NCBI GenBank assembly: GCA_965222905.1
Contig: OZ244976.1
Location: forward strand, 7,376,488 to 7,440,487
From: Vicinamibacterales bacterium
GTDB lineage: Bacteria > Acidobacteriota > Vicinamibacteria > Vicinamibacterales > UBA8438
Reading direction: 5' to 3'
Length of the DNA: 64,000 nucleotides
Shown: piece by piece, positions 1 through 64,000 of the stretch
How positions within the stretch are numbered: position 1 is the first letter of the stretch
How the letters are laid out: each line of letters begins with the position of its first letter
Notes under the pieces: model-generated
The model's database searches: none
Told to the model about the DNA's origin: nothing
The model's input: only the letters and a program-made list of their open reading frames with translations
Position numbers and translations under genes: made by a program

Positions 1-66
1 TTCCGCCGCTGAGAGGAGGACCCCGTGCTCAGCAGTTTCTTTCCCGCGGACCGATTGGAGAGCTAT

Positions 67-2153
67 CCCAAGTTTAACAGCCGCAGTACTAAGCAACGCG
101 GAATCAGCAACTTACAGCGACAAAAGCGCTCGAGTGGCACTACAAACCTGCGCAAACCGGGAAATGGGTCGGTCAGATGGTTGTCTTGCGGACGCCTCCC
201 GGTTGCGGGTCGACGCCGAGCGCGTCGTAGATGGCCCGCTGTTCGGGTTCGGCCTGCGTGGCGGTGCGCACGTGCAGGGTGCGCCCGTCGGGGCGCCGGA
301 AGGTGGCGGTGACGCGCTGCTGGCCTTCGAGGATGCGGCGCAGGGTGGTCCAACTGGCGTGTTCGCCGTGGGCTCGCAGCCGGGTGCGGATGACCTGCAC
401 GAGCTGGTAGGCGATGACGGTGATGAACAGGTGGCCATCGGCCCGCTGCGGCTTGTGGTGGTAGATGGGGCGCAGGCCGAGTTCGGACTTCAGTGCGCGG
501 AAGACGGCTTCGACGTCGGTGAGGGTGGTGTAGGTGCGCCACAAGGCGTCTTCGTCCCAGTCGGTCTCGCTGCTGCGCAGGCAGTAGACGCCCGGATGGG
601 TGGCCATCGAGCCGTCCTGGGGGCGACGGGTCCAGGTGACGGCGGCGGCCTTCTCGCCGGTCTGGTCGGGGGTGACCTCGATCTGGTAGTGCTTGGCGAC
701 GCGGGTATGCTTGGCTCTCAGTCGCCCAATGCGCTGCCAGACCTGTCCGAGGCGCTTGTGGGCGCGGGGGCGCGCCAGCCCCTCGTTGAGCGTGGTCAGC
801 GCGGCCTCGAAGCGGGCGGCGGCCCGCTCAACGATGGCCCGCTCCTTGTGGGCCCGCTCTTCGGAGTAGCAGTACAGGCGGACCTCGCCGGGGTCGGTCG
901 AGACGACCTTGTGCAGATGCACGGTGTGGTTCGACTGCGTGCGGACCGCCACGGCGGCCTCGGCGTCGAACTGCCGGTGGCGTTCACGGCTGACGACCAG
1001 ATAGCGGTAGCGGTTGTCGCGCAGCCACCCGATGGCGGCCTCGGTGGCGACGCCGCGGTCCATCACCACCAGGGCGCCGGCCGGCGCATCGAGTGCCTCC
1101 AGCATGCCGGCCAGGGTGCGGTGTTCCCGGACGTTGCCGGCGAAGACCTGCGAGCGGCGCACGAAGCCGCTGGCGTCGAGCATCAGGCCCAGGGTCAGCA
1201 GCGGACAGTCGCTGCGCTTCTCTTTCGAGTGCCCGCGCTTTGCCTGCGGCTGCGCGCCCGCCTCGCCTTCGAAATAGGTGTTGGTCAGGTCGTAGAGGGT
1301 CACCGTCGGCTGCAGGTCGAACAGTCCCATGGCCCGCTCGAACAGATGCGCCTCGATCGCCTCGCGGTGCTTCACCAGCGCATCCGAGGCGCGGTAGAGC
1401 TGCATCGGGCTGACGGTCTCGAAGTCGACGCCGAGCAACTCGCCGAGGCCGCTGCGTTCCTGCAGCCAGCGGTGCGTGGCGCGCTCCGAGGCCGGCTGGG
1501 CCAGGCGTCCGACGACGGCGCCGGTCGCCGCGGTGCGCAACGCGCCGTTGACGCCCAACTCGGTCAGCAGGGCCGGCAGGCCCAATTGCTCCAGGGCCCA
1601 CAGGCCGACCTGCTCGACGCCGACGCTGCGGGGGCGGACCAGGCGCAACGAGTCGACGTCGACCGGCTGCACGTCTGTCGGCCCGGCTGCTTGTCCCTGC
1701 ACCGGTGTGCCGCGGGCGACCAACTGTGCGGCTATGCGCTGCGCTTCGCGTTCGACGGCGGCCGGGCAATCGGCCACCAGGGGCGTCTGGCCGGCCAGGA
1801 TGTCGTCGCTGCGGGAGCAGACCAGCGGCCATTGCGCCTGGGGAATGTCGAAGTGGCGTCCGAGATTGAGCAGGGTGCGCTGGCGGACGGCGTTGCCGAT
1901 GCGCTCGGAGTGGACGAGGCGATGCGAGAAGTAGGGCTGTCCGTCGGCGGTCCGCCGGGTTTGGGTGCGGCGAATGAACACACGCCCACGATAGCGGGTG
2001 CACGTCCCCAGAAGCAACAACCACTCACACGATTATGGCACTACATTCAGTACCGCCAACACCCGATCCTTTAGAATCAACAAGTTATGGGGATGCGATC
2101 CTCGGAATATCGCCTAAATCTACAAAATTGTCTGGAATCTTGCTAAAGATGGG
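67..2153 (-). mobile_element. IS1634-family insertion sequence
   Basis: Ends CCCAAGTTTAACA and CCCATCTTTAGCA (reverse complement). Flanking direct repeat (G)CTAT(C) of 4-6 bp, depending on where the ends are placed. Confidence 0.9.
173..1981 (-). CDS. IS1634-family DDE transposase
   Basis: VFIRRT N-terminus, LYDLTNTYFEG, GHSKEKRSDC, VVMDRG and LKSELGLRPIYHH motifs. Probable GTG start at 1981. Confidence 0.92.
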   Translation of the reverse strand: MFIRRTQTRRTADGQPYFSHRLVHSERIGNAVRQRTLLNLGRHFDIPQAQWPLVCSRSDDILAGQTPLVADCPAAVEREAQRIAAQLVARGTPVQGQAAGPTDVQPVDVDSLRLVRPRSVGVEQVGLWALEQLGLPALLTELGVNGALRTAATGAVVGRLAQPASERATHRWLQERSGLGELLGVDFETVSPMQLYRASDALVKHREAIEAHLFERAMGLFDLQPTVTLYDLTNTYFEGEAGAQPQAKRGHSKEKRSDCPLLTLGLMLDASGFVRRSQVFAGNVREHRTLAGMLEALDAPAGALVVMDRGVATEAAIGWLRDNRYRYLVVSRERHRQFDAEAAVAVRTQSNHTVHLHKVVSTDPGEVRLYCYSEERAHKERAIVERAAARFEAALTTLNEGLARPRAHKRLGQVWQRIGRLRAKHTRVAKHYQIEVTPDQTGEKAAAVTWTRRPQDGSMATHPGVYCLRSSETDWDEDALWRTYTTLTDVEAVFRALKSELGLRPIYHHKPQRADGHLFITVIAYQLVQVIRTRLRAHGEHASWTTLRRILEGQQRVTATFRRPDGRTLHVRTATQAEPEQRAIYDALGVDPQPGGVRKTTI

Positions 2154-3367
2154 CTATCGCACCTCGCCGTACAAGGACCGCATCGACCGGATCGGCCAGC
2201 GCCTGGTCGAGCAGCGGTATCACCCCGAGGTCACGGAGCAGCATCTGCGGGAGTGGCTTCGGGTGACCGACTATCTCCGCGAGCAGGGGCTCAGACTCCC
2301 ACTCACCTTCACGGCCCCGGAGGTCGAGCAGTATGTGGCGGACCGAGTCGTCGAGCTCAGCGCCAGTCGAACGCGCTTCGTCCGGGCGGCCGTTCGGATC
2401 TTTCTGGACGCCGACGAGCACGGATACTTCCTCGTCGCATCGGGCGGGTACCGCAACCAGTGCCGTCGTGGTTCGGGTCGGCTCTGGGTGAGTACACCGA
2501 GTCCCTGTACTCCCATCGCGGGTTGGCTGCGCGCACGGTCGGCAAGCGCGTGTGGCAGCTCACCCGCTTCGCGGTGTATCTCGACCAGGACGGGGTGACG
2601 CGGCTCGACGCCATCGCGCCGCGTCACATTCACGAGTTCCTGATCCGCTTGCGGACACAGGCCGTCGCCACGCGCCTGACCTACGTGACGACACTGCGCA
2701 GCTTCTTCCGGTGGGCTGCGATGACAGGGTCGCTTCCCCGCGACCTCAGTGCGGCGGTGGCGCCGCCCCGTCAGTTCAAGCAGCGTGGCCTGCGGGATGC
2801 CCTCACCGAGCGCGAGGTGACCCGCCTTTTGAATGGCGTGGACCGCGCGTCGCCCATCGGCCGTCGTGACTATGCCGTCTTGCTGCTCGCGGCCCGGTAC
2901 GGCCTGCGTCCGTGCAACCTCCGGCAACTCCGCCTCGATGCCATCGACTGGCGGGAGCACGTGCTGTCGCTCACCCAGGCCAAGACCGGCCGCATCCTCA
3001 CCCTGCCGCTGCTCCCCGACGTCGCTGACGCCCTGATCGCCTACCTCCGGCACGGCCGGCCGGCGACCCAGTCGCGATATGTGTTTGTTCGGCACAAGGC
3101 TCCGTTCGAGCCATTCGTGGCCACGAACAACCTGGCCACGATCATGCGGCAGGCCCTGCAGCGCGTGGGGCTCGATCAGCGGGAAGGACGCCGCGGGCTC
3201 TACTTGCTGCGCCACACCTTGGCGTGTCGGATGCTGGCCAGCGGCAGTCCGCTCAAGCGCATCGGAGATGTCCTTGGGCATGCGTCCACCGGCGCCACCA
3301 TGGAGTACGCCTCTGTCGACCTGACGGCCCTTCGACGCGTGGCGATCACCGAAGCGGATGTGCGTCC

Positions 3368-4375
3368 ATGACGGCGGGAACGGCCGGGCCGCACTCGACG
3401 TGGTCGTCTCCGCTGGCCGCTGCGCTGCAGCGGTTTCTCGATGGCAAACGAGCCGCGGGGTATCGCTACCGCGCCGAAGCCCAGGCGCTGGGCGCACTCG
3501 ACCTTTTCCTCAGCAAGGCCCTCTCGCCGGCCGACCCCGTGATCACCAGCGACATCGTGCGTGCCTTCGTGGCCCGGCGCGGGGCCGAGTCGGAGACCAC
3601 GCGTGTGCATCGGCTGACGCTTATCCGGGAGGTGTGTCGCTTCCTCGCACTCGATGACCCGCGGACGTTTGTGCCGGCGCCACGATTCCTCGGCATCCAC
3701 CGCCGCACCAACGTGCCGCGTGTCCTCTCGCTTGATGAAGGCCGCCGGTTTCTCGACGCCTGCGACACCTTGGACCGGCGCCGCAGCTCGCCCTGCCGCG
3801 ACCTCGTCCTCCGGACGTTGCTGGTCCTGCTCTATCTCACGGGGTTGCGTGCCGGAGAAGCCCTTCGCCTCACCCTGGCGGACGTCGATCTGGAGACGGC
3901 AGTGCTCCGCATTTGCGACACCAAGTTCGGCAAGTCACGGCTCGTGCCCCTCGCCGCCGACGTCGCAGCTCGACTCGCGCAGTGTCGGGACACTCTCACG
4001 GACGAGCTCGGCGAGCGGACACCGGGCGAGCCGTTCTTCCCAGCGCCCTCCGGCCAGCCGTACTCGATCTCGGCCCTGCGTGACGTCTTCCACGCGGTCC
4101 TGGCCGCAGCGGGGATTCCCCGCTGGCAGGGAGGGAGATCCTTGCGGCTGCACGACCTGAGACACTCGTTTGCAGTTCTCCGCCTGACACTGTGGTATCG
4201 ACAGCAGGCCCCGCTCGGGAACCTCCTGCCGGCGCTGGCCACCTACCTCGGGCACGTGGACATCGCCAGCTCACAACGCTACCTCCAGATGACCGAAGAC
4301 GTCGTCGCCGACTTCACGCACCGTTACGCGGCGCGGTTCGGGCATCTTCTCTCCGAGGACGGAGGGCCGCGGTGA
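3368..4375 (+). CDS. RIT element 1 second tyrosine recombinase (RitB-like)
   Basis: ATGA overlap with the upstream gene. LYLTGLRAGEAL, KFGKSR and LHDLRHSFA...YLGH motifs. Confidence 0.9.
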   Translation: MTAGTAGPHSTWSSPLAAALQRFLDGKRAAGYRYRAEAQALGALDLFLSKALSPADPVITSDIVRAFVARRGAESETTRVHRLTLIREVCRFLALDDPRTFVPAPRFLGIHRRTNVPRVLSLDEGRRFLDACDTLDRRRSSPCRDLVLRTLLVLLYLTGLRAGEALRLTLADVDLETAVLRICDTKFGKSRLVPLAADVAARLAQCRDTLTDELGERTPGEPFFPAPSGQPYSISALRDVFHAVLAAAGIPRWQGGRSLRLHDLRHSFAVLRLTLWYRQQAPLGNLLPALATYLGHVDIASSQRYLQMTEDVVADFTHRYAARFGHLLSEDGGPR

Positions 4376-5376
4376 CTACCCACGACCTTGCGCCCTTCGT
4401 CACGACGTTCTTCACGCGGCATCTCCCAGCCGAGCGAAATGCCAGCCCGCATACCATCGCCGCGTATCGCGATACCCTCAAGCTCCTCCTGCGCTTTCTG
4501 GCCGCGTCGATGCATCGTACGGCGGCCGCGTTACACATCGAAGACATCACGCCCGATCGCATCCTCGACTTCCTGGCGGACCTCGAAACCACGCGGCGCA
4601 ACACCATTCGCACGCGCAACGCCCGGCTCGCCGCCATCCACAGCTTCTTCCGCTACGTGCTCGATACCGAGCCCGCCCTCGCGCTGCTCTGTCAGCGCGT
4701 TCTGGCCGTCCCCGTGAAGAAGGCCCCGCGTCCCGTGCTCGGCCACCTCAGCGACAGCGAGCTGACACATGTGCTCGCGCAGATCGATCGCTCGACGCAG
4801 GCCGGTGAACGCGACTACCTCCTGGTGGCCCTGCTCTACGATACGGGGGCGCGTATCCAGGAGCTCTTGGATCTGGCGCCGTGCCATGTCCGATTCGCAC
4901 CGCCCCCGTTCGTCCGGCTCTACGGCAAGGGCCGGCGCGAACGGCTCACGCCCCTGCTGCCGCAAACCGCTCGGCTGGTGCGACGCTTCCTCGCCGCAGC
5001 AGGACGCCGCGAAGATGACACAGAGCCGCTGATCCAGAACCGGAACGGGCAACGCCTCACGCGCCACGGCGCACGCTATCTCTTGGACAAGTACGTCAAG
5101 CGCGCCCAGGCCTCGCTCCCGAGTCTCGCCCGGACCCGCATCAGTCCTCACACGTTGCGCCACACCAAGGCGATGCATCTCCTTCAGTCGGACATCCCGC
5201 TCGTCACCATCAAGGACTTCCTGGGCCACGCCGACGTGAAGTCCACGGAGGTCTACGTCCAGAGCGACCTCGCGATGAAACGCGACGCCCTGGACCGTGT
5301 CGGCACCCCAGTCCGGCTCGGGCCAAAGCCTCGCCGGCTCTCCAAAGACCTCCTCGAATGGCTCGAGTCCCTGTAG
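4372..5376 (+). CDS. RIT element 1 third tyrosine recombinase (RitC-like)
   Basis: GTGA overlap. [30 protein letters not shown] and [12 protein letters not shown]...LGH...T..Y motifs. Confidence 0.92.
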
Positions 5377-5456
5377 GAATTATGTGAAGTGCGACGTGTC
5401 CAGGACCGGCGAAAAAGCTCTCCTGATCTCTCCCGATCTCCTTTGTCCCATTGGAG

Positions 5457-5482
5457 CGCAACATAACGGGGAACTCAACATA
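5457..5482 (-). repeat. RIT element 1 right terminal repeat
   Basis: Reverse complement TATGTTGAGTTCCCCGTTATGTTGCG matches the RIT2 left end at 32538-32563 at 22/26 positions and lies exactly where istA is truncated. Confidence 0.75.
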
Positions 5483-5842
5483 GGACTCGCCGGGCAGGGT
5501 GACGACGCGGCGGTAGACGGTACGGTTGGTCTCGGGCCGCAGGCGCCGCGCGAGGCGGCGGACCTGGATGACCGAGCCCGGATAGCCGCGCTGGCGGACC
5601 ATCTCGTAGATCCGCGTGGCGCGCAGATTCGGATACTGCGCCAGGGTGTCCCGGATGAACGGCAGATACGGGTCGAGGATGCTGGGCCGACACAGGCTGG
5701 GGCGGACCCCTGCCGTCTCGCGCTCCACCGCGGCGCGCACCGTCTCATGGTGGAGGCCGAGTTGGGCCGCGATGGTCCCGACCTTCCAGTGCTCGCCGTA
5801 GAACAGGCGCCGGATCTCGGCGCGCTGCGCGGGCGTGATCAT
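5483..5842 (-). pseudogene. istA: IS21-family transposase IstA, 5' fragment truncated by the RIT end
   Basis: [14 protein letters not shown]...[35 protein letters not shown]...TLPGE, then an abrupt switch to the RIT terminal repeat. Confidence 0.85.
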
Positions 5843-6218
5843 CGTCCCTCCTTCTCCGGTCGACGCGGGGCTCCCGCATCGGGATGAGCCACCGGCTCGT
5901 CCGCCCGCAGACCACGCAGCGCGTGGCAACGGGCGGCTGAACCGGGGCGACGTCAGGGACGGCGAGTCTGGTCGATCGCTGTGCTGCGGTGGAAGACTGA
6001 TCCATCACGCGGCGGCGGTACGCACGCTGCCGGTCGCGATGGTCGAGACGGCCCTCGGGACTCTGCTGATGGCGGGCCCTGGCAGCCCGCAACGACCGGC
6101 GACGACCGGCAGCGCGGCAGCGCGGCGTGCAGTAGGCATGCCCGCGGTCACACGCGGCGCAGATGGCGAACAGGCGGTTGCAGTGTCGGCAGGTCTTCTG
6201 GCGGAGCGGCTGGTCCAC
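5745..6218 (-). CDS. Cys-rich small protein upstream of istA (IS21 accessory-type, putative Zn-binding)
   Basis: CRHC..F.IC..CDRG..YC...C N-terminus, an Arg-rich middle and CVVCG near the C-terminus. The 3' end overlaps the istA start, so the stop position is uncertain. Confidence 0.6.
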
Positions 6219-7693
6219 GGCGTCGGAGCGCGCAGGGCGAGCTCCGACTGGACAGCGAGCACGAACCGTGGCACAACGGCACCGACCGGCTCGGTCTGTC
6301 GGAGCTCGGGGCGGTCACGAGGGTCCGGTGGCACCCGGGCCCTCACCCCACGTCTGAGTCCGTTCCAACGGTATCCGAACGCCCCGGCGCTTGCGAGCAC
6401 GGGCGTCGCGGTGGCTCCGTCCGCTCAGGCACGGGCGCCGACGACGATCCGTCCAGCCGTCGCCGGCCGTCTCACAGCCCCTCGCGTAGTCACGTGCAGC
6501 CTCTTCCGCTGCCGGTCCCGCGCTCGGCTACCGCACTCCGCAAACGTCCGCGGACGGACGTTCGCTCCGCTTGGTCTCTGCTTCTTCAGAAAGCGATTTG
6601 AACCGACCCGCGTTCAAATTCCTTCAGGAATTCGTGAGCGCTGACAAGGTTCGAAATCGAACGTCTGCAGCGCGTGGCGCAGCGGTTCCTCCGTGTGCCG
6701 GGCGAGCCTCGCGGCGGCCGCCCGCAGCCGCTCGCGGGTGGCGGTGTCCGCTCTCTTCAGGACGTCCCGGAAACGCGGGCATCATGGTCGCTGCCTTCCT
6801 TGTAGCGGATCACGGCCAGATAGAAGAGCAGCAGCGGATCGCGGCGGGGCTTCCCAACGCCGCGCCGCCGTCGTTCGATCTCGACCCGAACCTCATTCCC
6901 CCCGCCGCAGTCCATCAGGATATCGAGGACGCCCGGCAGGCGTTCCCCGTCCACGCGTGCGAGGAGCGCGGGCCACCAGCGGGCAAAGCTCACCGCGCCC
7001 CGTGAGGCATGAGGCCGCCCCTGTTCTGCATCGCCCACAGCCGGTCCGCGCCTTGGGACGCCATGCCGAATGACGGCGTCATCGTCAGCGACAGCCCGCG
7101 CACCCGCCAAGCCCGGATCGAACCGCACCGAGCCGGTGAAGCCCCACTCCTCGTAGCGGCTGTCCTGTTGCGCCACCAGCAGGCTGAGCACGGCGGTCGA
7201 TCCGCTCCCCGAGCGCGTCAACCACCCCGCTTCCGGCTAAAGCTGTCGAACGCGGTGGGGGCTCGCATTCTCAACGCGTCAAGGCCACCAAGCATCGCGC
7301 CATCCTGACCACTCGGCCTCCTCGGCCACCCAGTTCCGGCGACTCGAACGGCAGCCGTGTGCCAAGCGTGCCAAGCACGGAATCGCTCCAGCCGGAGCAG
7401 CGGCACAGCCGCTTGTCGTCGAGCGGCTTGTCATGCTCGCTGGGCAAACCCCAGCACACGCCGCCGAGCGTCCCGCGTTTTGTCGACGGTTCTCCACCGC
7501 GAGGCCGCACAGGCGGACCCGGTACTCTCGCGCGTCGCCGTGACGCCGCACATGGTGGGCTGGTCGCTCCCGTTCGGGACGTGGGGAGTCGTCGTAAGTC
7601 GCTATCGCCCGGCATTGGAGTACGAGATCGAGCAGAACACTCTACTCGGCGAGCCTTTCTCGGGCACGGACCACCGGATGATACGATCGGCTC

Positions 7694-8647
7694 ATGGAAA
7701 GTAGGGACAGAGAGTCGCTCGTTGCGCAACTCCAGCGCGAAGTCGTCAATTCGAGTGTTCCGATCTCGGACATCTTGAGGAAGGCGAAGGTGCTGGCCAG
7801 CCTGTTGCAAAACGGAGAGTTCAAGGATTGGGTGGACGCTGAACTCCGAGGCTACCGTACCGCCAGTGAGCGTCCAGAGTATCGCAAGTTAAAACCGATT
7901 AATTTCGGGACGTTCGCTGGCCCCTTCGGGAAGATGGCGAAGAACGTTCAGATTCCCGTTGCCCTGCTGCCGGACGACCTCCGGGAGTACGCGGAGCACT
8001 TGGAAATCTCACACTCAGTCAAGGAAATAGAGTCGTTGGCGGATCAGGCGGCCAAGGACGGCGCGATCCGTTTAGCGTGGTTACCTGAAGCGGTACTCCT
8101 GGCCCGCAGACACGTCTCGATGGACGATGGATGCGAGTTGGTGGAAGCAAGCAGGCCATTGGTTAGGAGTCAGTTGGACGGCATTCTCGACCAAGTGCGT
8201 AATCGCCTTCTGGATTTCCTGCTCGAGTTGCAGCAGTTTAGCCCTGACGTGATGACCTCCGAGGATGCAATTCGCAACGTTCCTGGCGAGACGGTCACGC
8301 ACCTCTACCAGACCATTATCCACGGCGGGCAAAACATCGTTGCAACAGGTACGGGATTCAAGCAAAAGGCCACACAGCACGTCGCTGTAGGTGACTGGAC
8401 ATCTTTACGAGCCTATTTGAGGAGCATCGGAGTCGATCTCAGCTCGCTCGAAGAATTGGAGAGCGCGGTCAGGCAAGACGGCGACCGACGGGAGAAGCGG
8501 TTCGGTGAACAAGTGAAGTCTTGGATAGGAAAGATGGTTGGGAAGGCGATGGACGGAACATGGAAGATCGCCTTGAGCACAGCACCCGGGCTCCTGAAGG
8601 AGGCGCTGTTTCGGTACTACGGATGGGACTCCGACGGACCAGTGTAA
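7694..8647 (+). CDS. AbiTii-domain protein (putative abortive-infection/defence)
   Basis: SLVAQLQREVVNSSVPISDILRKAKVLASLL..EF..WVDAELRGY...PEYR pattern typical of AbiTii. AT-richer than its flanks. Confidence 0.8.
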   Translation: MESRDRESLVAQLQREVVNSSVPISDILRKAKVLASLLQNGEFKDWVDAELRGYRTASERPEYRKLKPINFGTFAGPFGKMAKNVQIPVALLPDDLREYAEHLEISHSVKEIESLADQAAKDGAIRLAWLPEAVLLARRHVSMDDGCELVEASRPLVRSQLDGILDQVRNRLLDFLLELQQFSPDVMTSEDAIRNVPGETVTHLYQTIIHGGQNIVATGTGFKQKATQHVAVGDWTSLRAYLRSIGVDLSSLEELESAVRQDGDRREKRFGEQVKSWIGKMVGKAMDGTWKIALSTAPGLLKEALFRYYGWDSDGPV

Positions 8648-8769
8648 GAGCGGATGTGCGTGGGTTGACGCGTCCCGCCGCCATTGTGAGGGCATTCGGC
8701 GCTGCGGCGACCTCCGTGCTGGCGTCTCGGTGTTCGTCCGAGTCCCATGGCCGTCGTAGCCGGGACGAT

Positions 8770-9131
8770 CGGGAACGATGTCTACGGTAGCGACGAGTCT
8801 TGGGCCCGGGGCAGTCTCTGGAGACACATGGCCCAATCGTCCACCAGACGCCGCCGCCGCTCGAACAGGTCCGACCGCGCGTAGGCAGCCTCCACCTTGT
8901 TCTGGATCACGTGGGCGAGCGCGGCTCGATGACTTCGCGCGGATGGTCCGTTTCCTCGGCGGCCCAATCCGGAACGACGACCGGAAGCCGTGCGGCACGG
9001 CGGAGAGCTCGTGGTGCTGGAGCATCTGCGGGAACGTCGACGTGGCTATCGACCTCCCGCTCCGCATCGGGAACACGAGCCGGTTGCCGTCGCCGAGCGT
9101 CCGCGCCGCATCGAGGATCTCCAGCGCCCGG
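8770..9131 (-). pseudogene. P4-like phage integrase C-terminal remnant (frameshifted)
   Basis: RALEILDAAR..., VPHGFRSSFR, ALAHVIQNKVEAAYARSDLFERRRRLVDDW spread across shifted frames. Confidence 0.8.
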
Positions 9132-10587
9132 GGGATTGTCCCGTTCGTTGTTGAACTTCGGGTGACGGACTCCCGGTCTCCTCTACGTAGTCATCTATAT
9201 TACGCCACGTCAGCAACCATGCCGTCGGGCGGAGCCAGCGCGTCCAGGGCAACGACCAGGTGCTGCAGATCACGGTAGCCCCGGACCCGCCGGAAGCGCT
9301 TCTCCGCCTCCACCAGCGCGCTCGCCACCCAGCGTTGAATCATCTGACCACCGCGCCAGCGCTTGACGTTGCGCGAGTAGTGCTCGACGCTGCCGTTGAG
9401 GTTCTCGATGATGTTCGTCGTCCGCAGGGTACGCTGCAGCGCACCCGTCAGACCGAGGCGCTGCACGGTCAGCGTCTCGTCGAGTCCTTCCCGGATGGAG
9501 GCCGCTGCCCCGGGGTGCTCGCGCTCGAGCGACTTGGCCAGCCGCTCGAGCACCCGCGCCGCACGGTCCGCCGAATCGAGGTCCCACGCATCCCGCAACG
9601 CCTTGCCGACAGAGGCGTGCAGCCGCTCGGGCAGATGGCCGATGACGTTCCTCCACTTATGGACTTGGCAGCGTTGCACCACGCCGCGAGAACCGAAGAC
9701 GTCGGTGATGGCCCGGCGCAGCCCCGCAGCGCCATCGATGACGAACAGCAACGTCCGGTCCGTCGGCAGTCCGCGCGCCACCAGGTCGCTCAACAGGCCG
9801 GTGGTGACAGCAGCGGTCTCGGTGGCGCCTTCGCGCAGCCCCAGCACGTGTTTCCGGCCCTGGGTGTCGATCCCCAGCGCGATCACCATGCAGTGGTCCC
9901 GGAAGACCTTGCCGTCGATGCAGACCACCCGCAGGTCCAGTTCCCCCAACGGCCGGCCGAGAAACGCCTGGAGGCGCTTGGTCGACAGCGCCACGAACCG
10001 CCGCGACACGGCGCTGCTCGATGTCGCCCGCTCGGTCACGTCGGCCGGCACCGGGTCCAGCGTGCCCGCATACCGGCGTGTCGACACCCCGGCGGCGACC
10101 GCGGCCAGCGTATGCTCGTCCAGCGGGTCGGTGGCCGCCGCCCATTGGAAGCTCGCCAGCGGGACTTCGCCCTCGGCGCTCCGCACCCGCTGCCGTGGCA
10201 GCTCGACCTGCCGTCCGCCGAGCGTCACCTGGCTGTCGACACTCCCGCCGCGCCACGCGGGCCGCTCAACCTGATGGCGCCCCTTCGGGCCACACAGCAT
10301 TTCCCGGTCCGCCTCCATCATCGCCTCCAGGACCTGCAGACCGGTCGCAATGCACAAGCCATGGAATGCTTCCCGGACACCGTTGACCACGCCGAGGACC
10401 GGCAGCGGCACCTGGATCGTGACGGGGCGCGAGCTGGGGGGTTGGCCGGACGTCTTCCGCCTGTCATGCTTCGCCATGGGTGGCAGTCTCCTTTTTTGAT
10501 TGCATCCCCTGTCCTACCACAGGACAGGGGCAGGAGCTGCCACCCGCTTCATCTCAGTTCAAGTTCAACAGCGTTCGGGACATCCCC
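9132..10587 (-). mobile_element. IS256-family insertion sequence
   Basis: Imperfect TIRs GGGATTGTCCCGTTCGTTGTTGAACTT and AAGTTCAACAGCGTTCGGGACATCCCC. GCGCCCGG is duplicated at 9124-9131 and 10588-10595. Confidence 0.9.
9200..10477 (-). CDS. IS256-family transposase
   Basis: AGVSTRRY, VCIDG, LFVIDGAAGL, QRCQVHKWRN and LRTTNIIENLN motifs. Confidence 0.92.
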   Translation of the reverse strand: MAKHDRRKTSGQPPSSRPVTIQVPLPVLGVVNGVREAFHGLCIATGLQVLEAMMEADREMLCGPKGRHQVERPAWRGGSVDSQVTLGGRQVELPRQRVRSAEGEVPLASFQWAAATDPLDEHTLAAVAAGVSTRRYAGTLDPVPADVTERATSSSAVSRRFVALSTKRLQAFLGRPLGELDLRVVCIDGKVFRDHCMVIALGIDTQGRKHVLGLREGATETAAVTTGLLSDLVARGLPTDRTLLFVIDGAAGLRRAITDVFGSRGVVQRCQVHKWRNVIGHLPERLHASVGKALRDAWDLDSADRAARVLERLAKSLEREHPGAAASIREGLDETLTVQRLGLTGALQRTLRTTNIIENLNGSVEHYSRNVKRWRGGQMIQRWVASALVEAEKRFRRVRGYRDLQHLVVALDALAPPDGMVADVA

Positions 10588-10619
10588 GCGCCCGGCCGCA
10601 GAGGTGGTGTGTCCCAGAA

Positions 10620-11744
10620 GGGTGCGGCTCTTCTTCGTCGGCGGCCGAATCAGTCTCTGCGGCAGCGAGGCAGGAGGCAATTGGATCCGTCACGGCGTGG
10701 TGAGGGAGCAGCGGAGGGGACCGGTGGCCGATGGTACTTGTGCGGTCAGCGACGGCTGGGGGTGTTCCGCTGGTACTCGCGCGCTTGGTGGAGGGTCTCA
10801 GTACGCATCAATGCGCCGGCGGCCCGTGGCGGCTTGAGGACCGTCGCAACTGCAGCCAAGTGTCACCGTGCGCCGGTCGACTACCATCCGGTCGCGGGCC
10901 AAATGCCGACAGGCCTTCAATGAGCTGGGCGACGAGCACCGCACGCCGCATCGCCGCTGCCACGTGGATAATGTCGAGTACCACTGTGGCTTCCAGGGCG
11001 TACGCGGTGGTGCCCGCGAAGCGGTCGCGATGGTCACGCGGCGGCGCATATCGACCAAGGAGCGCTCCGGCAGCAGGTTCAGCGCGGCATCGAGCGGATG
11101 CAGGCCGTCGTGACCGCGCCGCGCGCAGCCCAGACCCACAACCGGCATCGTGCCGGAGGTCGTTTCGGCGTGGCTATCCTGCTCGCGCCGCGCCGAGCAC
11201 TCGACACCACTGGCGTCCTCGGCCGGACCGGCAGCCTGTCCCGGGCTGCGTTGGTCGTGATGTCCTTGCAGGAGCTTGCGTACCAACTTCTGGCCCCGCC
11301 GGTGCAGTTCCCGTTCGAGTTCGCTCTCGCTCATCTGCCGGGCTTCGTTGGAGGAGAGGAAGGCTTTGGCATCCGCGAAGACAGCATCGGCCGCTGCGCA
11401 CGGGGCCGGGCTCGGGAGATCGATGCGAGGGACGCCGGTTCGCGCCTCTGGCACGTCGAATCTACGTCCCTGGAATCCTGTCGTCACAGCCATCACAGGT
11501 CTGTCCCCCCCCTGCCCATGGAACCGTACCAGAACGCCGCGCGAATGTCCAGAAGGGAGCGCGCCCGAGGGGGACAGACCGACGGTATTCGGTACCGTTT
11601 CGAGGCTCGGCTGGCCGCCGGAAAGACGCGGGTACGTGCTGGCTTGGTTGCTGTCCCCCCGAACTGAGCACTGGAGAGACGCATCCGCGGGCAAAAAGGC
11701 CCATGAATAGGGCGAAAACTTCTCTACGAAGAAGAGCCGCACCC
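10620..11744 (-). mobile_element. Non-autonomous, internally deleted ISKra4-like element, copy 1 (1125 bp)
   Basis: Perfect 19-bp TIR GGGTGCGGCTCTTCTTCGT. 9-bp TSD GTCCCAGAA at 10611-10619 and 11745-11753. Transposase relics include SESELERELHRRGQKLVRKLLQGH, LHPLDAALNL and VVLDIIHV. Confidence 0.85.
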
Positions 11745-11865
11745 GTCCCAGAAATGGCTTCACATCACCAGCCTGTAGCCGACGAGACTGCGAAACCCGC
11801 GGTTTCCGGGACGATTCTGGGCCGCGGCGTTGGAAGCACCGTGAAAGTCGAACTGTAAACTCTTT

Positions 11866-12876
11866 CTAGCCGCTCGACCGGGCCGACGCGCGAGAGAGCG
11901 CGTAGCCACACTTCTGGCAACTTACCAGCCCCTGCACGAGGCTCGGTTCGATCGTGCGCCGCCGGGCGTGCACCTTGTTCTCGTGCAGCAGTTCCTGTGC
12001 GCGCGCGAAAGTCGACTCGTCCACGATCGCCGGCACCGGGATCTCGATCCATTCCTCGCGCGGCCGTTCGTGGTTCGCACTGTCGCGACTGGCGGCGCCG
12101 CCGCGCAGCCGTAGTGGGCGCGTCAAGCGCTGCCGTTGGGCTCGTTGCGTCTTGCCGAAACACGCCGTGCCGCGATAGGCCGGGTTGCGCAGCATCGCCC
12201 ATACGGTGGAGCGTTCCCAACGGGTGCCGACCTTCCGCGTGGGCACGCCTTGCTCGTTGAGCCAGCGGGTGATCGCCGCGATACTCCAGCCCGTGACGGT
12301 GTAGTGCTCGTAGACGTCGCGGACAACGCGCGCTTCGGCGTCGATGACGACGTACGCCGCGGGGTTGTCCTCACGCTTGCGAATGTAGCGATAACCATAG
12401 GGAGCGCCGCCCAGGACACTGATCTCACCGGCTCGCGCGCGGTGCCGCTTGCCACGACGCGACCGTTCGAGGATCTGAGCGCGTTCGTACTCGGCGATCA
12501 TGCCCTGAAACTGCACCAGCAGCTGATCCTCGGCCGTGGCGCTCGACGGAGCATTGAGGAAGCGGGCTTCGACCCCCTGGCGGGCGAACTCTTCGATCAA
12601 CAGCACCTGGTAGGCGTACTTCCGACTCAGCCGATCCGGACTGTGCACGAGCACCACCTGGATGTCGCCGGCGGCTGCGAGGTCGCGCACCTGTTCCAAT
12701 CCCGGCCGTTCGAGAGTCGCCCCGCTATAGCCTTCGTCTTCGAAGATCCATTGCTGGGGCGCCTCCAGATCGAGCGTCGCGGCCCAATCGACCAGCGCCG
12801 CCGTCTGGCTCGCGATCGTGTGCGCTTCGCGCTGCTGGTTCGAGGACACGCGCGTGTAAATCGCCGCCATCTGCAT
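11866..12876 (-). pseudogene. Large serine recombinase LSR2, truncated just after the first CxxC of the Zn ribbon
   Basis: AAIYTRVSS catalytic motif, EDEGYSGATLERPGL, DRLSR, recombinase domain GAPYGY and LRNPAYRG. Ends GLVSCQKCG...SSG*. Confidence 0.9.
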
Positions 12877-13027
12877 GTGGACGCTCCATTCCATAAGCTG
12901 CAACCGGACGCATACGGGCCGGCACCAACAACGTGTACGCCTGGGCGATCTTGCTGTCGCGAAGTCGATCGAACGTGCAATCGAGCTGCACCTGCCGGGG
13001 AGCACTTCGTGGTTGTCGTTCACCCAC
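12725..13027 (-). CDS. Small hypothetical accessory protein overlapping the LSR2 start
   Basis: Translationally coupled between the HTH gene and LSR2. RQVQLDCTFDRLRDSKIAQAYTLLVP motif. Confidence 0.5.
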   Translation of the reverse strand: MGERQPRSAPRQVQLDCTFDRLRDSKIAQAYTLLVPARMRPVAAYGMERPHADGGDLHARVLEPAARSAHDREPDGGAGRLGRDARSGGAPAMDLRRRRL

Positions 13028-13352
13028 GTCGCTGACGGAAGGTGTCCAGGAACGCCGTCACCGCCTGGGTGACGACTTGTCCGAGGGAGAGTCCGCTCTC
13101 GCGGGCATAGGCGCGGATTGCGCGTACGGTGCTGACCGGCAGCTTGAAGGTGATCGCGACGGTCGGCTCGACCGCCGGCAGCGGAGCGCTCAGCCCGGCT
13201 GCTTCCTGGAGATAGCGGTAGGCTTGCCGGCGGGACAATGCAAACTCGCGACCGAGATGGCGGGCCGCCTCGGCGCGTTCCATCTGCTGCCCGAGCAGCC
13301 GGTACGCGGCGTTGAGCAAGCGCGCCTTGTCGGCCTTGGTGGCCCGCGCCAT
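13020..13352 (-). CDS. Small DNA-binding protein (HTH plus ribbon-helix-helix-like)
   Basis: AARHLGREFALSRRQAYRYLQEA helix-turn-helix, followed by ITFKLPVSTVRAIRAYARESGLSLGQVV. Confidence 0.7.
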   Translation of the reverse strand: MARATKADKARLLNAAYRLLGQQMERAEAARHLGREFALSRRQAYRYLQEAAGLSAPLPAVEPTVAITFKLPVSTVRAIRAYARESGLSLGQVVTQAVTAFLDTFRQRRG

Positions 13353-13461
13353 GAGTCATACACATATTACCTCTTGAGACGCAAGTCAAGTACCGGTCGG
13401 TCTCGCCAGCCGGTGATCACCCGATCGAACTGAAAGTTGCCTTTTGCGTTCGGGGAGTAGC

Positions 13462-13812
13462 GACGCCCCCTTGGGGCGTTCCCATCGTGCGCGGCACCAG
13501 GGTTCCGTCTTCCTGCTGCATGGGAGCGGTCAGCCACCGCTGCACATAGAGCAGAATCCACCGGCACCGGGTGTACTTCCTGACCGCACGCATGACGAGC
13601 GCGTGGTCCAGGTTGTCAAAGAAGCCGCGGATATCCAGATCGATCACCCAGTCATAACGCCAGCATCGCTGCCGGGCTGTCGTGAGTGCGTCGATCGCGG
13701 ACTTCCGCGGGCGATACCCATACGAATCGGGATGGAACTGCGGCTCCACGTCCGGTTCCAGGTACATCTTGACCACCGTCTGGGCAATTCTGTCAGCGAC
13801 AGTGGGGACGCC
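13462..13812 (-). pseudogene. Class D group II intron RT, middle fragment (RT2-RT4)
   Basis: GVPTVADRIAQTVVK...DSYGYRPRKSA...RCWRYDWVIDLDIRGFFDN...RWLTAP...GTPQGGV, RmInt1-like. Confidence 0.9.
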
Positions 13813-13864
13813 GGCTTCATAATGCACCTCCTGCAGCACGGCTTCGGGATTCTCGTGCGACCGT

Positions 13865-16552
13865 TCAAATTCTCGAGGAGTTTCGGACCCAGGCGCGCAA
13901 TGTCTCCTTTTTGTCGTCGTCGAAGGCGATCCAGTACGGCGAGCCGTGGTTAGGACAGTGCCCTAAACTAGTTTGCCACATGCCAGTTTCCTGGTCATAC
14001 TGGAGGTATGAAGCGAGATATCGAGCTGGAAGCGACCCTGGTTGCGAAGTATGCCGTGGTCGCGCCGGTGTTGGACGAGCGCAGTCGCCGCCGGTGGGCG
14101 GCGGCCGAGTCGCTCGCTGTCGGCTACGGCGGCGACGCGGTGGTTTCGTCGGCCACCGGTCTGGCTCGGGAGACGATTCGCAAGGGACGCCGGGAGATTG
14201 CCCCCGACGAGGCGCCCACCGACCGCATCCGACGCCCTGGAGGCGGACGGCTCCGCATCCAGCAGGATCAACCCGGCATCCAGGCCGCGCTCGAAGCGCT
14301 GGTGGACCCGCTCACGCGCGGCGACCCGACCTCGCCGCTACGCTGGACGTGCAAGAGTCGCGCGAAGCTGGCGGGGGCGCTCGTCGACCGCATCGGGAAC
14401 GTCCGGACGGCGACCGGGCTCCGGGTCCTGGCCGAACTCGACGCCGGGCAGTATCCTACGGGCGTCACGGTGACCAAGGAACAGATGGACGCACTCGCGC
14501 TGGTTCCCGATGCGTTTCACGGGGAATGGAATTACAAACTGTTACCCCGATGAAGTTGACAACTTTATATCGATCACTGTCCTAGGTCGTCGAGCCGTGA
14601 CTACGCCGCGGTCGATCCAGTAGTAGACCACATTGCGGCTGACGCCGAGTTCGTCGGCGACCTGACGGACGCTGCGCTCGCCGGGGCGCTTGAAGTCGGG
14701 AGCCGGAATCCGGTGCTTGTGGCGGATCCAACGGACCATCGAGACGTTGAATGCCCCGCCTTTGGCGCTCCGGCGACCCTCCCGGTTCAGCGCTGCTGCG
14801 ACCTGCTCGTCGGAGCGCTCGCGAGCCAGCTCGCGCACCCGGTCGACGACCTCGTCGGGATACCGGAGGCGATCGGCAATGTTGGCGGGCAGCGTAACCT
14901 CGAGGTCTTCGCAGGCCCCACCCTGCCACCGGACATGCAAGATGGCGGTCTTGCGTTCGCCGAACCGCTCGACGGTGATGTCCTTGATCACGAGCCGGAG
15001 GATGCGCTTCTTGTCCTTCGCCTTGGTCGTGGGCGCGTTCCACAGGCGGGGGAAGTCGTGGGCGAGCGCCGCCACCCGGGCGCGCTGCTCCGGCGTGACC
15101 ACGAGCGCTTCCTTGCTCTGAAAGTCAGCAAACTGCGTCCTGACCTCTTCGAGCCGCACCAGGGCGTCGTTCCAGCGCTGCTCGAGCGTCGCGGCCACGA
15201 GGCGATTCGACGGATCGACCTCCTCGTAGCGGCGCTGGGCCAACTGCGCTTCGTACTCGGCTCGTTCCAGGCGCATGCGCCATTGGCCGGACATCGCCTT
15301 GTCCCGGTGTTTCGAGCTGCCGTAGCGCTTCCTCGGCGACCTCGAGCTCGGCAGGTTCGAGCACCGCCAGCATCCGCTCCGAGACCGCGGTGTCCAGCAG
15401 GTCGCAACGCAGGCTCATGCAGCTGGTGGTCGCCACTCCTTCGCGCCGCCGCGCGTTGCATTCGTAGGTCGGGTAGATGCCGCCGTTGCCCTTGTAGCGG
15501 ACGGTCAGTCGGCGACCGCAGCGCCCGCACAGCAGCAGGCCTTGGAGCAGTGCGAGTCCTTCCCGCGCGGCGCCGCTCAAGAGCATGTGCTCGGCATTGG
15601 TACGGTTGTTCTCGAGCAGCTGCTGGTTCCGCTCGTACTCCGGCCAGGAGACGTAGCCGTCGTGGTGATTCTGGATCCGCACGAGCCAGGCGTCCAGCGG
15701 GACGCAGCGCGTGCGCATGCGGACGTCGCCTTCGGGGGAAACCTCCTTCGTGCTCTGGTGACGCCCGAAGACATACGCCCCGGCATACGTGGGGTTCTTG
15801 AGAATGTCGAGCACGCGGTTGTGGTTCAGCCGACCCCAGATGAGTCTGCCGTCCCACGCCCCGCCGTAGGCGCGCTTCGGGAACCGCAGTTGCTGTCGGC
15901 CGAAGTGGTGCACGACCGCGTAGGCGCTGCCCGTCTGGCGGAAGACCTCGAAGACCAGCCGGACAGCGCCCTGGACCTCCTGGTCCGGATCGAGCACGAT
16001 GCGCCCCTCGTCGGCGTAGCACAGGCCGATCGGCAACGGGAAGCGGAGCTCACCCTTCTGGGCCTTGTGGAGCTTGCCGCCCTGGAGGCGCGCGCGAATG
16101 ACGTGCAGCTCGGCCTGGGCGATGGTGGCCTTGAGGCCCAACAGCAGCGCGTCGTTGAAGTCCGCCGGGTCGTAGCAGCCGTCCTCGTCGATGACCAGCG
16201 TCCGGGTCAGCGCGCAGATCTCGATCAACCGATGCCATTCCAGGTTCGAGCGGGCCAACCGTGAGGCTTCCAGGGCGAAGATCGCGCCGACGCGGCCCAG
16301 CGACACATCGGCGACCAGCGTCTTGAAGTCCTCGCGGTTGGTCGTCTGCGCCCCCGACTGCCCGAGGTCCTGGTCGAGGATCCGGATTCGCTCCGGCGCC
16401 CACATCATCTCGACGGCCCGGTTCCGCAGGTCGTACTGCCGCTCGGTACTCTCCTGGTGATGGCGCACCTGCCCCATCGTCGACTGCCGGATATAGATGT
16501 AGGCCGGCTTCTGCAGGTGGTGGCTCTGTACTTTCGACATCGTCAGCACCAC
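13865..16552 (-). pseudogene. Large serine recombinase LSR1 with C-terminal HTH extension; frameshift near 15310 and mini-IS insertion at 13953-14582
   Basis: AYIYIRQST catalytic motif, DQDLGQSG, LEASRLAR, LLCGRCGRRL Zn ribbon. Removing the mini-IS joins ...TARRP to NHGSPYWI...NSSRI*. Confidence 0.88.
13953..14582 (+). mobile_element. Internally deleted ISAzo13-family element (630 bp)
   Basis: TIR GGACAGTG/CACTGTCC with a TA duplication. ORF 14008-14553 fuses the ISAzo13 N-terminus (LDERSRRRWAAAES, RGDPTSPLRWTCKS) in frame to the C-terminus (YPTGVTV, FHGEWNY). Confidence 0.85.
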
Positions 16553-16703
16553 CCTCGATCAGTTCCTGACGGGTGTGGGACGGAAGCGCGTGCCCGCTCG
16601 TCGCAGCGGCCGCGCGCTCGGAAGCGATCCAGCACTGCAGCATGTTCGCGGTCAACAGGCCGGCGGTCTGGACATCGACGGGCACGGCGGCCGCCATCTG
16701 CAT

Positions 16704-17048
16704 TCAGTCGATCGGCTCCCGACGTCGCAGCAGCTCGAGGTTGATCGCGGCGATCTCGTCGAGGAGCTGTCGCGTCCGGCGGTAGTTGGCGACGAACTGC
16801 TCGACCTGGCTGCGATGCTCCTGCGGCACGTAGACCATGACCGGTCGCGCCTTCGGCATGCTGACCGACAGGTAGACCTTCGGACCGTGGCCGATACCGC
16901 GCGCGCACTTGCACCCTGGTCGTCCGCAGCGCTTGAAGCGTTCGATGAGCGAGCCGCGCAGGATGGCCTTCAGGGACGGGAGCTGCCGCAGCAGCATTGT
17001 CCGGCGCCTCCGTAACGTACTCGCCAAGCGTGTTTTCAGACCAGTCAT
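16704..17048 (-). CDS. DUF6788-like small protein (CGRPGCKC motif)
   Basis: LRGSLIERFKRCGRPGCKCARGIGHGP.VYLSVS pattern, located upstream of LSR1. Confidence 0.75.
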   Translation of the reverse strand: MTGLKTRLASTLRRRRTMLLRQLPSLKAILRGSLIERFKRCGRPGCKCARGIGHGPKVYLSVSMPKARPVMVYVPQEHRSQVEQFVANYRRTRQLLDEIAAINLELLRRREPID

Positions 17049-17078
17049 ACAACTGGTCTGATACTACACCTCTCGACC

Positions 17079-17385
17079 TCATTTGGGAAGCCCTCGGTCG
17101 TCGGCCTGCTCCAAGGCCGCCAACAGCTCGGTCAGCGCGATGAGCTTCACGAAATCGAGGACATGAGCGCCGCTCGCAAGATCCGCCGCCGCGGCCGGAA
17201 CCTCTCGATCCGTCCACTCGCGGGGCACGCAGAACGTACCTCCGGAGGTGCCCTGCAGAATGAGCGTGTCGATGCCGGAGACGCGGCGCGTCTTCAGGAT
17301 CGGAAACCGCCGACCCCGGAGTGGATGAAACGGGTGGGTGATCTCAGTCCACCCCGACGGCTCGTTGGGGCGATGTGCAGTTCGC
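17079..17385 (-). CDS. DUF5372-like small protein; start uncertain at the element boundary
   Basis: ITHPFHPLRGRRF...VPREWTD motif. No clear start codon inside the element. Confidence 0.6.
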
Positions 17386-17388
17386 GAT

Positions 17389-18191
17389 GACCGTGGGAAT
17401 GCCCAAGCGTCGCTCACTTCCGTCCTTCTTCGGTATCCCAACCGACCGGACCGGAGGCGGGAAGTACGTGCCCGACGACATCCGATTCCAAATCTTATAG
17501 AGATTGTTCTTCAGGTCCTGCTCGAACATCTCGACAGACTCAGCATCGACGCCAGCTGCTCCGTGGTTCGCCTTGACCCGAGTGTAGGCCTCCCAAACCA
17601 CCCACTTGGAAATATTGAACGGCTTCGCGTGGCTCGACGGCTCCTCCCGCGCGCGCGGTTGACCGTCGGGACACGCTGGATGACGCGACCCCTTTGCTCC
17701 ATCGAGTTTCCCCGACTTCATCGCTCGTACGGGTCGCTCCGCCCCTGTGCCTCGCATCGGGCTTCTCATCCTTGGGGGTCGGCCCCTTGGATTTCTCCCT
17801 TCACATCGAGGCGACAGGTTCCCACGTTCCACACAAGGGCCTGGTGCAGGGTCACGCCACCTTTATGCCGGGTGCCGCCCAGCCAAGCTGCAGGCTCCCG
17901 CTGGACTTGTCCCGGGTTAACGACTCGCCCCGGTTTCGACACCGTCCCTACGCTTTCGACACGTTGCCGGTGGTTCATACACTTCGTCTCCCTGCACCCT
18001 ACCTGACGCGGTCAAGCCGCGCCGTTTCCGTGACGCTTACCACCTCGGCTCTTGACCGAGGCAGCGCACGACGGTTTGAAGCCTCCCCCTGCCGGGCGGC
18101 TCCGAGGGGCCTACCCTCATCCCTCATGCAGCATGGCTGCAGCTAGTCTAGGTGGCCATCTCGGCCTCCTTTCCGCGCCTTCGTGGCGCAC
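17389..18191 (-). mobile_element. Class D group II intron, 5' part (ribozyme 5' domains plus RT N-terminus); 3' end not found
   Basis: Starts with GTGCG at 18191. RT reads KPFNISKWVVWEAYTRVKANHGAAGVD...NLYKIWNRMSSGTYFPPPV...RRLGIPTV. EBS1/EBS2 match the 5' exon. Confidence 0.88.
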
Positions 18192-20597
18192 AATCATCGG
18201 CGTAGCGCACGATGATTGCGTCGCCTGTGACCTCGTGGCTGCGCCATTTCTTCTGGAACCATAGGTCGAGGACGTAGTGCAGGTAGATGTTCGCCAGGAC
18301 TGGTGAAACCACCGAGCCTTGGGGAGTTCCCCGCAGATTGTCCCGCCACTCGCCAGCTTCCATGACGCCGGCGTTCAACCACTTGATGATGAGCCTGATG
18401 ACCCGCTTGTCCCCGATACGGTGCTCGAGGAACCGGACCATCCAGTCCCGCGAGACGTTATCGAAGAATGCGCGGATGTCGCAGTCCGCCACCCAGTTGA
18501 TCTTCCGCCGTGTCAGTCCGACCGCGAGCGCGTCGAGCGCGTCATGCGCCCCGCGCCCGCGCCGGAATCCGTAGCTGAACCCCAGGAACTCCGCCTCGTA
18601 TATCGGCGTCAGGATGGTCTCCGTCACCGCCTTCTGGACTATCTTGTCTTCGATGGCCGCGACGCCGAGCGGTCGTGTGCCGCCATCCGGCTTCGGAATG
18701 TTCACCCGCCGTGATGGCGTCGCCCGGTACGCTCCCGAGTGCACGCGGTCGTGCAGGTCGGCCAGCCGGCCTTCCAGCCCTTCCTCGTACATCCGCCACG
18801 TCATGCCGTCCGCGCCGGCCGCTGCATCCCTCTTCAGCTCGAAGAACGCTTGGCGCAACGCATCGACCGTGACATGGTGGAGAAGCGCCGTCAGACGCTC
18901 CTGTGGCTCCCGGCGTACGAATTGCCGTATCCGGTCGGCCGCCTGTGACGCGCTTTCCCGGCGCTGCGTCCGGCGCGCGCTTTGGCTTTCCGGATTCCCC
19001 TTGGGCTCGGTCCTGGGCTCCATTGGCTCCGCAGGGACCGGAGTCCCCTTGTTCGCCAACTTCACAGCTACTACGACCGAGTCTGATTTGGGTGCGGCTC
19101 TTCTTCGTAGAGGAGTTTTCGCCCTATTCATGGGCCTTTTTGCCCGCGGATGCGTCTCTCCAGTGCTCATTTCGGGGGGACAGCAACCAAGCCAGCGCGT
19201 ACCCGCGTCTTTCCGGCGGCCAGCCGAGCCTCGAAACGGTACCGAATACCGTCGGTCTGTCCCCCTCGGGCGCGCTCCCTTCTGGACATTCGCGCGGCGT
19301 TCTGGTACGGTTCCATGGGCAGGGGGACAGACCTGTGATGGCTGTGACGACAGGATTCCAGGGACGTAGATTCGACGTGCCAGAGGCGCGAACCGGCGTC
19401 CCTCGCATCGATCTCCCGAGCCCGGCCCCGTGCGCAGCGGCCGATGCTGTCTTCGCGGATGCCAAAGCCTTCCTCTCCTCCAACGAAGCCCGGCAGATGA
19501 GCGAGAGCGAACTCGAACGGGAACTGCACCGGCGGGGCCAGAAGTTGGTACGCAAGCTCCTGCAAGGACATCACGACCAACGCAGCCCGGGACAGGCTGC
19601 CGGTCCGGCCGAGGACGCCAGTGGTGTCGAGTGCTCGGCGCGGCGCGAGCAGGATAGCCACGCCGAAACGACCTCCGGCACGATGCCGGTTGTGGGTCTG
19701 GGCTGCGCGCGGCGCGGTCACGACGGCCTGCATCCGCTCGATGCCGCGCTGAACCTGCTGCCGGAGCGCTCCTTGGTCGATATGCGCCGCCGCGTGACCA
19801 TCGCGACCGCTTCGCGGGCACCACCGCGTACGCCCTGGAAGCCACAGTGGTACTCGACATTATCCACGTGGCAGCGGCGATGCGGCGTGCGGTGCTCGTC
19901 GCCCAGCTCATTGAAGGCCTGTCGGCATTTGGCCCGCGACCGGATGGTAGTCGACCGGCGCACGGTGACACTTGGCTGCAGTTGCGACGGTCCTCAAGCC
20001 GCCACGGGCCGCCGGCGCATTGATGCGTACTGAGACCCTCCACCAAGCGCGCGAGTACCAGCGGAACACCCCCAGCCGTCGCTGACCGCACAAGTACCAT
20101 CGGCCACCGGTCCCCTCCGCTGCTCCCTCACCACGCCGTGACGGATCCAATTGCCTCCTGCCTCGCTGCCGCAGAGACTGATTCGGCCGCCGACGAAGAA
20201 GAGCCGCACCCGTCTGATTTCTCCATGCCGTTCATCTTTGGTTACGGATTCCTCCTTTCCTCAGCGACCCCGCCCACGACAGCGGGATGGCATGGAGACC
20301 TCCCAGGTCCCGGTTCAGCGCGTACGTGCGTGCCTGGGTTCTTCGACACCGCGGGATTCCGGCCCCCCTCGCCATATCGGTGGGACGGATGCTGCCTTCG
20401 GTTTCCGGCGAAGACCTCGGCATCCCGGACGGAAATTTCTTTCGGTGCTCAATAGCCCTGCCCGCACGCGCCCCTGTCAACGCTTGACCCCCGCCCTCGC
20501 GGACGGTGGCCCATGACTCGGGGTGGAAGTGGTGGCTCACCTTCTCCTTCCTGCCGGACTCTCACCGGCTACGCTGACACCAGTTAGCCTGGCGCAC
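18192..20597 (-). mobile_element. Class E-like group II intron, 5' part; RT truncated right after YADD
   Basis: GTGCG at 20597. EBS1 CGCCGG (20405-20410) pairs with IBS1 CCGGCG. RT reads RLTALLHHV...YIPK-like NIPKPDG.TRPLG..EDKIVQ, GTPQGSVVSP, RYADD. Class assignment is by motif resemblance. Confidence 0.85.
19090..20211 (+). mobile_element. Non-autonomous ISKra4-like element, copy 2 (1122 bp), inside the class E intron RNA
   Basis: Same 19-bp TIR as copy 1. 9-bp TSD GTCTGATTT at 19081-19089 and 20212-20220. Near-identical to 10620-11744 in inverted orientation. Confidence 0.88.
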
Positions 20598-20683
20598 CGC
20601 CGGTAGACTCCATTCGGTCTCGCGGCCTAACCAATTCAGAAGGATGTGTGGAGACTGATCTGGATCTGTCCCTTCGAGCCACC

Positions 20684-21864
20684 TAGTGTCCTGCCCGATA
20701 AATGCATTTATATAACAGGCTGACTGTGTCACCCTCTTCTGGCGGGAGGGATGCGATGGCACGTCCGATCTTGGTACTGGAGGTGACCCCCGAGGAGAAA
20801 CGGGAGCTGGAACGTCGGGTCGCAGCCTCGACGACGCCCGCGCGTGACTGCCTCCGGGCACACATCGTTCTGCTGCGGAGCGAGGGAGTCGGGCAGCAAG
20901 AGGTGGCCTCGCGCTTGGGAGTGAGCGCCCCGAGCGTGAGCAAGTGGTCGCAACGCTTCGACCGAGAAGGGCTCGACGGCCTCAAGGACAAGCCGGGCCG
21001 CGGGGCCAAGCCGTCGATTCCACTGGCCACGGTCCGGCGGGTGGTCGAGGAAGCGGGCAAGGCGCCGCCGGGCCGGCAACGCTGGAGCACCCGCTCGCTG
21101 GCTCAGGAGGTCGGCATCTCGGCGCACAGCGTGGCGCGCATCTGGCAGAGCCAGGGGCTGAAGCCGCATCGCCTGCGCACCTTCAAGGTTTCCCGCGACA
21201 AGAAGTTCGAAGAGAAGTTCTGGGATGTGGTGGGTCTGTATCTGGACCCACCCGAGCGGTCGCTGGTGTTGTGCTGCGACGAGAAGACACAATGCCAAGC
21301 CCTGGAGCGCACGCAGCCGGGCCTGCCGTTGGGCCACGGTCATATCCGGACGCGGACACACGATTACATCCGGCACGGCACGGTCACGTTGTTCGCCGCT
21401 CTGAGCTACCTGGAGGGCAAGCTGATCTACCGCACCGAACAGCAGCACACGCACGTGGAGTGGCTGCGTTTCCTCAAGCAGATCGACCGCGAGACCCCCG
21501 AAGACGTGGACCTGCACCTGATCGCCGACAACTATTGCACGCACAAGCACGAGAAGGTGGTGAGCTGGTTGCAGAAGCACCCGCGATTCCACATGCACTT
21601 CATTCCGACCTCGAGCTCTTGGATGAACATGGTGGAACGATTCTTCGCAGACCTGACGCAGGACTGCGTACGCGCGGGGAGCTTCACGAGCGTGGCGGAG
21701 CTGGTCGAAGCGATCACGACCTATCTTGCCAGTCGGAACGAGAATCCGAAACCCTACACGTGGAAGGCGGACGGTGCGAAGACTCTGGCCAAGATCCAGA
21801 GGTCTCGGGAGGCTCTTGAGACGGCCTCTCAGGTTATGTAAACCCAATTGTCGGGCAGGCACTA
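20684..21864 (+). mobile_element. IS630-family insertion sequence
   Basis: TIRs TAGTGTCCTGCCCGATAAAT and AATTGTCGGGCAGGCACTA. CTAG target with TA duplication. Confidence 0.88.
20756..21841 (+). CDS. IS630-family transposase
   Basis: HTH N-terminus, CCDEKTQCQALER, THDYIRHGT, HLIADNYCTHK and PTSSSWMNMVERFF motifs. Confidence 0.93.
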   Translation: MARPILVLEVTPEEKRELERRVAASTTPARDCLRAHIVLLRSEGVGQQEVASRLGVSAPSVSKWSQRFDREGLDGLKDKPGRGAKPSIPLATVRRVVEEAGKAPPGRQRWSTRSLAQEVGISAHSVARIWQSQGLKPHRLRTFKVSRDKKFEEKFWDVVGLYLDPPERSLVLCCDEKTQCQALERTQPGLPLGHGHIRTRTHDYIRHGTVTLFAALSYLEGKLIYRTEQQHTHVEWLRFLKQIDRETPEDVDLHLIADNYCTHKHEKVVSWLQKHPRFHMHFIPTSSSWMNMVERFFADLTQDCVRAGSFTSVAELVEAITTYLASRNENPKPYTWKADGAKTLAKIQRSREALETASQVM

Positions 21865-21993
21865 GTAACGTCTGGATCATGTAGCCGGCCTGGACTTGGG
21901 ACCGGTCGCTGACTCCGAAGCCAAGTGCGGTGTAGAACCGGTTGCGGTCGAAGCGTTCTACAGTCCTGCCTCGCCCGATTTCGAGCTCCCCGT

Positions 21994-23855
21994 GTCTTCA
22001 TTTAGCGGTCGTGGCGAGAAATCAGCAGGATTGGGGTGCAGGATTGGGGTACGAGTACCGATAAGAGGGACATGGTTCTGGTGAACGGCGAGCGCGGCGG
22101 TCCGAACGGGTCTGAGCGTGAGCCGGATCCTCGGGACGCGCGCATCGAGTACCTCGAACACGAGAACGCGAAGCTGATCGAGGAGCGGGATCACTGGAAG
22201 CATCACAGCGAGCACCTGGAGAAGCAACTCGACGCTGCCCGGCGGGCCGGCAAGCGACAGGCGTCCCCCTTCGCCAAGGACCGGCCGCAAGGACGCGGCG
22301 GGCGTCCGGGCCGGCGGGCCGGCGCCGATTACGGCACGCATGGCCGCCGGCGGCGGCCGACACGGGTTGACGAGACGCATGCGGCGCCGGTTCCGACGGC
22401 GTGTCCGGACTGCGGCGGCGCGGTCGAGGTGACCGGCGAGGCGTCGCAGTATCAGGAGGACGTGCCGCAGGTCGAACCGATCGTGCGGCACTTCAAGATT
22501 GAGGTTGGCCACTGCTCGCAGTGTCGGCGTCGGGTACAGGGCCGCCACCGGTTGCAGACCTCCGATGCGCTGGGCGCGGCCGTCGCGCAGCTCGGCCCGA
22601 ACGTGGCGGCCCTGGTGGCCGAGCTGCACACCGGGATGGGGCTGCCGCTGGCGAAGGTCAGCGAGCATCTGAAGACGAAGTTCGGCCTGGATGTGACGCC
22701 GGGCGGCCTGGTGCACCTGCTGCACCGCACGGCCCGCGCGGCGGCGCCGGCGTATGCGGCGCTTTGCGAGCAGGTCCGGCACAGTCCGGTGGTGACGCCG
22801 GATGAAACCGGCTGGCGTGTGAACGCGCTCCGCCACTGGCTGTGGGCGTTCGCCACGCCGGAGACGACCGTCTACGCGATCTGCGACGGTCGCGGGTTCG
22901 CCGACGCCGCCGCGGTGCTCGGCCCCGACTTCGCCGGCGTGCTGGTGCGCGACGGGTGGGTGGCGTATCGCGGCTTCAAGCACGCGCCGCACCAGAGCTG
23001 TCTGTCTCACCTGCTGCGCCGATGCAAGGAACTGCAGGAGAATCATCCGTACAGTCCCTGGGCCGGCGAGGTGCAGGCGGTCCTGCAGGATGGCCTCGCC
23101 CTGCGGGACCGCTGCAACGCCGGCGACATCAGCGAACACGGTCTGGCGTCGGCCCGCGGCCGACTGGCCGCCCGGCTCGGCCGGCTGATCGACGCGCCGC
23201 CGCCGCTGGCCGACGCCGAGCGCTTCGCCAAGCACCTGGCCAACGAATTTCCGGCCGTGTTCCTCTTCTTGTGCGACCCGTCGATCGACGCCACCAACTG
23301 GCGCGCCGAGCAGGCCATCCGACCCGCCGTGGTCACTCGCAAGGTCTGCGGCGGCAACCGCACCCGCAAGGGTGCCGACACCCAGCAGGTGCTGGCCAGT
23401 GTCCTGCGCACCGCCCGCCAACGCCACCTCGACCTGCCCGACCTGATCGCCACGATGCTGTGCGCCCCGGAGCCGGTCGTCCCCGACGCACTCGCACTGC
23501 CGCCGCCCTGCTGAGGCGGATCACCCCAACCGACCGTCCCTGGCTCCTGCCGCCTTCCGGCTGGCTCACCGCCGGGACAGGCCCGTGCACGAAGCGACCG
23601 CCAGCCCCCGTCCCTGCCATGTCCGCCAAACCGCGGTCTCGCGCGCCGAGCTGGCGCACCCGTCGTACTCTCCGGCCAGACCGGTACCGACGCACGCAAA
23701 ACCCGGCCGCCGACCCACCCACTTGCGGCATACTGGAGGTGTGATATTCGAGGCGGCCGGCGCCAGAAGGAACCTCGCCGCCGCTCGGTGGGCTTTGACC
23801 TGCCGGGCCTCATTTCAGCCCGTGTCTATTGACGAATGATGCGCTAATCGAAGAC
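21994..23855 (+). mobile_element. IS66-family single-ORF insertion sequence
   Basis: TIR GTCTTCATTTAGCG versus CGCTAATCGAAGAC. 8-bp TSD CTCCCCGT at 21986-21993 and 23856-23863. Confidence 0.88.
22036..23514 (+). CDS. IS66-family transposase (TnpC-like)
   Basis: Coiled coil, CPDCGG, PDETGWRV, LVRDGWVAY, QSCLSHLLR and TNWRAEQAIRPAV..RKVCGGNRT motifs. Confidence 0.92.
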   Translation: MQDWGTSTDKRDMVLVNGERGGPNGSEREPDPRDARIEYLEHENAKLIEERDHWKHHSEHLEKQLDAARRAGKRQASPFAKDRPQGRGGRPGRRAGADYGTHGRRRRPTRVDETHAAPVPTACPDCGGAVEVTGEASQYQEDVPQVEPIVRHFKIEVGHCSQCRRRVQGRHRLQTSDALGAAVAQLGPNVAALVAELHTGMGLPLAKVSEHLKTKFGLDVTPGGLVHLLHRTARAAAPAYAALCEQVRHSPVVTPDETGWRVNALRHWLWAFATPETTVYAICDGRGFADAAAVLGPDFAGVLVRDGWVAYRGFKHAPHQSCLSHLLRRCKELQENHPYSPWAGEVQAVLQDGLALRDRCNAGDISEHGLASARGRLAARLGRLIDAPPPLADAERFAKHLANEFPAVFLFLCDPSIDATNWRAEQAIRPAVVTRKVCGGNRTRKGADTQQVLASVLRTARQRHLDLPDLIATMLCAPEPVVPDALALPPPC

Positions 23856-24396
23856 CTCCCCGTTTATGAAGACTTCGTTGTACAGCGCCAGGTAAATAGA
23901 CCTGTTTCCGGTCCCTCGTCCATTCAGCGCGACATCGCCGAACAGGGCGTAGCGAAACCGTGTCCGGAAGTCCTGGCCGTCAACCCAACGCTGTTCGTAC
24001 CGGTAGCGGTGGCGCAGAGAAACGACCCGTCCCAAAGAATGGCGAAGCAACGCCTCCTGATACAGGCGTCGCTCAGCGCTGGTCTCGTCGCTGTCGCCGA
24101 AGGCGCCGGTCGTGATGTGCGCCACACCACCAGTTACTCGCACAGGGGATTCGGGCAGGTCGTAGGTCAGGCCAGCCCGGATCAGCAACTGCTCCAGGTC
24201 GGTTCCCAGATTCCAGTTGCGGTGCTGCACGTCACCCTGTAATCCCACCGACGCGTCGTCGAAGCGAGTCGACCAGAACAGCATGTACCAAGCGCCGAGC
24301 TGGTCCCTATCGACCGGCGTCTGCGCCAAGGCCGCACCGGGCAACAGCATCGCGCCGACGAGAACAAGGGCGCCGATCAACACGCGCAGCATGGGG

Positions 24397-25191
24397 TCAG
24401 ATGAAGCGCACGACGCCGGTGGAGACGTCATACATCCCGCCCACGATTCGGACCTCGCGTTCCTCCTCCATCGTCGCCAGTACGGAGCTTTCTCGGCGAA
24501 TCTCCGCGATCACCATGCGCACGTTCTCTTCGGCAACCCCGTCGACGTAGTCGGCGTTGTTGACATCGCGCTCGCCTTCGATCGCCTCCACGGCTGGTTC
24601 GATCTTTCGCACGAGCTGCGTGAGATTGCCGAGCCGGGCGCTGCTGATGGCCCCCTTCACGGCGCCGCACGAGGTGTGTCCGAGGACGACCACGAGCTTA
24701 GACCCAGCGAGTTGACAGGCGAATTCCATGCTGCCGAGTAGTTCGGTGTTCACGATGTTGCCGGCGATCCTGGCCGAAAAGATGTCCCCGATCCCCTGAT
24801 CGAAGACCGTCTCGATGGGGACTCGAGAATCGATACACCCGAGCACAACAGCGAACGGGTACTGCCCGGCGGCGGTCGCTCGAATCTGATCGCTGTAGTT
24901 GCGACGGACAGGAGTCCCGGCGACGAATCTCGCGTTGCCGTCGGTAAGGAGCGTGAGGGCGGCGTCAGGAGTGAGGGCAGCCTGTGACGCAGCATCCTGG
25001 GCCGGCACGAACCCCTGGTCGACTGCCGCCTCGGCGAGCGCCGAGTCGGCCGAGGGCTCAGACGCGGAGCATCCCGCCAGGGCCAGTCCGGCGGCCGATA
25101 GGCCAACACGTCGTCCAAAGGCTCGGCGCGACGCTGTTGGCAGCGTGCTTGAGGTGCCGGCAGCGGGCACGGGTTTGATCCTATTGAACAT
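24397..25191 (-). CDS. Beta-class carbonic anhydrase with a Tat-like lipoprotein signal
   Basis: GCIDSRV and GHTSCGAV zinc ligands. N-terminal SRRAFGRR...LALAGC. Confidence 0.9.
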   Translation of the reverse strand: MFNRIKPVPAAGTSSTLPTASRRAFGRRVGLSAAGLALAGCSASEPSADSALAEAAVDQGFVPAQDAASQAALTPDAALTLLTDGNARFVAGTPVRRNYSDQIRATAAGQYPFAVVLGCIDSRVPIETVFDQGIGDIFSARIAGNIVNTELLGSMEFACQLAGSKLVVVLGHTSCGAVKGAISSARLGNLTQLVRKIEPAVEAIEGERDVNNADYVDGVAEENVRMVIAEIRRESSVLATMEEEREVRIVGGMYDVSTGVVRFI

Positions 25192-25289
25192 CTCGTTTCT
25201 CCTCGTTCGGGCCGTATGGGCAACGTGTTAGCCACAACGGGAACCAGTGCCTGACACCTCGCACGATACCACAGACTGTTCTGTTACTC

Positions 25290-25585
25290 TCGTCGGAAGC
25301 CCTTGGAAACCCGACGGGTGGCCGAGTTGCGTGATCGCTGGCTGAATCCGCCGGAGTGGGTCGAGTGGGTCGACGAGCCGGTTCCCCGGCTACCCGAGGC
25401 GACCGGTTCCGCGCGACGAGGACGCGTCCAAGGCGCTCAAGAAGCGGACGCTGACGAACCTCTACAACGCCTGCCCACAGTAGCTCGCTGATGCGCACAC
25501 AGCCCTGACGCGGCCGTGGCCGCCGCGTACGGTTGGCCCGCGGATATCACCGACGACGACGTTCTGCGCGAGTTACTGGCTCTTC
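25290..25585 (+). pseudogene. C-terminal remnant of a type IIL/IIG-like restriction-modification methyltransferase
   Basis: ELRDRWLNPPEWVEWV, KRTLTNLYN and AALDAAVAAAYGWPADI motifs, with frameshifts and stops. Confidence 0.7.
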
Positions 25586-25663
25586 TCGTCCATGCAAAGC
25601 ACCACGGCCTTGTCCGGCGGGTTCAGGTAGAGCCCGACGACGTCGGTCAGCTTCTCGACGAAG
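25583..25663 (-). pseudogene. Short IS630 transposase remnant
   Basis: [27 protein letters not shown]. Confidence 0.7.
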
Positions 25664-26229
25664 GCCGCTCAACAGCGTCCGAGCCCGAACACGATGGGAA
25701 GCACGCCGCTCAGAGCTTCGAAGTTGAACTGGGACCCACTCGAGGACCACGAAATGGACGAGCGAGGCCGTCTCAGAAGGCCTTCCGGCGCGCCGGAAGA
25801 GCAGCATCCGGCGCCGACGTGGCGCCAGGGAGGTTCCTGCTGGGAAGGCGGCTGCAAGCCGACGGCGCTCGCGACGTTGCTGTAGCAGCTGGTCGAGGCC
25901 GGCAGAGTCATCCGCCCACGTAGCGCACCACCTGCCCCGTCCGATACGACGTCAGCCGCACCAATCCGCTGGCTTGGCACAAGTCCGCTTGGCAATCCCA
26001 CGTCGAGCGCTCGCGGTCGAACCGCCACAGATGCCCACTCTGACGCCGGGGGCACGCCGGGACCCCGAGCTTCTGCTCCGGCATCAGTCTTGTCGATGCA
26101 TCTCGATCCTCGGCCAGCCGGCGGCCCAGGACCACCTCGACCGGGCCGTCGCCGACAACAGCAACCCGCGTGCCATAGACCCGCCACCGGCCGCCGCCAT
26201 CGCACGCCGCAACAACGGTTCGACGCCAG

Positions 26230-26553
26230 CTACTCGGGTACCAGAGGGACCGGCTGCGCCGGGTTCCGGTTGATCAGCTCCCTCAGCTCTTTGCCCGGCT
26301 TGAAGTAGGCGACGCGCTTCAACGGCACGTCCACCCGGTCGCCGGTTCTGGGGTTGCGGCCCCGGTGCGGCCCGCGGCACCGGAGACGGAAGCTGCCGAA
26401 GCCGCGGAGTTCGACCTTCTCCCCCTGGTGCAGCGCCTCGGCGATGCTGCCGAACAGGGTGTCGACGATGATCGCGGCGCGCTTCTTCGTGAGGTCGGCT
26501 GCGTGGGCCACCTGCTCGATGAGCGCCGCCTTCGTCAGGCTGCCATCGGTCAT
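26230..26553 (-). CDS. HU/IHF-family DNA-binding protein
   Basis: TKAALIEQVA, GEKVELRGFGSF, GRNPRTG and FKPGKELRE motifs. Confidence 0.88.
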   Translation of the reverse strand: MTDGSLTKAALIEQVAHAADLTKKRAAIIVDTLFGSIAEALHQGEKVELRGFGSFRLRCRGPHRGRNPRTGDRVDVPLKRVAYFKPGKELRELINRNPAQPVPLVPE

Positions 26554-27529
26554 GGGTTCGTGTGTCGCCGGAAGGGCGCCATAGTCGCCGTCAGGACCGG
26601 TAGTTGCCGCCCGGCGACGCCCGCGGGGGAGAATGATAGCAGCGGCAGGATGGTGAGCGCGCCCGCCAGTGCGAGGCTGCGACGCCGCTGCCGGAGGCAA
26701 CGTGTCCGCGCGGCCAAGCCGCACGCGATGGCGGCCAGCTTGGCCGCCGGCAAGCCCGCCAATGACACACCGCACGGCTGTCCTCGCGGTGCCGCGCTCG
26801 CCCATCGGGTGCGCACCGGCAAGGGCTCGGCGGGCCGAGCCGCCGCCCGCCGGCCACGACAGGGTTACTGGTTGACGCCTCCGGTCGTGTGATCTTCCAG
26901 GGTCGCCGGTCTCCCGGTCGAGCGCCCGGAAGCGTTGACGTCTCCGCTGAAGTCGACCAATGTCGCGCGTCACGACCGGCGGGGGGCTCGGCCTGCTGCT
27001 CCTGGATCCGTAGCGTCCGGCCCGGTCTCGGGCGAGATCGCGTGCACGGCGCCCAGACTGGTCGGTGCCCCGCAGAAGCTCAGCGGGGGAACCGGGCGCG
27101 GACGAGCCGGGCGACCGCGGTTGCCGCCAACTCGCTGGTGCGGCGCGAACCGGATTCGCCCCGACTCGTTCCCACACACGGCTCGGCAAGAACAGGGAGC
27201 GGACCGCATCCTGCGGATGCACGACGACCCGCAGACGCCGATGCCAATCGTCGGTGTCGCCCGGCTGGCACTTGCGTGTGTTCGTACCAGAAACGTGAGC
27301 TTGTTCCGCGGACCAGACAAGGTCGTCCTATGGAGTCCAGTTCAATCCGAGCGCTGATTGGATCTGGAATTGTGTAAGACCCCCACCATCGAGGATGCAA
27401 TCCATCAACATCTACGGGGCTTCATGCAACGTTCACAGCTTCCGCACCGGACGCCACGCTTGTCGGTGAGCCGCTCGGGTGCGGCCGGTCCAATGGAGAT
27501 GTCGGCAGATACGCGGCGCGGCCCGCATC

Positions 27530-27630
27530 GTCGACGCGCCGCCGCCGTCACGATCACGGTCGTCGGTGTGCTCGCCGGCTGGGTACCGGCGTATCGGGCA
27601 TCCCGGCTCGACCCGGCGCGCGCGCTGACT
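27530..27630 (+). pseudogene. ABC (FtsX/ADOP-like) permease extreme C-terminal remnant
   Basis: VVGVLAGWVPAYRASRLDPARAL. Confidence 0.5.
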
Positions 27631-28046
27631 GCACAACTGCACAACCGTCCGCATGCGCTTCGTCTACGAGGCGTCGTTTCCGCTGCCGGCCAGGAAGGCC
27701 GGCAGCGCGGCGGGGGCCGCCGGCAAAGCTGCGGCAAGCATACACCCGGCGAACTCCCTCGGCAGAGCACTTCTCGTTGTCGGGAGTCCGAGTACGCTGC
27801 AGGAAGTCGTCCCAACCGTGGTCGAGATCAGCAGCCACCCGTCGCAAGCCCATGGCCTGCGCGATGGCAATGTTCGCGTCCATTGGCGGCCCGTCCGCGC
27901 TGCTGCGCCGAGGGGCCGGAACATCGCGGCGCCGGACGTGCTCGAGGCGGTCCAGCAGCCGGCTGGCGTCGGCGGAATTCATCGTCAACGGCCATCGCCC
28001 GGCGTCGGCAAGAACCACGAACCTTGTGCTCGGAACGCCATACTGA

Positions 28047-28952
28047 TCAAGCGCGCTCGCGCCCGACCAATTCCACGAACAAGTCTGGACGTTCCAGGTC
28101 CGGGAAGTGGCCCACACCGGGCAACAAGATGAACCGTGCCTGCGGTATGGCCTCGATCGCTGCGCGTGGATCGCTGTCGACGTGACAGGGGTCGTCCCCA
28201 CCCCACACAATCGTGCTATCCAGCTTGCGTGTCAGTGGGCGACCGCCGCTGCACCTGAAACTCTGGAACGCCGACGCTAGCGGAAAGCTCGCCCCGCTGC
28301 GCAACGCTCCGACTGCCGTGGCGGCATAGGACGCACCGCACACCCCTGGTGGCAGCGACGCATCGTACCAATGGCGAACCACGACATACCTCGCCGCGTC
28401 CATAAAGACTTGGCCTATCCACGGCAACGTTATGATACCGTGCACATTGACCGTTTGCACCCACGCCTGCGCCGCCGGAAAGGCCTGAAACTGCAACAAG
28501 AACACGCGTTCGACCAGCTCCGGCCACCGCTCCGCCATGTACAGCACCGCGTGCGCCCCGATGCACGCGCAGGTCACCGTTGCACGTTGCACTCCCAACC
28601 CACATAGCGCCTTGGCGAGCAGCGCCGCGGTATCCTCCATCGAAAAGGTATGGTCAGGTGGAGGTCGGAAGAAGCCGAAGCCTGGCAATTCACAGCAGAT
28701 AACCCGGCGCTCCCGCGCTAGCCGCGGCAACAACATATCGTAGTGTTCGACGACGTTGGGCGGGTCGGGCAGGACGACCAGCGGCGGCTCACCGCTTCCT
28801 AGCATCCGCACCCGCGCGGACCCCCCGCCCACCTTCACCACGGTGTCCGAACCTTCGTACGGAGGCTGCCTCGCCAGCCTGCGGGCTGTGGCCCCGACGG
28901 GATGGTACCACGGAAGGCCACGGCAGCCCCAGCAACCTGCTCGTCGACTCAT
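28047..28952 (-). CDS. Alpha/beta-hydrolase fold protein
   Basis: ELPGFG motif, nucleophile elbow C-A-C-I-G, C-terminal PGVGHFP. ATGA-coupled to the desaturase. Confidence 0.8.
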   Translation of the reverse strand: MSRRAGCWGCRGLPWYHPVGATARRLARQPPYEGSDTVVKVGGGSARVRMLGSGEPPLVVLPDPPNVVEHYDMLLPRLARERRVICCELPGFGFFRPPPDHTFSMEDTAALLAKALCGLGVQRATVTCACIGAHAVLYMAERWPELVERVFLLQFQAFPAAQAWVQTVNVHGIITLPWIGQVFMDAARYVVVRHWYDASLPPGVCGASYAATAVGALRSGASFPLASAFQSFRCSGGRPLTRKLDSTIVWGGDDPCHVDSDPRAAIEAIPQARFILLPGVGHFPDLERPDLFVELVGRERA

Positions 28953-30001
28953 TTCCCCCGCCGTTCCTTAAGCCTTTTGACCACCGGCTTGTGACCCTTC
29001 ATGATGGTCAGGGATTGCCATATGGCCTTCCACCACGGGATCGGAGATCCGTACGGATAGCCGTTGGCCTCACAGTACTTCCTAACCACTAAAGAGATCG
29101 CCGGATAGTGGACGTGACTGATGAATGGGAACAGGTGATGTTCGATCTGATAATCTACCCCTGAGCACACAAACCGTCCAATGGGCCCGGTTTTGAAATT
29201 GATCGTGTTCATAGTTTGGATCAGGACGAAGTCCGCGTGCTTCAAATCGCACGCGAATGCCTGCGCGGCCGCGGGGAAATGCGCCGGCGCGAAAGCAATG
29301 AACATCGCGTAGCCCATCAATACGATGCGCACGACGTACAAGCACAACACGTCTACGGGATGAAAAAAAACCATTGGTATTATCAGCCACGTCACGACAT
29401 GCAACAACATCACCACCAAGTCCCACCAGTGATCTGCGGTGCGCGTCCCCGAGTCAAACAGATAAGAAAAAAGGTAACGCCAGCTCGCGCCTTGGACATT
29501 GAAGCCGTTGGCCGCCAGGGCAAAAGGAAAGAAAAGCCACTGGACGTCGTACCAGCGTTTTCGCCAACCCCTCGCGGCTTCGTACTGGTCTACGGTGAGA
29601 GCAAAGAATGGACTCAGATCCACGTCCGCGTCGGCGCCTACTACATTAGGAACCGGATGATGGATAACGTTGTGCTTGTGACGCCAGTACGTGGCCGACA
29701 GCATCAACATGAATGGATAGCCGAAGTACGTCAGCACGCTGTTGACGCGACGACTATCACTGGTCGCGCCGTGGGCCGACGTATGGGTATTGGTCGCCAC
29801 CCCCAGTAGTCCAAACGTGGAAATGAACAGCGCCACGCCCGCCAGCAACCAAGAATCGGCAACTACGAACACGACGAGCCCCCCCAGGGTGTTGGCAACG
29901 TGCAGCGCCAGTTCGACCATAATCCGAACTGGCGTCTTCTTGGTTAGACCCATTTTGTTCAGCTCGAGGCCTAAGTCGTGAATAGTCGATGCTGGAGACA
30001 A
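28949..30001 (-). CDS. Membrane fatty-acid desaturase (front-end type His boxes)
   Basis: HTSAH, HNVIHH and QIEHH boxes, hydrophobic segments, GGAGGT RBS with TTG start. Confidence 0.9.
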   Translation of the reverse strand: MSPASTIHDLGLELNKMGLTKKTPVRIMVELALHVANTLGGLVVFVVADSWLLAGVALFISTFGLLGVATNTHTSAHGATSDSRRVNSVLTYFGYPFMLMLSATYWRHKHNVIHHPVPNVVGADADVDLSPFFALTVDQYEAARGWRKRWYDVQWLFFPFALAANGFNVQGASWRYLFSYLFDSGTRTADHWWDLVVMLLHVVTWLIIPMVFFHPVDVLCLYVVRIVLMGYAMFIAFAPAHFPAAAQAFACDLKHADFVLIQTMNTINFKTGPIGRFVCSGVDYQIEHHLFPFISHVHYPAISLVVRKYCEANGYPYGSPIPWWKAIWQSLTIMKGHKPVVKRLKERRGK

Positions 30002-30020
30002 AGCTTACCTCCCAAGCACT

Positions 30021-31217
30021 CTAAATCCGCTTCAACGGGATATCCATAGTGTAGTCTTTTCCAAACAACACTTGGTAAACAGCGCCGTCGGAGGCCCTAG
30101 CGGCCGCGATGCCACAGTGGAAATAGTACTCCCACATACGCCTAAAGCGCTCGTCATACCTATTGCGTGGTAGAGTGGCGAAGTTAGCGTGAAAGTTATT
30201 CAGCCAGTGCTCCATCGTGAAGCCGTAGTGGCGGACGACATTCTCGACGTCTAGGATTGGCAAGCGGTTGCGTTCTAGCTCGCGAGTGATCTCGCTCAAG
30301 CGAGGTTGGTTAGAACCTGGGAAAATGTACTTCTGTATGAAGGGATCGTGTTCGTTGGTCGCCGCATTGGCACCGATGCAGTGGATCAAACCTAAAGCAT
30401 TCTTAGTATGGAGCCGGTCGACGATAAAGGAAAAATACTTGGTGTATGCGTGGCGCGGCACGTGCTCGAGCATGCCGACACTGACGATTTTGGTAAACTT
30501 ACCGTCGACGGCCGAAAAGTCATCAAAAATGAACTCGACCCGATCGCTTAGGCCCGCTTGTTTTGCACGCTCCACGGCTACCGCGTGATGACGGGTCGCA
30601 TTAGTAACGCCACATCCGTAGACATTATAGTGCTCGGCGGCGAACAACAGCAGGCCGCCGAATCCGCAACCGATGTCCAACAGTCGGTCGCCGTCCTTCA
30701 AGCGCAGCTTTCGGCATATACGGTGGAGCTTGTTGTGCTGGAGCTGGACCAGACTGTCGCTCGATGTCTCGGCGTATCCACAGGAGTACATCAATGTTTC
30801 GTCGAGGAAACTCCGGAAGCACTCATCGCCGAGGTCGTAGTGATGACGTACGTTCCGATTCCGGCCGCGGAAAGCAGAGGCGATGCGCATTGCCGCGACG
30901 ACGAGGAACAAGCGTGGGGTGGTCTTCACGACGCGGTCCAGTTGAGCCGCGGCAAGATGGGTGAGGAGGCCGTGCAACGGCCCCCGCTTGATGTCGACAT
31001 GGCCGTCCATCCACGCCTCGCCGAAGCCCAAGTTGCCGTACGCTAGTACGCGGCGGAAGAAGCTGTCGTGGTGAACGAGCAATTCGTACTGCGGCTCGCC
31101 AACTGCGCCGAGGTCATAGCTGACATTTCCGACGGTGAGGCGCAGAGTGGTGCCGGAGAGCGCTCCGTTGAGTATCTCCATGAAGAGGTCTTGCCGGCTA
31201 TTTCCGGATTGGGACAT
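30021..31217 (-). CDS. cfa: Cyclopropane fatty-acyl phospholipid synthase family methyltransferase
   Basis: HYDLG, FLDETLMYSCGY, LLDIGCGFGG, IVSVGMLEHV, FIQKYIFPG and RMWEYY motifs. Confidence 0.9.
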   Translation of the reverse strand: MSQSGNSRQDLFMEILNGALSGTTLRLTVGNVSYDLGAVGEPQYELLVHHDSFFRRVLAYGNLGFGEAWMDGHVDIKRGPLHGLLTHLAAAQLDRVVKTTPRLFLVVAAMRIASAFRGRNRNVRHHYDLGDECFRSFLDETLMYSCGYAETSSDSLVQLQHNKLHRICRKLRLKDGDRLLDIGCGFGGLLLFAAEHYNVYGCGVTNATRHHAVAVERAKQAGLSDRVEFIFDDFSAVDGKFTKIVSVGMLEHVPRHAYTKYFSFIVDRLHTKNALGLIHCIGANAATNEHDPFIQKYIFPGSNQPRLSEITRELERNRLPILDVENVVRHYGFTMEHWLNNFHANFATLPRNRYDERFRRMWEYYFHCGIAAARASDGAVYQVLFGKDYTMDIPLKRI

Positions 31218-31328
31218 GCGGCCTAGATCCTTGGTCGGTCAAGGGTCGCAGGTCAAGCGGGCAAGCCGTCGGTGTGCGATCCTCCGGATAGCCGGGGCGC
31301 TCGGGACCATGACGATAGGACTCTAGCA

Positions 31329-32537
31329 GAGAGTGAAGTTCACAAGCAAGGGTGTGGGGCCGGGCGGGTGCACGACAGGAAAGTGAGGATTGCCGTCGGG
31401 GGTATTGAGCGAGAGCTGATCGGCCGATTGATCGGGTAGGAGGACTCCGACCATGCCCGAGTCGCAGTTGACTGAACCGCTCGATCACGCGGCCGAAAAA
31501 AGGGGCTTCAAGGAGGAGATGTTCGCAGCGTTGGAGGCGGCGGTCAAGGCCGACGTCGACGCGTTCCTGCGACGAGGAAGCGTGAATGCGCAGGACTTCG
31601 AAGCCCTCTTGCGGACCGTTCACCGTCGAGCACTCGCCACCGCGAGCCAGGTCGCCAAGGTGGTTTGGGCCCAGCGTTCGTAGCCGCGATCACGGCCGAA
31701 CTCGATGCGCTCATCGGGTCGGGGAGGGTCGACGAGCAGGACTTCGAGGCTCTTGAGCAGGCACTGCGTCACCAAGTCCTCGAAATCACCGCGCAGGTGA
31801 TGGCGCAGCGCTTCAACGCGGACGATTCCGACCATTCGGGTTCGACGACAGCGTGCGCCTGCGGACAGACGGCGCGCTACGCCGGCCGGCGCCCCAAGAC
31901 GTTCACCTCGGTGCTGGGGCCGCTGACACTGGAACGCGCCTACTACCACTGCGACACCTGTCGCGCGGGCGTTTGTCCGCGCGACCGGGCGTTGGGCCTG
32001 CACGCCACGTCGCTGTCGCCCGGCGTGCTGCGGATGGTGGGGCTGGCGGCGTCCGACTTCAGCTTCGCCGCGGCCAGCAACCTGTTGTGGGAACTGGCCG
32101 CGGTGCGCGTCGAGACCAAGCAGGTCGAGCGCGCCGCCGAAGCCCTGGGCCGTGAGGTCGCCGACGACGAACGCGATGTGGCCGAAACCGTCCCCAGCCC
32201 CGCGCCGACCCTGTACCTGGGGCTGGACGGCACCGGTGTGCCGGTGCGCCCCGCCGAGGTCGAAGGCCGCCGCGGCAAGCAGCCGGACGGTTCGGCCAAG
32301 ACCCGCGAGGTCAAGCTGGCCACCATGTGGACGGCCGAAGGGCGCGACAAGGCGGGCCGGCCCGTGCGCGACCGCGGGTCGGTCAGCTACAACGCCGCGG
32401 TCGAGAGCGCGGCCAGCCGCGACACCGACCCGTTGCCGTCCGCCTTCGCCCAACGTGCCTATCGCGAGGCGCAACGGCGCGGCTTCGACACCGCGGCCCG
32501 CCGGGTCGTCATCGGCGACGGCGCCCCCTGGATCTGA
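31329..32537 (+). pseudogene. ISKra4-family transposase, truncated at GDGAPWI by the RIT2 left end
   Basis: CACGQTARY, RAYYHCDTC, YLGLDGTGVP, TREVK and GDGAPWI motifs. Putative left end GAGAGTGAAGTTCACAA at 31329. Confidence 0.8.
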
Positions 32538-32563
32538 AATGTTGCGTTTCCCGATATGTTGCG
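32538..32563 (+). repeat. RIT element 2 left terminal repeat
   Basis: AATGTTGCGTTTCCCGATATGTTGCG, with an inverted CGCAACATAA copy about 50 bp inside. Confidence 0.7.
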
Positions 32564-32668
32564 TAGAGGGCGCAAGGCCTTGTGAAATCAGGGATTTTGC
32601 CTCAATTCACGCAACATAACGGTTTTAATCGATCATGTTGGATTTCCATTCAGAAAGGAGATCCGAAC

Positions 32669-33855
32669 ATGTTCGAGCAACTCTTCCGATACCCCGGCGT
32701 AATCGAGCGTTATCACGCCGGCCCACATGCAGAAGACCGTTTGCGCTATCTCGTCCATCTGGCCGGCACAGGAGCCCGCACCCAGACCCTTCAGCTTGCG
32801 GCGAGCCGCCAGCTGGCGCTTGTTCAGTTGCTGGACGTGCGGGATGATCAGCGCGTCCTTCGCGAGCAGCTGGACGCCGCCATCGAGCGCTGGGCTCAAC
32901 CGCGGCCACGGCGTCGCGGGCCGGCCAGTCCCGCCGCAGTCGCGGCCTTCCGGGGGACGGTGACTCACTGGCTGCACTTTGTCGGCCGGTTGGCGATCGC
33001 CGAGAGCCCGCCCCGGCCGTTCGCCTCGTGCGTTGCGGAGTTTGCGGACTGGATGCGGGAACGCGGACTGGCCGAGGCGACGATCCGCGGCCGCTGTTGT
33101 GTGGCCGCGGAGTTTCTGGACTGGTTCCACGCTTGGAACCGGCCTCTGGGATCGCTCACGATCGCCGATGTGGATCGGGCCGTAGCAGCCAAGAGCGAGC
33201 AAGGCCGTTGCGGCCGGATCGCCCTGCACGGGTACCTGAAATCCCTGCGGGCGTTCTTCCGCTTTGCCGAAGCGCAGGGCTGGTGCGCGCCGGGTCTGGC
33301 CGAGGCGGTTGCACCGCCCCGCCTGTACGCGGGGGAGACCGTCCCGGCCGGACTGGCTTGGGACGACGTCCAGCGGTTGCTGGCCTCGACCGAGGGCGCG
33401 AGGCCCGCGGACCGACGCGACCGCGCCGCGCTCCTGCTGCTGGCCGTCTACGGCCTGCGTGCCGGCGAGGTCTGTGGTCTGCGGCTGGACGATGTCGACT
33501 GGGATGCGGAGACGCTCCGGGTGCGCCGTCCGAAGCCGGGGCGGACGCACCTGTACCCGCTCTCCAGGTCCGTCGGAGAGGCGTTGCTGGGCTACTTGCG
33601 GGAAAGCCGGCCGCAACGGGCCGAGCGCGCGATCTTCCTCACGCTCCAAGCCCCGATCCGCCCGCTCAGCGCCACCGGGGCGCGCACGCGCTGAGGCACG
33701 CCTGCGCCCAGCACCTTCTGGACAGCGGCCTGTCGATGAAGGCCATCGGCGACCACCTCGGACATCGCAGTCCGTCCTCGACGGCGGTGTACGCCCGGGT
33801 TCACCTCGACGCGTTGCGCGAGGTGGCGGACTTCCCGTTGGAGGGCTTGGCATGA
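32669..33855 (+). pseudogene. RIT element 2 first tyrosine recombinase, frameshifted or deleted near 33690
   Basis: AAGGAG RBS. RDRAALLLLAVYGLRAGEV, then LRHACAQHLL...HLGH...TAVY in another frame. Confidence 0.85.
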
Positions 33856-34150
33856 CGCTCCAGGCCGCCATCGAACAATACGTCGCATGGCGCCAAGCCC
33901 GCGGCTCGAAGTTCGCTTCCGGAACAAGCATCCTGCGCCAGTACGCCCGCAGCGACGGGACTCCGCTCAAGACGAGAACCGTCCACAAGGCCTTCAACGC
34001 CTTGCGCCGCCACGCCGGCGTGCGCAACGTGGAGGGAGCCCGCTACCAACCGCGTTTGCATGACCTTCGCCACGCTTTCGCCACAAAACGCCTGGCATCG
34101 TGGTACCGGCAGGGTGCCGACGTGCAACGCCTGCTGCCGGTTCTGAGCAC
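33852..34150 (+). pseudogene. RIT element 2 second recombinase, internally deleted and truncated; third gene absent
   Basis: MTLQAAIEQYVAWRQARG joined directly to PRLHDLRHAFA...WYRQGADVQRLLPVLST. Confidence 0.75.
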
Positions 34151-34979
34151 AAGGGCATTCCTGACCGGCGCCGGCCCCCTCACCCTGGTCGTCCGGTTCC
34201 AGTGGCTCGCTCCGGTCGTTGCGGACGGCCGGAAGCTGTGCTTCCGGCGACAACCAGCCATCCCCATCCCGGCGGGTGACGGGTCACCCTGCAGGGCCGG
34301 AACATCGTGGAGGAGCCGCGCATCGCGCGGCTTGACGCGCCACCCGCCGGGATGGTTCCGCCAGCGGCGGCAGCGCCCACTCCATGCCTCGTCCCGAGCC
34401 GACCCCCATGCCACCCATCCGGCCTCGGCTGTGGGCCGCACGCAGAGGGAGGCGCACGGCTCCGTCCGGCGGCTGATGTCCCGTTGCGCCGGCGGCCCCG
34501 ATGGAGCGCGCATGGGTGACCGGGCGGGCTGGCGGCTGGCTGCGATCGTGACCGCGCCTCGCACGGCGGTCCAGCCGCGAGATCGCAGCGCCGGCCGATG
34601 TCGTCCACGTGACGAGCACCATCCTCCTGACGACGATGGGTGCGCCTTCGACGCAGAGAACCTCGCGACGGAGGCAGACAGCACGCCGCGCCGGCATGGG
34701 TTCAACACGCCTTCGTCCCCCGGAGCCACCGGTCATGACCGACGCGTGACCAACGACGTGTCGGCGTTGAATCCTTCCCGTCCTGGACACCGAGGCCTGC
34801 GCGGTTCTCACGCGGGTCCCGCTCGTCATCGGCGGCGACGGCGCCCCTGCTCGCCGCCGAGCACGTCAACCCGCTGGGTGGAGCCGCGACCGGCCTCCTA
34901 CGGCGGCTGTCGGCATCAGTGAGCCGGGATGTGGGCACGATCGCCGGCGCAACCACCCGGCGTTCCGACGCGATGTCGA

Positions 34980-35513
34980 TCATGTCGTACCGCCCCGCGC
35001 ACGTACGAATCTCGCCCAGATCCACACGTAACCTAGCAGCAGCAGGTAAAACACCACACATCTAACACCGCGCCCAAAAACAAATGCGTAGTTTCGCCGT
35101 GTCGTATGGATCTCGGTTATGTAGCCCCCGTCGAATCTATAACTTACCGTACACGGCTCTGACGCAGTCCGCACCCCATTCCGGTTCCCTTGCCAGTGTC
35201 CCGAAACCACGAGTCGATCACCGCCGAAAACGGCCATGTGATCAATTATGACTTCAATGTCCGAGACTCGTCGCCTAGACCTAATGAAACTAATCCACGT
35301 CTCCCACGCGTCGATGCCGACGAAAGAATAACCGTCGACATGAATCACAACCTGCCGATCCAGCACCGTAGCTGCCAGGCTCAGGTCTTGCCGCCCTGCA
35401 AGGATGTCAAAAAGCAATAGCACAGCGCTCACACACCTTTGGTCTAGACCTTCGCTCTCCGCTCTACTTATTGCAGATGACACGGAACTGATCTCCAGGT
35501 GTCGCACCTGCAA
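34980..35513 (-). CDS. NTF2/SnoaL-like protein with a C-terminal hydrophobic tail; start uncertain
   Basis: Alpha-then-beta pattern (VLDRQVVIH...VVSGHWQG...VSYRFDGGYITEIH). AT-richer, and directly downstream of the flavoprotein gene. Confidence 0.55.
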   Translation of the reverse strand: MQVRHLEISSVSSAISRAESEGLDQRCVSAVLLLFDILAGRQDLSLAATVLDRQVVIHVDGYSFVGIDAWETWISFIRSRRRVSDIEVIIDHMAVFGGDRLVVSGHWQGNRNGVRTASEPCTVSYRFDGGYITEIHTTRRNYAFVFGRGVRCVVFYLLLLGYVWIWARFVRARGGTT

Positions 35514-36777
35514 CGCGACAATAGCCTCTGCCTGCCGGCACTAGTCCCAGCAGGCCATGAAGGAATGCACCGAACCAACACCCCACACGATTCAAACCGA
35601 TCTGAGCGTACCTCACGAATCGCCGCAGGTTCGACTTTACAAGTCCATCGGCTTTCGCCCTGATTGCAGTCGCGGTCATGGCGTCCATGTCCGCATGCAC
35701 AAACCAATGGAATACCGAATGGCTTGTCAGGAGTTCGCTCACATACGCTTCGTAACGCGGTCCGATTGTCATAGGCGAATCCATGAACTGCGAAGCAATT
35801 CGCGCCGCCGCTAGCGAAGTACCGACACCAGAGCCAGACATGTACCATATTTGACAGAATGACGGACCGACCAGAAGCCAGTTCCTTCCGTAGGCTCGCT
35901 GGTGGACAAAGTAACGGTGTCGGAGAGAACATGTCACCGTTTCCTCTGGGTAAACGGTGCGGTAGTCGACACCGCGACGGGCATACGCATGTTCCAGAGC
36001 GGCAAGCACGTGGCTATCGGAAACATCGTCGCCCGCATTCAAACTGGCTCCGACTGACACAGCGTTGCCGAACGGAATACACCACGCAAAACCATCTATG
36101 CCATCAGAGGTGGCGTGCAGGCGGAGTAGGTTCGTCCAGTGGGACCACTCTGCCGCGGCGCTTTGAGGCGTAGAACCGGGAATACTCCTGTAGTGCGTCC
36201 ACACCACGCGTTGCAAGTCACTGAGATAGCGCACATGGATTCCCAGGCTCTTCGCGATGCGTCGAGCGTGGTTCGTAGCGTCAAAGACAAATGAAGGTGC
36301 TAGCGTTGTCTGATCTGAAAGGCGAATGCCGACAATCTTGTCTGAGCCTGAATCGTACTCGACGTCGTCGACACGGGCGTCGATGTAAGTACAGGATCTC
36401 TCTTGCACGGCACTGTCAAAAAGAGCGCGGTCGGACCCAATGCGATCCATGTGAACCGTTTGGGACGGCGGAGCGTAACCGAGCAGCCGGGCGAGACTCT
36501 TGAGAATAGGTCCAAACTCGAGGTTGCAAGTGACTACTCTATCATGCAAGTAGACAACGGCGGCCTTCTTTGGGTGACAGAACCTGCCAAGGTCTGGAAA
36601 CGACCCAGCCAACTCGATGGAACCTTCAACGCTGATGGACTCTCCGAGTGTCGGCGCATTAGTCGGTGGCGGTCCGATAAGGAAGTGGGCGCGACCGGTG
36701 GCGGAGAGGGCGCGGCTAATGGCAGCACCAGAGAGTCCGGTTCCGACTATGATGGGTGCCGATTGAATCTGATTCAT
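35464..36777 (-). CDS. FAD-dependent halogenase-like oxidoreductase
   Basis: GTGLSG Rossmann motif, GES, HMDR..SDRALFDSA, DAT, FAWCIP (a WxWxIP variant) and SGSGV. Confidence 0.7.
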   Translation of the reverse strand: MNQIQSAPIIVGTGLSGAAISRALSATGRAHFLIGPPPTNAPTLGESISVEGSIELAGSFPDLGRFCHPKKAAVVYLHDRVVTCNLEFGPILKSLARLLGYAPPSQTVHMDRIGSDRALFDSAVQERSCTYIDARVDDVEYDSGSDKIVGIRLSDQTTLAPSFVFDATNHARRIAKSLGIHVRYLSDLQRVVWTHYRSIPGSTPQSAAAEWSHWTNLLRLHATSDGIDGFAWCIPFGNAVSVGASLNAGDDVSDSHVLAALEHAYARRGVDYRTVYPEETVTCSLRHRYFVHQRAYGRNWLLVGPSFCQIWYMSGSGVGTSLAAARIASQFMDSPMTIGPRYEAYVSELLTSHSVFHWFVHADMDAMTATAIRAKADGLVKSNLRRFVRYAQIGLNRVGCWFGAFLHGLLGLVPAGRGYCRVAGATPGDQFRVICNK

Positions 36778-37329
36778 TTCGGAATCACGTGAGCCATTGG
36801 GGACGCGCTGTACGTCTCCGTGCCCAAGGACGAGAATTCCCCTCGACGTCCCAAAGGGGGCGGTCGATGCGCGGAGGTGGACACGGCCGTTTCGGAACGG
36901 GACCGGCGCTGCGCGGCTGGCATCAGCAAGAGTCTAGCAGAACCAGCGGTGGCGACGAGTGCCATCGACGTGTTGTGAGGGGAGGGGCCGGCACGGGGCC
37001 GGCACGGCGGGTGGTAGGCGCAGGGGATAGCGTGTTGCCGATGGGCACGTGGCCGAGGGACAGGACTCTCCTGGGAGGCGAGAGTCGGGGGCCAGCCGGG
37101 GGCCACGAGGCTGCGGTTGGATGCCATGGGGCAAGCGGCGGCGAGCTGCGGGAGAGCTTCTGCGTCTTCAAGGGCGGAGCCGGGCTGTGTCGGCGATGCG
37201 GAGCCTGAACCGCCAGCCGGACTGGCAGCCGTTTCTGATGGAGAGAGCCGGTTTCTGCCGTCTTCTGACGTGTTCTGTTCGCCGGTTCATCCAATGAATA
37301 CGGGATCCATTGGGGTCTTCGCGGATCTG

Positions 37330-38260
37330 TATACGGACTCCCAGTCCCTGCCCCGCTGGCGTGCGGGCAGGCCAGCACCTGCTGACCGCGGGCGGTGAAG
37401 ATGAGCTCGGCGTTCTCGGTCACCTGACCGGTGGCCCCGTCGATGCCGCTGACCACGTTCTGGGTGATGGTCGGGGTGGCCCACAGGAACTCGGCCGTGT
37501 CCCGGTCCAGGGTGTAGACGATGCCCGTCTTGCCGGGGATGCCGGTCAGCACCCGCCGCTCCTCCCCCGGCTGAATGCGCGGGTTGATCCAGCTCACCGC
37601 CGCCGCGTTCGGGCGGACCGCCGTGTCGACCAGGAGCCGTTCGAAGGGATGGTCCAGGTCCCAGTGGTCGTTCATGTGCTGGTAGTGCCACACGATTTCG
37701 CCGGTGTCCCCGTTCAGAGCCAGCGTCGAGTTGTGGTACAGGTGCGTCAGGTCGGCCCCGCCCAGCATGAACTTGGGCGCCGGAGAGGTGACCGACGTGC
37801 CGACGTAGACCGGGTTCAGCTCCGGGTCGACGCTCGGCACCATCCACGAGCCGACGTGCCCGCGCTCCTCGAACGGCACGTCGCCCCAGGTCTCGTCGCC
37901 CGGCTCACCCGGCCCGGGGATCAGCCGCGTCCGCCAGAGCTCCTCGCCGGTCGCCGCGTCGTGCGCGGTGATGACGCAGCCGTGCGGTCCGCCGCGCGGG
38001 TCGCAGCTCCGGCCGGAGTACACCTTGCCGTTGGCGACGATCGGGCCCGAGGTCTGGTTGGCCGGGTTCACCGTGTAGTCGAGGATCTCCTTGTCCCACA
38101 CCACCTCCCCCGTCTCCGCGTCGAGGGCGACGATGTGGTCGTCCATGCTGGTATGGAAGATCAGCTCGCCGTGGGTCGCGATGTTCCGGTTGGTGTCGAT
38201 CAGGCTGCCGATCATGTAGTCGCCCAGATCGTCCGGGCCGTCCCGCGCCTTCCGGTACGT
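37330..38260 (-). pseudogene. PQQ-binding beta-propeller protein, internal fragment
   Basis: NRNIA, ALDAETGEVVW, TSGPIVANG, GSWMVPSVDPEL, HWDLDHPFE and GKTGIVYTLDR motifs. Both ends missing. Confidence 0.8.
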
Positions 38261-38732
38261 TCCGTTCACTTCCCTCTGCTTCCAGGTGCAGGCGGGTGAC
38301 CAGGCGCCTGCACCTGGCCTGACGCGCGCGTCACCGCTCCATGCGCCTGCGGCCCGACCTGTCGGGAGGGTCAGATGCGCCCGAGCGGACCGCCGTGCGC
38401 GTGGGTCTGCCTGCGTCACCGCCGCCGAGAACGTGACCGGGCCGGACCAACAGCCTTCCCTATCGGACCACGACTAGCCAGGGCCCGTCGCCGGCGGCGT
38501 GACTGCACCGGCAGCGTTCCGCTCATGGCGGAAACCCCGAAGGACGACGTACACATGCGCGTGAAGATACTGCGGCGGAACGACACCGGCACAGTGCTGC
38601 TCGTCTATCCGTCGACGCTCGATGAACACCGGCAGGCCTTGGAGACTCTCGGCCGCGGGGCCCGCCCGGCGGCCGGTCACGACGACTTGACCATGAAGCG
38701 GACGGGCTCCGGCCCGCCACAGGGCTGTTTAC

Positions 38733-39770
38733 GTGGTCACGACCGAGGAGCAGCGGCGCCGGTGGGGCTTGCCCGACCTCGCCGCCTGCGGCCTTGCGCG
38801 GGTGGTGAACGAGTCGCGGGCGCTCGAACTGCTCTATGAACTGGGCGACTGGTCCGCGGCGGCCGGGTTGCTCGCTGACGCCGAGGCCGTGGCGGCGCCG
38901 TCGGACGCCGAACCCGACACGTCGGGGCTCGCGGCCGTGCGCGATCTCGTCGCGTCCGGACCGCGCGTCGATCGGGTGCTGGCGGCGCTGGAGAGCGGCG
39001 TGCTGCCGCGCTTGGTCTGCGACACGCTGCGGCGCGCGCTGCTGCAGTCGGTCGAGTCCGGGAAAGAGGCAGTAGAGGAAGCGCTGGCCCGTGGGCCCGT
39101 GCGGTTCGACCCTGCCCACCTGAAGCAGGCGCTGGACCGCACCCACGGCCGGCTCGACCGCGTCAAGACTCAGCTCATCGAAGTGCTGGCGGCCAGCCCG
39201 CAGACCCGCGGCGTGCTCACCGTGGAGGCTCCGCGCCGCGGCGAGGACGTGGAGACCGCATCGTTGGCGCTCGTCGTGCTCCCACGCACGTGCGGGACCG
39301 CGACGCGCGTCCCCTGCCTGGTCGGGCCCGAGGGGACCGGCAAGACCTCACTGGCCGTGGCCGTCGCCGAGGCGCTCGGCTGCGCTCACGTGCGCGTGGC
39401 GCTGGACGAGCACCACACCGAGCAAGTGATCCGCGGGAAGGAAGGCGTCGCCCCGGGACGCATCGTCCGGGGTCTGCGCAAGGCCGGGGTGAGAAACCCG
39501 GCCTTCATCCTCGAACTGCTCGACGAGGTGAAACCCGAGGTCGCCGACGCGCTGCTCGATGTCCTCGAACCGGTTGTCGGCTCGGCGTTCCAGGACCGGC
39601 TACCTCCAGTTGCGGTTCGATTTGTCGGCGGCCTTGTGGATCACGACGGCGGCCGATCCGAAGGCGATTCCCGAGCAGATGCGCACGCGCCTGGAGGTGA
39701 TCGAGCTGCCGGGCTACACCGAACAGGAGAAGCTGGCCATCGCCGAACAGCATCTGCTGAAGTCCGTTCG
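38733..39770 (+). pseudogene. Lon-like AAA+ ATPase remnant
   Basis: HGRLDRVKTQLIE, CLVGPEGTGKTSLA and PGRIVRGLRKAGVRNP, then frameshifted FDLS...RLEVIELPGYTEQEKLAIA. Confidence 0.75.
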
Positions 39771-40348
39771 AGGTGACCGTGCTGGTGTCGGCCGGGTGCC
39801 TGGCGCCGGAGTCGGCAGCGTCGTCCTCGATCGTCGAACCGGACACCGGCCCGGCCGGTCCGGTCGTCGTGGCCGAGCGCGAGGTGTCGTCGATGGCTGG
39901 CCCGCGTCATCCTCCCGTCGCAGAACCGGAAGCATGTCGACGAGGAGCTCGGCGACAGTCTCCGGTGTGCAGTCACCATCGAATACGTGACGCGGATCCA
40001 CGAGCTGCTGGACTTGTCGTTGCGGCTCGCGGCTGCGGCGGGCGAGGCGGTGGCGGTCACGCCGGCCGGACGGGTGTCTTGAGAATCAGTGGACCGGCAG
40101 CACTCGACACCAAGGTGTCCGCCGGCCGTGGTCGCTCGGCTCGCCGAGCATGGGACCGCGCCCTGCTCGCTGCGCGCCGGCCGAGCCCGGGACGGCTGGT
40201 GGCTCGGCACGAACGACGACGGTGCAGGTGTCCCGCGGGGCCAGCAACCGAGCCCGGCAGCGACCCGGCGCCACGAACCGAACTTCGTGCGGCGTCTCTT
40301 CCCCCTCCAGTCTGGGACACGACCCGGTGCCGCTCCGCGAATCTTGTG

Positions 40349-40961
40349 ATGACCGAACCCGTCGCACGGCTCAGGATCGAACTGCGGGAGATTGGACCCC
40401 GGCTGTGGCGCCGCGTCGACGTGCCGCTCTCCTCGACGCTGCTGGCCTTGCACGACATCATCCAGATTGCAGTCGGCTGGACAGATTCCATCTGTTCGAG
40501 TTCGTGATCAGGGATCGCGTCTACGGCGAGCCATGCCCGATGACGACTTCTGGGACCGGCACGCGTACAAGGCCGCCGGCATCCGCCGGAAGACCCTAAT
40601 CGAGCGTGGCGTCGAGCGCTTCCTCTACGTCTACGACTTCGGCGACGACTGGAGGCACGACATCTTCATCGAATCGGTCCGCGATGGCGAGGCCGACGTC
40701 GACTACCCGGCGTTCGTCGTCGGCGAGCGGCGTTGCCCGCCGGAGGACGTCGGCGGCGTCCCCGGCTTCATGGAGTTTCTCGAGGCGGCGCTCGATCCGC
40801 TCCACGTGGAGCACAACGAGGTGGTGACTTGGTACGGGAAGCCGTTCGACCCGGTCGACATCGACGAGCGAGGCGTGCGGCTGAGGCTTGCCACGCTGGC
40901 CGCCCGCCGCCGGGGTGCCCTCGCGAGGCATCGAGGCGCAGCGCGGTCCGATTCGACCTGA
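40349..40961 (+). pseudogene. Plasmid pRiA4b ORF-3 family protein, frameshifted
   Basis: LWRRVDVP..STL..LHDIIQ..GW, HLFEF, YVYDFGDDWRH and CPPEDVGG motifs. Confidence 0.85.
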
Positions 40962-41264
40962 CCCATATCGGCGTCCCGCTGTGGACCGCCACCGGTCGCC
41001 AACTGGGACTGCTGTCGACCGTCTCGCTCAGAACAGGCTGTTACAGAACGACCGGCACGGGTCGCCGACGCGCCTGCTGTCGAACGCGTCGCGGTTCTGA
41101 GCGACACCGCACACCGCCCGGTGTGGTGCCAGCATGAGTCCACCCGGAAACCCGGAACTGACGTGACCCCCTGCTCGGCGATCCTAACCTCGTGGTAATC
41201 TGCGTGGTAATCGCCGTTATGGTATTTCTATAACATCCATATAACTCAACATTTTACGGTTAAC

Positions 41265-42790
41265 TCAGTTCTGTAGCGCGAACACGAACAGGTTGTTCCC
41301 GCGACTGGGACGCAGTTCCGGGGCCAAAGCGGTGAAGGTCCCCGACGTTCCCGAGTAACCGGTGCCGACCGCGATGTACTGCCGGCCGTCGACCGCGTAG
41401 CTGATCGGGAAGCCGGTGACCGCCGAGCCGAGGTTGATCTCCCAGAGGACCTCGCCGGTCTCGTCGTCGAAGGCGCGGAACCGCCCGTTGACGTCGCCGC
41501 CGAAGACCAGGCCGCCGCCGGTGGCCACCAGCGACATCGTCCCCGCGCGCTACTCGTGAAGCCAGGCGGTCCTGCCGGTCTCGGCGGAGATCGCCCGCAC
41601 GGTGCCCGCGAAGTCGGTGCCGGGGGTCAACTGGTGCCGGTAGGCGATCGCGTAGAACGGTGAACGCGCCTCGTTGCGGCCGACGGGCGTATCCTCCGGG
41701 AAGGTCCTCGTCGCCATCATGCGCGCGCAGGTGTTCCGTAGCGGCATGTACAGCATGTTGGTCCGCGGGCTGTAGGCGCCCGCCTCCCAGTCCTTGCCGC
41801 CGTGCCAGGTGGGGCAGGCGAAGACCTCCTGTCCCTCCGCGGTGAAGACCACCTCGGCGTTCTCGGTGACCGTCCCGGTGGCACCGTCGATGCTGCTGAT
41901 CACGTTCTGCGTGACGGTGGGCGTCGCCCAGAGGAACTCGCCGGTCTCGCGGTCCAGCGTATAGACCACGCCGGTCTTGCCGGGGACGCCGGTCACCACC
42001 TTCCGCACCTCGCCCGGCCGGATGCGCGGGTTGATCCAGCTCACCTCCGACGCGTCGGGCGCCACCGCGGTGTCGACGAGGATGCGCTCGAAGGGATGGT
42101 CGAGGTCCCAGTGGTCGTTGAGATGCTGGTAGTGCCAGCGAATCTCCCCCGTGTCGACGTCGAGGGCCAGGGTGGAGTTGTGGTACAGGTGCCGGTTGTC
42201 GACGCCGCCGAGCATGAACTTCGGGGCCGGCGCCGTCACCGAGGTGCCCTGGTAGACCAGCCGCAGCTCGTGGTCGTAGCTGGGCGGCATCCAGGTGCCG
42301 ACGTGGCGGCGCTCCTCGAACGGCACGCCGCCCCAGGTCTCGTCGCCCGGCTCGCCCGGGGCCGGAATGGTCCGGCGCCGCCACAGCTCCTCACCGGTGC
42401 GGGCGTGGTGCGCCACGATGACGCACGCCTCGGGCCGGCCGCAACTGCGCCCGGAGATCACCTTGCCGTCGGCGATGATCGGTCCGGAGCTGTGCAGGGC
42501 CGAGATCTCCGTGTAATCGAAGATCGGCGTCTCCCAGGCAATCTCGCCCGTCTCGGCGTCGAGTCCGAAGACGTACACGTCGTCGCTGGTGTTGATGATG
42601 AAGCGGTCGTAGATGGCGATATTCCGGTTGATGGCGGCGTTGGCCCCCACGTGGTCGTAGAGGTCGTCGGGCAGGTCCCGGCGATGCTGCCACCTCAGGT
42701 CGCCGGTGACCGCGTCGATCGCTTCGATGACGTCGTTCGCCTGGGGCATGTACAACACGCCGTCGTAGGCGAGCGGCGCCCCCTCTTGGC
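41265..42790 (-). pseudogene. PQQ-binding beta-propeller protein, 5'-truncated, with an in-frame TAG at 41550-41552
   Basis: PLAYDGVLY, INRNIA, HWDLDHPFE, GGKDWEAGAY, ATGGGLVFGGD..FRAFD..TGEVLW and PISYAVDGRQYIAV motifs. Confidence 0.85.
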
Positions 42791-42849
42791 GCCCCGGCGC
42801 GAGCCCGCGCGACCAGACGGCGCGCCCGTGCGGCCGTCGTGGCTCGGCG

Positions 42850-45416
42850 CCACATGGAGCGAGGCAGCGTGGCACTTCGCCCTCTCCTTCCGCGGGTGGG
42901 GGACGCCGCTCGCGATGCTCGTCCTGGCCGCCATGGGCGTGGGCGGCTCGTTCGTCCACATCATCCTGCACGCCGACGGCCCCCTCCTCCCGCGCCCCGA
43001 TCTCATCGAGCCGTTGTTGATCGAGTTCTACTACCTCGTGATTGTGTTCATGGTGGCCCGGTTCGTCGGCGTCATGGCTCGCCGGGACGACCGCGCCGGC
43101 TTCGGCGAGATCGCCGACGCCACCCCGGCGCCCCTGGGCAGCCGGGTGGCGGGCCGCGCTCTCGCCGCCGCCGGCGTCACCGTGGTGTTCGCCCTGACGC
43201 CGGTGCTTGCGGTGTGGATCGTGACGGTCTTCGCGACCCCCGACGCGTTCAGCCTGTTGGACCCGACTTTCTATTTCGGGTTGTTGCTCGCGCCGTCGCT
43301 GCTGGAGCTGTGCGCGCTCGTGCTGCTGGCCCACGCGCTGATTCGCCACGCGGGTGCGGCGCACGCGGTGGGCGTCATCTGCGCGTTCTTCATCGTGGTC
43401 AACCACGAGTTGGGCGTCACCAGCTACCCGCCGGCCGAGGTCGGCGTGCCGCCGAGCATCACCCTTTCGGGGTTTTCCGGGTGGGCGCCGTGGCTGGGCT
43501 ACGTGCTGACCGCCGACCTCTTCAAGCTGACCGTCGCGGTGGCCATCATCGCCGTGGCGTGGCTCGCCTGGCCCCGCGGCACCGCGCTCTCCGTGCCTCT
43601 CCGCTGGCGGACCGGCATGGGCAGGCTCGCGGGAGGCGCGGGCGCGTTGGCTGCGGGGGCCGTCTTGCTGGCCGTCGGCGTCCACACCGTGCTGCACGAG
43701 CAGCTCGTGGGGCTGGGCGGCTACGAGTCGGCGGCGGCGGAAACCGCGGACGACGCCGCGTGGGAGGCGCGCTGGTGGGCCGCCGCGGCGCCGTTCGCGG
43801 CGACGGGCGGCGAGGCGGTGATCGAGATCGACCCGGCCGGGCGGCGCGCGACCGCCCGCTGGCGCCTCGACGGCGTGCGCTCGAGCTCCCGGATTCTGCA
43901 CGGCTCGCTTCCGCACGGCGCCGCGATCACGCGCGCCGTCGTCGACGGGCGCGAGGAATCGGTGACCGTGGAGCTGGATCACTTCGCGCTGCCGCTCGAC
44001 GCTTGCGGACCCGTGGGCTTGGCCACGGCGAACCAGGCGTCTGACGCCGGCACGCGGGAGCCGGCGGCAGCAGTGGACGAGCGACCCGGATCCGAGGCGG
44101 AAGGCTGCACCGTGGAGCTGGAGGTCGTCGCCCGCGGCGAAGGATGGTCGGCCGCGGGGGAGAGCCCGTGGCTGCCCCCGTCCGGCGTGTGGCTGCGCGC
44201 CGCCGACCTGTTGCCGGTCCTCGGCCACGACCCCGACCGGCTGGTGCGCGCGCCCGCGGAACGCCGGGCGCACGGTCTGGACCGCGTGCCGGGGGATGTC
44301 GGGGCCGGCGGGCTGGCGCCCGCGGCCGGGGTGGCGCCCGGGGGCGACTGGCGCTGGTCCGTGAACTTCGCCGGCGCCGGCCGCGATTCGGACCGCCCCG
44401 GCGGCACCGCGGTCGCGACCGCGGGCCGCACGGATGGGCTATTGGACTTCGCCGCCGCGTGGTGGCCTGGCGCGCCGGTCGAGACCAGCCGCGGCGGCTT
44501 GGCCGTGCTGCACGGACCGGAGCGCACGCGCGACGCCGCCGGCGTCCTCGATGACGTCGCGGCGATGCATGCCTGCGTCGAGGCGACCCTCGGCCGCGCG
44601 CCCGCGGTCCACACGGTGCTGCAGGCGCCGCGCGAGCGCGGCGAGGCCGCCCTCCACGGCGGCCTGCTGTGGCTGCCCGAGCACGAGGGTTGGGATATCG
44701 CCGACGAGGGCTTCGCCCGGCGGCAGCGCCGCGCCACGATCGCGGCGGCGCTGGCCGCGCGCGGGACGGCCGACGGGGCCGATCTGCGGAGGGAACCCGG
44801 AGAGGCCTGGCTGAGGGTCGGCGTCCCGGGCTGGGTCGGACTGGAGTGCGTAAGGCAGGAGGACGGGGTGGATGCGTGGCTGGCGCTGCAGGCGCGGGCC
44901 AGCGACCAAGTCGTTGCGGCGCTCGGCGCCCTCGACGCGCCCGCCGTCGGCGTCGCGGCGGCCGGCGACGCGCCGTGGGTGCAGGAGTACACGCCGCTGG
45001 CGACGGTCGGCTGGGTGGAATCCGTCGGCCAGGCCGCCGCCCGCGACGCGGTTGCCGCGGTGATCGCGGCCGTGCGGGGCGGCGCGCCGCTCGCCGACGC
45101 CCTGGCCGAGGCGGTTGGGGCGGACACGGCCGAGGCGCTGCTTGGACCGCCGGCGTCGTCAGACATCCTGATCGCGCAGGCGGATCGGACCCTCGAGATA
45201 GCCGGCCAGCGCTGGCTCTGGCGCGACGGCGGCTGGGAGCCGGTCTCGGCCGCGATCCACGTGACGCAGCGCTTCGACGACGACCGCGACCGGCGGCGGA
45301 TCGGCCCGGTGCCGACGACCGTCGACCCGGAGGCGCCGTTCACACTGATCGACGCCTGGCCGTCGTTCGAGCGAACGCCGGCCGACAACGTCTGGCGGGG
45401 CGGCGGGAACGACTGA
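42850..45416 (+). pseudogene. 5'-truncated multi-TM ABC-permease-like protein with a degenerate M1-aminopeptidase-like C-terminal domain
   Basis: About six hydrophobic segments followed by a long soluble domain. No RBS or start at the junction. The family assignment is inference. Confidence 0.5.
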
Positions 45417-45628
45417 CGGAGGCTTGTCGTTCCTCACCCGTCCCGGGCGGCCGCGGGCGGCCGTCGGAGTCAAGGGATGGCCGGGAGGGGGCAGGATGAC
45501 CGGAAGAACGCAGGCAGGGAACTATGGTCGGACAACTCGTTCTCTTTTGGCGCGCGCGTCTCGTTGACGTGCCTCAGGCCGGGGCCGCCGGGCAAGTTCC
45601 GGACGATCCCGAGAGTTCGTTCCTGGTG

Positions 45629-46846
45629 ATGCGCCGCTTCCGGGCGCCATCTCGTCTGACGGCCGGCGTCCTGTCCGTCGGCCTGGCCGCGTGCGGGTCC
45701 GGCGTGCCCGACGATCCGGGCACCGTCGAAGGCGAAGCGCTCGAAACGCCCTATGCGGAGACCTTCAGCGTCGTCGAACGGAACGGTTATCGCATCGTCG
45801 ACATCGAAGCGTCCGTCGTCACCTGGGGCGGAGCGGCGGGCGGACCGCCGCAGCGTGCGCGTCTCGTGCTGGTCCCGCAGGGCCTGGAGCCGCCACCCCT
45901 GACGGGAGATCTGGCGGCTGCCACGTTGATCCGAACCCCCGTCCAGCGGATCGCCGTCAACGATCAACCCCATGAGGCCATGCTGCGCGCACTCGGGGTC
46001 GAGGACCGGATCGTCGCGGTCGGCGGGCACAACAGTTACGAACATGAACTGCGCCGCAAGGCCCGGTCGGGTCGGATCCAGCAGATCGGCTACGGCTGGC
46101 ACATGCCGCCGACGCTCGATGCGCTGGTGGCGGCGGAGCCGGAAGTGCTGGTTGCACGCATGGCCGACCTCACGCACACCCAGCACATGGAGCGCGTCGA
46201 GTCGCTCGGCATTCCGTTCGTGCCGACCTTCATCGATGCGGAACCGCACTACATGGGCCGTGTCGCCTGGGTGCTTCTGATGGGCCTGCTGACCGGGAAG
46301 GAGGCGGAAGCCGATGCATTCGTTCAGATGGTCGCGCAGGAGGTCGACCGTCTGAAGGCCCTCGCCGAGGAGCAGCCGCCCCGGTCGGTTCTCTGGGCCT
46401 GGTACAAGAGCGCGGGCAATCGCTGGGCCGTTACGCAGCGCAACGCCATTGCAGCCCTCATTCGCGACGCCAACGCGGAGCTCGTGCTCGGCGCTGACGA
46501 CGATCCGGAGCTCGACACGTTTTCCGAGCTCTCCACGGAACGGCTCCTGCGGGACGCAACGGGCGCCGATTGCTAGATGATCCGCGATCCACTGTCCGCG
46601 GTGTTCGACGATCGGGCCGTGCTGTCGCGCTTCAAGGCCTATCAGGAAGATTGCATCTTCTGGGAGCAGGGCAAGCGCCATCCCGCCGCGGATACGTGGG
46701 AGCTGTGGGAGATGGGGACCATCCGTCCGGACTGGCAGTTGGCCGACATCATGAAGATGCTGCATCCGTAACTGCGCGACGGGGAGTGGCGTTACCTCGC
46801 GCCGGAAACGTGGCAGGCGGACCATGTGGGCGCGGGTCTGCACTAG
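45629..46846 (+). pseudogene. Iron-siderophore/cobalamin ABC substrate-binding lipoprotein with two nonsense codons (46574 TAG, 46769 TAA)
   Basis: LAAC lipobox, YAETFSV, PVQRIAV and EPHYMGRVAW motifs. The reading frame continues past both stops. Confidence 0.75.
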
Positions 46847-47855
46847 CGGCTCCGCCCTCATCGCCGCGCTCGCCGCGCTCTGTCTGCTGACGCTGACCCA
46901 TGGGCAGATCGCGCTGCCCCTGGCCGACACGGTCGGCGCGTTGACCGGAACGCGGTCGAGCGACTTGGCCCGCCAGATCGTGCTCGATATTCGCCTTCCG
47001 CGGGTCGCCGCCGCGATCATCGCCGGGGGTGCGCTCGGCATGGCCGGGGTGCTGATGCAGGCCCTCTTCCGGAACCCGGTCGCCGACGCGTGGTCCCTCG
47101 GCCTGCTCGCCGGCGGCCAGCTCGGGGTCGCACTCATCGTGACCGCGGCGGCCTTCGCCGGTCCCGCGGCCGTGTCCTTCCTCACCTGCTTCGAAGGCCC
47201 CAGCATCACGCTCGCGGCCGCCGCGAGCGTTGCAATCGCGGCGCTCGTCATGCTGGCGCTCGGCCGCCGCGTCGGCGCCATCACGCTGCTCGTCATCGGC
47301 CTCATGCTCGGGTTCACCGCCCAGGGCCTCACCAGCGTTCTTCTGCATTTCGCCGCCCGCGCCGGCGGCCGGATCTATGGTGGATGGCAGGATGCGAGCT
47401 TTGCCGGCGTCGCCCCCGCGGTGCTGCCGTGGCTCCTGCTGCCGATCCTCATCGGCACCTGCGCCGCCGTCGCGACGGCCAAGCCGCTCAGCTCGCTGCT
47501 TCTCGGCGCGACCTACGCGCGCAGCCTCGGCGTCAAGGCAACGACTCTGAGACATGCCGTTCTTGCGGCGACCGTGCTTCTGGTGGCGCCCGTCGTCGCC
47601 TTCTGCGGCCCGGTGAGCTTCGTCGGCCTGATTGCACCCCACTTCGCCCGGGCGCTGGCCGGAACGGCGCGGATCCTGCCGCTATTTCCGCTCGCCGCGC
47701 TCGGCGGCGCACTGCTCGCCCTTGCCGGAGACGCCATCGTGCATGCGCGGTGGGAGCAGCACTTCCTGCACCTGAATGCGGTCCTCGCGATCGTCGGCGC
47801 GCCGGCCGTGATTCTCATCCTGGTCTTCTCACCGGCCGTGAGGCAGTGGCGCTGA
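46824..47855 (+). CDS. FecCD/BtuC-family ABC permease
   Basis: DIRLPRV, MQALFRNPVAD, LLLG..YARSLGV and GPVSFVGLIAPH motifs. Confidence 0.9.
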   Translation: MWARVCTSGSALIAALAALCLLTLTHGQIALPLADTVGALTGTRSSDLARQIVLDIRLPRVAAAIIAGGALGMAGVLMQALFRNPVADAWSLGLLAGGQLGVALIVTAAAFAGPAAVSFLTCFEGPSITLAAAASVAIAALVMLALGRRVGAITLLVIGLMLGFTAQGLTSVLLHFAARAGGRIYGGWQDASFAGVAPAVLPWLLLPILIGTCAAVATAKPLSSLLLGATYARSLGVKATTLRHAVLAATVLLVAPVVAFCGPVSFVGLIAPHFARALAGTARILPLFPLAALGGALLALAGDAIVHARWEQHFLHLNAVLAIVGAPAVILILVFSPAVRQWR

Positions 47856-47920
47856 TGCTGGATCTGCAATCCCTTGCCGTGGGCTATCGCAACACGCGGG
47901 GAGCAATCCTGTCCGGCATC

Positions 47921-49501
47921 GGGCGCATTCCCGATTTCCCGGTCACGCGCTCACACCCACCGGCGTCATGGCCATCCGCTGCAAACAGTTCCATCTGCCG
48001 GACTTATAGAAAGACCGCAGGAGAAAGAATCGCGTCGACGCTCTCCGGTAGCCAATAGATGGATGCGCCCTTGATGCGGAGATTGATGACGCGACGGATG
48101 GCGCTTTCGACGGCGCCGCTGCCCCGCGGAAGCCCGAGCCCGACCATTGTGGTGTAGGCGAAACGATGACGGTTCTTCAGGAAGTAGTTGAGGTGCGTGC
48201 GGATCTTGCCGGCCGTGCGCCCGCGGCACAGCTCCCGCAGGGCCGTGATCACCTCGTCCACGCGTGCTCGCTTGAGCAGCCCCCGCGTGCGGTTGAGCCA
48301 GCGGGTGCGTTGCGTCGCGCTCCAGCGGCGCAGCTTGACCGCGTCCGAGAGTTGCTTGGCGGCATGATAGAAGTCGATCAGCCCCAGCACCTGTGTCGGC
48401 GAGAGCCCGAGCGCGGCGATGAGGCGCTGGAGGCGTCGCCAGATCCAGGGCGCGCCGTCGGCGATGAAGAGCACCTTGTCAGCGGCGTTGAGGCCGATCT
48501 GCCGCGCGTACGACAACAGCAGGGCGAAGACCGCCTCCGGTCCCCGCAGCGTGCCGTCGATGATCGGGGCCCACGTCTGAGACGGTCGCCCGTCGTCGCC
48601 GACGACGTACAGGATGAGGAGCTTCGGTTCCTTCCAGTCGGTATGGAATCGGTTGCGCCCCTTCTTCGTCTTGGGGCCACGCTTCTTGCGCCTCACACGG
48701 ACGCGGCCCCCGTCGAGGGAGACGACCACCCGCTTGCCGGTCACGCGGTCCAGCAGGCCGCACGCCGCGCTCTGCTGGGCCGCTCGGGCCCGCGCAGCGT
48801 AGCGATAGGCGGTCGAGCGGAGGGTCTTGATATCGAGGGCGATGCCGTCGGAGCGGAGCTGCGCCTGCGCTTCGGCCAGCGAGCTGAGCATGGCGACCGC
48901 GCGGCTTGCATCGGAGGCCAGCTTCGGCGTGCACCGATCGTAGATGCCCAGCACCACCAAGGCGGGGTAGAGTCCCGGCCTCCGCTTCGCCCGACGGGCG
49001 TGTTTCTCGCGGTAGTACGGCGTCGTGACCGGCACCGTCGTGCCCCGGGAGGTGCGAACGTTGACGGTCTCCAGGCCGTCGCTCCGCATCCGCCGGGGCA
49101 GGTGGCGCACGAGGGCGCTCGCCGCGTCGCCAACCGCGGCGGAGCGCACCGCGCGTTGCAGCACGGGGGTGAGGAGGGCGCCGAAGAACTCGTCCGCGAT
49201 GGCCCGCAGCTGCTCTTCGCACTGCTCCGCTTCCTCTGCCGACCTGGGCGCTGGAGCACGCGCCTCAAACTCCAGCGCCCGCCGGAGGGCAGTGCGCAGG
49301 TGGACGGGAATGTTGCCAAGATCGATCTCGCGGCTCGGGGTGTCGATGGCGCTCTTGTCCATTTCAACGCACCATCATGGGCAGTCCGAGCCGTAATGTC
49401 CAGTACCACCCTCCCCGTCTGTCCGAAGACCGGCTCAACCTCCCCCAGCCTCACAGTCCATCTTTGCCTACACACTGCTCCGGGAAATCGGGAATGCGCC
49501 C
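47921..49501 (-). mobile_element. ISKra4/ISLre2-like (UPF0236, Mutator-type) insertion sequence
   Basis: Perfect 22-bp TIR GGGCGCATTCCCGATTTCCCGG. 8-bp TSD CCGGCATC at 47913-47920 and 49502-49509. Confidence 0.9.
48004..49362 (-). CDS. Mutator-type DDE transposase, probable frameshift at the extreme C-terminus
   Basis: SLDGGRV, WKEPK, ADGAPWIW, DFYHA and GSGAVESAIRRV motifs. Confidence 0.88.
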   Translation of the reverse strand: MDKSAIDTPSREIDLGNIPVHLRTALRRALEFEARAPAPRSAEEAEQCEEQLRAIADEFFGALLTPVLQRAVRSAAVGDAASALVRHLPRRMRSDGLETVNVRTSRGTTVPVTTPYYREKHARRAKRRPGLYPALVVLGIYDRCTPKLASDASRAVAMLSSLAEAQAQLRSDGIALDIKTLRSTAYRYAARARAAQQSAACGLLDRVTGKRVVVSLDGGRVRVRRKKRGPKTKKGRNRFHTDWKEPKLLILYVVGDDGRPSQTWAPIIDGTLRGPEAVFALLLSYARQIGLNAADKVLFIADGAPWIWRRLQRLIAALGLSPTQVLGLIDFYHAAKQLSDAVKLRRWSATQRTRWLNRTRGLLKRARVDEVITALRELCRGRTAGKIRTHLNYFLKNRHRFAYTTMVGLGLPRGSGAVESAIRRVINLRIKGASIYWLPESVDAILSPAVFL

Positions 49502-50285
49502 CCGGCATCGACCTGTCGGCCGGTCCCGGCGACTTCATCTGCATCCTCGGCCGCAACGCGGCCGGGAAATCGACCCTCATGCGGACGATCGCGGGGCTGC
49601 AAGCGTCGCTCGACGGAATCGTGTTGCTCGACGGCGAAGACATTGCGTCCATGCGTCCGGCGACGCGCGCGCGCCGGATCGCCGTGGTGCTCACGGAGCG
49701 CCAGTTCAATCCGGGCCTCCGCGTCGACGACGTCATCGCGCTCGCCCGGCAGCCCTTCACGGGCTGGCAGGGTGGACTGGCGGACAACGACGCGGCCGCG
49801 ATCGCCGACGCGGTCGCGGTCACCGGCGTCGAGCCGTTCCTGCGCCGCCACTTCAGCGATCTCAGCGACGGCGAGCGACAGCGGGTGATGATCGCGCGTG
49901 CGCTCGCACAGACGCCGCGCCTGATGGTCCTCGACGAGATCACGGCCTTCCTCGATCTGCCGAGCCGGGTCGAGATCATGGCCCTCCTGCGTTCCCGGGC
50001 CAGGCAGAAGGGGCAGGTCGTTCTGCTCTCGAGCCACGACCTCGACCTGTCGCTGCAGCTTTCCGACAGCGTCTGGCTGCTCGACGGCGCCAGCGGCTTC
50101 TCGGTCGGCACGCCGGACGAACTGAGCCGGAGCGGCGCGGTCGGGCGCGCCTTCGACACCGACGTGATCCGGTATTCGCCCTCGCATGGGCGGTTCGAGA
50201 TCGGAATGTCCGGCTCCGCGTAGCTGCCTGCCGGACGCAAGACGAGCCCATGCTTCGACGCCGACCCGCCGCCCAGGAGGACGCC

Positions 50286-51762
50286 ATGACCCGCCTGCTG
50301 AACCTCCCTACCCGCATCTGCACCGTCCCCTTGCCCAGAATGGCTCTCCCCACCCTCTTGTCGGCCGTCCTGTTGGCGGCGGGAGCGTTCGCACCCGACA
50401 TGGCCGCGCAGGAGATCCTCATCAGCGAGGGCACGGTGGTCACCTCGGAGGGGCGGTTCGACGCCGACGTGCGGGTCCGGGACGGGACCATCGTCGAGAT
50501 CGGGACCGAACTGGCCGCGGGGGCCAGCGCCCGCGCGATCGATGCCACCGGGCTGCTGGTCATGCCGGGCGGAGTGGATCCGCACGTCCACCTGGGGGGA
50601 AGCACCCGCGACGACTACCGCACCGGGTCGCAGGCGGCGCTCGCGGGAGGCATCACCACGATCTCGAACTTCGCCTTCCCGGCCGAAGGGCGGACGCTCG
50701 CCCAGGCCATCGCGCGCGAGGCGGCGCTCATCCGTGAGCAGAAGATCGCGGACGTCATCCTGCACGCGGGCATCACCCCCAGAACCCAGGAAGGCGAGAT
50801 GACCACCCTGGCCGCCGAGACCGGTCAGACCAGCACCAAGATCTTCATGGTGTGGACCACGTTCGATGCCAATGTGCCCGACTACGTGGCGACGATGGAC
50901 GCGGCGGGGCGCGCCGGCATCCTGACCATGGTGCACTGCGAGGACTGGCCCATCCTGGCCCACGCGGTCGGCGAGCTGACCGCCGCCGGGCGCACCTCGC
51001 TCGAGTACCTACCGGACAGTCGCCCCGTGGTCGGCGAGGTGGTCGCCACCCAGCGTGCGGTTGCCATGGCCGAGGCCACCCGGGCGCCCATCTATGCGGT
51101 GCACGTCTCCTCGGAGCGCGCGCTGCGGGTGCTGCAGGATGCCCGGGACCGGGGGCTCAGCGTCTTCGTCGAGACCCGCCCCATCTACCTCCACTTCACC
51201 CGGCAGCGCTTCGAGGCCCGGACCGCGGGCTCTACGTGGGGCAGCCGCCGCTGCGTGAGCAGCATGACCAGGACGCGCTTTGGGCCGGCATCGCGAGCGG
51301 ATCGGTGCACGTGCTCGGCACCGACCACGTCGCGTATCTCCGCGAAGAGAAGATGGACCCGTCGCAGACCATCTCCCGTCATCGGGCTGGCCTGAACAAC
51401 CTCCAGGTGGTGCGGCCGATGCTCTATTCCGAGGGCGTCGTCCAGGGGCGCATCTCCGAAGAGCGCTTCGTGGCGGTGACCTCGACCAACGCCGCCAAGC
51501 TCTTCGGGCTCTACCCGCGCAAGGGCACGATCGCGGTGGGCTCGGACGCCGACATCGTCCTCTGGGATCCGGACGAGACGCGCACCATCCACGACGAGGA
51601 CATGTTCTCCGGGGCCGGCTTCTCGGTCTACTCGGGGTGGGAAGTCACGGGCTGGCCCGTGATGACGCTGCGCCGGGGCGAGGTGGTGTATGAGGACCGC
51701 GAGATCCTGGCCGGGCAGGCAGCGGAGAACTACTGCGCCGCGGGAGATGGCAGGCGCCGTAA
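50286..51762 (+). pseudogene. Secreted dihydropyrimidinase/hydantoinase-like amidohydrolase, frameshifted near 51215 and 51715
   Basis: AGGAGG RBS, signal peptide, PGGVDPHVH, VHCED, HVSS, GTDH, NAAKLFGLYPRKGTIAVGSDADIV. Confidence 0.85.
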
Positions 51763-51861
51763 GGTCGGGAAACGCAGGCCCTCATCACGCCCAACCGCCT
51801 CCGAGCACGTCAGGTCGCCGTTTCCGTTGGCGTCCCAGTACTCGAAGTCGCACGCCGACGG

Positions 51862-52199
51862 TGGATGACCAGCCAGTCGCACAGCACCCGGATGGCGGCC
51901 AGATGCTGTTTGACCGTCGGCGCCGACCCCGGATGCGTGCGGATATAGGCCGCCACGTGCAGCGGGGCGATCGCGCGCAAGCCCAGGCCACGAGCCGCAC
52001 ACCACGACAGGAACCGCCCCACGGTCCGCCCGTACGCCGCCCGCGTCCGCCCGTTGGCAATCGAGGCGGCGAAGAACTCCAGAAACCGCTCGACGGCCAC
52101 CGGACCCGCATCCACGATCACCGCCGGCAGCGCCATGCCCGCCGACCCGGGGCGGGCGACTGGCGGCCGGGTGACCGCCGGAACCAGGGCCTCGCTCAT
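51862..52199 (-). pseudogene. Tyrosine recombinase N-terminal (SAM-like) fragment
   Basis: RFLEFFAASIANGRTRAAY...FLSWC...PLHVAAYI...TVKQHLAAIR.LCDWLV, then truncated. Confidence 0.75.
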
Positions 52200-52435
52200 G
52201 CCGAACTCCCCTCCTCGGCGCGCATCCTGACCGCTGTCGCCCGACGACGCCACTACCGGGATCGATCACGCCGGTCGCAGCCATCTCATGCGCGCGTACC
52301 TCGGCATCGGTCCCCACGTCCAGGATCCGGCCAGCCGGCGATGGCGATGGCCTGCGCTCGCGGCGCGTGTCCCGTCCGCAGGATTTCCCGGCGTCAACCC
52401 GGCACGTGACAGCAAATGCGCTATCATTTTGACCA

Positions 52436-52855
52436 TTGCGGATCGTCGTGGACACGAACGTCTTCGTCGCGGCCACTTCGAGCGCGAGCGGCGCCAGCCG
52501 AGAGGTTCTGCGTCGCTGCCTGTCGGGTCGATACGAGCCGCTGATGGGTCAGGCCCTGTTCGCGGAGTACGAGTCGGTGCTGGCGCGGTCCGACCCGTTC
52601 CTCCGCTCGCCGATCTCCGACCGGGAACGCGATGCGCTGTTGGCCTCGCTCATCAGTCGCTGCACGTGGGTGCGCGTGTACTACCTGTGGCGACCGAATC
52701 TGCCCGATGAAGCCGACAATCATCTTGTCGAGCTGGCGGTCGCCGGGAACGCGGGGGCCATCGTCACCCACAACACGCGGGATTTCGAACGCACCGAGAT
52801 GCGCTTCCCGGAGTTGCATATCGTGACGCCAGCAGCGCTGATTGCCGAGCACTAG
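52436..52855 (+). CDS. PIN-domain toxin
   Basis: MRIVVDTNVF, EY, PNLPDEADNH..ELAV and VTHNTRDF motifs. Confidence 0.9.
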   Translation: MRIVVDTNVFVAATSSASGASREVLRRCLSGRYEPLMGQALFAEYESVLARSDPFLRSPISDRERDALLASLISRCTWVRVYYLWRPNLPDEADNHLVELAVAGNAGAIVTHNTRDFERTEMRFPELHIVTPAALIAEH

Positions 52856-52857
52856 CC

Positions 52858-53085
52858 ATGTCCACACTGACCATCCGTCTCCCCGGCGACACGCACGCAC
52901 GAATGAAGGCTCTCGCGCGACAGCGCGCCATGAGCGTCAACAAGCTCATGGAAGAGCTGTGCACCATCGCCGTCACGCAGCATGACGCGGAGACGCGATT
53001 CCGGGCGCTCTCTGCGCGCGGATCCATCGACGAAGGGCTCCGCGTCCTCGACAAGCTGGATGATGCGCTCGGCGGCGGCGAATGA
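52858..53085 (+). CDS. Ribbon-helix-helix antitoxin (HicB-like/CopG)
   Basis: LTIRLP..THARMKALARQRAMSVNKLMEE, starting 2 nt after the toxin stop. Confidence 0.85.
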   Translation: MSTLTIRLPGDTHARMKALARQRAMSVNKLMEELCTIAVTQHDAETRFRALSARGSIDEGLRVLDKLDDALGGGE

Positions 53086-53334
53086 CCGCCTCGCTCCGAA
53101 TCTCGGTGGCCGACCGCACGGTCCGAACTCGACGACGAGCTTCAGATCGAGCGCCGCCCCTCACGATGTCTTGCATGCCCCAGATCCGTCCGAAAATTGA
53201 CACCCAAAGTGACACCCTACGGAGCGGACGCCCGTGCGATTTCTGGACACCACTGGAAGCGAACGTCCGCGATTCCCTCAGCAAAAATGCACCGTTGGAC
53301 GCTATCGGACGCTGTCGGAACGGCGGGAACCGAC

Positions 53335-53379
53335 CTTTTAATCAGGGTGTCGCTGGTTCGATCCCAGCGCGGCCCACCA
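53335..53379 (+). other. 3' half of tRNA-Lys(UUU), att-site duplication
   Basis: CTTTTAA anticodon loop, T-arm GCTGGTTCGATCCCAGC and GGCCCA-CCA end. No 5' acceptor strand or D-arm upstream. Confidence 0.8.
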
Positions 53380-53425
53380 ATAGAATCAATGTTTTTTGAG
53401 CCGCACCGCTCTTACCACCCTCATG

Positions 53426-55888
53426 CTAGGGCTGCCCGTGGCCCATAATTTTTTGCTGGACTTCCTGCCGCCACTTCGCTACGGTGGCCGGCATGGAGAT
53501 TCAGAATCAGGTCTCACGTATTCTACGGGACAACCTCGCCCGCCTGCGCGACGTGCTGGACGGGGCGGTTTCGCAGGGTGTCGGCAGCCTCGGCCAAGTC
53601 GCTGATCGCGTCTGTGAAGCGTTCGATTTCCGCGACGGACGGGGCCGGTGGCAACGCGCGAGCTGCTGCCGGGCGTTGTCCGACCTGCAGGCGGCCGGCC
53701 ACGTCTCGCTGCCTGCGGGTCGAGGTGCCCGCGGTGGTGGGGGCCGGGCGCGGGTGCTCCCGCACCCGCTGGCGCCGGCGGTGGACGTGCCGGACACGGT
53801 CGGCAAGGTTGTGGGTCTGACCCTGGAGCTGGTGGAAACCGACGAGCAGCGGCAGGTCTGGAACACGCTGATGGCGTACGAGCACCCGCGCGGGGCTGGT
53901 CCGTTCGTCGGCCCGCAACTGCGGTATCTGGTGGGTTCGGCGCATGGCTGGCTGGGCGGGGTCGGGTTTGCGGCGAGTGCGCGGCGGCTGCGGTCCCGCG
54001 ACGCCTGGGTCGGGTGGGACGATGCGGGCCGGCGCGCGCACCTGCACCGGGTGTTGGGACTGTGCCGGCTGCTGGTGCGCCCCGGCATTATGTGTCGCAA
54101 CCTGGCCTCGCACGTGCTGGGCCGGGTCGTCCGGACGGTCGGCGACGACTGCGAGGGTCTGTATGGCTATCGCCCCTGGCTGCTGGAGACGTTCGTCGAC
54201 GAGACCGAACAGACGGGGGCGAGCGTGCGCGCGGCGAACTGGGTTCGGGTGGGTGAGACCTGCGGTCGCGGTCGCCAGGATCGCACGCACGCGGCGCCGG
54301 AAACGCGCAAGGCGGTGTATATGTATGCGTTGGAGCCGGCGTGGCACACCCGCCTCGCAGTGCCTGCACCGGTCTTGGCGCCGCTGGCGGTTGGCGACGG
54401 TCTCGACGCCGCGGTCTGGGCGGAGCACGAGTTCGGCGGGGCGCGTTTGGGCGACGCGCGTCTGAGCGCGCGGCTGGTGCAGAGCGCGCAGCAAATGGCA
54501 GAGTCTCCGATGCGCGCCATCACCGGCGCCGCCCACGGCGCCCGCGCGATGGTCAAGGGCCATTACCGGCTGATCGACCAGCCCGCCGACAGTGCGGTGA
54601 CGGTCGACAACATCCTCGCGCCGCATCGCGAGCAGACGCTGCGCCGGATGCAGGCGCACGACACGGTGCTGTGCATCCAGGACGGCACCCGGTTGAACTT
54701 CACCCGGCGCGGGCAGACGCAGGGGCTGGGGGCCATCGGCTCGAACCAGACCGGGGCGGTGGCGCGCGGCCTGGAGTTGCACACGACCTTGGCCGTCAAT
54801 CCCGACGGGCTGGCGTTGGGCGTGCTGCGGGCCGCCTTCGACGCGCCTGCGCCCCCGAATCCCGAGGCGGAAGGCGAGCCGCCCCCGAAGCCGCGCGAGG
54901 AGCGCAAGTCGTTCCGTTGGATCGAGGGGCTGCGCGACTGCGCGCAGGCAGCCGAACAATTGTCCGAGACCCGCGTGGTGTGCGTGATGGACCGCGAGGC
55001 CGATTTCCTCGACCTGTTCGTCGAGCACCGCGCGGCTGCCCAGCAGGTCGACCTGCTGGTCCGCGCCAAGGCCGACCGCGTCCTCGGCAGGGAAAAGACG
55101 CCCGACGGGCAGACGGTCTCACGCCGTCTGTTCGATACGGTGCGCAACGCGCCGGCCCGAGGCGCCGCCAAGGTCGAGGTGCAGCGGCTGAGCGCGCGCG
55201 TGAAGGCCAGCAAACAGGCCCGCAAGGACCGCCGGGCGGAGCGGGTCGCCGACGTGACGCTGCGCTACCAGCAGGTGCCGCTGCCCTGCCCCGGCGACGA
55301 GCCGGTCGCACTGTGGGTCGTCCACGTGCGCGAGGAACAACCACCGCCCGCGGTCGAGCCGCTGGAGTGGTTCCTGCTGACCACGTTGCCCGTGAGCAGC
55401 GCCGACGACGCCATGCGCATCCTGCAATGGTACGTCCGGCGCTGGCGCATCGAAGAATACTTCCGGGTGCTCAAGTCCGGCTGCAAGGTCGAGGAGTTGC
55501 AGCACCACACGGCCGAGCGGCTCGAACGCGCCATGGCCATCAAGATGGTCATCGCGTGGCGCATCCAGTTGATGGTCCAACTCGGGCGCGAAGTGCCCGA
55601 CCTGCCGGGCGACCTGCTGTTCTCCGATGGCGAGTTGCGCGTGCTCGCCACCTTCGCCCGCTCACGCAAGCTGCCGCCGCCGACGCGCCTCGGCGACGCT
55701 GTCGGCCTGGTCGGGCGCCTCGGCGGGTGGCTCGGACGCCAACGCGACCCGCCCGGCGCACAGTTGATGTGGCACGGCTACACTCAACTGGTTGCCATGA
55801 CCTTTGGCTTCGAACTGCGGGACGAGTTCGGATGACCTCCTGCTCACTACAGTCCAGCCCCGGACATCCGGGGCACGGGCAGTGCTAG
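53426..55888 (+). mobile_element. IS4-family element
   Basis: Ends CTAGGGCTGCCCGTGGCCC and GGGGCACGGGCAGTGCTAG form imperfect inverted repeats, each with CTAG. Confidence 0.8.
53493..55835 (+). CDS. DUF4338-domain/IS4 (Tn5-like) transposase fusion
   Basis: N-terminal GPQLRYLV, RDAWVGW, RLLVRP..CRNLAS, ETFVD and RAANW. C-terminal GDARL..RL, IQDGT.LNF, MDREADF, W.LLTT and Y.RRWRIEEYFRVLKSGC. Confidence 0.88.
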   Translation: MEIQNQVSRILRDNLARLRDVLDGAVSQGVGSLGQVADRVCEAFDFRDGRGRWQRASCCRALSDLQAAGHVSLPAGRGARGGGGRARVLPHPLAPAVDVPDTVGKVVGLTLELVETDEQRQVWNTLMAYEHPRGAGPFVGPQLRYLVGSAHGWLGGVGFAASARRLRSRDAWVGWDDAGRRAHLHRVLGLCRLLVRPGIMCRNLASHVLGRVVRTVGDDCEGLYGYRPWLLETFVDETEQTGASVRAANWVRVGETCGRGRQDRTHAAPETRKAVYMYALEPAWHTRLAVPAPVLAPLAVGDGLDAAVWAEHEFGGARLGDARLSARLVQSAQQMAESPMRAITGAAHGARAMVKGHYRLIDQPADSAVTVDNILAPHREQTLRRMQAHDTVLCIQDGTRLNFTRRGQTQGLGAIGSNQTGAVARGLELHTTLAVNPDGLALGVLRAAFDAPAPPNPEAEGEPPPKPREERKSFRWIEGLRDCAQAAEQLSETRVVCVMDREADFLDLFVEHRAAAQQVDLLVRAKADRVLGREKTPDGQTVSRRLFDTVRNAPARGAAKVEVQRLSARVKASKQARKDRRAERVADVTLRYQQVPLPCPGDEPVALWVVHVREEQPPPAVEPLEWFLLTTLPVSSADDAMRILQWYVRRWRIEEYFRVLKSGCKVEELQHHTAERLERAMAIKMVIAWRIQLMVQLGREVPDLPGDLLFSDGELRVLATFARSRKLPPPTRLGDAVGLVGRLGGWLGRQRDPPGAQLMWHGYTQLVAMTFGFELRDEFG

Positions 55889-57596
55889 GGTCCAAATAGG
55901 GTCCAATCCGAGTCGGCACGCCGGGCGTGCCCCGCGGCCGGGCGAAATGGCCTGCACCACCGATGCAGCAACTCCGGCGACCGATCGGTCTCCGCGTAGG
56001 TCCCCGAAGGACCCGGCTCGGGGGCTAAGGTCCTTTGCCCGGCCGGTCTTCCTCCGCGGCTCTACATCTTCCGCGAGCCGAGGATCGTGGAGGTCTCCGT
56101 GCCGGCAACGCCTCTAGGTCCACCCGATCGCCGGGCGACCGACCGAGTCAGATCCCGGTACGAGCTACGTCGAACCACGTTGAGTAGACGCGTGCCGAAG
56201 AAACCGGGAACGACACAATCCGAGTTGAGCATCTATGGCAAAGTACAGCCGGCTTGATTCTCTCGGCAAAGGCGGATTCGGCGAGGTGTTCGTCTGCCAG
56301 CGCCACACGGACGACGAGAGATTCGCGATGAAAGTCTTGTTGCCAGATCAGGACGACAAGGCCGTCGCACGGTTTCGACGGGAAGTACGGCTTCTCTCGA
56401 ACCTTGACCACCCCAACGTGGTGAAGGTCGTCGACATGCAACTCGATGTCGAACCCCTTTTCTACGTGATGCCTCTGTACGACACTTCGCTGGACAAAGA
56501 ACTCGCGGGGACAGCTGGCGACGAGGACCGCATCGCGAGGATCTTCGCGTCGATCCTCGATGGGGTCGCGTACGCTCATGCCGAGGAGGTGATCCATCGC
56601 GATCTGAAGCCGGGGAACATTTTGATGAACTACGACGGTGGTCTCGTCGTGTCGGACTTCGGCCTCGGTCGGAGGCTAGATTCAGATTCGCTCTTGACAA
56701 CGAGCAAGGTGGGCCTCGGCACTCTGTTCTATACCGCCCCGGAGCAATGGACAGATCTCAAGAACGTGGACGCGCGAGCGGACGTGTTTTCTCTGGGGCA
56801 GATTCTCCATGCGCTCTATACGGGCTCGCAAGCCCCAACACAGGATACTTCTGAACTTCCAGACGCCATTGCTCTGATCGTTAATGGCTGTACACATCGA
56901 GCTCCCGCCAGGCGATTCCCGAGCGTCGTCCTACTGAGAGAGGCATTCGTCAGCCTCGCCGATAGCGGACAACCACAGGGCCAGCTACAGGAACTCCTCG
57001 CACTCCGGGCGCAGTTTTCCACTCCAACGGATCCAGCAACCCAGGACCTCGACCGATTCATCCTCCTCCTCGCGAAGCATCACGAAAGCGAAGAAGACCT
57101 CTTGCATCAGACGCTGATGGACGTGCATGCCGATGTGATAGGTGCCCTCCTGAAAAAGCACCCCGCAACGATGAAGGGTCTGCTGGACCAGTTCCTGACC
57201 GATGCCGCCAGCCGTAGCTGGGAATTCTCCTATACGGACAGGATTGCCGGACAGTGTAGAGCCATCTTCGACGTCACCGACGACCCGGAGGTTCGGGCCG
57301 CGCTAGCTGTGACAATCGGCACAATCGGCGTGGGCCACAACCGCTACTATGTGATCGGAGTTGCTCAGAATCTGCTCCAAGGCGAGAAGACAACTGCCGA
57401 GCGGATGGCGTTGGCTGCGCGGTGGGATGCCCTTGACGATTGGATAATGGGTATTCCGGAGGAAGTGGAACACGGAATCCGGAGGAAGTGGAACATCGAT
57501 TCCGGAGGAAGTGGAACAGCGGTTCCGGAGGTCGTGAACGCTCGTCGGTAGCTTGACCCGGCATGCTCTTGCCCTTTCGACAGGAGGGGCGTGGCG

Positions 57597-59159
57597 ATGC
57601 CGGCACGGAGGCTGCTGATGAGGAAGATCCGCGAGGTTTTACGACTCAAGCACGAGCAAGGACTGTCCCACCAGGCGGTGGCGCAGGCGTGCGCCGTCGG
57701 CGTGGGGACGGTCAATCGCTATCTGCAGAGGGCGGCGCAACGTGGGCTCGGCTGGCCGTTGCCGGCCGATTTGGACGACGCGGCGCTCGAGGCTCGATTG
57801 TTTCCACGCGCCGCGCCGGTGCACGACCGGATCCGGCCCGACTGCGCGTACATCCACCGCGAGCTCAAGCGCGACAGCGTCACGCTGCAGTTGCTGTGGG
57901 AGGAGTACGCGCAAATCCATCCGGACGGCTACGGCCGCACCCAGTTCTGCGAGATCTACCGGCAATGGACGCGGCGGCTGCGGCCGTCGATGCGGCAGGT
58001 GCACCGCGCCGGCGAGAAGACGTTCATCGACTACTCCGGCAAGCGGCCGAGCCTGGTCGACCGGCGCACGGGTGAGCTCCGACGCGTCGAGCTGTTCGTC
58101 GCCGTGCTCGGCGCCAGCAGCCTCACCTACGCCGCGGCGACCGAGACCCAGCAGTTGCCGGACTGGATCGACGCGCATATCCGCATGGTGGAGTACTTCG
58201 GCGGCGCTACCACGTTGTGGGTCCCCGACCAGCTCAAGAGCGCCATCACCCGCCCCTGCCGCTACGAGCCCGGCGTCAACCGCACCTACGAGGACCTGGC
58301 CACCCACTACGGCGCCGTCGTCGTTCCGGCGCGACCGAGGAAACCTCGGGATAAGGCTGCTGTGGAGAATTGTGTACTCATCGCACAGCGGTGGATACTC
58401 GCCCGCCTCCGCGACCAGACCTTCTTCGAGCTCGGCCCGTTGAACGCCGCGATCCGCGTCCTGCTCGACGAGCTCAACGACCGGCCGATGAAGAAGCTGG
58501 GCGTCAGCCGCCGCGCCCTCTACGAGCAGGTCGACCGGCCGGCGCTCCGGTCCCTGCCGACCGCGCGCTACGTCCTGGCGCACTGGAAGCTGTGCCGCGC
58601 CAACATCGACTACCACGTCGAGGTCGAGCGCCACGTCTATAGCGTGCCGTTCCAGCTGGTCCGCGAGCAGGTCGAGGTCCGCTACACCACGAACACGGTC
58701 GAGATCTTCTATCGCGGCAAGCGACTGACGTCGCACCGGCGGCGCTACGACGGGCAGCCGTCCACCCATCGCGAGCACATGCCGAGCGCCCACCGCGCGC
58801 ATGCCGAGTGGACGCCGTCGCGGCTGATCCGTTGGGCCGAGCAGGCCGGACCGGCGACCGGACAGCTCGTCGCCCAGATCATCGAGCGTCGCCCGCACCC
58901 GGAGCAAGGGTATCGAGCCTGCCTGGGGATCATGCGCCTGGGACAGCAGTACGGGAACGACCGGCTCGACGCGGCGAGCGCTCGCGCGATGGCACTCGGC
59001 TCCTACCGCTATCGCACCGTCAAGAACATTCTCGCCGCCGGCCAGGACCGTCTGCCTCTGGAGCCGGCGGCCGAGACGACCCCGACGCCCACGCACACCA
59101 ACATCCGCGGCGCCGACTACTACGCCGCGGCCACGACCGAGGAGGAGGACCGATGCTGA
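57597..59159 (+). CDS. istA: IS21 transposase
   Basis: MRKIREVLRL, LQLLWEEY, FIDYSG, VPDQLKS, PRKPRDKAAVE and HVYSVP motifs. Confidence 0.93.
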   Translation: MPARRLLMRKIREVLRLKHEQGLSHQAVAQACAVGVGTVNRYLQRAAQRGLGWPLPADLDDAALEARLFPRAAPVHDRIRPDCAYIHRELKRDSVTLQLLWEEYAQIHPDGYGRTQFCEIYRQWTRRLRPSMRQVHRAGEKTFIDYSGKRPSLVDRRTGELRRVELFVAVLGASSLTYAAATETQQLPDWIDAHIRMVEYFGGATTLWVPDQLKSAITRPCRYEPGVNRTYEDLATHYGAVVVPARPRKPRDKAAVENCVLIAQRWILARLRDQTFFELGPLNAAIRVLLDELNDRPMKKLGVSRRALYEQVDRPALRSLPTARYVLAHWKLCRANIDYHVEVERHVYSVPFQLVREQVEVRYTTNTVEIFYRGKRLTSHRRRYDGQPSTHREHMPSAHRAHAEWTPSRLIRWAEQAGPATGQLVAQIIERRPHPEQGYRACLGIMRLGQQYGNDRLDAASARAMALGSYRYRTVKNILAAGQDRLPLEPAAETTPTPTHTNIRGADYYAAATTEEEDRC

Positions 59160-59911
59160 TCGAACAGACCGTCGACAAACTCAACGCCATGAAGCTGGGC
59201 GCGATGGCCGACGCCGTCCAGCAACAACTGCAGAGCGGCGAGGCCGCCACGCTCGGCTTCGAGGAGCGTTTCGGCCTGCTGGTCGACGCCGAGTGGACGG
59301 CCCGCGAACAGCGCAAGCTGCAACGGCGCCTGCAGACGGCCAAGCTGCGTCATCCGGCGACGCTCGAGGCCGTCGACTTCACGCCTGCCCGACGGCTCAA
59401 CCGCCAGCAGGTCCTGACGCTGGGAACCTGCGCGTGGCTCGCCGAGCGCCACAACTTGATCGTCACCGGGCCGTGTGGAATCGGGAAGAGTTTTCTCTGT
59501 TGCGCCTTCGTCGAACGGGCGTGTCGCCGCGGCTTCACCGCCCGCTACGTCCGCATGCCGCGCCTGTTGCACGAGGTGGCCGTCGGCCGCGGAGACGGTT
59601 CCTACACGCGGCTGATGGCGCGGCTGGCAAAGCTCGACCTGCTCGCCATCGACGACTGGATGCTCGCGCCGTTGCGTGACGCCGAGCGCCGCGACCTGAC
59701 CGAGGTGATCGAGGACCGCGCCGAACGCGCCTCCACGCTGATCGCCAGCCAGTTGCCGGTGACCGACTGGCACGCCGTCATCGGTGACCCCAACCAGGCC
59801 GACGCCATCTGCGACCGCCTGCTCCACGACGCGCACCGCATCGAGCTGAAGGGCCGCTCGATGCGACGTACGCACGACGCGCCGAACAACCGCCCGAAGG
59901 AGACGACATGA
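59153..59911 (+). CDS. istB: IS21 helper ATPase
   Basis: GPCGIGKS Walker A, LLAIDDW, ASQLPVTDW and ADAICDRL motifs. Confidence 0.93.
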   Translation: MLIEQTVDKLNAMKLGAMADAVQQQLQSGEAATLGFEERFGLLVDAEWTAREQRKLQRRLQTAKLRHPATLEAVDFTPARRLNRQQVLTLGTCAWLAERHNLIVTGPCGIGKSFLCCAFVERACRRGFTARYVRMPRLLHEVAVGRGDGSYTRLMARLAKLDLLAIDDWMLAPLRDAERRDLTEVIEDRAERASTLIASQLPVTDWHAVIGDPNQADAICDRLLHDAHRIELKGRSMRRTHDAPNNRPKETT

Positions 59912-60607
59912 GCACCAGAACGGCAACGCCATTACCGCGGCGAAGCGAAGCCCAGAACCATCGCGCCGGCGACACGCGCGACCGGGGGCCCGTCGGGTCC
60001 GTCCGGCCTGTGGATCCTGCCGGTGATGTGGAAAACGCGCGCGATGCGTTCGGCGCAACTGAGCGGTCGCCGAAGGCGCGTTTCCCACAACACCTTGGAC
60101 GCCGCAGACGGCGCCCACAGGCTCCACAGGCATCTTCGTCCATGCTCTCGAACACCACGTCACGAGTAGAATCTTGAAGGTCTGCTGCGACACCGAGGGG
60201 AGGGAACTGACCGACGAACGTCGCTACGCTCCGACGAGCGTTCCACTTCGCCGGAAACCGTGTTCCAGATCCCCGGAAACGCTGTTCCACTTCACCGGAA
60301 TACCCAGATAAAGCGCGACCTCGGAAATTCCCTAAAGGCGACGGACCTTGACCCCGCGCTGTTGCCGCTCTTCAAGCCCGACGCTGAGCGAGAGGCTTGA
60401 GTTCGCAGCCGGAACTGCGAAGCGCGCGGAAGGTGAGATCCTCCTGTTGTGAACCGCTTCGACCGTAACCCGACATCGGTGTCCGCGGTCACCAAGGGAC
60501 GTGTTCCGTGGCGTCCGTGCTAGGACGAGCGACCTCACCCTCGCCGGACGCGCCATCATGGCGCCGATCAGACAACCGATCCAGTCTGTCTTGTCCGCTC
60601 CGGCCGG

Positions 60608-62662
60608 TCACCCCATCCCCAGCGCCATGATGGCCGCCCTGGTGGGCGAGTCGAAGAACTGCCACTGCGTCGCGGTCAGAATCGCGTCCGGGACCTCCGC
60701 GACGTCGCGCTTGTTTTCGCTCGGGATCAGGATGCGCTTGGCGCCCGCCTCGACGGCGAGCTGCATGCGCTCGGGCAGCGCGTTGACCTTCAGCAGGAGG
60801 CCCTGGACGCTCATCTCGCCGAGGACGACGGTGCGGTCGAGGACCGGCTTGTCCAGAATCGACGACACGAGCGAGAGGAAGAAGGCGACGGCGGTCTCGG
60901 CGCCCTCCTGCGCCTGGTTGAGATTGATGGCTTGTACGGTGAAGTCGTAGGCCCTCAGGTCGTGATCGATTCCGAGGTTGTGGACGTTCGCCTTCAGGTA
61001 GGCCTCGGCGGTCTTGATGGCCTCCTTCATCTTGCCGGAGAGGTTGCCGAGCGGGATGATCCGCCCCGAGCCGCGGTTCATCTGTGTCTGGAGCAGGAAG
61101 AACGCCAGGCGGTTGTCCGCGCTGTCCGAACCGATGGTGTAGACGCTGCCGGGGGGCAGCCCGCCTTCGGCGATCAACGACCCGGCGCCCGTCTCGGGCA
61201 CGGGGACGAAGGTCTCCTGGCCGCTCTCCCTGTCGGTGTAGGAGAAGCTGGTGTCCCAGTACTCCAGCCCACCCATCTTCTTGAGCTGCTCCTTGACCCG
61301 CCTGCGCATCTCCAGCGCGTAGGCGAGGTACTCCTCGGCCTCTTCCCGGCTGACTTCTCCGTGCGGGTGCAGCAGCTTGACGAGCCCGGAGACGATCTTG
61401 CGCACTGCCTTCTGGTCGCGGCCGCCGAGATGGCTGCCGAAGCTGAAATAGCGCTCGGCGTAGTCGACGTAGCTCTGCTTGCGCAGCTCGCGGAAGACCT
61501 CGGCAAGGTAGTCGGTGACCACGCCGAAGTGGTCGGTGTAGGCGGCGTCCGACGTCTTCTGGAACTCCCAGCCGGGGATGTAGGCATGAATGCGGTCGTA
61601 GAACGCCGTGTCCATCTCCTTCGGCAGCGGATAGAAGAGGTTCGAGGTCCGCACGATGGTTTCGATGTCGCCGTCGATGTTGCCGACGAAGACGACCGAT
61701 CCCTCGGCGCTGATGATGTCCCGGCCGCGGCTAAAGGCGCCGTCCTCCATGTAGCCCTTCATGATGTTCAGGCCGCTCCTGTCGGTGAACCGGACCCCGG
61801 CCGCTTCGTCGAACGCGACGACGTCCCAGAGGCAGACCAGCCCGCGCTGTCCCGACGCGAGATTGACGAACATCTGTGCCGTCGTCGTCTGCCCGCCGGA
61901 CACCAGATGGCAGTAGGGACTGAGCTGCTGGTACACGAAGCTCTTTCCCGTACCGCGCGGGCCCAGCTCCACGGAGTTGAAGTTCTTCTCGACGAACGAC
62001 ACGAGGCGCAGCATGTAGTGCAACTTGCGCCTCCTGGTGTAATAGGGATGCTCCGGCTCGTAGCCCAGGGATCGCATCAGCAGGTCGAGCCACTGGTCGC
62101 GCGTGAAGCGGCGGCGTCCCTCCACGAAGCCGTCGAGCTTCCGCGAGGAGAGCTGAATCGGGCGGATGCTCGCGACGAAGAACGGTCGGTTCTGGTTCCT
62201 GAAGAGGTAGGAGTCGTCGTAGCGCAGCGTGATCTCGGCCCAGATCCCGCCCAACAACAGGCGGTCGTGCCGGCGCACCTCGCTCTCCTCGATGTTGATG
62301 TAGTCGAGGTCGAGATTGGAGAGCCGCGCCCAGTACTTGTCGTGGGTCTCGATCAGGCGCACGGAAATCTTGTCGATGATCTCGAACGAGGTGTGCTGCT
62401 TGATTGCCGACTTGACCGCTTCGCGCTCGTCCGGCTTGACGTACTTGCTTGCCAGCGTCTCCCGGACGAACTCGAGACCTTCGCGGATTGTCTCCTCGTC
62501 GGTGGAGGCGCAGTACTTGCCCAGCAGGAACTCGATGACGAACGCAGGCACGCCGAACGCGCTGCGCATGCGCCGCAGCAGGTCCTTGCGGACCACGAGC
62601 CCCGGATAGGCCTCCGTCGCCAGCATGTCGAGCTCGTCCAGCACGAATTCGTGGTCGCTCAT
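60608..62662 (-). CDS. brxL: BREX Lon-like AAA+ protein
   Basis: VVRKDL, VPAFVIEFLLGKYC, ELGPRGTGKS, VVAFDE, MKGYMEDG.FSRG, DTAFYDRIHAYIPGWE and a C-terminal Lon-like domain. Confidence 0.9.
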   Translation of the reverse strand: MSDHEFVLDELDMLATEAYPGLVVRKDLLRRMRSAFGVPAFVIEFLLGKYCASTDEETIREGLEFVRETLASKYVKPDEREAVKSAIKQHTSFEIIDKISVRLIETHDKYWARLSNLDLDYINIEESEVRRHDRLLLGGIWAEITLRYDDSYLFRNQNRPFFVASIRPIQLSSRKLDGFVEGRRRFTRDQWLDLLMRSLGYEPEHPYYTRRRKLHYMLRLVSFVEKNFNSVELGPRGTGKSFVYQQLSPYCHLVSGGQTTTAQMFVNLASGQRGLVCLWDVVAFDEAAGVRFTDRSGLNIMKGYMEDGAFSRGRDIISAEGSVVFVGNIDGDIETIVRTSNLFYPLPKEMDTAFYDRIHAYIPGWEFQKTSDAAYTDHFGVVTDYLAEVFRELRKQSYVDYAERYFSFGSHLGGRDQKAVRKIVSGLVKLLHPHGEVSREEAEEYLAYALEMRRRVKEQLKKMGGLEYWDTSFSYTDRESGQETFVPVPETGAGSLIAEGGLPPGSVYTIGSDSADNRLAFFLLQTQMNRGSGRIIPLGNLSGKMKEAIKTAEAYLKANVHNLGIDHDLRAYDFTVQAINLNQAQEGAETAVAFFLSLVSSILDKPVLDRTVVLGEMSVQGLLLKVNALPERMQLAVEAGAKRILIPSENKRDVAEVPDAILTATQWQFFDSPTRAAIMALGMG

Positions 62663-62676
62663 CGGCGTCTCGTTTA

Positions 62677-64000
62677 CTAGAGATCTCGTCCCACGGTCAG
62701 CTTGACGCCTCCGGGCGGGAACTGCTCCGTGGTCTCGACGTCGCGGATGTCCAGATCGAGAAGCTCTCCCGCGGAGAAAGACTGCGCCGAGTCAAAGAAG
62801 AGGGTGGCATTCTGTTCGCCTGCGTCCGCATCGACACGGACTTCCTTCGGGCGACCGACAGCGAGCACCGAAACGCGTGTTCCCTTCTCATCGGTCCGCA
62901 GCACGTCGAGGCGCAGGGTGCGTCCCGTCGCCGGGAAGAGCGCCATCTGCCCACCCGTCGCCGTGTCCGGCAGGGTGGGCCGCAGCGTGACCTTGACCGC
63001 CGCGCGCAGCAATTCGAACGTGGGCAGCACCACCTCGACGCCGATTCTCTTCCCGGCGGCGGCCTGACTGCGCGAGACCAGATGCGGGATGACCAGCTCC
63101 TGGAGCGCGGCGCCGCCGTGCGAGAAGGACTGCTCTGCCTGGAAGAAGGCGAGCCCCGGCGGCAGCGCCACGCGCAGCGTCGGGTCCCAGTCGAACGGGA
63201 GGCTCGCGACCGGCAGATCGGCTTCCGCCGGGACCAACGCGAACCGCGCCTTCCGGACCCGGCACCAGTCCTTGTCGCAGGGAACCTCGTCGGGGAGCCT
63301 GTCCTCGTCGAGCAGGATGAAGCCGTGATCGGTGACGACATGGACCTCCGGGTACCCCCAGCCAGGCAACTTGCGGACCAGTCGCGCGATGCGCTCGATC
63401 TCGAGGTGGACGTGGCGGACCAGGGTATCCGCGCTGCCATGCCCGAGGTGGTCGACCTCCTCGTGTCCGAAGACGACGAGCAGATCGCCGAGCGCATCGG
63501 GCGGGTTGGCGCGCGCTTCGAGATCGTCGATCGGCCGGCAATCCGCGCCGAACGCTTGTAGAAACGCGATGCGGGTGCTGCGCGCCGCGGCGTCCTTCCC
63601 GTCGATCCGCGGGTGCAGGCCGTTGCCCTTGACGTCGAAGGAAACCTCGGTTGCGGAAAGCGGCAGCAGCGCCGTCATGCCCACGGGCGTGACCGTCGGC
63701 AGCGCGGCCCGCAGGGGCTCCAGTTGCACGTCGAGATTCGGCAGCGCCTCGCGGACCAGGTGGGCGCAGTCGTAGCGCAGGGCGTCGACGACGAGCACCG
63801 CGCGCCTGCCCGGTGTCGTCCAGAGCCGCGCCTCGAGGTGCTCGGTGACGTAGGGCAACTTCGGGATGTCGGCGGTCCCACCGCCGACGTAGCGCTCGAA
63901 GAAGCGGCTGTTGAGGGTGTTCGTGTAGGTCGCGTAGGCGCGGTCCGCCACCGCGCTGACGGTCGGTTGATTCTGTTGCTCCGCATGCCGGCGTACCTCG
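62677..64000 (-). CDS. pglZ: PglZ-domain (alkaline phosphatase-like) BREX protein; 5' end beyond the window
   Basis: VVDALRYD, LPTVTPVGMTALLP, VTDHGF and FSHGG..LQE.VIP motifs. The frame is open to the window edge. Confidence 0.88.
   Translation of the reverse strand, partial: EVRRHAEQQNQPTVSAVADRAYATYTNTLNSRFFERYVGGGTADIPKLPYVTEHLEARLWTTPGRRAVLVVDALRYDCAHLVREALPNLDVQLEPLRAALPTVTPVGMTALLPLSATEVSFDVKGNGLHPRIDGKDAAARSTRIAFLQAFGADCRPIDDLEARANPPDALGDLLVVFGHEEVDHLGHGSADTLVRHVHLEIERIARLVRKLPGWGYPEVHVVTDHGFILLDEDRLPDEVPCDKDWCRVRKARFALVPAEADLPVASLPFDWDPTLRVALPPGLAFFQAEQSFSHGGAALQELVIPHLVSRSQAAAGKRIGVEVVLPTFELLRAAVKVTLRPTLPDTATGGQMALFPATGRTLRLDVLRTDEKGTRVSVLAVGRPKEVRVDADAGEQNATLFFDSAQSFSAGELLDLDIRDVETTEQFPPGGVKLTVGRDL

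Follow-up and report, generated by a model that had tools for sequence, protein, structure and literature searches.

A probable remnant of a serine-recombinase mobile element at motif 4 of a group II intron reverse transcriptase gene

The window, by which we mean the whole stretch of 64,000 nucleotides analyzed here, carries a fragment of a group II intron reverse transcriptase (RT) gene, RT-A, which breaks off at the codons GTPQGGV. An earlier note, made from the letters of the sequence, had placed this end at 13462, followed by GCT ACT CCC (A-T-P), and had described an HTH/RHH gene, a coupled small open reading frame (ORF) and a second large serine recombinase (LSR) beyond the junction; the sequence agrees on the first point, and the three genes were all confirmed on the minus strand. 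The features discussed below are these:

13462..13839, minus strand: middle fragment of RT-A, a group II intron RT (Pfam RVT_1, E 3.8e-15); left target arm (B)
13460..13461, minus strand: crossover dinucleotide GC, attL copy (bases 1-2 of the codon after QGGV; locus L012 has GC at both junctions)
13434..13459, minus strand: left 26-nt terminal inverted repeat TACTCCCCGAACGCAAAAGGCAACTT, the P' arm of attL (from end complementarity in 64 elements)
13020..13352, minus strand: DNA-binding protein of 110 aa, three-helix HTH at the N-terminus, ribbon-helix-helix at the C-terminus (homologues, AlphaFold2 model)
12725..13027, minus strand: small overlapping ORF (frame open and conserved across elements 65-70% identical)
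11871..12876, minus strand: LSR2, a large serine recombinase cut short after residue 335 (Pfam Resolvase and Recombinase)
11745..11870, no strand: unrelated DNA abutting the LSR2 break (matched neither by other parts of the window nor by any locus)
18301..18330, minus strand: unoccupied target in the neighboring RT-B (GTPQGSV-GTT-SP; the L004 homologue is occupied exactly here)

Read from 13839 to 13462, the RT-A fragment aligns to positions 13-127 of the 205 in Pfam RVT_1, ends on a valine codon GTC at 13464-13462, and is 99% identical to positions 3099-3415 of L012. Rfam models match at 18001-18118 (group-II-D1D4-2, the 5' part of the RT-A intron) and at 20337-20562 (D1D4-6), and group II intron 5' domains thus adjoin both RTs of the window. 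LSR2 starts at 12876 (MQMAAIYTRVSS), and its ORF stops at 11866. It has a Resolvase domain (PF00239, E 1.9e-32, residues 4-151) with the serine motif AAIYTRVSS intact and a Recombinase domain (PF07508, E 7e-23), and it lacks the zinc ribbon, being cut at the ribbon's first cysteines (CQKCGYALSRA...). Full-length relatives measure 538-588 aa (about 555) and have all three LSR domains, including Zn_ribbon_recom; those 82-93% identical to the window LSR2 carry PF13408. LSR2 had been proposed to belong to a family separate from that of LSR1 (15125-16552), and the identity between the two, only 25%, bears this out. L012 has the LSR2 insertion in common with the window at 99% identity, but its GIPTVADRIAQTV is uninterrupted, which makes the LSR1 and LSR2 insertions independent events.

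The 110-aa protein has 508 homologues of about the same length and no Pfam family; nothing significant was found in Pfam for it or for the small ORF. By Foldseek, the C-terminal half of its AlphaFold2 model (pLDDT 87) is similar to CopG, Arc and TacA, with no significant match for the whole protein, and a Mesorhizobium homologue is named 'ribbon-helix-helix protein, CopG family' in RefSeq. We consider the protein a candidate regulator or directionality factor. A simple scan found no promoter upstream of its ORF on the minus strand. The small ORF begins with GTG at 13027, overlapping the TGA that ends the 110-aa ORF (GTGGGTGA), and its conserved part runs from there to about 12880 with the motif QVQLDxxFDRLxxxKxAQAYxLLVP. 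The remainder overlaps the start of LSR2 in a different frame, and the other two frames of the region carry stops when elements 65-70% identical are compared.

Terminal repeats and junctions were located in 66 of 83 loci, and 64 complete relatives were obtained from species-representative genomes of Acidobacteriota, Gemmatimonadota and Proteobacteria. Comparison of the two ends of these 64 elements shows complementarity at positions 0-25, where asymmetry is about 5% per position, and the 26-nt repeats change sharply to unrelated flanks. The gene order RVT_1, 110-aa ORF, LSR, RVT/GIIM is identical in L001, L002 and a Mesorhizobium plasmid, and in most copies the final codons of the recombinase fall inside the right repeat. 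These comparisons show that the intact element consists of 26-bp terminal inverted repeats, the 110-aa HTH and RHH protein, the small overlapping ORF and an LSR of about 555 aa. The LSR is its sole enzyme. It is widespread, with at least 418 related stretches in the species-representative genomes and thousands in metagenomes. Cultured carriers include Nitrococcus mobilis Nb-231 and rhizobia with copies on plasmids (Mesorhizobium sp. AR02, plasmid pMspAR02c; Bradyrhizobium elkanii USDA 76), which opens the system to laboratory testing. By this comparison, positions 11871-13459 of the window preserve the left three-fifths of a mobile element of 2.24 kb, now inactive, and no LSR2-type terminal repeat other than that at 13434..13459 was found in the window. 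As the window copy has no right end, its second junction was inferred from L012, which is 99% identical and intact and supplies the right junction ...GGGGAGT|A-GC-GAGCCC, coding for ASPLLANIF...YADD.

When the element and 2 nt were deleted from the 64 complete loci, an in-frame G(T/V)PQG..xSPLL(A/S)N was restored in 51, often as a full-length RT and maturase ORF. The restored RT ORFs are full-length (420-690 aa), and RVT_1 and GIIM were present in five of six tested. A test had been proposed of whether sequence of the form SP...LAN...YADD resumes downstream of full-length LSR2 homologues, and in the same 51 elements we found (V/I/A/L)SPLL(A/S)N...YADD and a maturase domain. Relative to the RT, 21 of the restored loci are co-oriented and 30 opposite. 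The restorations support RT motif 4 (RT4) as the LSR2 target, and these counts extend the earlier proposal to both orientations. The motif stands on one flank in most of the remaining 13 loci, and on at least one flank in about 60 of the 64. Such recurrence of an identical junction sequence in dozens of independent loci is far beyond chance. A target consensus of roughly 40 bp was recovered, and the element ends (xACTCCCC... / ...GGGGAGTx') match its arms GGNGGNGTN / NTCNCCNC at 8 of 8 and 7 of 9 inner positions; the idea of a target-mimicking att half-site therefore stands, the inner 8-9 bp of each end resembling the target arms. Taken together, these data show that the element resides almost only in DNA coding for RT motif 4 (G-T/V-P-Q-G-x-x-X-S-P-L-L), in either orientation. 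Because it inserts precisely in the DNA of a group II intron RT motif (PQGG-x-x-SP), the element parasitizes a second kind of mobile DNA. At the unoccupied site in RT-B, the predicted crossover is GT at 18309-18308, and the alignment between L004 and the window ends at 18309.

Public metagenome data contain the corresponding empty sites. For L012, contigs from three of four runs join position 3415 to 5655 and skip 2239 nt, with a 2-nt ambiguity; for L005, each of the four runs yielded contigs in which 3417 is joined to 5660, and therefore the AG found on the attR side of L005 is absent from the empty site, which carries AT. The window by itself displays a single junction in a region crowded with nested, broken mobile elements, and could be read as LSR genes carried as intron cargo or as a composite unit with the RT, or as a random deletion or assembly endpoint at 13462. 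We give these readings a negligible probability, as the same 26-nt ends occur in RTs of different intron lineages and phyla and in both orientations, precise removal restores the RT ORF, and empty sites occur in public data. The restored ORFs and empty sites contradict a random endpoint, and the earlier note was right to call the junction at 13462 an LSR2 insertion.

A few insertions lie outside RT genes, namely L003 and L025 (in a REP-like palindrome), L033, L069 and L083, and some elements adjoin each other (L087, L088) or a solo repeat (L085). These would fit a loosely specific, multi-targeting recombinase of the TndX/TnpX type that strikes RT genes since motif-like sequences are abundant in these genomes, and the target-gene-cluster criterion of Durrant et al. 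2022 (PMC10083194) would score LSR2 as multi-targeting. However, the RT4 motif flanks nearly all complete elements with the crossover at the same codon position, and the consensus spans those roughly 40 bp. The TndX/TnpX-like multi-targeting clade has DUF4368, a short relaxed motif and a fixed core (Durrant et al. 2022, PMC10083194), but the LSR2 target is long and specific, its core is variable, and DUF4368 was absent from the precomputed Pfam domains of the 120 LSR2 homologues listed. We therefore regard loose targeting as improbable and homing to the RT4 motif as the better description.

The crossover falls on bases 1-2 of codon X, after QGG(V/P), of the RT4 motif. Crossover registers shifted by +1 or -1 were compared by eye in L001, L012 and L005 and fit worse than the central one. 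The commonest cores, AT and GC, are palindromic, and both orientations would thus be allowed. The dinucleotides of the left and right junctions differ in 35 of the 64 copies and are identical in 29. With its inverted repeats and 2-nt repeat, the element superficially resembles a DDE transposon with a 2-bp duplication, and a transposase acting in trans might recognize the repeats, leaving the LSR as only a resolvase or a passenger. This is very improbable in our view. The element encodes no transposase, and the LSR, the 110-aa protein and the small ORF are kept in every copy; moreover, duplication by repair would give identical copies, but more than half are unequal and the right-hand dinucleotide of L005 is not in its empty site. 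The joined ends are also palindromic, which is the look of a serine-integrase attP. Movement by the element's own LSR remains our preferred reading.

Canonical serine integrases require identical central dinucleotides. A core mismatch seems to be tolerated in the exchange studied here, given the frequent unequal junctions and the absence of the right-hand L005 dinucleotide from the empty site; its arrival with the element is unusual for serine integrases. Unequal junction dinucleotides reflect either a real mechanistic difference or exchange between copies. They could be secondary, caused by point mutation in dead RT flanks or by recombination between copies at different RT loci. Four loci (L015, L041, L049, L058) have like-with-like flanks and thus show that rearrangement between copies does occur, and chimeric flanks would still resemble an intact motif. 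On the other hand, asymmetry is about 30% per nucleotide at the core against about 5% at neighboring repeat positions, and close relatives have the attR-side dinucleotide in common at independent, oppositely oriented sites (AG; CT, as in L021 and L023 of one genome; TT, as in L034 and L035). Together with the AT of the L005 empty site, this leads us to view a purely secondary origin as doubtful, although it retains some weight.

Very probably, the window holds the remnant of an LSR element that inserts at the RT4 motif and was moved by serine-integrase-type recombination at the central dinucleotide. Its steps can be sketched from knowledge of serine integrases. The element would excise as a circle whose joined repeats form a palindromic attP (...GGGGAGTx'-NN-xACTCCCC...). 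LSR dimers would then bind attP and a partly dyad-symmetric attB (GGNGGNGTN-NN-NTCNCCNC), alike in their inner 8-9 bp, and both sites would be cleaved at the central dinucleotide, the half-sites rotated and then religated. Six contigs with joined ends turned up in a scan of metagenomes. L084 alone is a clean right-to-left junction, and the rest are tandem pairs (L088 among them), head-to-head pairs or solo-repeat junctions; no unambiguous excised circle was found among the six, as the L084 junction could derive from a tandem pair. Such right-to-left junctions, the empty sites and the presence of several copies within one genome are indirect signs of attP x attB recombination and excision.

The homology of the window LSR2 to every relative ends at 11871, which puts the cut at 11870/11871. 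The distal end and the RT C-terminus had been described as lost, and indeed tblastn of the whole window found neither the C-terminus of LSR2 nor the C-terminal part of RT-A. The 126 bp at 11745-11870 had no match among the fetched loci and no Rfam hit at E <= 0.1. With two nested insertion sequences (ISs) removed, this DNA runs on into 10591-10619 and below 9129, and the 9-bp target duplication TTCTGGGAC of the 1125-bp IS indicates that 11745-11870 and 10611-10619 were once contiguous. The end of an IS256-family element was considered as the cause of the break and ruled out, the inverted repeats being at 9129-9158 and 10561-10590. The insertion into RT-A probably predates the split of this lineage from that of L012, and the window copy later lost the zinc ribbon, the coiled coil, and the right repeat with the RT C-terminus at the junction with unrelated DNA.

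Full-text literature searches and a check of Durrant et al. 2022 yielded no account of LSR elements inside the RT genes of group II introns. It is possible, and we propose it only tentatively, that these are undescribed and very abundant hyperparasitic serine-recombinase ISs homing to RT4 of group II introns across bacterial phyla, with core mismatch tolerated or reset, that act as intron antagonists or hitch-hikers. If this is true, integrases with a less strict core requirement could be drawn from them. The recognized sequence is set by a conserved protein motif rather than one genomic locus, which gives thousands of landing sites in unrelated hosts, and a further selfish element is knocked out with each insertion. 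Mobile-DNA ecology gains a layer here, with introns inside introns and two or more unrelated LSR families striking one gene, and LSR2-type insertions may account for some of the many disrupted ORFs of group II introns found in soil bacteria. The attB variants form a natural series, variable central dinucleotides included, and are also material for studying how LSRs read DNA.

Among known systems, the phage serine integrases (phiC31, Bxb1, A118, TP901-1, SPbeta SprA) have the same Resolvase, Recombinase, zinc ribbon and coiled-coil parts, a palindromic attP and a partly symmetric attB, and the LSR2 family is distantly similar to TP901-1, SprA/YokA (9dxh) and A118 (4kis). Phage integrases use one attB per genome and a separate directionality factor, whereas the LSR2 element finds many attB copies inside another mobile element, in both orientations and often with unequal attL and attR dinucleotides. 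In Mycobacterium tuberculosis, the serine integrase of phiRv1 targets the repeated element REP13E12, which is probably mobile, and several alternative sites per genome exist because attB lies inside this repeat; phiRv1 differs in being prophage-like and restricted to one genus, while the LSR2 target is a protein-coding motif of diverged introns across phyla. Tn4451 and Tn5397, whose single LSR (TnpX or TndX) excises the element as a circle that then reinserts, are alike in having a lone LSR, a 2-nt core and many insertion sites per genome, and the LSR2 family matches the TnpX catalytic domain (2mhc). However, these transposons are 6-21 kb long, carry cargo and recognize short sites that are loosely defined and have GA as their fixed core, in contrast to the 2.2-kb LSR2 element, which has no cargo, 26-bp inverted repeats, a variable core and a target of roughly 40 bp that codes for a motif of one protein family.

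IS607 is alike as a small IS driven by a serine recombinase. The TnpA protein of IS607, itself a small serine recombinase, carries its DNA-binding (HTH) domain at the N-terminus, and IS607 is described as having no terminal inverted repeats and minimal target specificity (PMC6188088, PMC4058570); full-length LSR2 has an N-terminal catalytic domain, about 555 aa and C-terminal LSR domains, and its element is highly specific and bounded by 26-bp inverted repeats. A strategy of the same sort, parasitism of another genetic element by landing at a safe and common site that selection on a protein or RNA holds constant, is followed by inteins and homing endonuclease genes, R2 in rDNA, and the REP-targeting elements of the IS110/IS1397 type, but these move by endonuclease-triggered repair, retrotransposition or DEDD/DDE transposition, and the LSR2 element would move by serine recombination.

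The gene of a group II intron reverse transcriptase (RT), RT-A, is broken into pieces in the window, and its middle piece is followed by part of an element with its own large serine recombinase (LSR), LSR2:

13839-13462, minus strand: RT-A middle piece (Pfam RVT_1 positions 13-127, E 3.8e-15), ending GTPQGGV (GTC = 13464-13462)
13352-13020, minus strand: 110-aa ORF
13027 (GTG start, overlapping the TGA stop of the 110-aa ORF), minus strand: small ORF
12876 (MQMAAIYTRVSS...) to stop 11866, minus strand: LSR2, with Resolvase and Recombinase domains

The end of the RT fragment, the order of the ORFs and the second LSR had all been placed correctly in the earlier note, which had also claimed loss of the distal end; the C-terminal parts of LSR2 and of RT-A, together with the right repeat, were not found anywhere in the window. 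Judged by its domains, LSR2 is a true large serine recombinase, but its reading frame stops where the zinc ribbon begins (11866), and the window copy of the element is only an inactive remnant. Directly after GTPQGGV, the window reads GC T ACTCCCCGAACGCAAAAGGCAACTT.

Close relatives of LSR2 are very numerous: the 120 best matches are all at least 80% identical, and most have 540-590 aa with an extra zinc-ribbon domain. Soil metagenomes are their main source, under the labels Gemmatimonadales, Acidobacteria or Solirubrobacteraceae. The first two long contigs inspected showed the gene order RVT_1, 110-aa ORF, LSR, RVT_1/GIIM, and their ORFs downstream of the LSR read ...IEVTFCVRG/VISPL(L/F)SN...YADD. 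A Vicinamibacterales genome carries an intact copy, locus L012, with 99.1% identity to window 11871-13778; its right junction, ...CCTTTTGCGTTCGGGGAGT/A GC GAGCCCGCTCCTGGCCAAC, encodes V-A-S-P-L-L-A-N-I-F...YADD and a maturase domain. The RT thus resumes as SPLL(A/S)N...YADD downstream of full-length LSR2 homologues, a check that the earlier note had set. Sequence near-identical to L012 3200-5900 was also present in several sponge and coral-reef metagenomes (share of words 0.16-0.48).

Scanning one genome per species gave 418 stretches encoding LSR2 relatives, the best 80 of which were examined. Both element ends were located in 66/83 loci, with an element length of 2.21-2.30 kb and termini of 26-nt inverted repeats whose left/right asymmetry is about 5% per position and whose complementarity ends sharply at the flanks. 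Removal of the element plus 2 nt restored an in-frame G(T/V)PQG..xSPLL(A/S)N in 51 of the 64 loci whose flanks were long enough; in many cases the restored ORF is a full-length RT (420-690 aa), and five of six tested carry RVT_1 and a group II maturase domain. Most of the other 13 loci have the motif on one flank. At four loci (L015, L041, L049, L058) the same half of the motif lies on both sides, an arrangement expected from inversion between a pair of copies in opposite orientations. Few insertions truly lay outside RTs (L003, L025, L033, L069, L083), and L025, which has no right end, is not among the 64. Taken together, the initial observation is confirmed, and its interpretation as an LSR element inserting at the RT4 motif of a group II intron RT is supported.

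A secondary target was a REP-like palindrome, (GAGGTT)GCCCCRRCTATGCGGA-GC-TCCGCATAGYYGGGGC. Genomes of Vicinamibacterales type show it at several separate loci: L003 (5400-5420 and 7666-7690), L025 (3400-3420 and about 5494) and loose ends at L012 3416 in public runs X15 and X16.

Hosts include Vicinamibacterales, Acidobacteriaceae/Terriglobia, Gemmatimonadales and Alpha-, Gamma- and Deltaproteobacteria, among them the isolates Sinorhizobium psoraleae, Bradyrhizobium erythrophlei, Mesorhizobium tianshanense and Nitrococcus mobilis. Plasmids of cultured rhizobia also carry copies, and there RefSeq gives the pieces separate names: 'reverse transcriptase domain-containing protein', 'ribbon-helix-helix protein, CopG family', 'recombinase family protein' and 'group II intron maturase-specific domain-containing protein'.

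In the RT sense, the target consensus is GG.AC.CCgCAaGG.Gg.gtg-aT-.tcgCCgcTgcTc..cAAc, and within QG(G)(V/P)-X-SP crossover takes place at positions 1 and 2 of codon X. The attP predicted from the joined ends is a palindrome, ...GGGG(A/C)GTx'-NN-xAC(T/G)CCCC..., and its arms match the target arms at 8/8 inner positions on the left and 7/9 on the right. The target-mimicking half-site suspected at first reading is therefore real, and because of this resemblance the junction reads (A/I/L)-T-P, not (I/V/A/L)-S-P. Among the 51 restored loci, LSR and RT run in the same direction in 21 and in opposite directions in 30, a bias that is not significant (binomial arithmetic, p about 0.26), and the same RT family is hit in both orientations (L001, L005 and L009 versus L011 and L026). 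Both orientations occur because the target is partly dyad-symmetric (GNGGNG on either side) and the commonest cores, AT and GC, are palindromic. Non-palindromic cores matching at both junctions have the expected orientation, and the AG/AG cases are all opposite to RTs with a Leu CTN codon.

Left and right junction dinucleotides were identical in 29/64 loci, differed by one base in 29/64 and by both in 6/64, so that mismatches amount to roughly 30% per core nt versus about 5% per nt in the adjoining repeat. The left-hand dinucleotide agrees with the RT codon, and the right-hand one is common to closely related elements at independent sites: AG in L005, L011, L026, L062, L063, L065 and L071, CT in L021 and L023 (one genome, opposite orientations), TT in L034 and L035, and AC in several Acidobacteriaceae copies. 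At L005 (left AT, right AG), empty-site contigs from 4/4 public runs, the set also used for L012, read CCG-AT-TTCGCC, so the right-hand AG arrived with the element. Serine integrases, as established for phiC31 and Bxb1, fail to complete recombination when central dinucleotides differ. We infer that the LSR2 family tolerates a mismatched core, the heteroduplex being resolved afterwards; the element-derived dinucleotide appears on the right side only, and exchange between copies may contribute to the unequal dinucleotides.

For the empty L012 site, contigs from 3/4 public runs join 3415 to 5655 with a 2-nt ambiguity, and the 2239 nt skipped are exactly the element plus one GC copy. In one sponge metagenome, the depth of the empty form was 57.6 versus about 20 for the element. 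The neighbouring group II intron RT of the window, RT-B, has an unoccupied site:

around 18300-18330, minus strand: GTPQGSV-GTT-SPVLANIYL, intact

A homologue of RT-B in L004 (90% identical) has an LSR2-type element at the same codon, and group II intron 5′ domains adjoin both window RTs (Rfam). One Pseudomonadales chromosome carries three copies and Nitrococcus mobilis two. A metagenome scan for joined ends yielded a right-to-left end junction (L084), a tandem pair (L088, 750-787), a head-to-head pair (L087, 591-628) and a left end beside a solo repeat (L085, 2647-2684; L086; L089), but no unambiguous excised circle. A hairpin artefact at L084 was ruled out by a single base distinguishing the left from the right repeat. 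These arrangements suggest that hybrid junctions stay usable as targets. The solo terminal repeat adjoins a gene that, read by eye, is a putative DNA-methyltransferase-like one.

The homology of the window copy to all relatives ends at 11870/11871, and the 126 bp abutting the break (11745-11870) match nothing searched. Two elements are inserted beyond these 126 bp, one of them with a second copy elsewhere in the window:

10620-11744: 1125-bp element, copy 1, with a target duplication of 9 bp (TTCTGGGAC)
19090-20214: 1125-bp element, copy 2, with a 9-bp target duplication (GTCTGATTT)
9129-10590: IS256-family insertion sequence, encoding a transposase of 425 aa (ORF 10477-9200), with 30-nt imperfect inverted repeats (9129-9158, 10561-10590)

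The 1125-bp copies have perfect 19-bp inverted repeats (GGGTGCGGCTCTTCTTCGT), are 99.4% identical, lie in inverted relative orientation and contain no intact transposase gene, so the element is probably non-autonomous; copy 2 lies inside intron B, between the 5′ RNA domains and the RT-B ORF. Both the 1125-bp and the IS256-family element were rejected as the cause of the break, being simple insertions into foreign DNA. The break is thus where a deletion or rearrangement ended, or else the boundary of some larger insertion.

RT-A is also split by the element of LSR1, which is only 25% identical to LSR2:

13840-17390, minus strand: LSR1 element, with a DUF5372 gene (17441-17079), a DUF6788 gene (17048-16704) and LSR1 (16552-15125)
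15294-14542, minus strand: frameshifted C-terminal part of LSR1

The split is at G(I/V)PTV, which is read at both junctions. L012 (702-1253) has an uninterrupted GIPTVADRIAQTV / RLGIPTVADRIAQTV, an empty site for this element, but shares the LSR2 insertion with the window; LSR2 therefore inserted first, and the two insertions are independent.

L012 1236-3099 contains another IS in the RT at AQTV/VKMYLEP, with a DUF6788 gene and a DUF772/DDE_Tnp_1 transposase, and DUF6788 genes are likewise paired with DUF772 genes in L001 2104-4320, so that the partner is a serine recombinase in one setting and a DDE transposase in another. Nested group II introns occur in the window (17832-20562, minus strand) and in L004 (1-3418). 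RT-B ends abruptly past YADD (around 18190) at the start of the intron A 5′ part (Rfam D1D4-2, 18001-18118), and L004 has the same arrangement of truncated RT-B, 5′ part of intron A and LSR1 element at 90% identity; the stack was therefore duplicated or inherited in one block. Between the middle piece of the RT and the LSR1 element end, 14008-14553 (plus strand) is part of a transposase gene of the ISAzo13 family (DDE_Tnp_ISAZ013), and a direct repeat of about 860 bp (78% identity) occupies 37338-38192 and 41784-42630.

For the 110-aa protein there are 508 homologues, constant in length, but no Pfam family. AlphaFold2 (pLDDT 87) models residues 6-52 as a three-helix HTH and the C-terminal half as strand-helix-helix, the latter resembling the ribbon-helix-helix proteins CopG, Arc and TacA (Foldseek probabilities 0.8-0.95, with non-significant E-values). 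The small ORF, with the motif (V/I)x(L/V)(D/S)YxFDRLxxxKLAQAYxxLVP, is open and conserved in its frame in elements 65-70% identical, with stops in other frames. Either protein could be a candidate regulator or directionality factor. The LSR frame of most copies extends across the right repeat (...YLLRSGS = TACCTTTTGCGTTCGGGGAGT).

Neither the full-text literature searched, which includes few subscription journals, nor the large LSR survey of Durrant et al. 2022 yielded a description of LSR elements targeting group II intron RT genes. We provisionally regard the LSR2-type element as undescribed so far, and it is of clear interest for mobile-element and integrase researchers. LSR2 is distantly similar to the TP901-1, SPbeta SprA and A118 integrases, and in its mode of working the element is most like the LSR transposons Tn4451 and Tn5397, although it is far smaller, lacks cargo and DUF4368, and has long inverted repeats and a long specific target. 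Conceptually, the nearest precedent is phiRv1, whose integration target is the repeated element REP13E12.

Follow-up and report, generated by a model that had tools for sequence, protein, structure and literature searches.

A stretch of 64,000 nucleotides from a Vicinamibacterales bacterium (Acidobacteriota; GCA_965222905.1), probably one that lives with a sponge, is hereafter called the window. It holds group II introns, recombinase elements and IS derivatives set one inside another, with breaks at codons for conserved reverse transcriptase (RT) motifs, which raises the question whether these elements reached their sites by targeting the motifs or whether the arrangement is accidental, or even an artifact of assembly. 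The evidence set out below makes it very probable that this is a four-level nest of selfish elements, in which each motif-hitting element comes from a lineage whose members share that target across many genomes. The nest elements listed in an earlier note on this DNA were each recovered at their place and on their strand, near base-exact, with all parts on the minus strand, the IS transposase remnants excepted. What is left is a partly decayed 5' remnant: the 3' halves of both introns are absent from the window, and neither domain V/VI, nor an RT C-terminal half, nor a further piece of the nest's large serine recombinases was found anywhere in it. The first 23 kb of the window consist mostly of transposases and recombinases. 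The introns and their RT open reading frames (ORFs) are as follows:

20236..20597, minus strand: outer group II intron, 5' ribozyme part, domains I to IVa (5' GTGCG at 20597; RF02005)
20212..20235, minus strand: codons 1-8 of the outer RT ORF, MNGMEKSD (start 20235; last 9 nt are copy 1 of a target duplication)
18192..19089, minus strand: outer RT ORF, motifs 0-5, to Y-A-D-D (18204-18193) plus one T (Pfam RVT_1, E 7e-25; tblastn)
17722..18191, minus strand: inner group II intron, 5' ribozyme part (GTGCG at 18191; RF01999; alignment of 9 copies)
17396..17721, minus strand: inner RT ORF, N-terminal part, to G-I-P (crossover dinucleotide CC at 17397-17396; unitigs span 17380-17422)
13460..13804, minus strand: inner RT ORF, middle part, motifs 2-4, to P-Q-G-G-V (Pfam RVT_1, E 4e-15; crossover GC at 13461-13460)

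The outer intron has a 5' GUGYG and a domain I-IV ribozyme structure (Rfam RF02005 group-II-D1D4-6 at 20562-20337 on the minus strand, 172.8 bits, E 1e-50; gathering score 49), and its domain IV contains an RT ORF with RVT_1 and the motifs up to YADD. The orthologous ORF in L010, an independent genome, begins MMHGMKKSD and includes the maturase part that is missing in the window. For the domains V/VI of the outer intron, RF00029 gave no match at gathering score in the window, nor at E<=1 in positions 1-30000; the L010 copy scores 39 bits (8756-8830), just below the gathering score of 40. The inner intron likewise has a 5' GUGYG, a domain I-IV structure (RF01999 at 18118-18001, 108.1 bits; gathering score 36) and an RT ORF, with RVT_1 on the middle part; the outer and inner RTs are ~36% identical (tblastn). 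RF00029 detects no domains V/VI of the inner intron in the window, and reaches 55.5 bits in L010 (8113-8188) and 56.3 bits in an S. meliloti relative.

The 5' end of the inner intron, at 18191, lies one base past the YADD codons of the outer RT, and this position recurs: all 11 inner-type copies with a GTG(C/T)GCCACGA 5' end start one base past YADD; their host RTs are unrelated, and one copy is on S. meliloti pSymA. A candidate EBS2, GCGTA at 17953-17949, and a candidate EBS1, AGTCGT at 17925-17920, match the flanking exon, with GCGUA pairing to UAYGC and AGUCGU to GAYGAYU. In the alignment of nine copies, EBS1 changes compensate IBS1 changes in two (L080 and L050), and one copy (L041) has a mismatch at IBS1 position -1. 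The inner RT shares 64% identity with a multi-copy intron RT of S. meliloti, which we do not equate with RmInt1, the class D archetype from that species (PMC5894124); as a pointer to class D for the inner intron this is only a lead. The inner RT itself is broken at two further motifs by elements that encode large serine recombinases (LSRs), LSR1 and LSR2:

13805..17397, minus strand: LSR1 element, attL to attR, 3593 bp including a 634-bp IS derivative (Pfam; junction algebra)
17395-17079, minus strand: DUF5372 body (Pfam)
17048-16704, minus strand: DUF6788 (Pfam)
16540-14585 and 13950-13865, minus strand: LSR1 coding sequence (Pfam)
13832-13825, minus strand: DUF5372 Shine-Dalgarno, AGGAGGTG, right end of the LSR1 element
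13820-13818, minus strand: DUF5372 ATG, right end of the LSR1 element
11871..13461, minus strand: LSR2 element, truncated (Pfam Resolvase and Recombinase; unitig spans 13440-13489)
13459-13447, minus strand: LSR2 left att arm, TACTCCCCGAACG (junction read)
13352-13020, minus strand: 110-aa ORF of the LSR2 element, a small DNA-binding protein
12876-11871, minus strand: LSR2 residues 1-336 (PF00239, PF07508)

LSR1 carries the Resolvase (PF00239), Recombinase (PF07508) and Zn_ribbon_recom (PF13408) domains of a large serine recombinase, and R-Q-S is invariant in its family alignment. The element, 2.96 kb without the IS derivative, splits the inner RT at the Pro codon of G-I-P-T, and the RT resumes at 13804. 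An apparent 'frameshift' in the gene, at 15310, comes from a single additional A within a stretch of A, which none of four public runs supports. Copies of the element in L008-L010 and L018 are 90-98% identical, and the recombinase has more than 7900 homologues. The first contexts retrieved for this family lay inside RT genes in 7 of 7 cases; among 80 informative loci, 66 adjoin a group II RT at G-I-P and 13 have no RT at the element ends, where either some members use other targets or the end offsets failed. Rebuilding attB restores R-x-L-G-I-P-x-x-x-D-R-x-x-Q at 25 distinct sites. The junction dinucleotides are the same at both ends in nearly all loci examined and go with orientation, GG with insertion antisense to the RT (24 loci) and CC, as here, with insertion in sense (6 loci).

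The LSR2 element breaks the inner RT at the codon after P-Q-G-G-V and starts at GC 13461-13460, a crossover read from one junction and the empty site in L010, the right-hand junction lying outside the window. The intact continuation of the inner RT frame past PQGGV is present in L010 and, as a loose end, in the reads. The recombinase is cut at 11871, after residue 336 of ~552, is 91% identical to a complete copy in L010, and belongs to a family of at least 8000 homologues in whose alignment R-V-S-S is invariant. Nearly all informative loci of this family (65/68) adjoin a group II RT with the break just past PQGxV, and GTPQGGV-x-SPLLAN is regained when attB is rebuilt in ~30 of 44 loci. The attP of LSR2 is a 13-nt inverted repeat; the central dinucleotide in the family is mostly AT or GC, both palindromic, with 20 insertions antisense versus 17 in sense, and elements with such a core insert either way and produce inversions. 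In many loci the RT halves are rearranged, as recombinase action would predict.

For both elements the att sites thus consist of inverted half-sites around a 2-nt core, and the exchange can be reversed on paper to an in-frame attB. The interpretation offered in the earlier note, that conserved RT motifs are hit by elements using two chemistries, holds: breaks in split RTs adjoining these elements cluster at G-I-P (66/80), PQGxV (65/68) and YADD (11/11), with serine recombination evident from the rebuilt attB that restores the RT frame and RNA-guided retrohoming from the EBS1/IBS1 covariation. Its further suggestion, that the two LSR elements form a composite, does not, as discussed below.

Each of the two LSR families has a gene that becomes whole only when read across attP, so that an element encodes different proteins when excised and when integrated, and this split may have a role of its own. 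DUF5372 spans attP in the LSR1 element: the right end supplies its Shine-Dalgarno, ATG and first codons, and the left end its body. LSR2 acquires a conserved tail of ~31 residues only when its element is circular. An excised circle with contiguous attP was found in none of the fetched loci. DUF5372, DUF6788 and the 110-aa protein are candidates, and candidates only, for the directionality factor. Sequence comparison with the PDB returned no match for DUF5372, and for DUF6788 and the 110-aa protein only matches at E>0.005 to unrelated proteins; the predicted model of DUF5372 suggests an SH3/KOW-like barrel, with weak fold matches.

The IS derivatives within the nest and the sequence that now stands in place of its remainder are these:

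19090..20211, plus strand: ISKra4-family deletion derivative, copy A, 1122 bp (inverted repeats GGGTGCGGCTCTTCTTCGT; NCBIfam ISKra4 fragment)
13951..14584, plus strand: ISAzo13-family internal-deletion derivative, 634 bp, in the 3' end of the LSR1 gene (terminal repeats TAGGACAGTG; Pfam DDE_Tnp_ISAZ013)
9130..11870, no strand given: sequence replacing the rest of the nest, made up of ~150 nt (11870-11745 and 10619-10588), ISKra4 copy B and an IS256-family element
10620-11744, no strand given: ISKra4 derivative, copy B, inverted, adjoining the break (own 9-bp duplication GTCCCAGAA)
~9130-10587, minus strand: IS256-family element, transposase 10477-9200 (NCBIfam 213 bits, above cutoff; inverted repeats)

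All three families were assigned by transposase homology and inverted repeats, together with target duplications for both ISKra4 derivatives. Copy A has a weak NCBIfam transposase match (E 6e-7) and is flanked by a 9-bp duplication, AAATCAGAC, at 20220-20212 and 19089-19081, within codons 6-8 of the outer RT ORF; its empty site appears in unitigs of two runs. Copies A and B are an inverted-repeat pair of 99-100% identity. The ISAzo13 fragment (157 bits, NCBIfam) is absent in the orthologous L010, and the empty-site joint 13950/14583 occurs in four runs. None of the IS derivatives in the nest has a preference for RT motifs.

From this anatomy we infer an order of events and, likewise, any activity of the present copies. 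An outer group II intron would have been present at the start, and the inner intron would have retrohomed into the Y-A-D-D DNA of its RT gene, EBS2 and EBS1 pairing with TAYGC and GAYGAYN. The 2.96-kb LSR1 element would then have used conservative serine recombination to enter the inner RT, crossing over at CC in the Pro codon of G-I-P-T, and a 2.2-kb LSR2 element would have integrated at GC, the first two bases of the codon after P-Q-G-G-V. IS derivatives may have landed later with no motif preference, leaving target duplications, and a rearrangement beside the IS copies would finally have deleted the 3' end of LSR2 and both intron 3' halves. A conserved RT motif would, in such a history, be a conserved multi-copy DNA site whose loss is harmless to the cell, so that regarding these motifs as 'safe haven' targets is reasonable, and a benefit to the elements may follow.

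The recombinase elements could alternatively integrate independently and then spread mainly as passengers of retrohoming introns, with RT supplied in trans from intact copies. In one metagenome assembly the same intron and LSR1 element, with identical recombinase, sit in at least four protein-kinase genes, and both families occupy the domain IV ORF, a region that tolerates cargo, as is known from targetron work. Independent site-specific integration into each intron copy would yield the same picture, however; group II RTs are mostly cis-acting, and the many loci with rearranged RT halves are what recombinase action leads one to expect. We therefore regard spread as passengers as unlikely. LSR elements in sigK and other developmentally excised genes are reversible switches, and a comparable role, in which precise excision restores the RT ORF and the element controls the mobility of its host intron, would agree with the rebuilt attB sites being in frame and with the same sites being found both empty and occupied within the same runs. 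We find this distinctly improbable: many independent intron copies and strains would lead just as well to coexisting forms, the cell has no evident benefit, and the present copies are decayed.

Stepwise targeting of the motifs presupposes that the nest exists as assembled. Each of its components occurs at high copy number in the matching runs (word depths from hundreds to thousands), several junctions show alternative flanks, and the region lies between two identical inverted copies of 1.1 kb, so that repeats might have been mis-joined into a nest absent from any one molecule. This is very unlikely. L010 has the same junctions and order of outer RT, inner intron and LSR1 at ~90% identity, with intact 3' halves and domain V/VI matches. 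Every window-specific junction checked is crossed by unitigs from public runs (11715-11923, 13440-13489, 17380-17422 and 18166-18216), which are short, come from multi-strain samples and support the junctions one by one, not a single molecule that carries the full 9-kb arrangement. Each ISKra4 copy is flanked by a matching target duplication of its own, which means that neither end is a recombinant join. The earlier note had allowed that the arrangement might be chimeric, and the L010 nest and the junction-crossing unitigs argue against this.

The notion, also raised there, that LSR1 and LSR2 travel together as one composite unit takes its appeal from their presence in one RT on the same strand and from five loci that hold both. 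These five are all that share a locus among 167 ascertained, and so rare a co-occurrence speaks against a composite; moreover, the att sites differ, the recombinases are 25% identical, and in L010 the LSR2 element lies in the outer RT in opposite orientation, with the inner RT intact at PQGG. A composite is thus highly improbable. A chance pile-up in an IS graveyard, with coincidental motif positions, would suit a region whose first 23 kb are dominated by transposases and recombinases and IS derivatives that ignore the motifs, and can be dismissed because all three codon-level sites recur in other genomes (66/80 and 65/68 independent loci in many phyla, and 11/11 inner-type introns) and rebuilt attB sites restore the RT frame.

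The nest of motif-targeting elements we thus favor resembles several known systems in part. In mycobacteriophage integration-dependent immunity, reportedly described by Broussard and co-workers in 2013, attP lies inside a gene and integration changes the protein made. The LSR elements similarly have attP inside a coding sequence and differing integrated and excised products; here, unlike in the phages, the gene that is divided is either DUF5372, which is left without its start, or the recombinase, which is left without its conserved C-terminal tail. Like the Bxb1 and phiC31 integrases, TnpX of Tn4451, SpoIVCA of the sigK skin element and the catalogue of Durrant et al. 2022 (PMC10083194), LSR1 and LSR2 combine Resolvase, Recombinase and zinc-ribbon domains with a catalytic Ser motif, and they share with known LSR elements an attP whose inverted half-sites flank a 2-nt core, as well as conservative integration into a conserved coding site, with polarity set by the core dinucleotide. 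Unlike those, the elements here are only 2.2-3.0 kb, carry at most one or two small proteins, are very abundant, and have as attB a conserved motif of an enzyme that belongs to another selfish element. Reverse transcriptase is nowhere named as an LSR target in the main text of Durrant et al. (PMC10083194), and we found no published description of recombinase elements that target intron RT genes. Comparable in strategy are the helper-embedded satellites in prophage late genes, as outlined in PMC10111431, whose integrase clades repeatedly target genes of other mobile elements; in both cases an integrase lineage has specialized in a conserved gene that belongs to a different mobile element, although the satellites use tyrosine integrases and exploit a helper phage, whereas the serine recombinases here do not evidently depend on the intron. 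RmInt1 and RmInt2 of Sinorhizobium meliloti (IIB3/class D), which have no endonuclease domain and target ISRm2011-2 and ISRm17 (PMC5894124), likewise have another mobile element as natural target, and the inner RT, as noted, resembles an S. meliloti intron RT; the inner intron differs from them in targeting the RT active-site codons of another intron and not an IS. Finally, in the nested introns, or twintrons, of Methanosarcina acetivorans (Dai and Zimmerly 2003, as summarized in PMC4424553), group II introns home into group II introns to give multi-level nests that offer a 'perpetual homing site' and leave host genes unaffected. The present nest shares with them site-specific homing of introns into introns over several levels and, compared with that summary, differs in that its site is the YADD-coding sequence, used across bacterial phyla including on S. 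meliloti pSymA.

In the window, every element of the nest was found in the place that the earlier note had given it: an outer group II intron holds an inner one at the Y-A-D-D of its reverse transcriptase (RT), and the inner RT is in turn interrupted by LSR1 and LSR2, elements named after two different large serine recombinases. The features are as follows.

20597, minus strand: 5' end of the outer group II intron (GTGCG), placed by sequence
20562-20337, minus strand: ribozyme part of the outer intron, full-length match to Rfam RF02005 (172.8 bits)
20235, minus strand: start of the outer RT ORF, broken after eight codons by an ISKra4-family derivative
20211-19090: ISKra4-family derivative of 1122 bp inside the outer RT ORF
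18204-18193, minus strand: Y-A-D-D of the outer RT ORF, up to which RT motifs continue beyond the ISKra4 derivative
18191, minus strand: 5' end of the inner intron (GTGCGCCACGA), one base past the YADD codons
18118-18001, minus strand: ribozyme part of the inner intron, Rfam RF01999 (108.1 bits)
13951-14584, plus strand: ISAzo13 internal-deletion derivative of 634 bp, splitting the LSR1 recombinase near its end
10620-11744: second, inverted copy of the ISKra4 derivative, within a ~150-nt stretch at the LSR2 break, with its own duplication GTCCCAGAA

The ISKra4 derivative at 20211-19090 ends in inverted repeats GGGTGCGGCTCTTCTTCGT and is flanked by a 9-bp duplication AAATCAGAC. The inner RT ORF starts at 17721 (minus strand), breaks off after G-I-P and continues 3.6 kb downstream as (V-P-)T-V-A-D-R-I-A-Q, the gap being filled by the LSR1 element with genes for a DUF5372 protein, a DUF6788 protein (an exact-sequence look-up of the window's version gave no record) and a recombinase of ~680 residues comprising Resolvase, Recombinase and zinc-ribbon domains and a C-terminal helix-turn-helix. 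The inner RT then reaches P-Q-G-G-V, where the LSR2 element takes over at 13461/13460, bringing a 110-aa ORF and a serine recombinase different from that of LSR1.

Independent support for this arrangement comes from L010, an orthologous nest in another Vicinamibacterales genome: starting at the PQG site of the outer RT and continuing across YADD, the inner intron and LSR1, it shares ~90% identity with the window. L010 carries neither IS derivative and shows the empty sites of both; its inner RT runs unbroken through PQGGVASPLLAN and is followed by domain V/VI of both introns and the C-terminus of the outer RT. Public runs matching the window, from sponge and sponge metagenomes, provided unitigs with which the junctions were checked.

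11715-11923: LSR2 break, depth 70
13440-13489: LSR2 into the inner RT, depths 108 and 178 in two runs
17380-17422: LSR1 attL (integrated junction), depths 100-120
18166-18216: YADD to the inner intron, depth 516

Empty forms of several nest sites are present in the same runs as the occupied ones. The unitigs back each nest junction separately, and the whole nest on one molecule lies beyond their reach. The apparent LSR1 frameshift at 15310 consists of one extra A in the A-run GAAACACC, which no unitig in four public runs has; it may therefore reflect an error in the consensus instead of a mutation.

The nest in the window is a 5' remnant: LSR2 stops at 11871, after 336 of ~552 residues, and no domain V/VI or C-terminal half of the RT of either intron was found anywhere in the window by Rfam (gathering and E-value thresholds) or by tblastn with five RTs and both recombinases. 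Past the break, ~150 nt (10588-10619 and 11745-11870) stand in place of the 3' part of LSR2 and match nothing elsewhere in the window or in the 170 fetched comparison loci. The inverted ISKra4 copy within them is adjoined by an IS256-family element. An inversion between the two inverted ISKra4 copies was considered as the cause of the truncation and rejected because each copy keeps its own matching 9-bp duplication.

Mobile DNA makes up most of the window's first 23 kb. Three successive tyrosine recombinase genes (372, 383 and 394 aa) occupy 2253-5376 on the plus strand in a layout similar to a recombinase-in-trio element. Inspection of ORF translations by eye further suggested transposase-like ORFs at 173-2020 (minus), 20702-21841 (plus; beginning ~100 nt from the 5' exon of the outer intron, on the opposite strand) and 22036-23514 (plus), and what look like pieces of a transposase and an integrase at 5210-5929 and 8405-9076 (both minus). 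Elsewhere in the window, a 300-nt direct repeat of 81% identity lies at 37365-37664 and 41812-42111, spaced 4.4 kb, and low-GC stretches (~55%) occur at 29-31 kb and 35-37 kb.

A search at E ≤ 1e-20 gives more than 7900 homologues of the LSR1 recombinase. Identity is 62-92% among the top 120, most of which are on contigs of ~3 kb, as expected of a repeat. All seven elements in the long contexts examined first, six of them at different places of one metagenome assembly and one in Marinobacterium aestuarii, lie within a group II RT that is split at the same motif. A one-genome-per-species scan then gave 580 confirmed stretches, of which the best 80 were examined, from Acidobacteriota, Pseudomonadota (Burkholderia, Ralstonia, Bradyrhizobium), Planctomycetota, Nitrospirota, Verrucomicrobiota and others. 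Among 80 loci whose flanks reach 150 nt or more, an RT fragment abuts the element at G-I-P in 66; 13 had no RT fragment and one abuts at another coordinate. Eight long loci (L026, L047, L061, L064, L071, L075, L082 and L083) carry LSR1-family elements of 52-62% identity with no RT at their ends, and these members may use other targets. In five long contigs of ENA ERZ25072670 (L001, L002, L003, L005 and L006) the intron hosting LSR1 itself splits Pkinase genes at several genomic places, which suggests either that this intron lineage homes to a conserved site in kinase-coding DNA or that the kinases form a multi-copy family.

Junction alignment gives the LSR1 target site (attB) as ...GGC ATT-CC-C..., in which the crossover occupies bases 1 and 2 of the Pro codon, and the joined element ends of the family (attP) as ATGAAGCCGGCGTS-NN-CACRGTCATCGCGAAC; for the window copy the predicted circle junction reads ...GAAGCCGGCGTC-CC-CACGGTCATCGCGAAC.... 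A crossover within a shared GCCGGC block was rejected because the resulting RTs are out-of-frame or non-canonical, and the CC register suits all loci. Flanks joined at the dinucleotide yield an in-frame R-x-L-G-I-P-x-x-x-D-R-x-x-Q for 25 distinct RT genes. The central dinucleotide fixes polarity in large serine recombinases, and here a GG core goes with insertion antisense to the RT (24 loci) and a CC core with the sense orientation (6 loci, the window among them).

LSR2, with at least 8000 homologues, is positioned just past P-Q-G-x-V: RT fragments abut there in 65 of the 68 informative loci among 80 metagenome loci. Its attP is a near-perfect inverted repeat, CGTTCGGGGAGTA-NN-TACTCCCCGAACG, with GC as predicted circle core for the window copy, and the rebuilt attB restores G-T-P-Q-G-G-V-x-S-P-L-L-A-N in ~30 of 44 loci, the crossover falling on the first two bases of codon x after PQGGV. 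In the window the core GC lies at an Ala codon (GTC-GC-GAG), as it does in three other loci. Cores are mostly AT or GC, both palindromic, with which the near-even orientation of insertions (20 antisense, 17 sense) agrees. Many other LSR2 loci have mismatched RT halves, either two C-terminal (L097, L119, L133, L145) or two N-terminal (L093, L099, L110, L112), and in L129 LSR2 stands between an outer N part and an inner C part, with an outer C part after that. Recombinase-mediated inversions and deletions between copies in different introns would be expected to leave such a pattern. Recombination by LSR2 between intron copies also agrees with the window-L010 comparison, where identity is 74-78% up to the PQG site of the outer RT and ~90% from exactly that point on.

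The third site, YADD, is occupied by introns of the inner type. Eleven copies (window, L010, L041, L050, L080, L098, L144, L151, L153, L162 and L170, the last on S. meliloti ml59 pSymA), with the 5' end GTG(C/T)GCCACGA, begin exactly one base past Y-A-D-D, in host RTs that are unrelated. Alignment of nine copies shows loop AGUCGU pairing with exon GAYGAYU; L080, whose exon ends in A, has UGUCGU as loop, L050, with exon GAUGAUG, has CGUCAU, and a conserved GCGUA can pair with UAYGC. These pairings indicate that the YADD codons are recognised through RNA guidance. In L105, which is more distantly related (61% identity in the RT), the 5' exon is unrelated.

The breakpoint survey, the test that the note had proposed (G-I-P in 66/80, PQGxV in 65/68, YADD with 11 introns), supports the proposal of a guild of elements that target RT motifs by two chemistries; that these motifs serve as a safe haven is a motive we infer. 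The further suggestion that LSR1 and LSR2 move as a composite is rejected, since both occur in the same locus in just 4 of 87 LSR1-found and 1 of 80 LSR2-found loci and the complete LSR2 element of L010 sits antisense in the outer RT, at the homologous PQGAV/V site; the two recombinases are 25% identical.

Both families carry a gene that spans attP. In LSR1 elements the conserved right end, AGGAGGTGCAtTATGAA, comprises a Shine-Dalgarno sequence, ATG and the first DUF5372 codons, and the DUF5372 body begins at the left end. When the two ends are joined, an ORF of 107-121 residues (MKPPSGRS.RTA...HPFHPLRG...) results in 27 of 32 distinct loci. DUF5372 gene calls in databases have unrelated N-termini derived from the flanks. 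The LSR2 ORF has no stop within the element, and rebuilt attP adds a conserved tail, ...SPxAKGNFQFERVxTGWR...VLDLRLKR, with a common stop in 49 of 53 loci. As reconstructed, these ORFs are complete only across attP, so that circle and integrated copy are predicted to encode different proteins in both families. A contiguous attP, as circle or tandem copy, was found in none of the fetched loci. The predicted DUF5372 structure (pLDDT 75.5) combines a small SH3/KOW-like barrel and a C-terminal helix, and a fold search with it gave weak matches; PDB sequence searches with the DUF5372, DUF6788 and 110-aa proteins returned nothing informative. The split genes may bias the reaction between integration and excision, and proteins complete only across attP would form a built-in circular/integrated switch.

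On balance we lean slightly towards reading the two abundant, apparently undescribed families (2.2 and 3.0 kb) as dedicated hyperparasites of group II introns, each minimal recombinase family recognising DNA that codes for an invariant RT motif, with a wider clade behind them and the attP genes as a switch. Group II introns would then have specialised parasites of their own, two unrelated mechanisms converging on the same few RT-constrained stretches of DNA. This would account for many of the 'fragmented' intron RT genes in genomic and metagenomic sequence, together with the contig breaks around them, and points to an intron-inactivating force whose palindromic cores could also invert DNA between intron copies. 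The families would offer natural serine recombinases with a short, defined, highly conserved attB and a readable orientation rule, as well as two natural cases of genes rebuilt upon excision that may serve as models of directionality control; the conserved ends could help annotation pipelines to delimit LSR1 and LSR2 elements.

Integration of large serine recombinases at conserved coding sites is well known. A related unit is y4bA-D of Sinorhizobium fredii NGR234 plasmid pNGR234a (NC_000914.2 30732-40322, element at ~3215-6560 of this locus, L168), which combines a recombinase 42% identical to LSR1 with a DUF5372 protein (Y4bD/Y4pK). It sits in a DDE transposase gene at PQAKG/RVER, and because the flanks rejoin as ...ICANTPQAKG/RVERANQTLQDRLVKELRL, this relative appears to target a conserved motif of a different mobile-element enzyme, which suggests a wider clade whose members reside in catalytic motifs of enzymes from other mobile elements. 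Among introns, those of Methanosarcina home into other introns, nests giving a 'perpetual homing site' (PMC4424553), and RmInt1 and RmInt2 target IS elements (PMC5894124). The main text of the largest catalogue of large serine recombinases does not mention RT genes as targets (PMC10083194), and a full-text literature search gave nothing on recombinase elements within the RT genes of introns, nor on DUF5372, DUF6788 or y4bA-D. The chemistry and logic of the RT-motif elements are of known kinds; what appears to be new is the class of target, the minimal architecture, how abundant the elements are, and the split genes.

Follow-up and report, generated by a model that had tools for sequence, protein, structure and literature searches.

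What has split the RT gene of a group II intron in the window, i.e., the whole stretch of 64,000 nucleotides of Vicinamibacterales DNA analysed here? The gene is interrupted at G-I-P|T-V by an element encoding a serine recombinase, and we consider it very likely (probability of about 0.88) that this insert is a decayed copy of a large serine recombinase (LSR) element, autonomous and the size of an IS, that homes to motif 1 of group II intron RTs.

The remains of the host intron ('intron B') all lie on the minus strand. They comprise a 5' ribozyme part D1-D4 (18001..18118; Rfam RF01999, group-II-D1D4-2, 108 bits), an RT N-terminal fragment ending in ...RRLGIP (17396..17832; ORF and translation) and an RT middle fragment, (P)TVADRIAQ...GTPQGGV (13460..13806; Pfam RVT_1); this intron copy lacks an RT tail and D5-D6. 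By sequence and translation of the minus strand, the GIPTV codons occupy 17403..17389 and GVPTVADRIAQ is read from 13812. The two junctions, GGCATTCCCACGGTC and GGCGTCCCCACTGTC, are identical at 12 of 15 positions around CCCAC. We found an uninterrupted RT of the same lineage in a related Vicinamibacterales genome (locus L019, 6700-7420), to which the N-terminal and middle pieces of the window show 96.8% and 96.0% nucleotide identity, respectively. The pieces align with positions 61-312 and 298-650 of this intact RT and overlap by exactly the 15-nt repeat, so that the repeat is not due to chance. The empty site of L019 reads GGC ATT CCC ACT GTC GCC GAC AGA. The junctions could be delimited as two 44-bp sites on the minus strand. 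In attL (17375..17418), the target arm ...CTTGGGCATT is followed by the centre CC (17397-17396), which is also the last two bases of the RT N-terminal fragment, and by the element arm CACGGTCATCGCGAACTGCAC, as deduced from the junction alignment of 83 loci and from the dinucleotide common to both junctions. In attR (13785..13828), the element arm GTGCATTATGAAGCCGGCGTC, the centre CC (13806-13805) and the target arm CACTGTCGCTGACAGAATTGC were assigned from the conserved right ends, the junction comparison and the empty site of L019.

The inserted element measures 3.59 kb in the window, versus 2.92-2.97 kb in intact members of its family. Pfam searches between the junctions detected DUF5372, DUF6788 and an LSR (hereafter LSR1) with Resolvase, Recombinase and Zn_ribbon domains, all encoded on the minus strand. 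The DUF5372 gene body (17079..17395; PF17342, E = 1e-18) extends from codon 6 to the stop and, according to frame analysis, has no start codon of its own within the element of the window. The DUF6788 gene (16704..17048; PF20586, E = 1.6e-28) encodes a protein of 114 aa with, in the alignment, a conserved C-x4-C-x-C ... H motif. The 5' two-thirds of the LSR1 gene (15295..16552) correspond to the Resolvase, Recombinase and Zn-ribbon domains detected by Pfam, and the translated coiled-coil and C-terminal HTH part (14583..15294) lies in a shifted frame; alignment with an intact copy (L011), whose element is 98.5% identical over 17406-14583, points to a 1-nt insertion (an extra A) at about 15312. 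The 3' end of LSR1 is interrupted by an internally deleted ISAzo13-family insertion of 628 bp on the plus strand (13955..14582), recognized by PF07592 on the plus-strand ORF 14008-14553 and by the alignment break with L011; it carries the terminal inverted repeats GGACAGTG and CACTGTCC, shows a 4-bp overlap at the break and is a later event than the arrival of the element. Beyond it, the final 29 codons of LSR1 with the stop (13865..13954, ending in ...SPYWIAFDDDKKETLRAWVRNSSRI) are included in a segment, 13954-13805, that is 100% identical to L011. The right element end (13807..13832), conserved in all right ends, contains a Shine-Dalgarno sequence AGGAGGTG (13832-13825), an ATG (13820-13818) and the first DUF5372 codons (M K P A ...), and doubles as the P arm of attP. 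Since its LSR is both frameshifted and interrupted by an insertion, this copy is inactive and unable to move by itself.

An initial annotation, made from the sequence alone, had already described an RT split at GIPTV into halves about 3.6 kb apart and a 12/15 direct repeat with a CCCAC core, and both claims held, the coordinates being confirmed. The rebuilt junction that it predicted, GGC ATT CCC ACT GTC GCT GAC AGA, differs from the empty site by a single synonymous base, and its label of 'class D' for the RT can be set beside the sole Rfam result, D1D4-2. Its statement that the intervening DNA carries only the three genes failed, as the ISAzo13-type insertion and the LSR frameshift had been missed. 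Its proposal of a minimal site-specific integrative element, with a conserved RT motif as attB and frame-restoring excision, held, because it is supported by the empty site, by 67 further loci of the same architecture and by 46 in-frame targets. It would have been refuted by homologues flanked by unrelated genes or by RT pieces from different intron lineages; neither was observed, since RT halves flank the homologues and both pieces of the window belong to one RT lineage.

The family to which this element belongs is very widespread and apparently undescribed, no description of it having been found in a full-text literature search. Homologues of LSR1 (E <= 1e-20) fall into over 8000 LSR clusters, most of them from contigs about 3 kb long, and species-representative genomes contain 481 loci of the family in at least 10 phyla, with hosts that include Acidobacteriota, Burkholderiaceae, Myxococcota, Planctomycetota, Nitrospirota, Bacteroidota and Spirochaetota. 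Cultured bacteria with an intact copy include Paraburkholderia phymatum STM815 (pBPHY02), Marinobacterium aestuarii and Cupriavidus necator. Several copies can be present in one genome, in different introns, and copies are often decayed. PF00239, PF07508 and PF13408 are found on the LSR1 of the window and on all of the 120 homologues listed; among PHROGs, LSR1 matches the integrase PHROG 95 (E = 4e-55). An RT half directly adjoins the DUF5372 end in 67 (47 antisense and 20 sense) of the 83 loci with a DUF5372 match, the other 16 being mostly contigs that stop at the element boundary. Independent assemblies, some of them finished genomes and plasmids, show this split-RT architecture repeatedly. 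Of 14 loci tested, 12 have ribozyme domains from four Rfam D1-D4 classes (2, 3, 4 and 6) beside the split RT, accompanied in six of these by D5-D6 (RF00029), and GIIM domains are present on the RT-C pieces of family loci. A few copies occupy non-RT or imperfect sites (L016, L057 and L069). For distant relatives with about 43% identity (NGR234 y4bA-D and Mesorhizobium), no RT flanks were found; RT targeting is therefore not universal in the superfamily. Relatives in Nostoc carry one extra ORF; otherwise no cargo was seen. A search of IMG/VR for phage carriage of the element returned only two partial matches.

Comparison of the loci defined both recombination sites, which differ from each other and are imperfect inverted repeats about their centre. 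The 44-bp attP is quasi-palindromic, GTGCA-N10-ACCGTC-NN-GACGGT-N10-TGCAC, and the attB consensus, CGnCCGnTnGGnATn-CC-nACnnTnnnGAyCG, is weakly symmetric. The apparent mimicry of the target codons by attP, proposed in the initial annotation, could be traced to the palindromic core ACCGTC-NN-GACGGT. The central dinucleotide is identical at both junctions in 63 of 66 loci (GG/GG in 42, CC/CC in 18 and another shared pair in 3). Insertions with a CC centre are in RT-sense and those with a GG centre in antisense, both orientations being found; owing to the symmetry of the inner attP arms, polarity depends on the central dinucleotide alone. All 46 distinct targets that could be reconstructed are in frame, with DNA conservation restricted to codon positions 1-2. 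The crossover, previously placed anywhere in CCCAC, can be refined to the CC that begins the codon of the invariant proline of RT motif 1 (R-x-L-G-I-P-T/A-V/L-x-D-R-x-x-Q). This position, the target, the two orientations, the empty site and recent independent movement are shown by comparison. That the recombinase integrates by attP x attB recombination and excises, with the help of an RDF, by attL x attR recombination is inferred, as only the products attL, attR and empty attB have been seen.

The movement of the element is independent of that of the intron. Two copies (L003 and L004) are identical at 2970 of 2970 positions in two unrelated intron families, and elements without mismatches over 2950-2970 nt are embedded in intron halves that differ by 2-8% (L003 vs L002 and L006, L012 vs L013, L010 vs L011). 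Because copies are 100% identical inside diverged and even unrelated introns, the element moves by itself and not by hitchhiking; strictly, these identity patterns require either intron-independent movement or gene conversion. Composites of intron and element also occur at several genomic sites, with homology stopping near the intron borders (L003 vs L001, L002 and L006; L011 vs L015).

A new finding is that attP is located inside the DUF5372 gene, within codons 5-7, with the RBS and ATG at the right end of the element and the gene body at the left end. When joined across the centre, the conserved right-end motif AGGAGGTG-N5-ATG reads in frame into DUF5372 in all 66 of the 66 loci and creates an ORF of 103-119 aa; the left side alone has no conserved start. 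As integration parts the RBS and ATG from the body, only the excised circle contains the complete gene. We infer that this circle, which has not been observed, is the sole source of full-length DUF5372. The circular attP junction, a check suggested in the initial annotation, and tandem copies were absent from the 174 sequences examined and from IMG/VR, so that excision remains inferred. Element-length contigs were rejected as circles; they stop at the junction, share only the 2-3 nt centre and are products of repeat collapse. That a constant spacing holds the ATG in frame may partly reflect the geometry of recombinase binding, since the right-end GTGCA is mirrored by the left-end TGCAC. Gene callers mostly miss DUF5372 (it was called in none of the six loci of one set and has few entries elsewhere). 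For DUF5372 and DUF6788, Pfam returns only DUF names and NCBIfam and PHROGs give no matches; PDB profile searches with the small proteins yielded no match below E = 0.1, and a naturally occurring DUF5372-DUF6788 fusion, modelled with AlphaFold (pLDDT 76.5), had no Foldseek match in the PDB below E = 0.015, the weak matches being SH3-like barrels, e.g., PsaE and eS4. In the absence of detectable structural or sequence relatives, the roles of both proteins are guesses.

In the model that we favour, an element of 2.92-2.97 kb encodes an LSR of about 690 aa, DUF6788 and DUF5372, and the recombinase would join attP to the RT gene by cutting at the CC of the motif 1 proline codon, CC lineages inserting in RT-sense and GG lineages in antisense. 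Insertion breaks the RT, and conservative excision would rebuild it exactly. Integration also separates the RBS and ATG of DUF5372 from the gene body, and the protein made from the circle may act as a state signal, most likely with DUF6788, that favours re-integration or controls directionality. We infer, rather than show, that a circular intermediate exists, that expression is confined to it and that the small proteins have these roles.

Among the alternatives, it is very unlikely that the cassette is a hitchhiker, spreading mainly as cargo of intron domain IV with the RT supplied in trans and a recombinase that is a relic or serves another purpose. The composites of intron and element described above speak for it. 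Against it, the element shows no mismatch in 2950-2970 nt where intron halves differ by 2-8%, an unrelated intron harbours an identical element (L003 vs L004), and antisense copies, the majority, would gain no benefit from intron transcription. The initial suggestion of a hyperparasite is supported, and that of hitchhiking does not describe the main mode of spread. A domesticated intervening element, i.e., a regulated excision switch with which the host or intron would activate the RT in certain conditions, as skin in sigK or the fdxN/nifD elements, is likewise very unlikely and largely refuted, although it too had been proposed. Excision would indeed restore the RT frame exactly, and the best NCBIfam match of the LSR is XisF (80 bits, far below the cut-off of 375). 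However, several copies per genome occur in different introns and in both orientations, the family extends over at least 10 phyla and four intron classes, and copies are frequently decayed and sometimes off-target. Moreover, identical elements in diverged introns indicate recent spread rather than vertical inheritance, and the gene that is split is that of a selfish element rather than one of a developmental pathway of the host. Finally, a chance juxtaposition or assembly artefact, with unrelated RT fragments around a recombinase cassette, is refuted and all but excluded despite a neighbourhood that is a mosaic of mobile DNA, as the fragments abut perfectly on the intact homologue (L019) and the same architecture recurs in independent assemblies, finished genomes and plasmids.

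Several known systems can be compared with the autonomous RT-homing element that we favour. Prophages and islands with serine integrases are known to split conserved genes (Bxb1 in groEL1, A118 in comK, SCCmec/Ccr in rlmH). LSR1 elements resemble them in the Resolvase, Recombinase and Zn-ribbon composition of their LSR, non-identical attP and attB, a polarity-setting 2-bp crossover and conservative, gene-restoring excision (inferred for LSR1 elements). They differ in their size of 2.9 kb without cargo, phage or transfer genes, their IS-like multiplicity, an extra C-terminal excisionase-type HTH, the frequency of both orientations, and a target that is not one host gene but a site conserved as a protein motif of another mobile element, in many lineages and phyla. 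Assignment of LSR1 to the SCC recombinases CcrA/B/C, inserters in rlmH, was rejected, with only 20-37 bits against the NCBIfam models (cut-offs of 700-900). Tn4451/Tn4453 (TnpX) and Tn5397 (TndX) are clostridial LSR transposons, in which a promoter is reportedly formed at the circle joint (Lyras and Rood, 2000). They too are small elements moved by an LSR via an excised circle that alters element-gene expression (for LSR1 elements, both the circle and this effect are inferred); unlike LSR1 elements, they carry resistance or conjugation cargo, use a GA dinucleotide and loose targets, and their circle makes a promoter, not an ORF. LSR1 elements use a CC/GG crossover in a single codon context of the RT and part the RBS and start from the gene body. 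As in skin/SpoIVCA in sigK and the fdxN element/XisF, an LSR-bearing insert splits an ORF that excision would rebuild, but those elements are single-copy, vertical, immobile and tied to differentiation, whereas the LSR1 family is mobile, promiscuous and directed at a selfish gene. Assignment of LSR1 to the XisF/SpoIVCA type was rejected on its XisF score, its multiple copies and its retroelement target. Another parallel is the integration-dependent immunity of mycobacteriophages, with attP reportedly inside the repressor gene (Broussard et al., 2013); common to both are attP in a coding sequence, different products in the integrated and free states and an att site as state switch; there, mostly with tyrosine integrases, a 3' degradation tag is trimmed, whereas here the 5' RBS and ATG are removed, which should silence the integrated gene. 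Like IS1111-attC, group IIC-attC introns (both at integron attC sites) and IS-in-IS nesting, the element uses a safe harbour in multi-copy, dispensable, horizontally travelling DNA; unlike them, it does so by an LSR mechanism and disables its victim by targeting the catalytic core of the mobility enzyme. The IS607 family is also IS-sized and moved by a serine recombinase, but its TnpA is a small enzyme that has its HTH at the N-terminus and hardly any preference for particular targets. Membership of LSR1 in this family was rejected (no NCBIfam IS607 match and no tnpB).

With this family, the mobile DNA of bacteria gains a trophic level, an abundant cross-phylum element that lives only in the catalytic core of another selfish element's enzyme. 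It raises the questions of whether such parasites limit the load of group II introns, how an LSR recognizes a target whose conservation is limited to codon positions 1-2, and how direction is controlled with a gene cut by its att site. It also offers thousands of natural compact LSRs whose attP, attB, crossover dinucleotide and polarity can be read from genomes, with DUF5372 and DUF6788 as uncharacterized candidate directionality factors, and explains many 'pseudogenized' intron RTs and orphan annotations as DUF5372 ('Y4bD/Y4pK family'), DUF6788 or 'recombinase family protein'.

A bolder reading, which we put forward tentatively and, taken as a whole, would not quite bet on, is that of a guild of obligate intron hyperparasites with a split-ORF state sensor. 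At least two unrelated serine-recombinase families would each home to a different catalytic RT motif (motif 1 'IP' and motif 4 'QG..SP'), recognize a protein signature with degenerate codons instead of one fixed DNA sequence, and sweep through every susceptible intron of a genome; for LSR1 elements, the ORF split across attP would sense the free or integrated state and set the direction of recombination. If true, such elements could significantly restrain the spread of introns in nature, and a sensor-set direction would be a control logic undescribed for serine integrases.

In the window, the RT middle fragment is interrupted again, at motif 4, by a second element, unrelated to LSR1 and 3'-truncated (11866..13459, minus strand), identified by sequence and Pfam. 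This element, whose family inserts at motif 4 of the same RT gene, comprises a left terminal repeat ACTCCCCGAACGCAAAAGGCAACTT (within 11866..13459), a small regulator-like ORF (13352..13020) and the LSR2 gene (about 12876..11866), all on the minus strand; LSR2 partially matches the NCBIfam IS607 model (33 bits, cut-off of 110). The neighbourhood as a whole is a mosaic of nested and rearranged elements, with a 1.1-kb inverted repeat, this truncated second element and IS debris.

On the minus strand of the window, the RT ORF of a group II intron (intron B) runs to ...RRLGIPTV, with the GIPTV motif at 17403..17389, and then continues for several codons into foreign DNA. A second RT piece, matching Pfam RVT_1, starts with GVPTVADRIAQ at 13812. 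Between them, Pfam detects on the same strand DUF5372 (PF17342), DUF6788 (PF20586) and a recombinase with Resolvase, Recombinase and Zn-ribbon domains, which together constitute the LSR1 element. A related Vicinamibacterales genome (L019) carries an uninterrupted copy of this RT, sharing 96.8% and 96.0% nucleotide identity with the two window pieces, which align to its positions 61-312 and 298-650 and thus overlap by exactly the 15-nt repeat found at the junctions. Its intact site reads CGCTTGGGCATTCCCACTGTCGCCGACAGA (RLGIPTVADR). This empty site and the 15-nt overlap show that the two window halves are one gene split by an insertion. The initial annotation had predicted that joining the RT halves would restore the frame, and had described the junction 15-mers as matching at 12 of 15 positions around a CCCAC core; both claims held. 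Its statement that only DUF5372, DUF6788 and the large serine recombinase (LSR) lie between the halves held in part, as all three are present but an ISAzo13-type insertion of 628 bp had been overlooked.

This insertion (13955-14582) derives from an ISAzo13-type element by internal deletion; it is bounded by terminal inverted repeats, has an ORF on the plus strand (PF07592) and explains the length of the window copy, 3.59 kb against the usual ~2.95 kb. The window copy shares 98.5% identity with an intact LSR1 element (L011) over 17406-14583 and 100% over 13954-13805; a single extra A at ~15312 puts a frameshift in its LSR. We conclude that the LSR1 copy in the window is recently dead. The ISAzo13 derivative itself is MITE-like, with terminal repeats GGACAGTG/CACTGTCC, and encodes a 181-aa transposase remnant in which N-terminal and C-terminal parts are fused.

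Relatives of the LSR1 recombinase (~690 aa) number more than 8000 at E <= 1e-20 and lie mostly on ~3-kb contigs, as is typical of a repeat present in many copies. When one genome per species was scanned, 481 loci came to light in Acidobacteriota, Burkholderiaceae, Myxococcota, Planctomycetota, Nitrospirota, Bacteroidota, Spirochaetota, Melainabacteria and others, with plasmid-borne copies in Cupriavidus, Burkholderia, Paraburkholderia and Caballeronia. Cultured bacteria that carry an intact copy include Paraburkholderia phymatum STM815 (pBPHY02), Cupriavidus necator SHC 2-3, Marinobacterium aestuarii and Burkholderia sp. OK233. RT-half and DUF profiles were run against 87 loci translated in all six frames. 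An RT half directly adjoins the DUF5372 end in 67 of the 83 loci with a DUF5372 match, and the complementary half adjoins the opposite end wherever that flank is available; the other 16 are mostly contigs stopping at the element boundary, and real exceptions are few (L016, L057, L069). The flank, junction and orientation counts rest on 87 LSR1 and 80 LSR2 loci, many of them closely related, and the orientation tallies are not phylogenetically independent. Ribozyme domains D1-D4 were found on the RT strand in 12 of 14 loci tested, in four Rfam classes, with D5-D6 also present in six. The element thus targets true group II introns, and these belong to several lineages. In four loci (L001-L003 and L006, flanks at ~2400-4200 and 8840-9600), the intron that carries the element is itself inserted in Ser/Thr protein-kinase genes, at several positions in the genome, and the N- and C-terminal kinase halves on its two sides are called as separate genes.

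Distant relatives at ~43% LSR identity, such as y4bA-D of NGR234, have no RT flanks. The rhizobial y4bA-y4bD module (L171, pNGR234a, 28990-32259), composed of DUF5372, an HTH protein, a small ORF and an LSR, presumably uses another target, since no RT adjoins it. Relatives from Nostoc (42% LSR identity; for instance L170, plasmid pNPM3, 2980-6860) still target the RT and keep the split-gene arrangement at the right end described below, and they carry an additional 320-aa ORF as cargo.

The LSR is oriented in the RT sense in 20 loci, including the window, and antisense in 47. Read in the LSR sense, the left junction, on the DUF5372 side, has the form flank-[CC or GG]-(G/C)ACGGTCA(G/T)CGCGAACTGCAC, and the right junction, on the LSR stop side, the form ...AGGAGGTGCATTATGAAR-YCACCGT(C)-[CC or GG]-flank. 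In 63 of 66 loci the two junctions share their dinucleotide (GG/GG in 42, CC/CC in 18, and GT, TC and GC once each). If the rebuilt RT is required to stay in frame, only one crossover position is possible, at bases 1 and 2 of the proline codon, hereafter the centre. The target motif is G-[IV]-P-[TASCV]-[VILMA]-x-D-R-x-x-Q, cut in this codon; each of the 46 distinct targets that were reconstructed keeps the reading frame, and their DNA is conserved at codon positions 1-2 only. We infer that attP is a 44-bp imperfect palindrome, GTGCA-N10-ACCGTC-NN-GACGGT-N10-TGCAC, and that the circle junction of intact copies would read …AGGAGGTGCATTATGAARNCACCGTC-GG-GACGGTCANCGCGAACTGCAC…. The inner arms of attP being symmetric, polarity depends solely on the centre; centre-dependent polarity is established behaviour of serine integrases. 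At 85-88% LSR identity, sense lineages fall within groups of antisense ones, which shows that flips of the centre have happened more than once. A non-canonical site or an odd centre (GT/GT, TC/TC, GC/GC, GC/GG) is rare (L016, L057, L069 and L077/L079), and such copies could be off-target events or have mutated after insertion. The flank of the L016 copy (~1340-4300) resembles, by eye only, a RecD-type helicase gene.

Two loci of one assembly (L003 and L004) carry elements identical at 2970 of 2970 positions in two unrelated intron families. Recurrent composites of intron plus element likewise show no element mismatches in 2950-2970 nt, with intron halves that differ by 2-8%; between L003 and L002, the two halves contain 38 and 97 mismatches. 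Identical elements in diverged introns indicate that the elements entered recently and independently into introns that had already diverged, as expected of an active site-specific transposon. The sole alternative not excluded is gene conversion among copies. Hitchhiking of the element on its intron as the main route of spread, and a vertically inherited switch, are both argued against by the same identity of elements within diverged introns.

At the left end, DUF5372 can be read without interruption from the first base, and no start codon is conserved; PGAP and other annotation programs miss the gene or assign it non-conserved starts. All right ends carry AGGAGGTG, 5 nt and an ATG, directly after or overlapping the LSR stop. 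When the right end is joined to the left through the centre, this start falls in the DUF5372 frame in 66 of 66 loci (ATG in 64, GTG in one and a mutated ACG in one), giving an ORF of 103-119 aa with an indel-free N-terminus, M-K-x-P-S-x-R-S-x-R-T-A.... A complete DUF5372 gene with its RBS thus exists only in joined ends, that is, in an excised circle or a tandem dimer. The GTGCA of the right end, which has its mirror image in the left arm, probably binds the recombinase; GGAGG and ATG have no such counterpart. Excision, the circle and circle-specific expression of DUF5372 are inferred rather than observed, as are the roles of the proteins.

The LSR1-family recombinases contain a long coiled-coil region and an additional C-terminal HTH of the excisionase/MerR type (residues 622-667 in P0006, equivalent to ~14560-14700 in the window), which is not known to us as a common feature of serine integrases. 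DUF6788 combines an invariant C-G-x2-G-C-x-C...G-H-G-P motif with a long C-terminal helix. In the same genomes, DUF6788 ORFs also directly precede and overlap DDE-type transposase genes (Pfam DUF772, DDE_Tnp_1, DDE_Tnp_1_6), at L001 12675-13157, L002 371-853 and L006 10249-10584. The domain is thus common to elements with quite different recombinases, and these neighbours suggest that it could be a general transposition accessory. DUF5372 is modelled as a small SH3-like barrel with a helix. Since some natural proteins fuse DUF5372 to DUF6788, the two probably act together; structure, profile and family searches revealed no solved-structure or family relatives for either. Speculatively, the LSR alone would integrate, DUF6788, with or without DUF5372, would modulate direction, and DUF5372 made only from the circle would bias the free form towards re-integration or stop further excision.

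The LSR1 element shares with serine-integrase elements its domain content, a 2-bp centre and distinct attP and attB, all of which were confirmed by testing; it does not belong to the XisF, Ccr or IS607 families. Its target logic and crossover dinucleotide set it apart from the Tn4451/Tn5397 transposons, and whereas these form a promoter at the circle joint, here an ORF is split. A search of about 8.3 million full-text papers and preprints, with subscription-only literature outside its reach, retrieved no description of the element and neither DUF name. We consider as new its habitat, across classes and phyla, in a catalytic motif of an enzyme that belongs to another mobile element, its IS-like minimalism and abundance, its insertion in both directions as set by the centre, and the splitting of a gene by an att site.

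The window RT is cut again at GTPQGGV by the unrelated LSR2 element (11866-13459, minus strand), which encodes a small regulator-like ORF and a different LSR; the RT tail is absent from the window. The LSR2 copy of L011 (6485-8715, ~2.2 kb) encodes an LSR of ~560 aa and the small ORF, and its empty site is present in the same genome (L015). Insertion takes place in RT motif 4, TPQGG-x-|-SPLL, the centre being bases 1 and 2 of the codon that precedes S-P (GC, GT and AT seen), and the ends are perfect inverted repeats (ACTCCCCGAACGCAAAAGGTAACTT). This family is very large, with an abundance like that of LSR1. Among 80 metagenome loci (L088-L167), RT halves again flank the element, in 18 sense, 16 antisense and 10 'mixed' cases; the remainder lack one or both flanks. 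Group II intron RT genes are therefore exploited by at least two independent recombinase lineages. The 'mixed' loci (L098, L099, L111, L118, L119, L126, L141, L144, L148 and L166) are bordered on each side by a copy of one RT half, the two copies facing opposite ways (UP+/UP- or DN-/DN+), and may be inversions between oppositely inserted copies or assembly chimeras at repeats.

The window locus is surrounded by nested intron fragments. In intron A (D1-D4 at 20337-20562, RT ORF down to 18148), the RT ORF ends, within 18148-18210, a few codons past its YADD motif, and the 5' end of intron B follows there; intron B is thus apparently nested in the intron A RT gene. In L019, another RT fragment lies directly upstream of the intact intron-B-type RT. 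Part of intron A forms a 1.1-kb inverted repeat, 99-100% identical (10615-11744 and 19090-20216), whose left copy adjoins and truncates the LSR2 gene at ~11860, suggesting an inversion or rearrangement between intron copies. A 300-nt direct repeat of 81% identity, with copies 4.4 kb apart, is located at 37365-37664 and 41812-42111.

Follow-up and report, generated by a model that had tools for sequence, protein, structure and literature searches.

Group II introns that interrupt the catalytic-motif codons of reverse transcriptases (RTs) are a described lineage. Insertion of B.th.I3, M.a.I5, UA.I3 and P.l.I2 in RYADD codons was reported by Tourasse and Kolstø in 2008 (PMC2504315), who in their section 13 credit Dai and Zimmerly (2003) and Rest and Mindell (2003) for insertion into RT motifs; insertion of the lineage into the RT catalytic motif is also covered in PMC6199540. 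Related by target architecture are RmInt1, RmInt2 and Sr.md.I1 of Sinorhizobium (class D, IIB3), which recognize an IBS1 at exon positions −1 to −7, a linker of 1-2 nt and an IBS2 of 5 nt; RmInt1 and RmInt2 have a 5-nt EBS2 with the 1-2 nt linker, and they lack an endonuclease (En-minus) and retrohome at the lagging strand (PMC4615759). Nested introns of Methanosarcina acetivorans and Thermosynechococcus elongatus home to a conserved site inside other introns and form nested arrays (PMC4424553, PMC2882425).

Judged by its sequence, an intron in the 64,000-nucleotide stretch analyzed here (the window) joins the RYADD-homing lineage. The first-pass annotation had left it undecided whether YADD targeting was new; it had been described between 2003 and 2008 (PMC2504315, PMC6199540), and B.th.I3 shares both the loops and the site. 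On checking B.th.I3 (Bacillus thuringiensis sv. israelensis), we found that its published target, AGGTATGCTGATGACT up to the junction, consists of the R-Y-A-D-D codons plus one base followed by GTGCG, as in the window copy, and that its EBS loops are identical to those of the window family, its EBS2 (AAAGCGUAG) and EBS1 loop (AGUCGUUAACC) equaling those of the window copy. The B.th.I3 group further shares a length of ~1.87 kb, a IIB-like type, an RT plus maturase without an endonuclease domain, and exon conservation confined to IBS1 and IBS2. B.th.I3 is 67.6% identical to family member L023 over 1.9 kb. B.th.I3 sits in a retron-like RT and the window copy in a group II intron RT; the window copy is also fragmentary and comes from a Vicinamibacterales-like genome. 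The kinship of M.a.I5, UA.I3 and P.l.I2 with the window lineage is by published description (PMC2504315), not by sequence comparison.

The window arrangement resembles RmInt1, RmInt2 and Sr.md.I1 in the spacing of IBS1, linker and IBS2. In contrast, these introns target ISRm2011-2, ISRm17 and an IS66-type element rather than RT genes, and their EBS sequences differ. Introns on Sinorhizobium meliloti plasmids are ~73% identical at the nucleotide level over 740 nt of ribozyme and RT start, and the RmInt1-like rhizobial relative L003 falls in Rfam D1D4-2, as does the window's inner intron. The F3 introns of T. elongatus differ in that they insert between the first and second ATG of their host's ORF and not at YADD. 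The M. acetivorans and T. elongatus systems were described within single genomes, whereas the YADD site is used across many phyla. The elements of the window are as follows.

20337 to 20597, minus strand: 5' segment of the outer intron (GTGCG at 20597-20593; Rfam group-II-D1D4-6 match at 20562-20337, 173 bits)
18193 to 19131, minus strand: RT ORF of the outer (host) group II intron, N-terminal part, ending ...IVRYADD (translation, TIGR04416)
18200 to 18205, minus strand: predicted IBS2, C TAC GC, exon −9 to −14 (−9 to −13 conserved in the family; −14 pair particular to the window copy)
18199, minus strand: predicted unpaired linker, exon −8, third position of the Ala codon (all four bases among relatives)
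18192 to 18198, minus strand: predicted IBS1, G ATG ATT, exon −1 to −7 (5' splice junction 18192/18191)
17389 to 18191, minus strand: 5' segment of the inner intron, very probably YADD-homing (GTGCG, domains I-III/IVa, RT codons to GIPTV)
17948 to 17953, minus strand: predicted EBS2, GCGUAG, in a 5' internal loop flanked by two helices with covariation support
17912 to 17933, minus strand: predicted EBS1 hairpin, stem CCGGG/CCCGG, loop GCGAGUCGUUAA, with EBS1 AGUCGUU at 17925-17919
13813 to 17388, minus strand: serine-recombinase element of ~3.6 kb that splits the inner RT after GIPTV (Pfam; junction sequences)
13453 to 13812, minus strand: second fragment of the inner RT, ~aa 79-198 (ADRIAQ...GTPQGGV; tblastn 67% identity, Pfam RVT_1, translation)

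The host RT ORF starts with ATG at 19131 on the minus strand, translates to ...GDAIIVRYADD and is interrupted between 18192 and 18191. Its last codons are CGC TAC GCC GAT GAT, followed by T at 18192, and the inner intron begins with GTGCG at 18191, so that coordinates and translation agree with the annotated placement directly after the YADD codons plus T. The host fragment matches the group II RT/maturase profile TIGR04416 (E 4e-76, profile positions 3-215); the outer intron RT is 42% identical to a class D RT, and the host RT is only ~75% identical to its nearest relatives. The inner element is a group II ribozyme by its 5' GUGYG and its domain I-IV fold, and it matches Rfam group-II-D1D4-2 (RF01999) at 18118-18001 with 108 bits (gathering score 36).

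By complementarity, two segments of domain I are predicted to read the YADD codons, and both are located in canonical loops. The sequence from 17933 to 17912 is CCGGG-GCGAGTCGTTAA-CCCGG; in intron numbering AGTCGT occupies positions 267-272 (17925-17920) and GCGTAG positions 239-244 (17953-17948). AGUCGU pairs with ATGATT through four Watson-Crick and two G-T pairs, the latter at exon −2 and −5, the third positions of both Asp codons, as had been annotated, and U could form a seventh EBS1 pair with G at exon −7. IBS1 covers both Asp codons and base 1 of the codon that follows. The other segment, GCGUAG, had been reported as pairing perfectly with CTACGC at exon −14 to −9. All six bases do pair in the window copy; family-wide only five pairs (−13 to −9) hold, and because the −14 pair is not conserved across the family, the EBS2-IBS2 interaction is effectively 5 bp.

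The first-pass annotation had called for a fold of domain I, and a covariation-supported model built from an alignment of 51 relatives agrees that both hexamers are the EBS1 and EBS2 loops: EBS1 occupies a terminal loop, and a 5' internal loop holds EBS2. In the helices flanking the EBS segments, pair counting gave 95.9% of cells paired, with compensatory changes in 28 of 39 pairs, and in 21 of the 51 sequences a G-C pair of the CCGGG/CCCGG stem is replaced by a compensatory A-U. RNAalifold on the 51 sequences mis-paired the invariant EBS1 loop; the CCGGG/CCCGG stem was substituted and then checked by pair counting. The single-sequence minimum free energy fold, which is not the basis of the structural result, supported the hairpin and paired part of EBS2 spuriously. 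Loop and target also covary: a sister intron whose target is an IS6-like transposase (exon ...GATGAGG before the junction) carries CUUCGUU where the window copy has AGUCGUU, and this EBS1 change fits its exon at −1 and −2.

Relatives were collected in two ways. In a genome scan, copies were defined by the EBS2...EBS1 motif alone; 82 of the 102 with a 5' junction lie after Y/F-x-D-D plus one base (69 distinct flanks), a count that is partly circular since equal EBS implies a similar target, which is offset by the covariation and by a metagenome scan defined by the exon junction alone (111 distinct flanks). The remaining genomic copies comprise 10 head-to-tail copies and 10 others mostly at decayed YADD sites, and a few pattern matches are chance hits (e.g. 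L120). Tabulating the 5' exons of homologues, as had been suggested, gave mostly YADD codons in diverse RTs. In the metagenome sample, 66-67 of 68 copies have G as the EBS base opposite exon −2, −5 and −11 (third positions of the two Asp codons and of the Tyr codon), the exon bases at these sites are C or T at about 50:50, and the four EBS variants with A all face T; the annotated wobble-tolerant reading of GAC and GAT fits this pattern. At exon −8 all four bases occur (A 13, C 30, G 20 and T 6 in genome flanks; C 48, G 35, A 17 and T 11 in metagenome flanks). The first 3'-exon base (+1) is T in 10 of 11 copies examined, for which only Rfam-defined 3' ends were used.

Full-length relatives encode an ORF of ~415-420 aa with RVT_1 and GIIM, and a Pfam search of them returned no HNH/En domain. 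The lineage also includes head-to-tail arrays and ORF-less derivatives of ~670-700 nt, and its copies occur in Acidobacteriota, Bacillota, Bacteroidota, Planctomycetota, Chlorobiota, Pseudomonadota, Wolbachia and others. Among 110 non-redundant host N-termini, 105 belong to group II intron RTs and 1 is retron-like; the host introns fall in Rfam D1D4-2, -3/-1, -4, -5 and -6, i.e. at least five structural families. Together, the two scans and the host classification bear out the proposal that the lineage is specialized for the Y-A-D-D codons of RT genes.

Two other readings of this pattern were weighed. A match of 6-7 nt with wobbles is weak evidence by itself and might reflect chance complementarity at a one-off ectopic insertion; the comparative data refute this, with hundreds of independent copies at the same junction, loop-exon covariation and structural support, and we regard its probability as negligible. 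Also, a twintron can travel as one composite unit, a point taken up in PMC2882425, and certain identical flanks recur within Vicinamibacterales genomes, as they would if inner and outer introns moved jointly and the recurrent arrangement were copies of one ancestral insertion. However, the distinct exon flanks number 69 and 111 in the two scans, the hosts are 17-75% identical to that of the window (alignment columns average 19% identity) and come from the intron families listed above, and inner copies that are 97-98% identical occupy different host families (IVRYADD, IVNYADD, YARFADD and FERYADD among them). Co-mobility as the source of the pattern was rejected on the distinct flanks and divergent hosts, and we consider it very improbable. 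Because near-identical inner copies occupy different host RT families, the insertions are best read as independent and recent homing events.

A separate question is what the insertions do. The first-pass annotation held that the intron inactivates competing retroelements, which is plausible as an effect and not an established function. The stronger form, that selection shaped the lineage to disable rival RTs at their catalytic site rather than to use a neutral safe harbor, draws on the position of the insertion in the catalytic motif, where an unspliced intron leaves the RT truncated, on the many sampled hosts that are decayed (e.g. YADT, YADV, HHADD), and on RmInt1, the closest characterized relative, which gives only 0.07% ligated exons and led the authors of that work to suggest that introns of this kind keep other mobile elements from spreading (PMC3035460). 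By analogy with RmInt1 only, silencing of the host RT is plausible. However, because the insertions are precise and sense-oriented and joining of the exons restores the host ORF (e.g. YADD/SVACFQ, FADD/LVILID and YADD/FVILCQ, the slash marking the junction), each could in principle be an ordinary twintron; many host RT ORFs are open on both sides of the insertion, and the abundance of the target and its harmlessness to the cell offer another explanation. We therefore think selection as a weapon unlikely.

The inner element is very probably the 5' portion of a IIB-type (class D/RmInt1-like) intron that lacks an endonuclease and comes from a lineage that retrohomes to (R)-Y-A-D-D DNA. Its anatomy, the loop positions and pairing, the recurrent independent insertions and the restoration of frame support this directly, and by homology with RmInt1 and RmInt2 we infer how it would move. 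The excised intron RNA would pair with the target's sense strand, EBS1 (5'-AGUCGUU, hairpin loop) with GAY GAY N at exon −7 to −1 and EBS2 (5'-GCGUA, internal loop) with TAY GC at −13 to −9, leaving the last base of the Ala codon (−8) unpaired as a linker. Because each EBS base opposite a synonymous C/T site is G, both codon variants would be accepted. Reverse splicing would take place one base past the second Asp codon, and the intron's own RT would make the DNA copy, in En-minus relatives probably at replication forks. The outcome would be a twintron in which splicing of the inner intron restores the host RT frame.

Whether this layout is itself an adaptation is a more tentative matter. It is possible, and we put it forward with some reserve, that the EBS arrangement evolved as a filter matched to codon degeneracy, with G facing two-fold C/T positions and the linker facing the four-fold Ala position; in the same reading, the splice point may be set so that a conserved T, belonging to a hydrophobic codon, comes to be the +1 base. 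We found no description of this wobble/codon-degeneracy aspect in the literature searched, where absence is not proof of absence. If true, one lineage could parasitize essentially any bacterial or archaeal RT gene, occasionally including retron-type RTs. G opposite Y with a linker opposite N is a concrete, testable broad-range rule that may help in designing targetrons against conserved protein motifs. With many phyla and at least five host intron families, the survey widens the scale of a handful of published cases, and it leaves the current understanding of group II introns unchanged. The biological picture is of a selfish RNA element that can choose as its target the active-site codons of other retroelements, which are conserved and abundant, move horizontally and do the cell no harm.

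The window copy itself is a dead relic within a pile of nested mobile elements. A search of the whole window for domain V (RF00029) found no match even with the threshold at E≤1, and the window copy is therefore a truncated relic; domain VI and the RT C-terminus of the inner intron are also absent from the window. Intact relatives do carry domain V, whose end coincides exactly with their 3' splice site. Most of the inner RT is missing from the window as well, with ~aa 4-83 and 79-198 left. Its 5' segment is 98.4% identical over 803 nt to copies in Vicinamibacterales metagenome-assembled genomes, and tblastn places inner RT aa 4-83 at 17628-17389. The inner RT is interrupted twice by serine-recombinase elements, once after GIPTV and again at 13453, where the second fragment breaks off. 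The ~3.6-kb element contains DUF5372, DUF6788 and a large serine recombinase (Pfam). When the 81-aa RT fragment served as a protein query, the hits were mainly truncated ORFs and exposed a recurrent break after GIPTV, and the same serine-recombinase element occupies the same GIPTV junction in other contigs.

The gene interrupted in the window encodes a group II intron-type RT whose translation ends, before the junction, in ...GDAIIVRYADD. After its last codons (CGC TAC GCC GAT GAT) comes one further base, T at 18192, and the inserted intron starts with GTGCG from 18191 (minus strand). Because D1D4-2 lies within the insert and D1D4-6 upstream of the RT, one intron is inserted in the RT gene of another (the inner and the outer, or host, intron). 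This anatomy is plain from the following features; a sequence check placed the hairpin and both hexamers where the first-pass annotation had them.

20562-20337, minus strand: group-II-D1D4-6 (Rfam, 173 bits), upstream of the interrupted RT
19131 (ATG), minus strand: outer RT ORF (TIGR04416, E 4e-76, profile positions 3-215)
18118-18001, minus strand: group-II-D1D4-2 (Rfam, 108 bits), within the inserted element
17933-17912, minus strand: hairpin CCGGG-GCGAGTCGTTAA-CCCGG
Inner intron positions 267-272, minus strand: AGTCGT
Inner intron positions 239-244, minus strand: GCGTAG

The hexamers had been proposed as EBS1 and EBS2, the intron loops that pair with IBS1 and IBS2 of the exon. In a small alignment of the window, two plasmid relatives at the same site and one relative in an IS6-like transposase gene, the last (exon ...GATGAGG) carries CUUCGUU in place of the AGUCGUU of the YADD introns, and its two altered EBS1 bases match the two altered exon bases, -1 and -2 (counting back from the 5' splice junction). 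A domain I sub-structure tested on an alignment of 51 non-redundant relatives was 95.9% paired, with both-sided changes in 28 of 39 pairs; none of 500 shuffles, nor any slid register, came near the observed value. EBS1 is part of the terminal loop on a 5-bp stem, in which G-C to A-U compensation occurs in 21 sequences, and EBS2 is part of a 14-nt internal loop (5' strand) flanked by two covarying helices. Both hexamers fall inside these loops, and the structure test together with the loop/exon covariation bears out their assignment. The layout is, judged from sequence, the IIB arrangement, and the inner intron has its geometry (IBS1 at -1 to -7, a linker of 1-2 nt, a 5-nt IBS2) in common with RmInt1 and RmInt2, En-minus IIB introns of Sinorhizobium (PMC4615759).

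A genome scan with the loops only (AAAGCGTA-N18-28-AGTCGTTAACC, one genome per GTDB species), whose pattern holds no exon information, returned at least 119 stretches in groups including Vicinamibacterales (many copies per genome), Bacillota, Bacteroidota, Planctomycetota, Chlorobiaceae, Wolbachia, Pseudomonadota and one Brockarchaeota MAG, with a few chance matches (e.g. locus L120). Among the matches listed, 102 copies had a 5' end that could be recognised, with 20 nt or more of exon. Y/F-x-D-D plus one base precedes 82 of these, representing 69 distinct flanks (59 YADD, 5 FADD, and one each of YSDD, YGDD, YCDD, YVDD and YIDD); the 3' end of another copy, in head-to-tail arrays, precedes 10, and the other 10 sites are mostly decayed YADD (YADT, YADV, YADG, HHADD), with one non-RT gene. 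A copy at locus L112 (junction ~730, locus minus strand) has these EBS loops too and lies in a non-RT ORF reading ...HHMQFADD (TTTGCGGACGACG before the junction), an apparent ectopic insertion at a look-alike site.

Since copies chosen by their EBS are bound to have similar targets, we added the reverse, junction-only metagenome scan (TAYGCNGAYGAYN joined to GTGYGCCAYGAA), which found 111 distinct flanks among 120 loci. A match to the group II RT model (E<=1e-25) was obtained for 105 of 110 non-redundant host N-termini; one was retron-like, the host of B.th.I3, a published RYADD-homing intron of Bacillus thuringiensis. With these hosts and the exon counts, the proposed YADD specialisation holds for the lineage. 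Host introns belong to Rfam families D1D4-2, -3/-1, -4, -5 and -6, and hosts are 17-75% identical to that of the window. One composite could have been copied without repeated homing; against this, unrelated host RT families in Vicinamibacterales carry inner copies 97-98% identical to one another, while the nearest relatives of the window's host RT reach only ~75% identity, which indicates that homing was recent and independent. Where Rfam defines the 3' end, exon joining restores the host ORF (YADD/SVACFQYEEDAK, FADD/LVILIDG, YADD/FVILCQG, YADD/IIVIHKC), and the insertions read as precise, sense-oriented intron insertions.

Synonymous sites were counted in the 69 genome flanks of the loop-only scan, among the matches listed:

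Exon -11, Tyr third position: C32, T37
Exon -5, Asp third position: C30, T39
Exon -2, Asp third position: C40, T29
Exon -8, Ala third position: A13, C30, G20, T6

The remaining paired exon positions are essentially invariant in these flanks. Among the junction-defined copies, G is the EBS base opposite -2, -5 and -11 in 66/68, 67/68 and 67/68, and the four EBS A variants face T in every case. Position -1 is T in about two-thirds of copies, and no pairing trend was seen at -14. The wobble reading was thus right and extends to the Tyr codon and the linker. The EBS G may be an adaptation to codon degeneracy or simply the Watson-Crick partner of a GC-rich target in the ancestor; our literature searches found no paper spelling out this geometry.

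The targeting itself is already published. Section 13 of Tourasse and Kolstø 2008 (PMC2504315), citing Dai and Zimmerly 2003 and Rest and Mindell 2003, places B.th.I3 at AGGTATGCTGATGACT, "the RT active site... RYADD", and notes a B-like class without endonuclease domain and conservation of IBS1 and IBS2 only; a passage in Gillis et al. 2018 repeats the description. We found B.th.I3 on pBTHD789-2 with exactly the published target (AAAGCGTAG), the loop ...GGGGGTAGTCGTTAACCTAGG and a 420-aa RT comprising RVT_1 plus GIIM only. The window intron is therefore a Vicinamibacterales-type addition to the already known RYADD-homing introns.

The mechanism with the best support is EBS/IBS-guided retrohoming of the ordinary kind, in which an En-minus IIB intron would enter another mobile element at a conserved site by a pathway that we infer from RmInt1 and RmInt2. 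The observation is confirmed and its interpretation partly supported: EBS assignment, specialisation and wobble tolerance stand; novelty and purpose do not. Inactivation of competing retroelements has some support as a consequence, in that RmInt1 gave 0.07% ligated exons and its authors proposed restraint of other mobile elements (PMC3035460), but frame restoration and intact host ORFs fit a safe-harbour strategy equally well.

The window copy is dead: its RT is cut twice and domain V is absent from the 64,000-nt window. The RT breaks after GIPTV at 17389, where a ~3.6-kb element is inserted, resumes at 13812 (ADRIAQ...) and is cut again at 13453, within the conserved GTPQGGV/ISPLL motif, directly adjoining a second serine recombinase ORF; the remainder is absent from the window. 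Further mobile-element debris surrounds the twintron, including an ISKra4-like fragment on the strand opposite to the outer intron.

13813-17388, minus strand: serine-recombinase element (DUF5372, DUF6788, large serine recombinase); junctions 17389/17388 and 13813/12
11866-13389, minus strand: second large serine recombinase ORF (Resolvase plus Recombinase domains, 174-aa N-terminal extension)
~19330-20033, plus strand: ISKra4-like transposase N-terminal fragment (weak match), within the outer intron between 5' ribozyme segment and RT
20702-21841, plus strand: IS630-type (DDE_3) transposase, just upstream of the start of the outer intron
9200-10477, minus strand: IS256/Mutator-family transposase, downstream of the twintron

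A family of small elements with DUF6788 and a large serine recombinase is lodged at one and the same point in the RT genes of class D introns, between the codons for G-I-P-T-V and A-D-R, in the window (whose element also has DUF5372) and at loci L245, L036, L085 and L244. Other Vicinamibacterales contigs carry the window's element at this junction too (89-99% identity), in one case within an intron that itself interrupts another host RT; L244 holds a divergent element (recombinase 46% identical) at this site of another class D intron, a non-YADD one. The right end of the window's element carries an in-frame mimic, ...E-A-x-V-P-T-V. The pattern resembles site-specific integration at a conserved motif of the RT, of which we found no description.

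ORF-less derivatives of the YADD-homing introns occur at L008 and L084 (Vicinamibacterales, 698 nt) and L012 (Halalkalibaculum, ~668 nt, a length from a domain V regex that also gave some false short introns). Rfam confirms only the 698-nt form, which is complete (D1D4-2 plus domains V/VI). In Vicinamibacterales, short copies and full-length ones (1877 nt) are arrayed head to tail after a single YADD exon, resembling the head-to-tail products reported for RmInt2. A close sister on a Rhizobium sp. T1473 plasmid (L003, 3509) interrupts an IS6-like transposase gene at ...W-H-L-D-E (GAT GAG G); that site and YADD have a GATGA core in common, and retargeting between them needs only two EBS1 changes, plus EBS2 changes. 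On plasmids of this strain, two distinct class D introns also have a D1D4-6-type intron starting directly behind their domain V/VI match, with one sequence shared by both junctions (...GAATTCAGC CGTCTGAG...; L001 ~5393-5400, L003 ~5385-5392), which suggests a reciprocal habit, the other intron class homing into class D introns at their 3' end.
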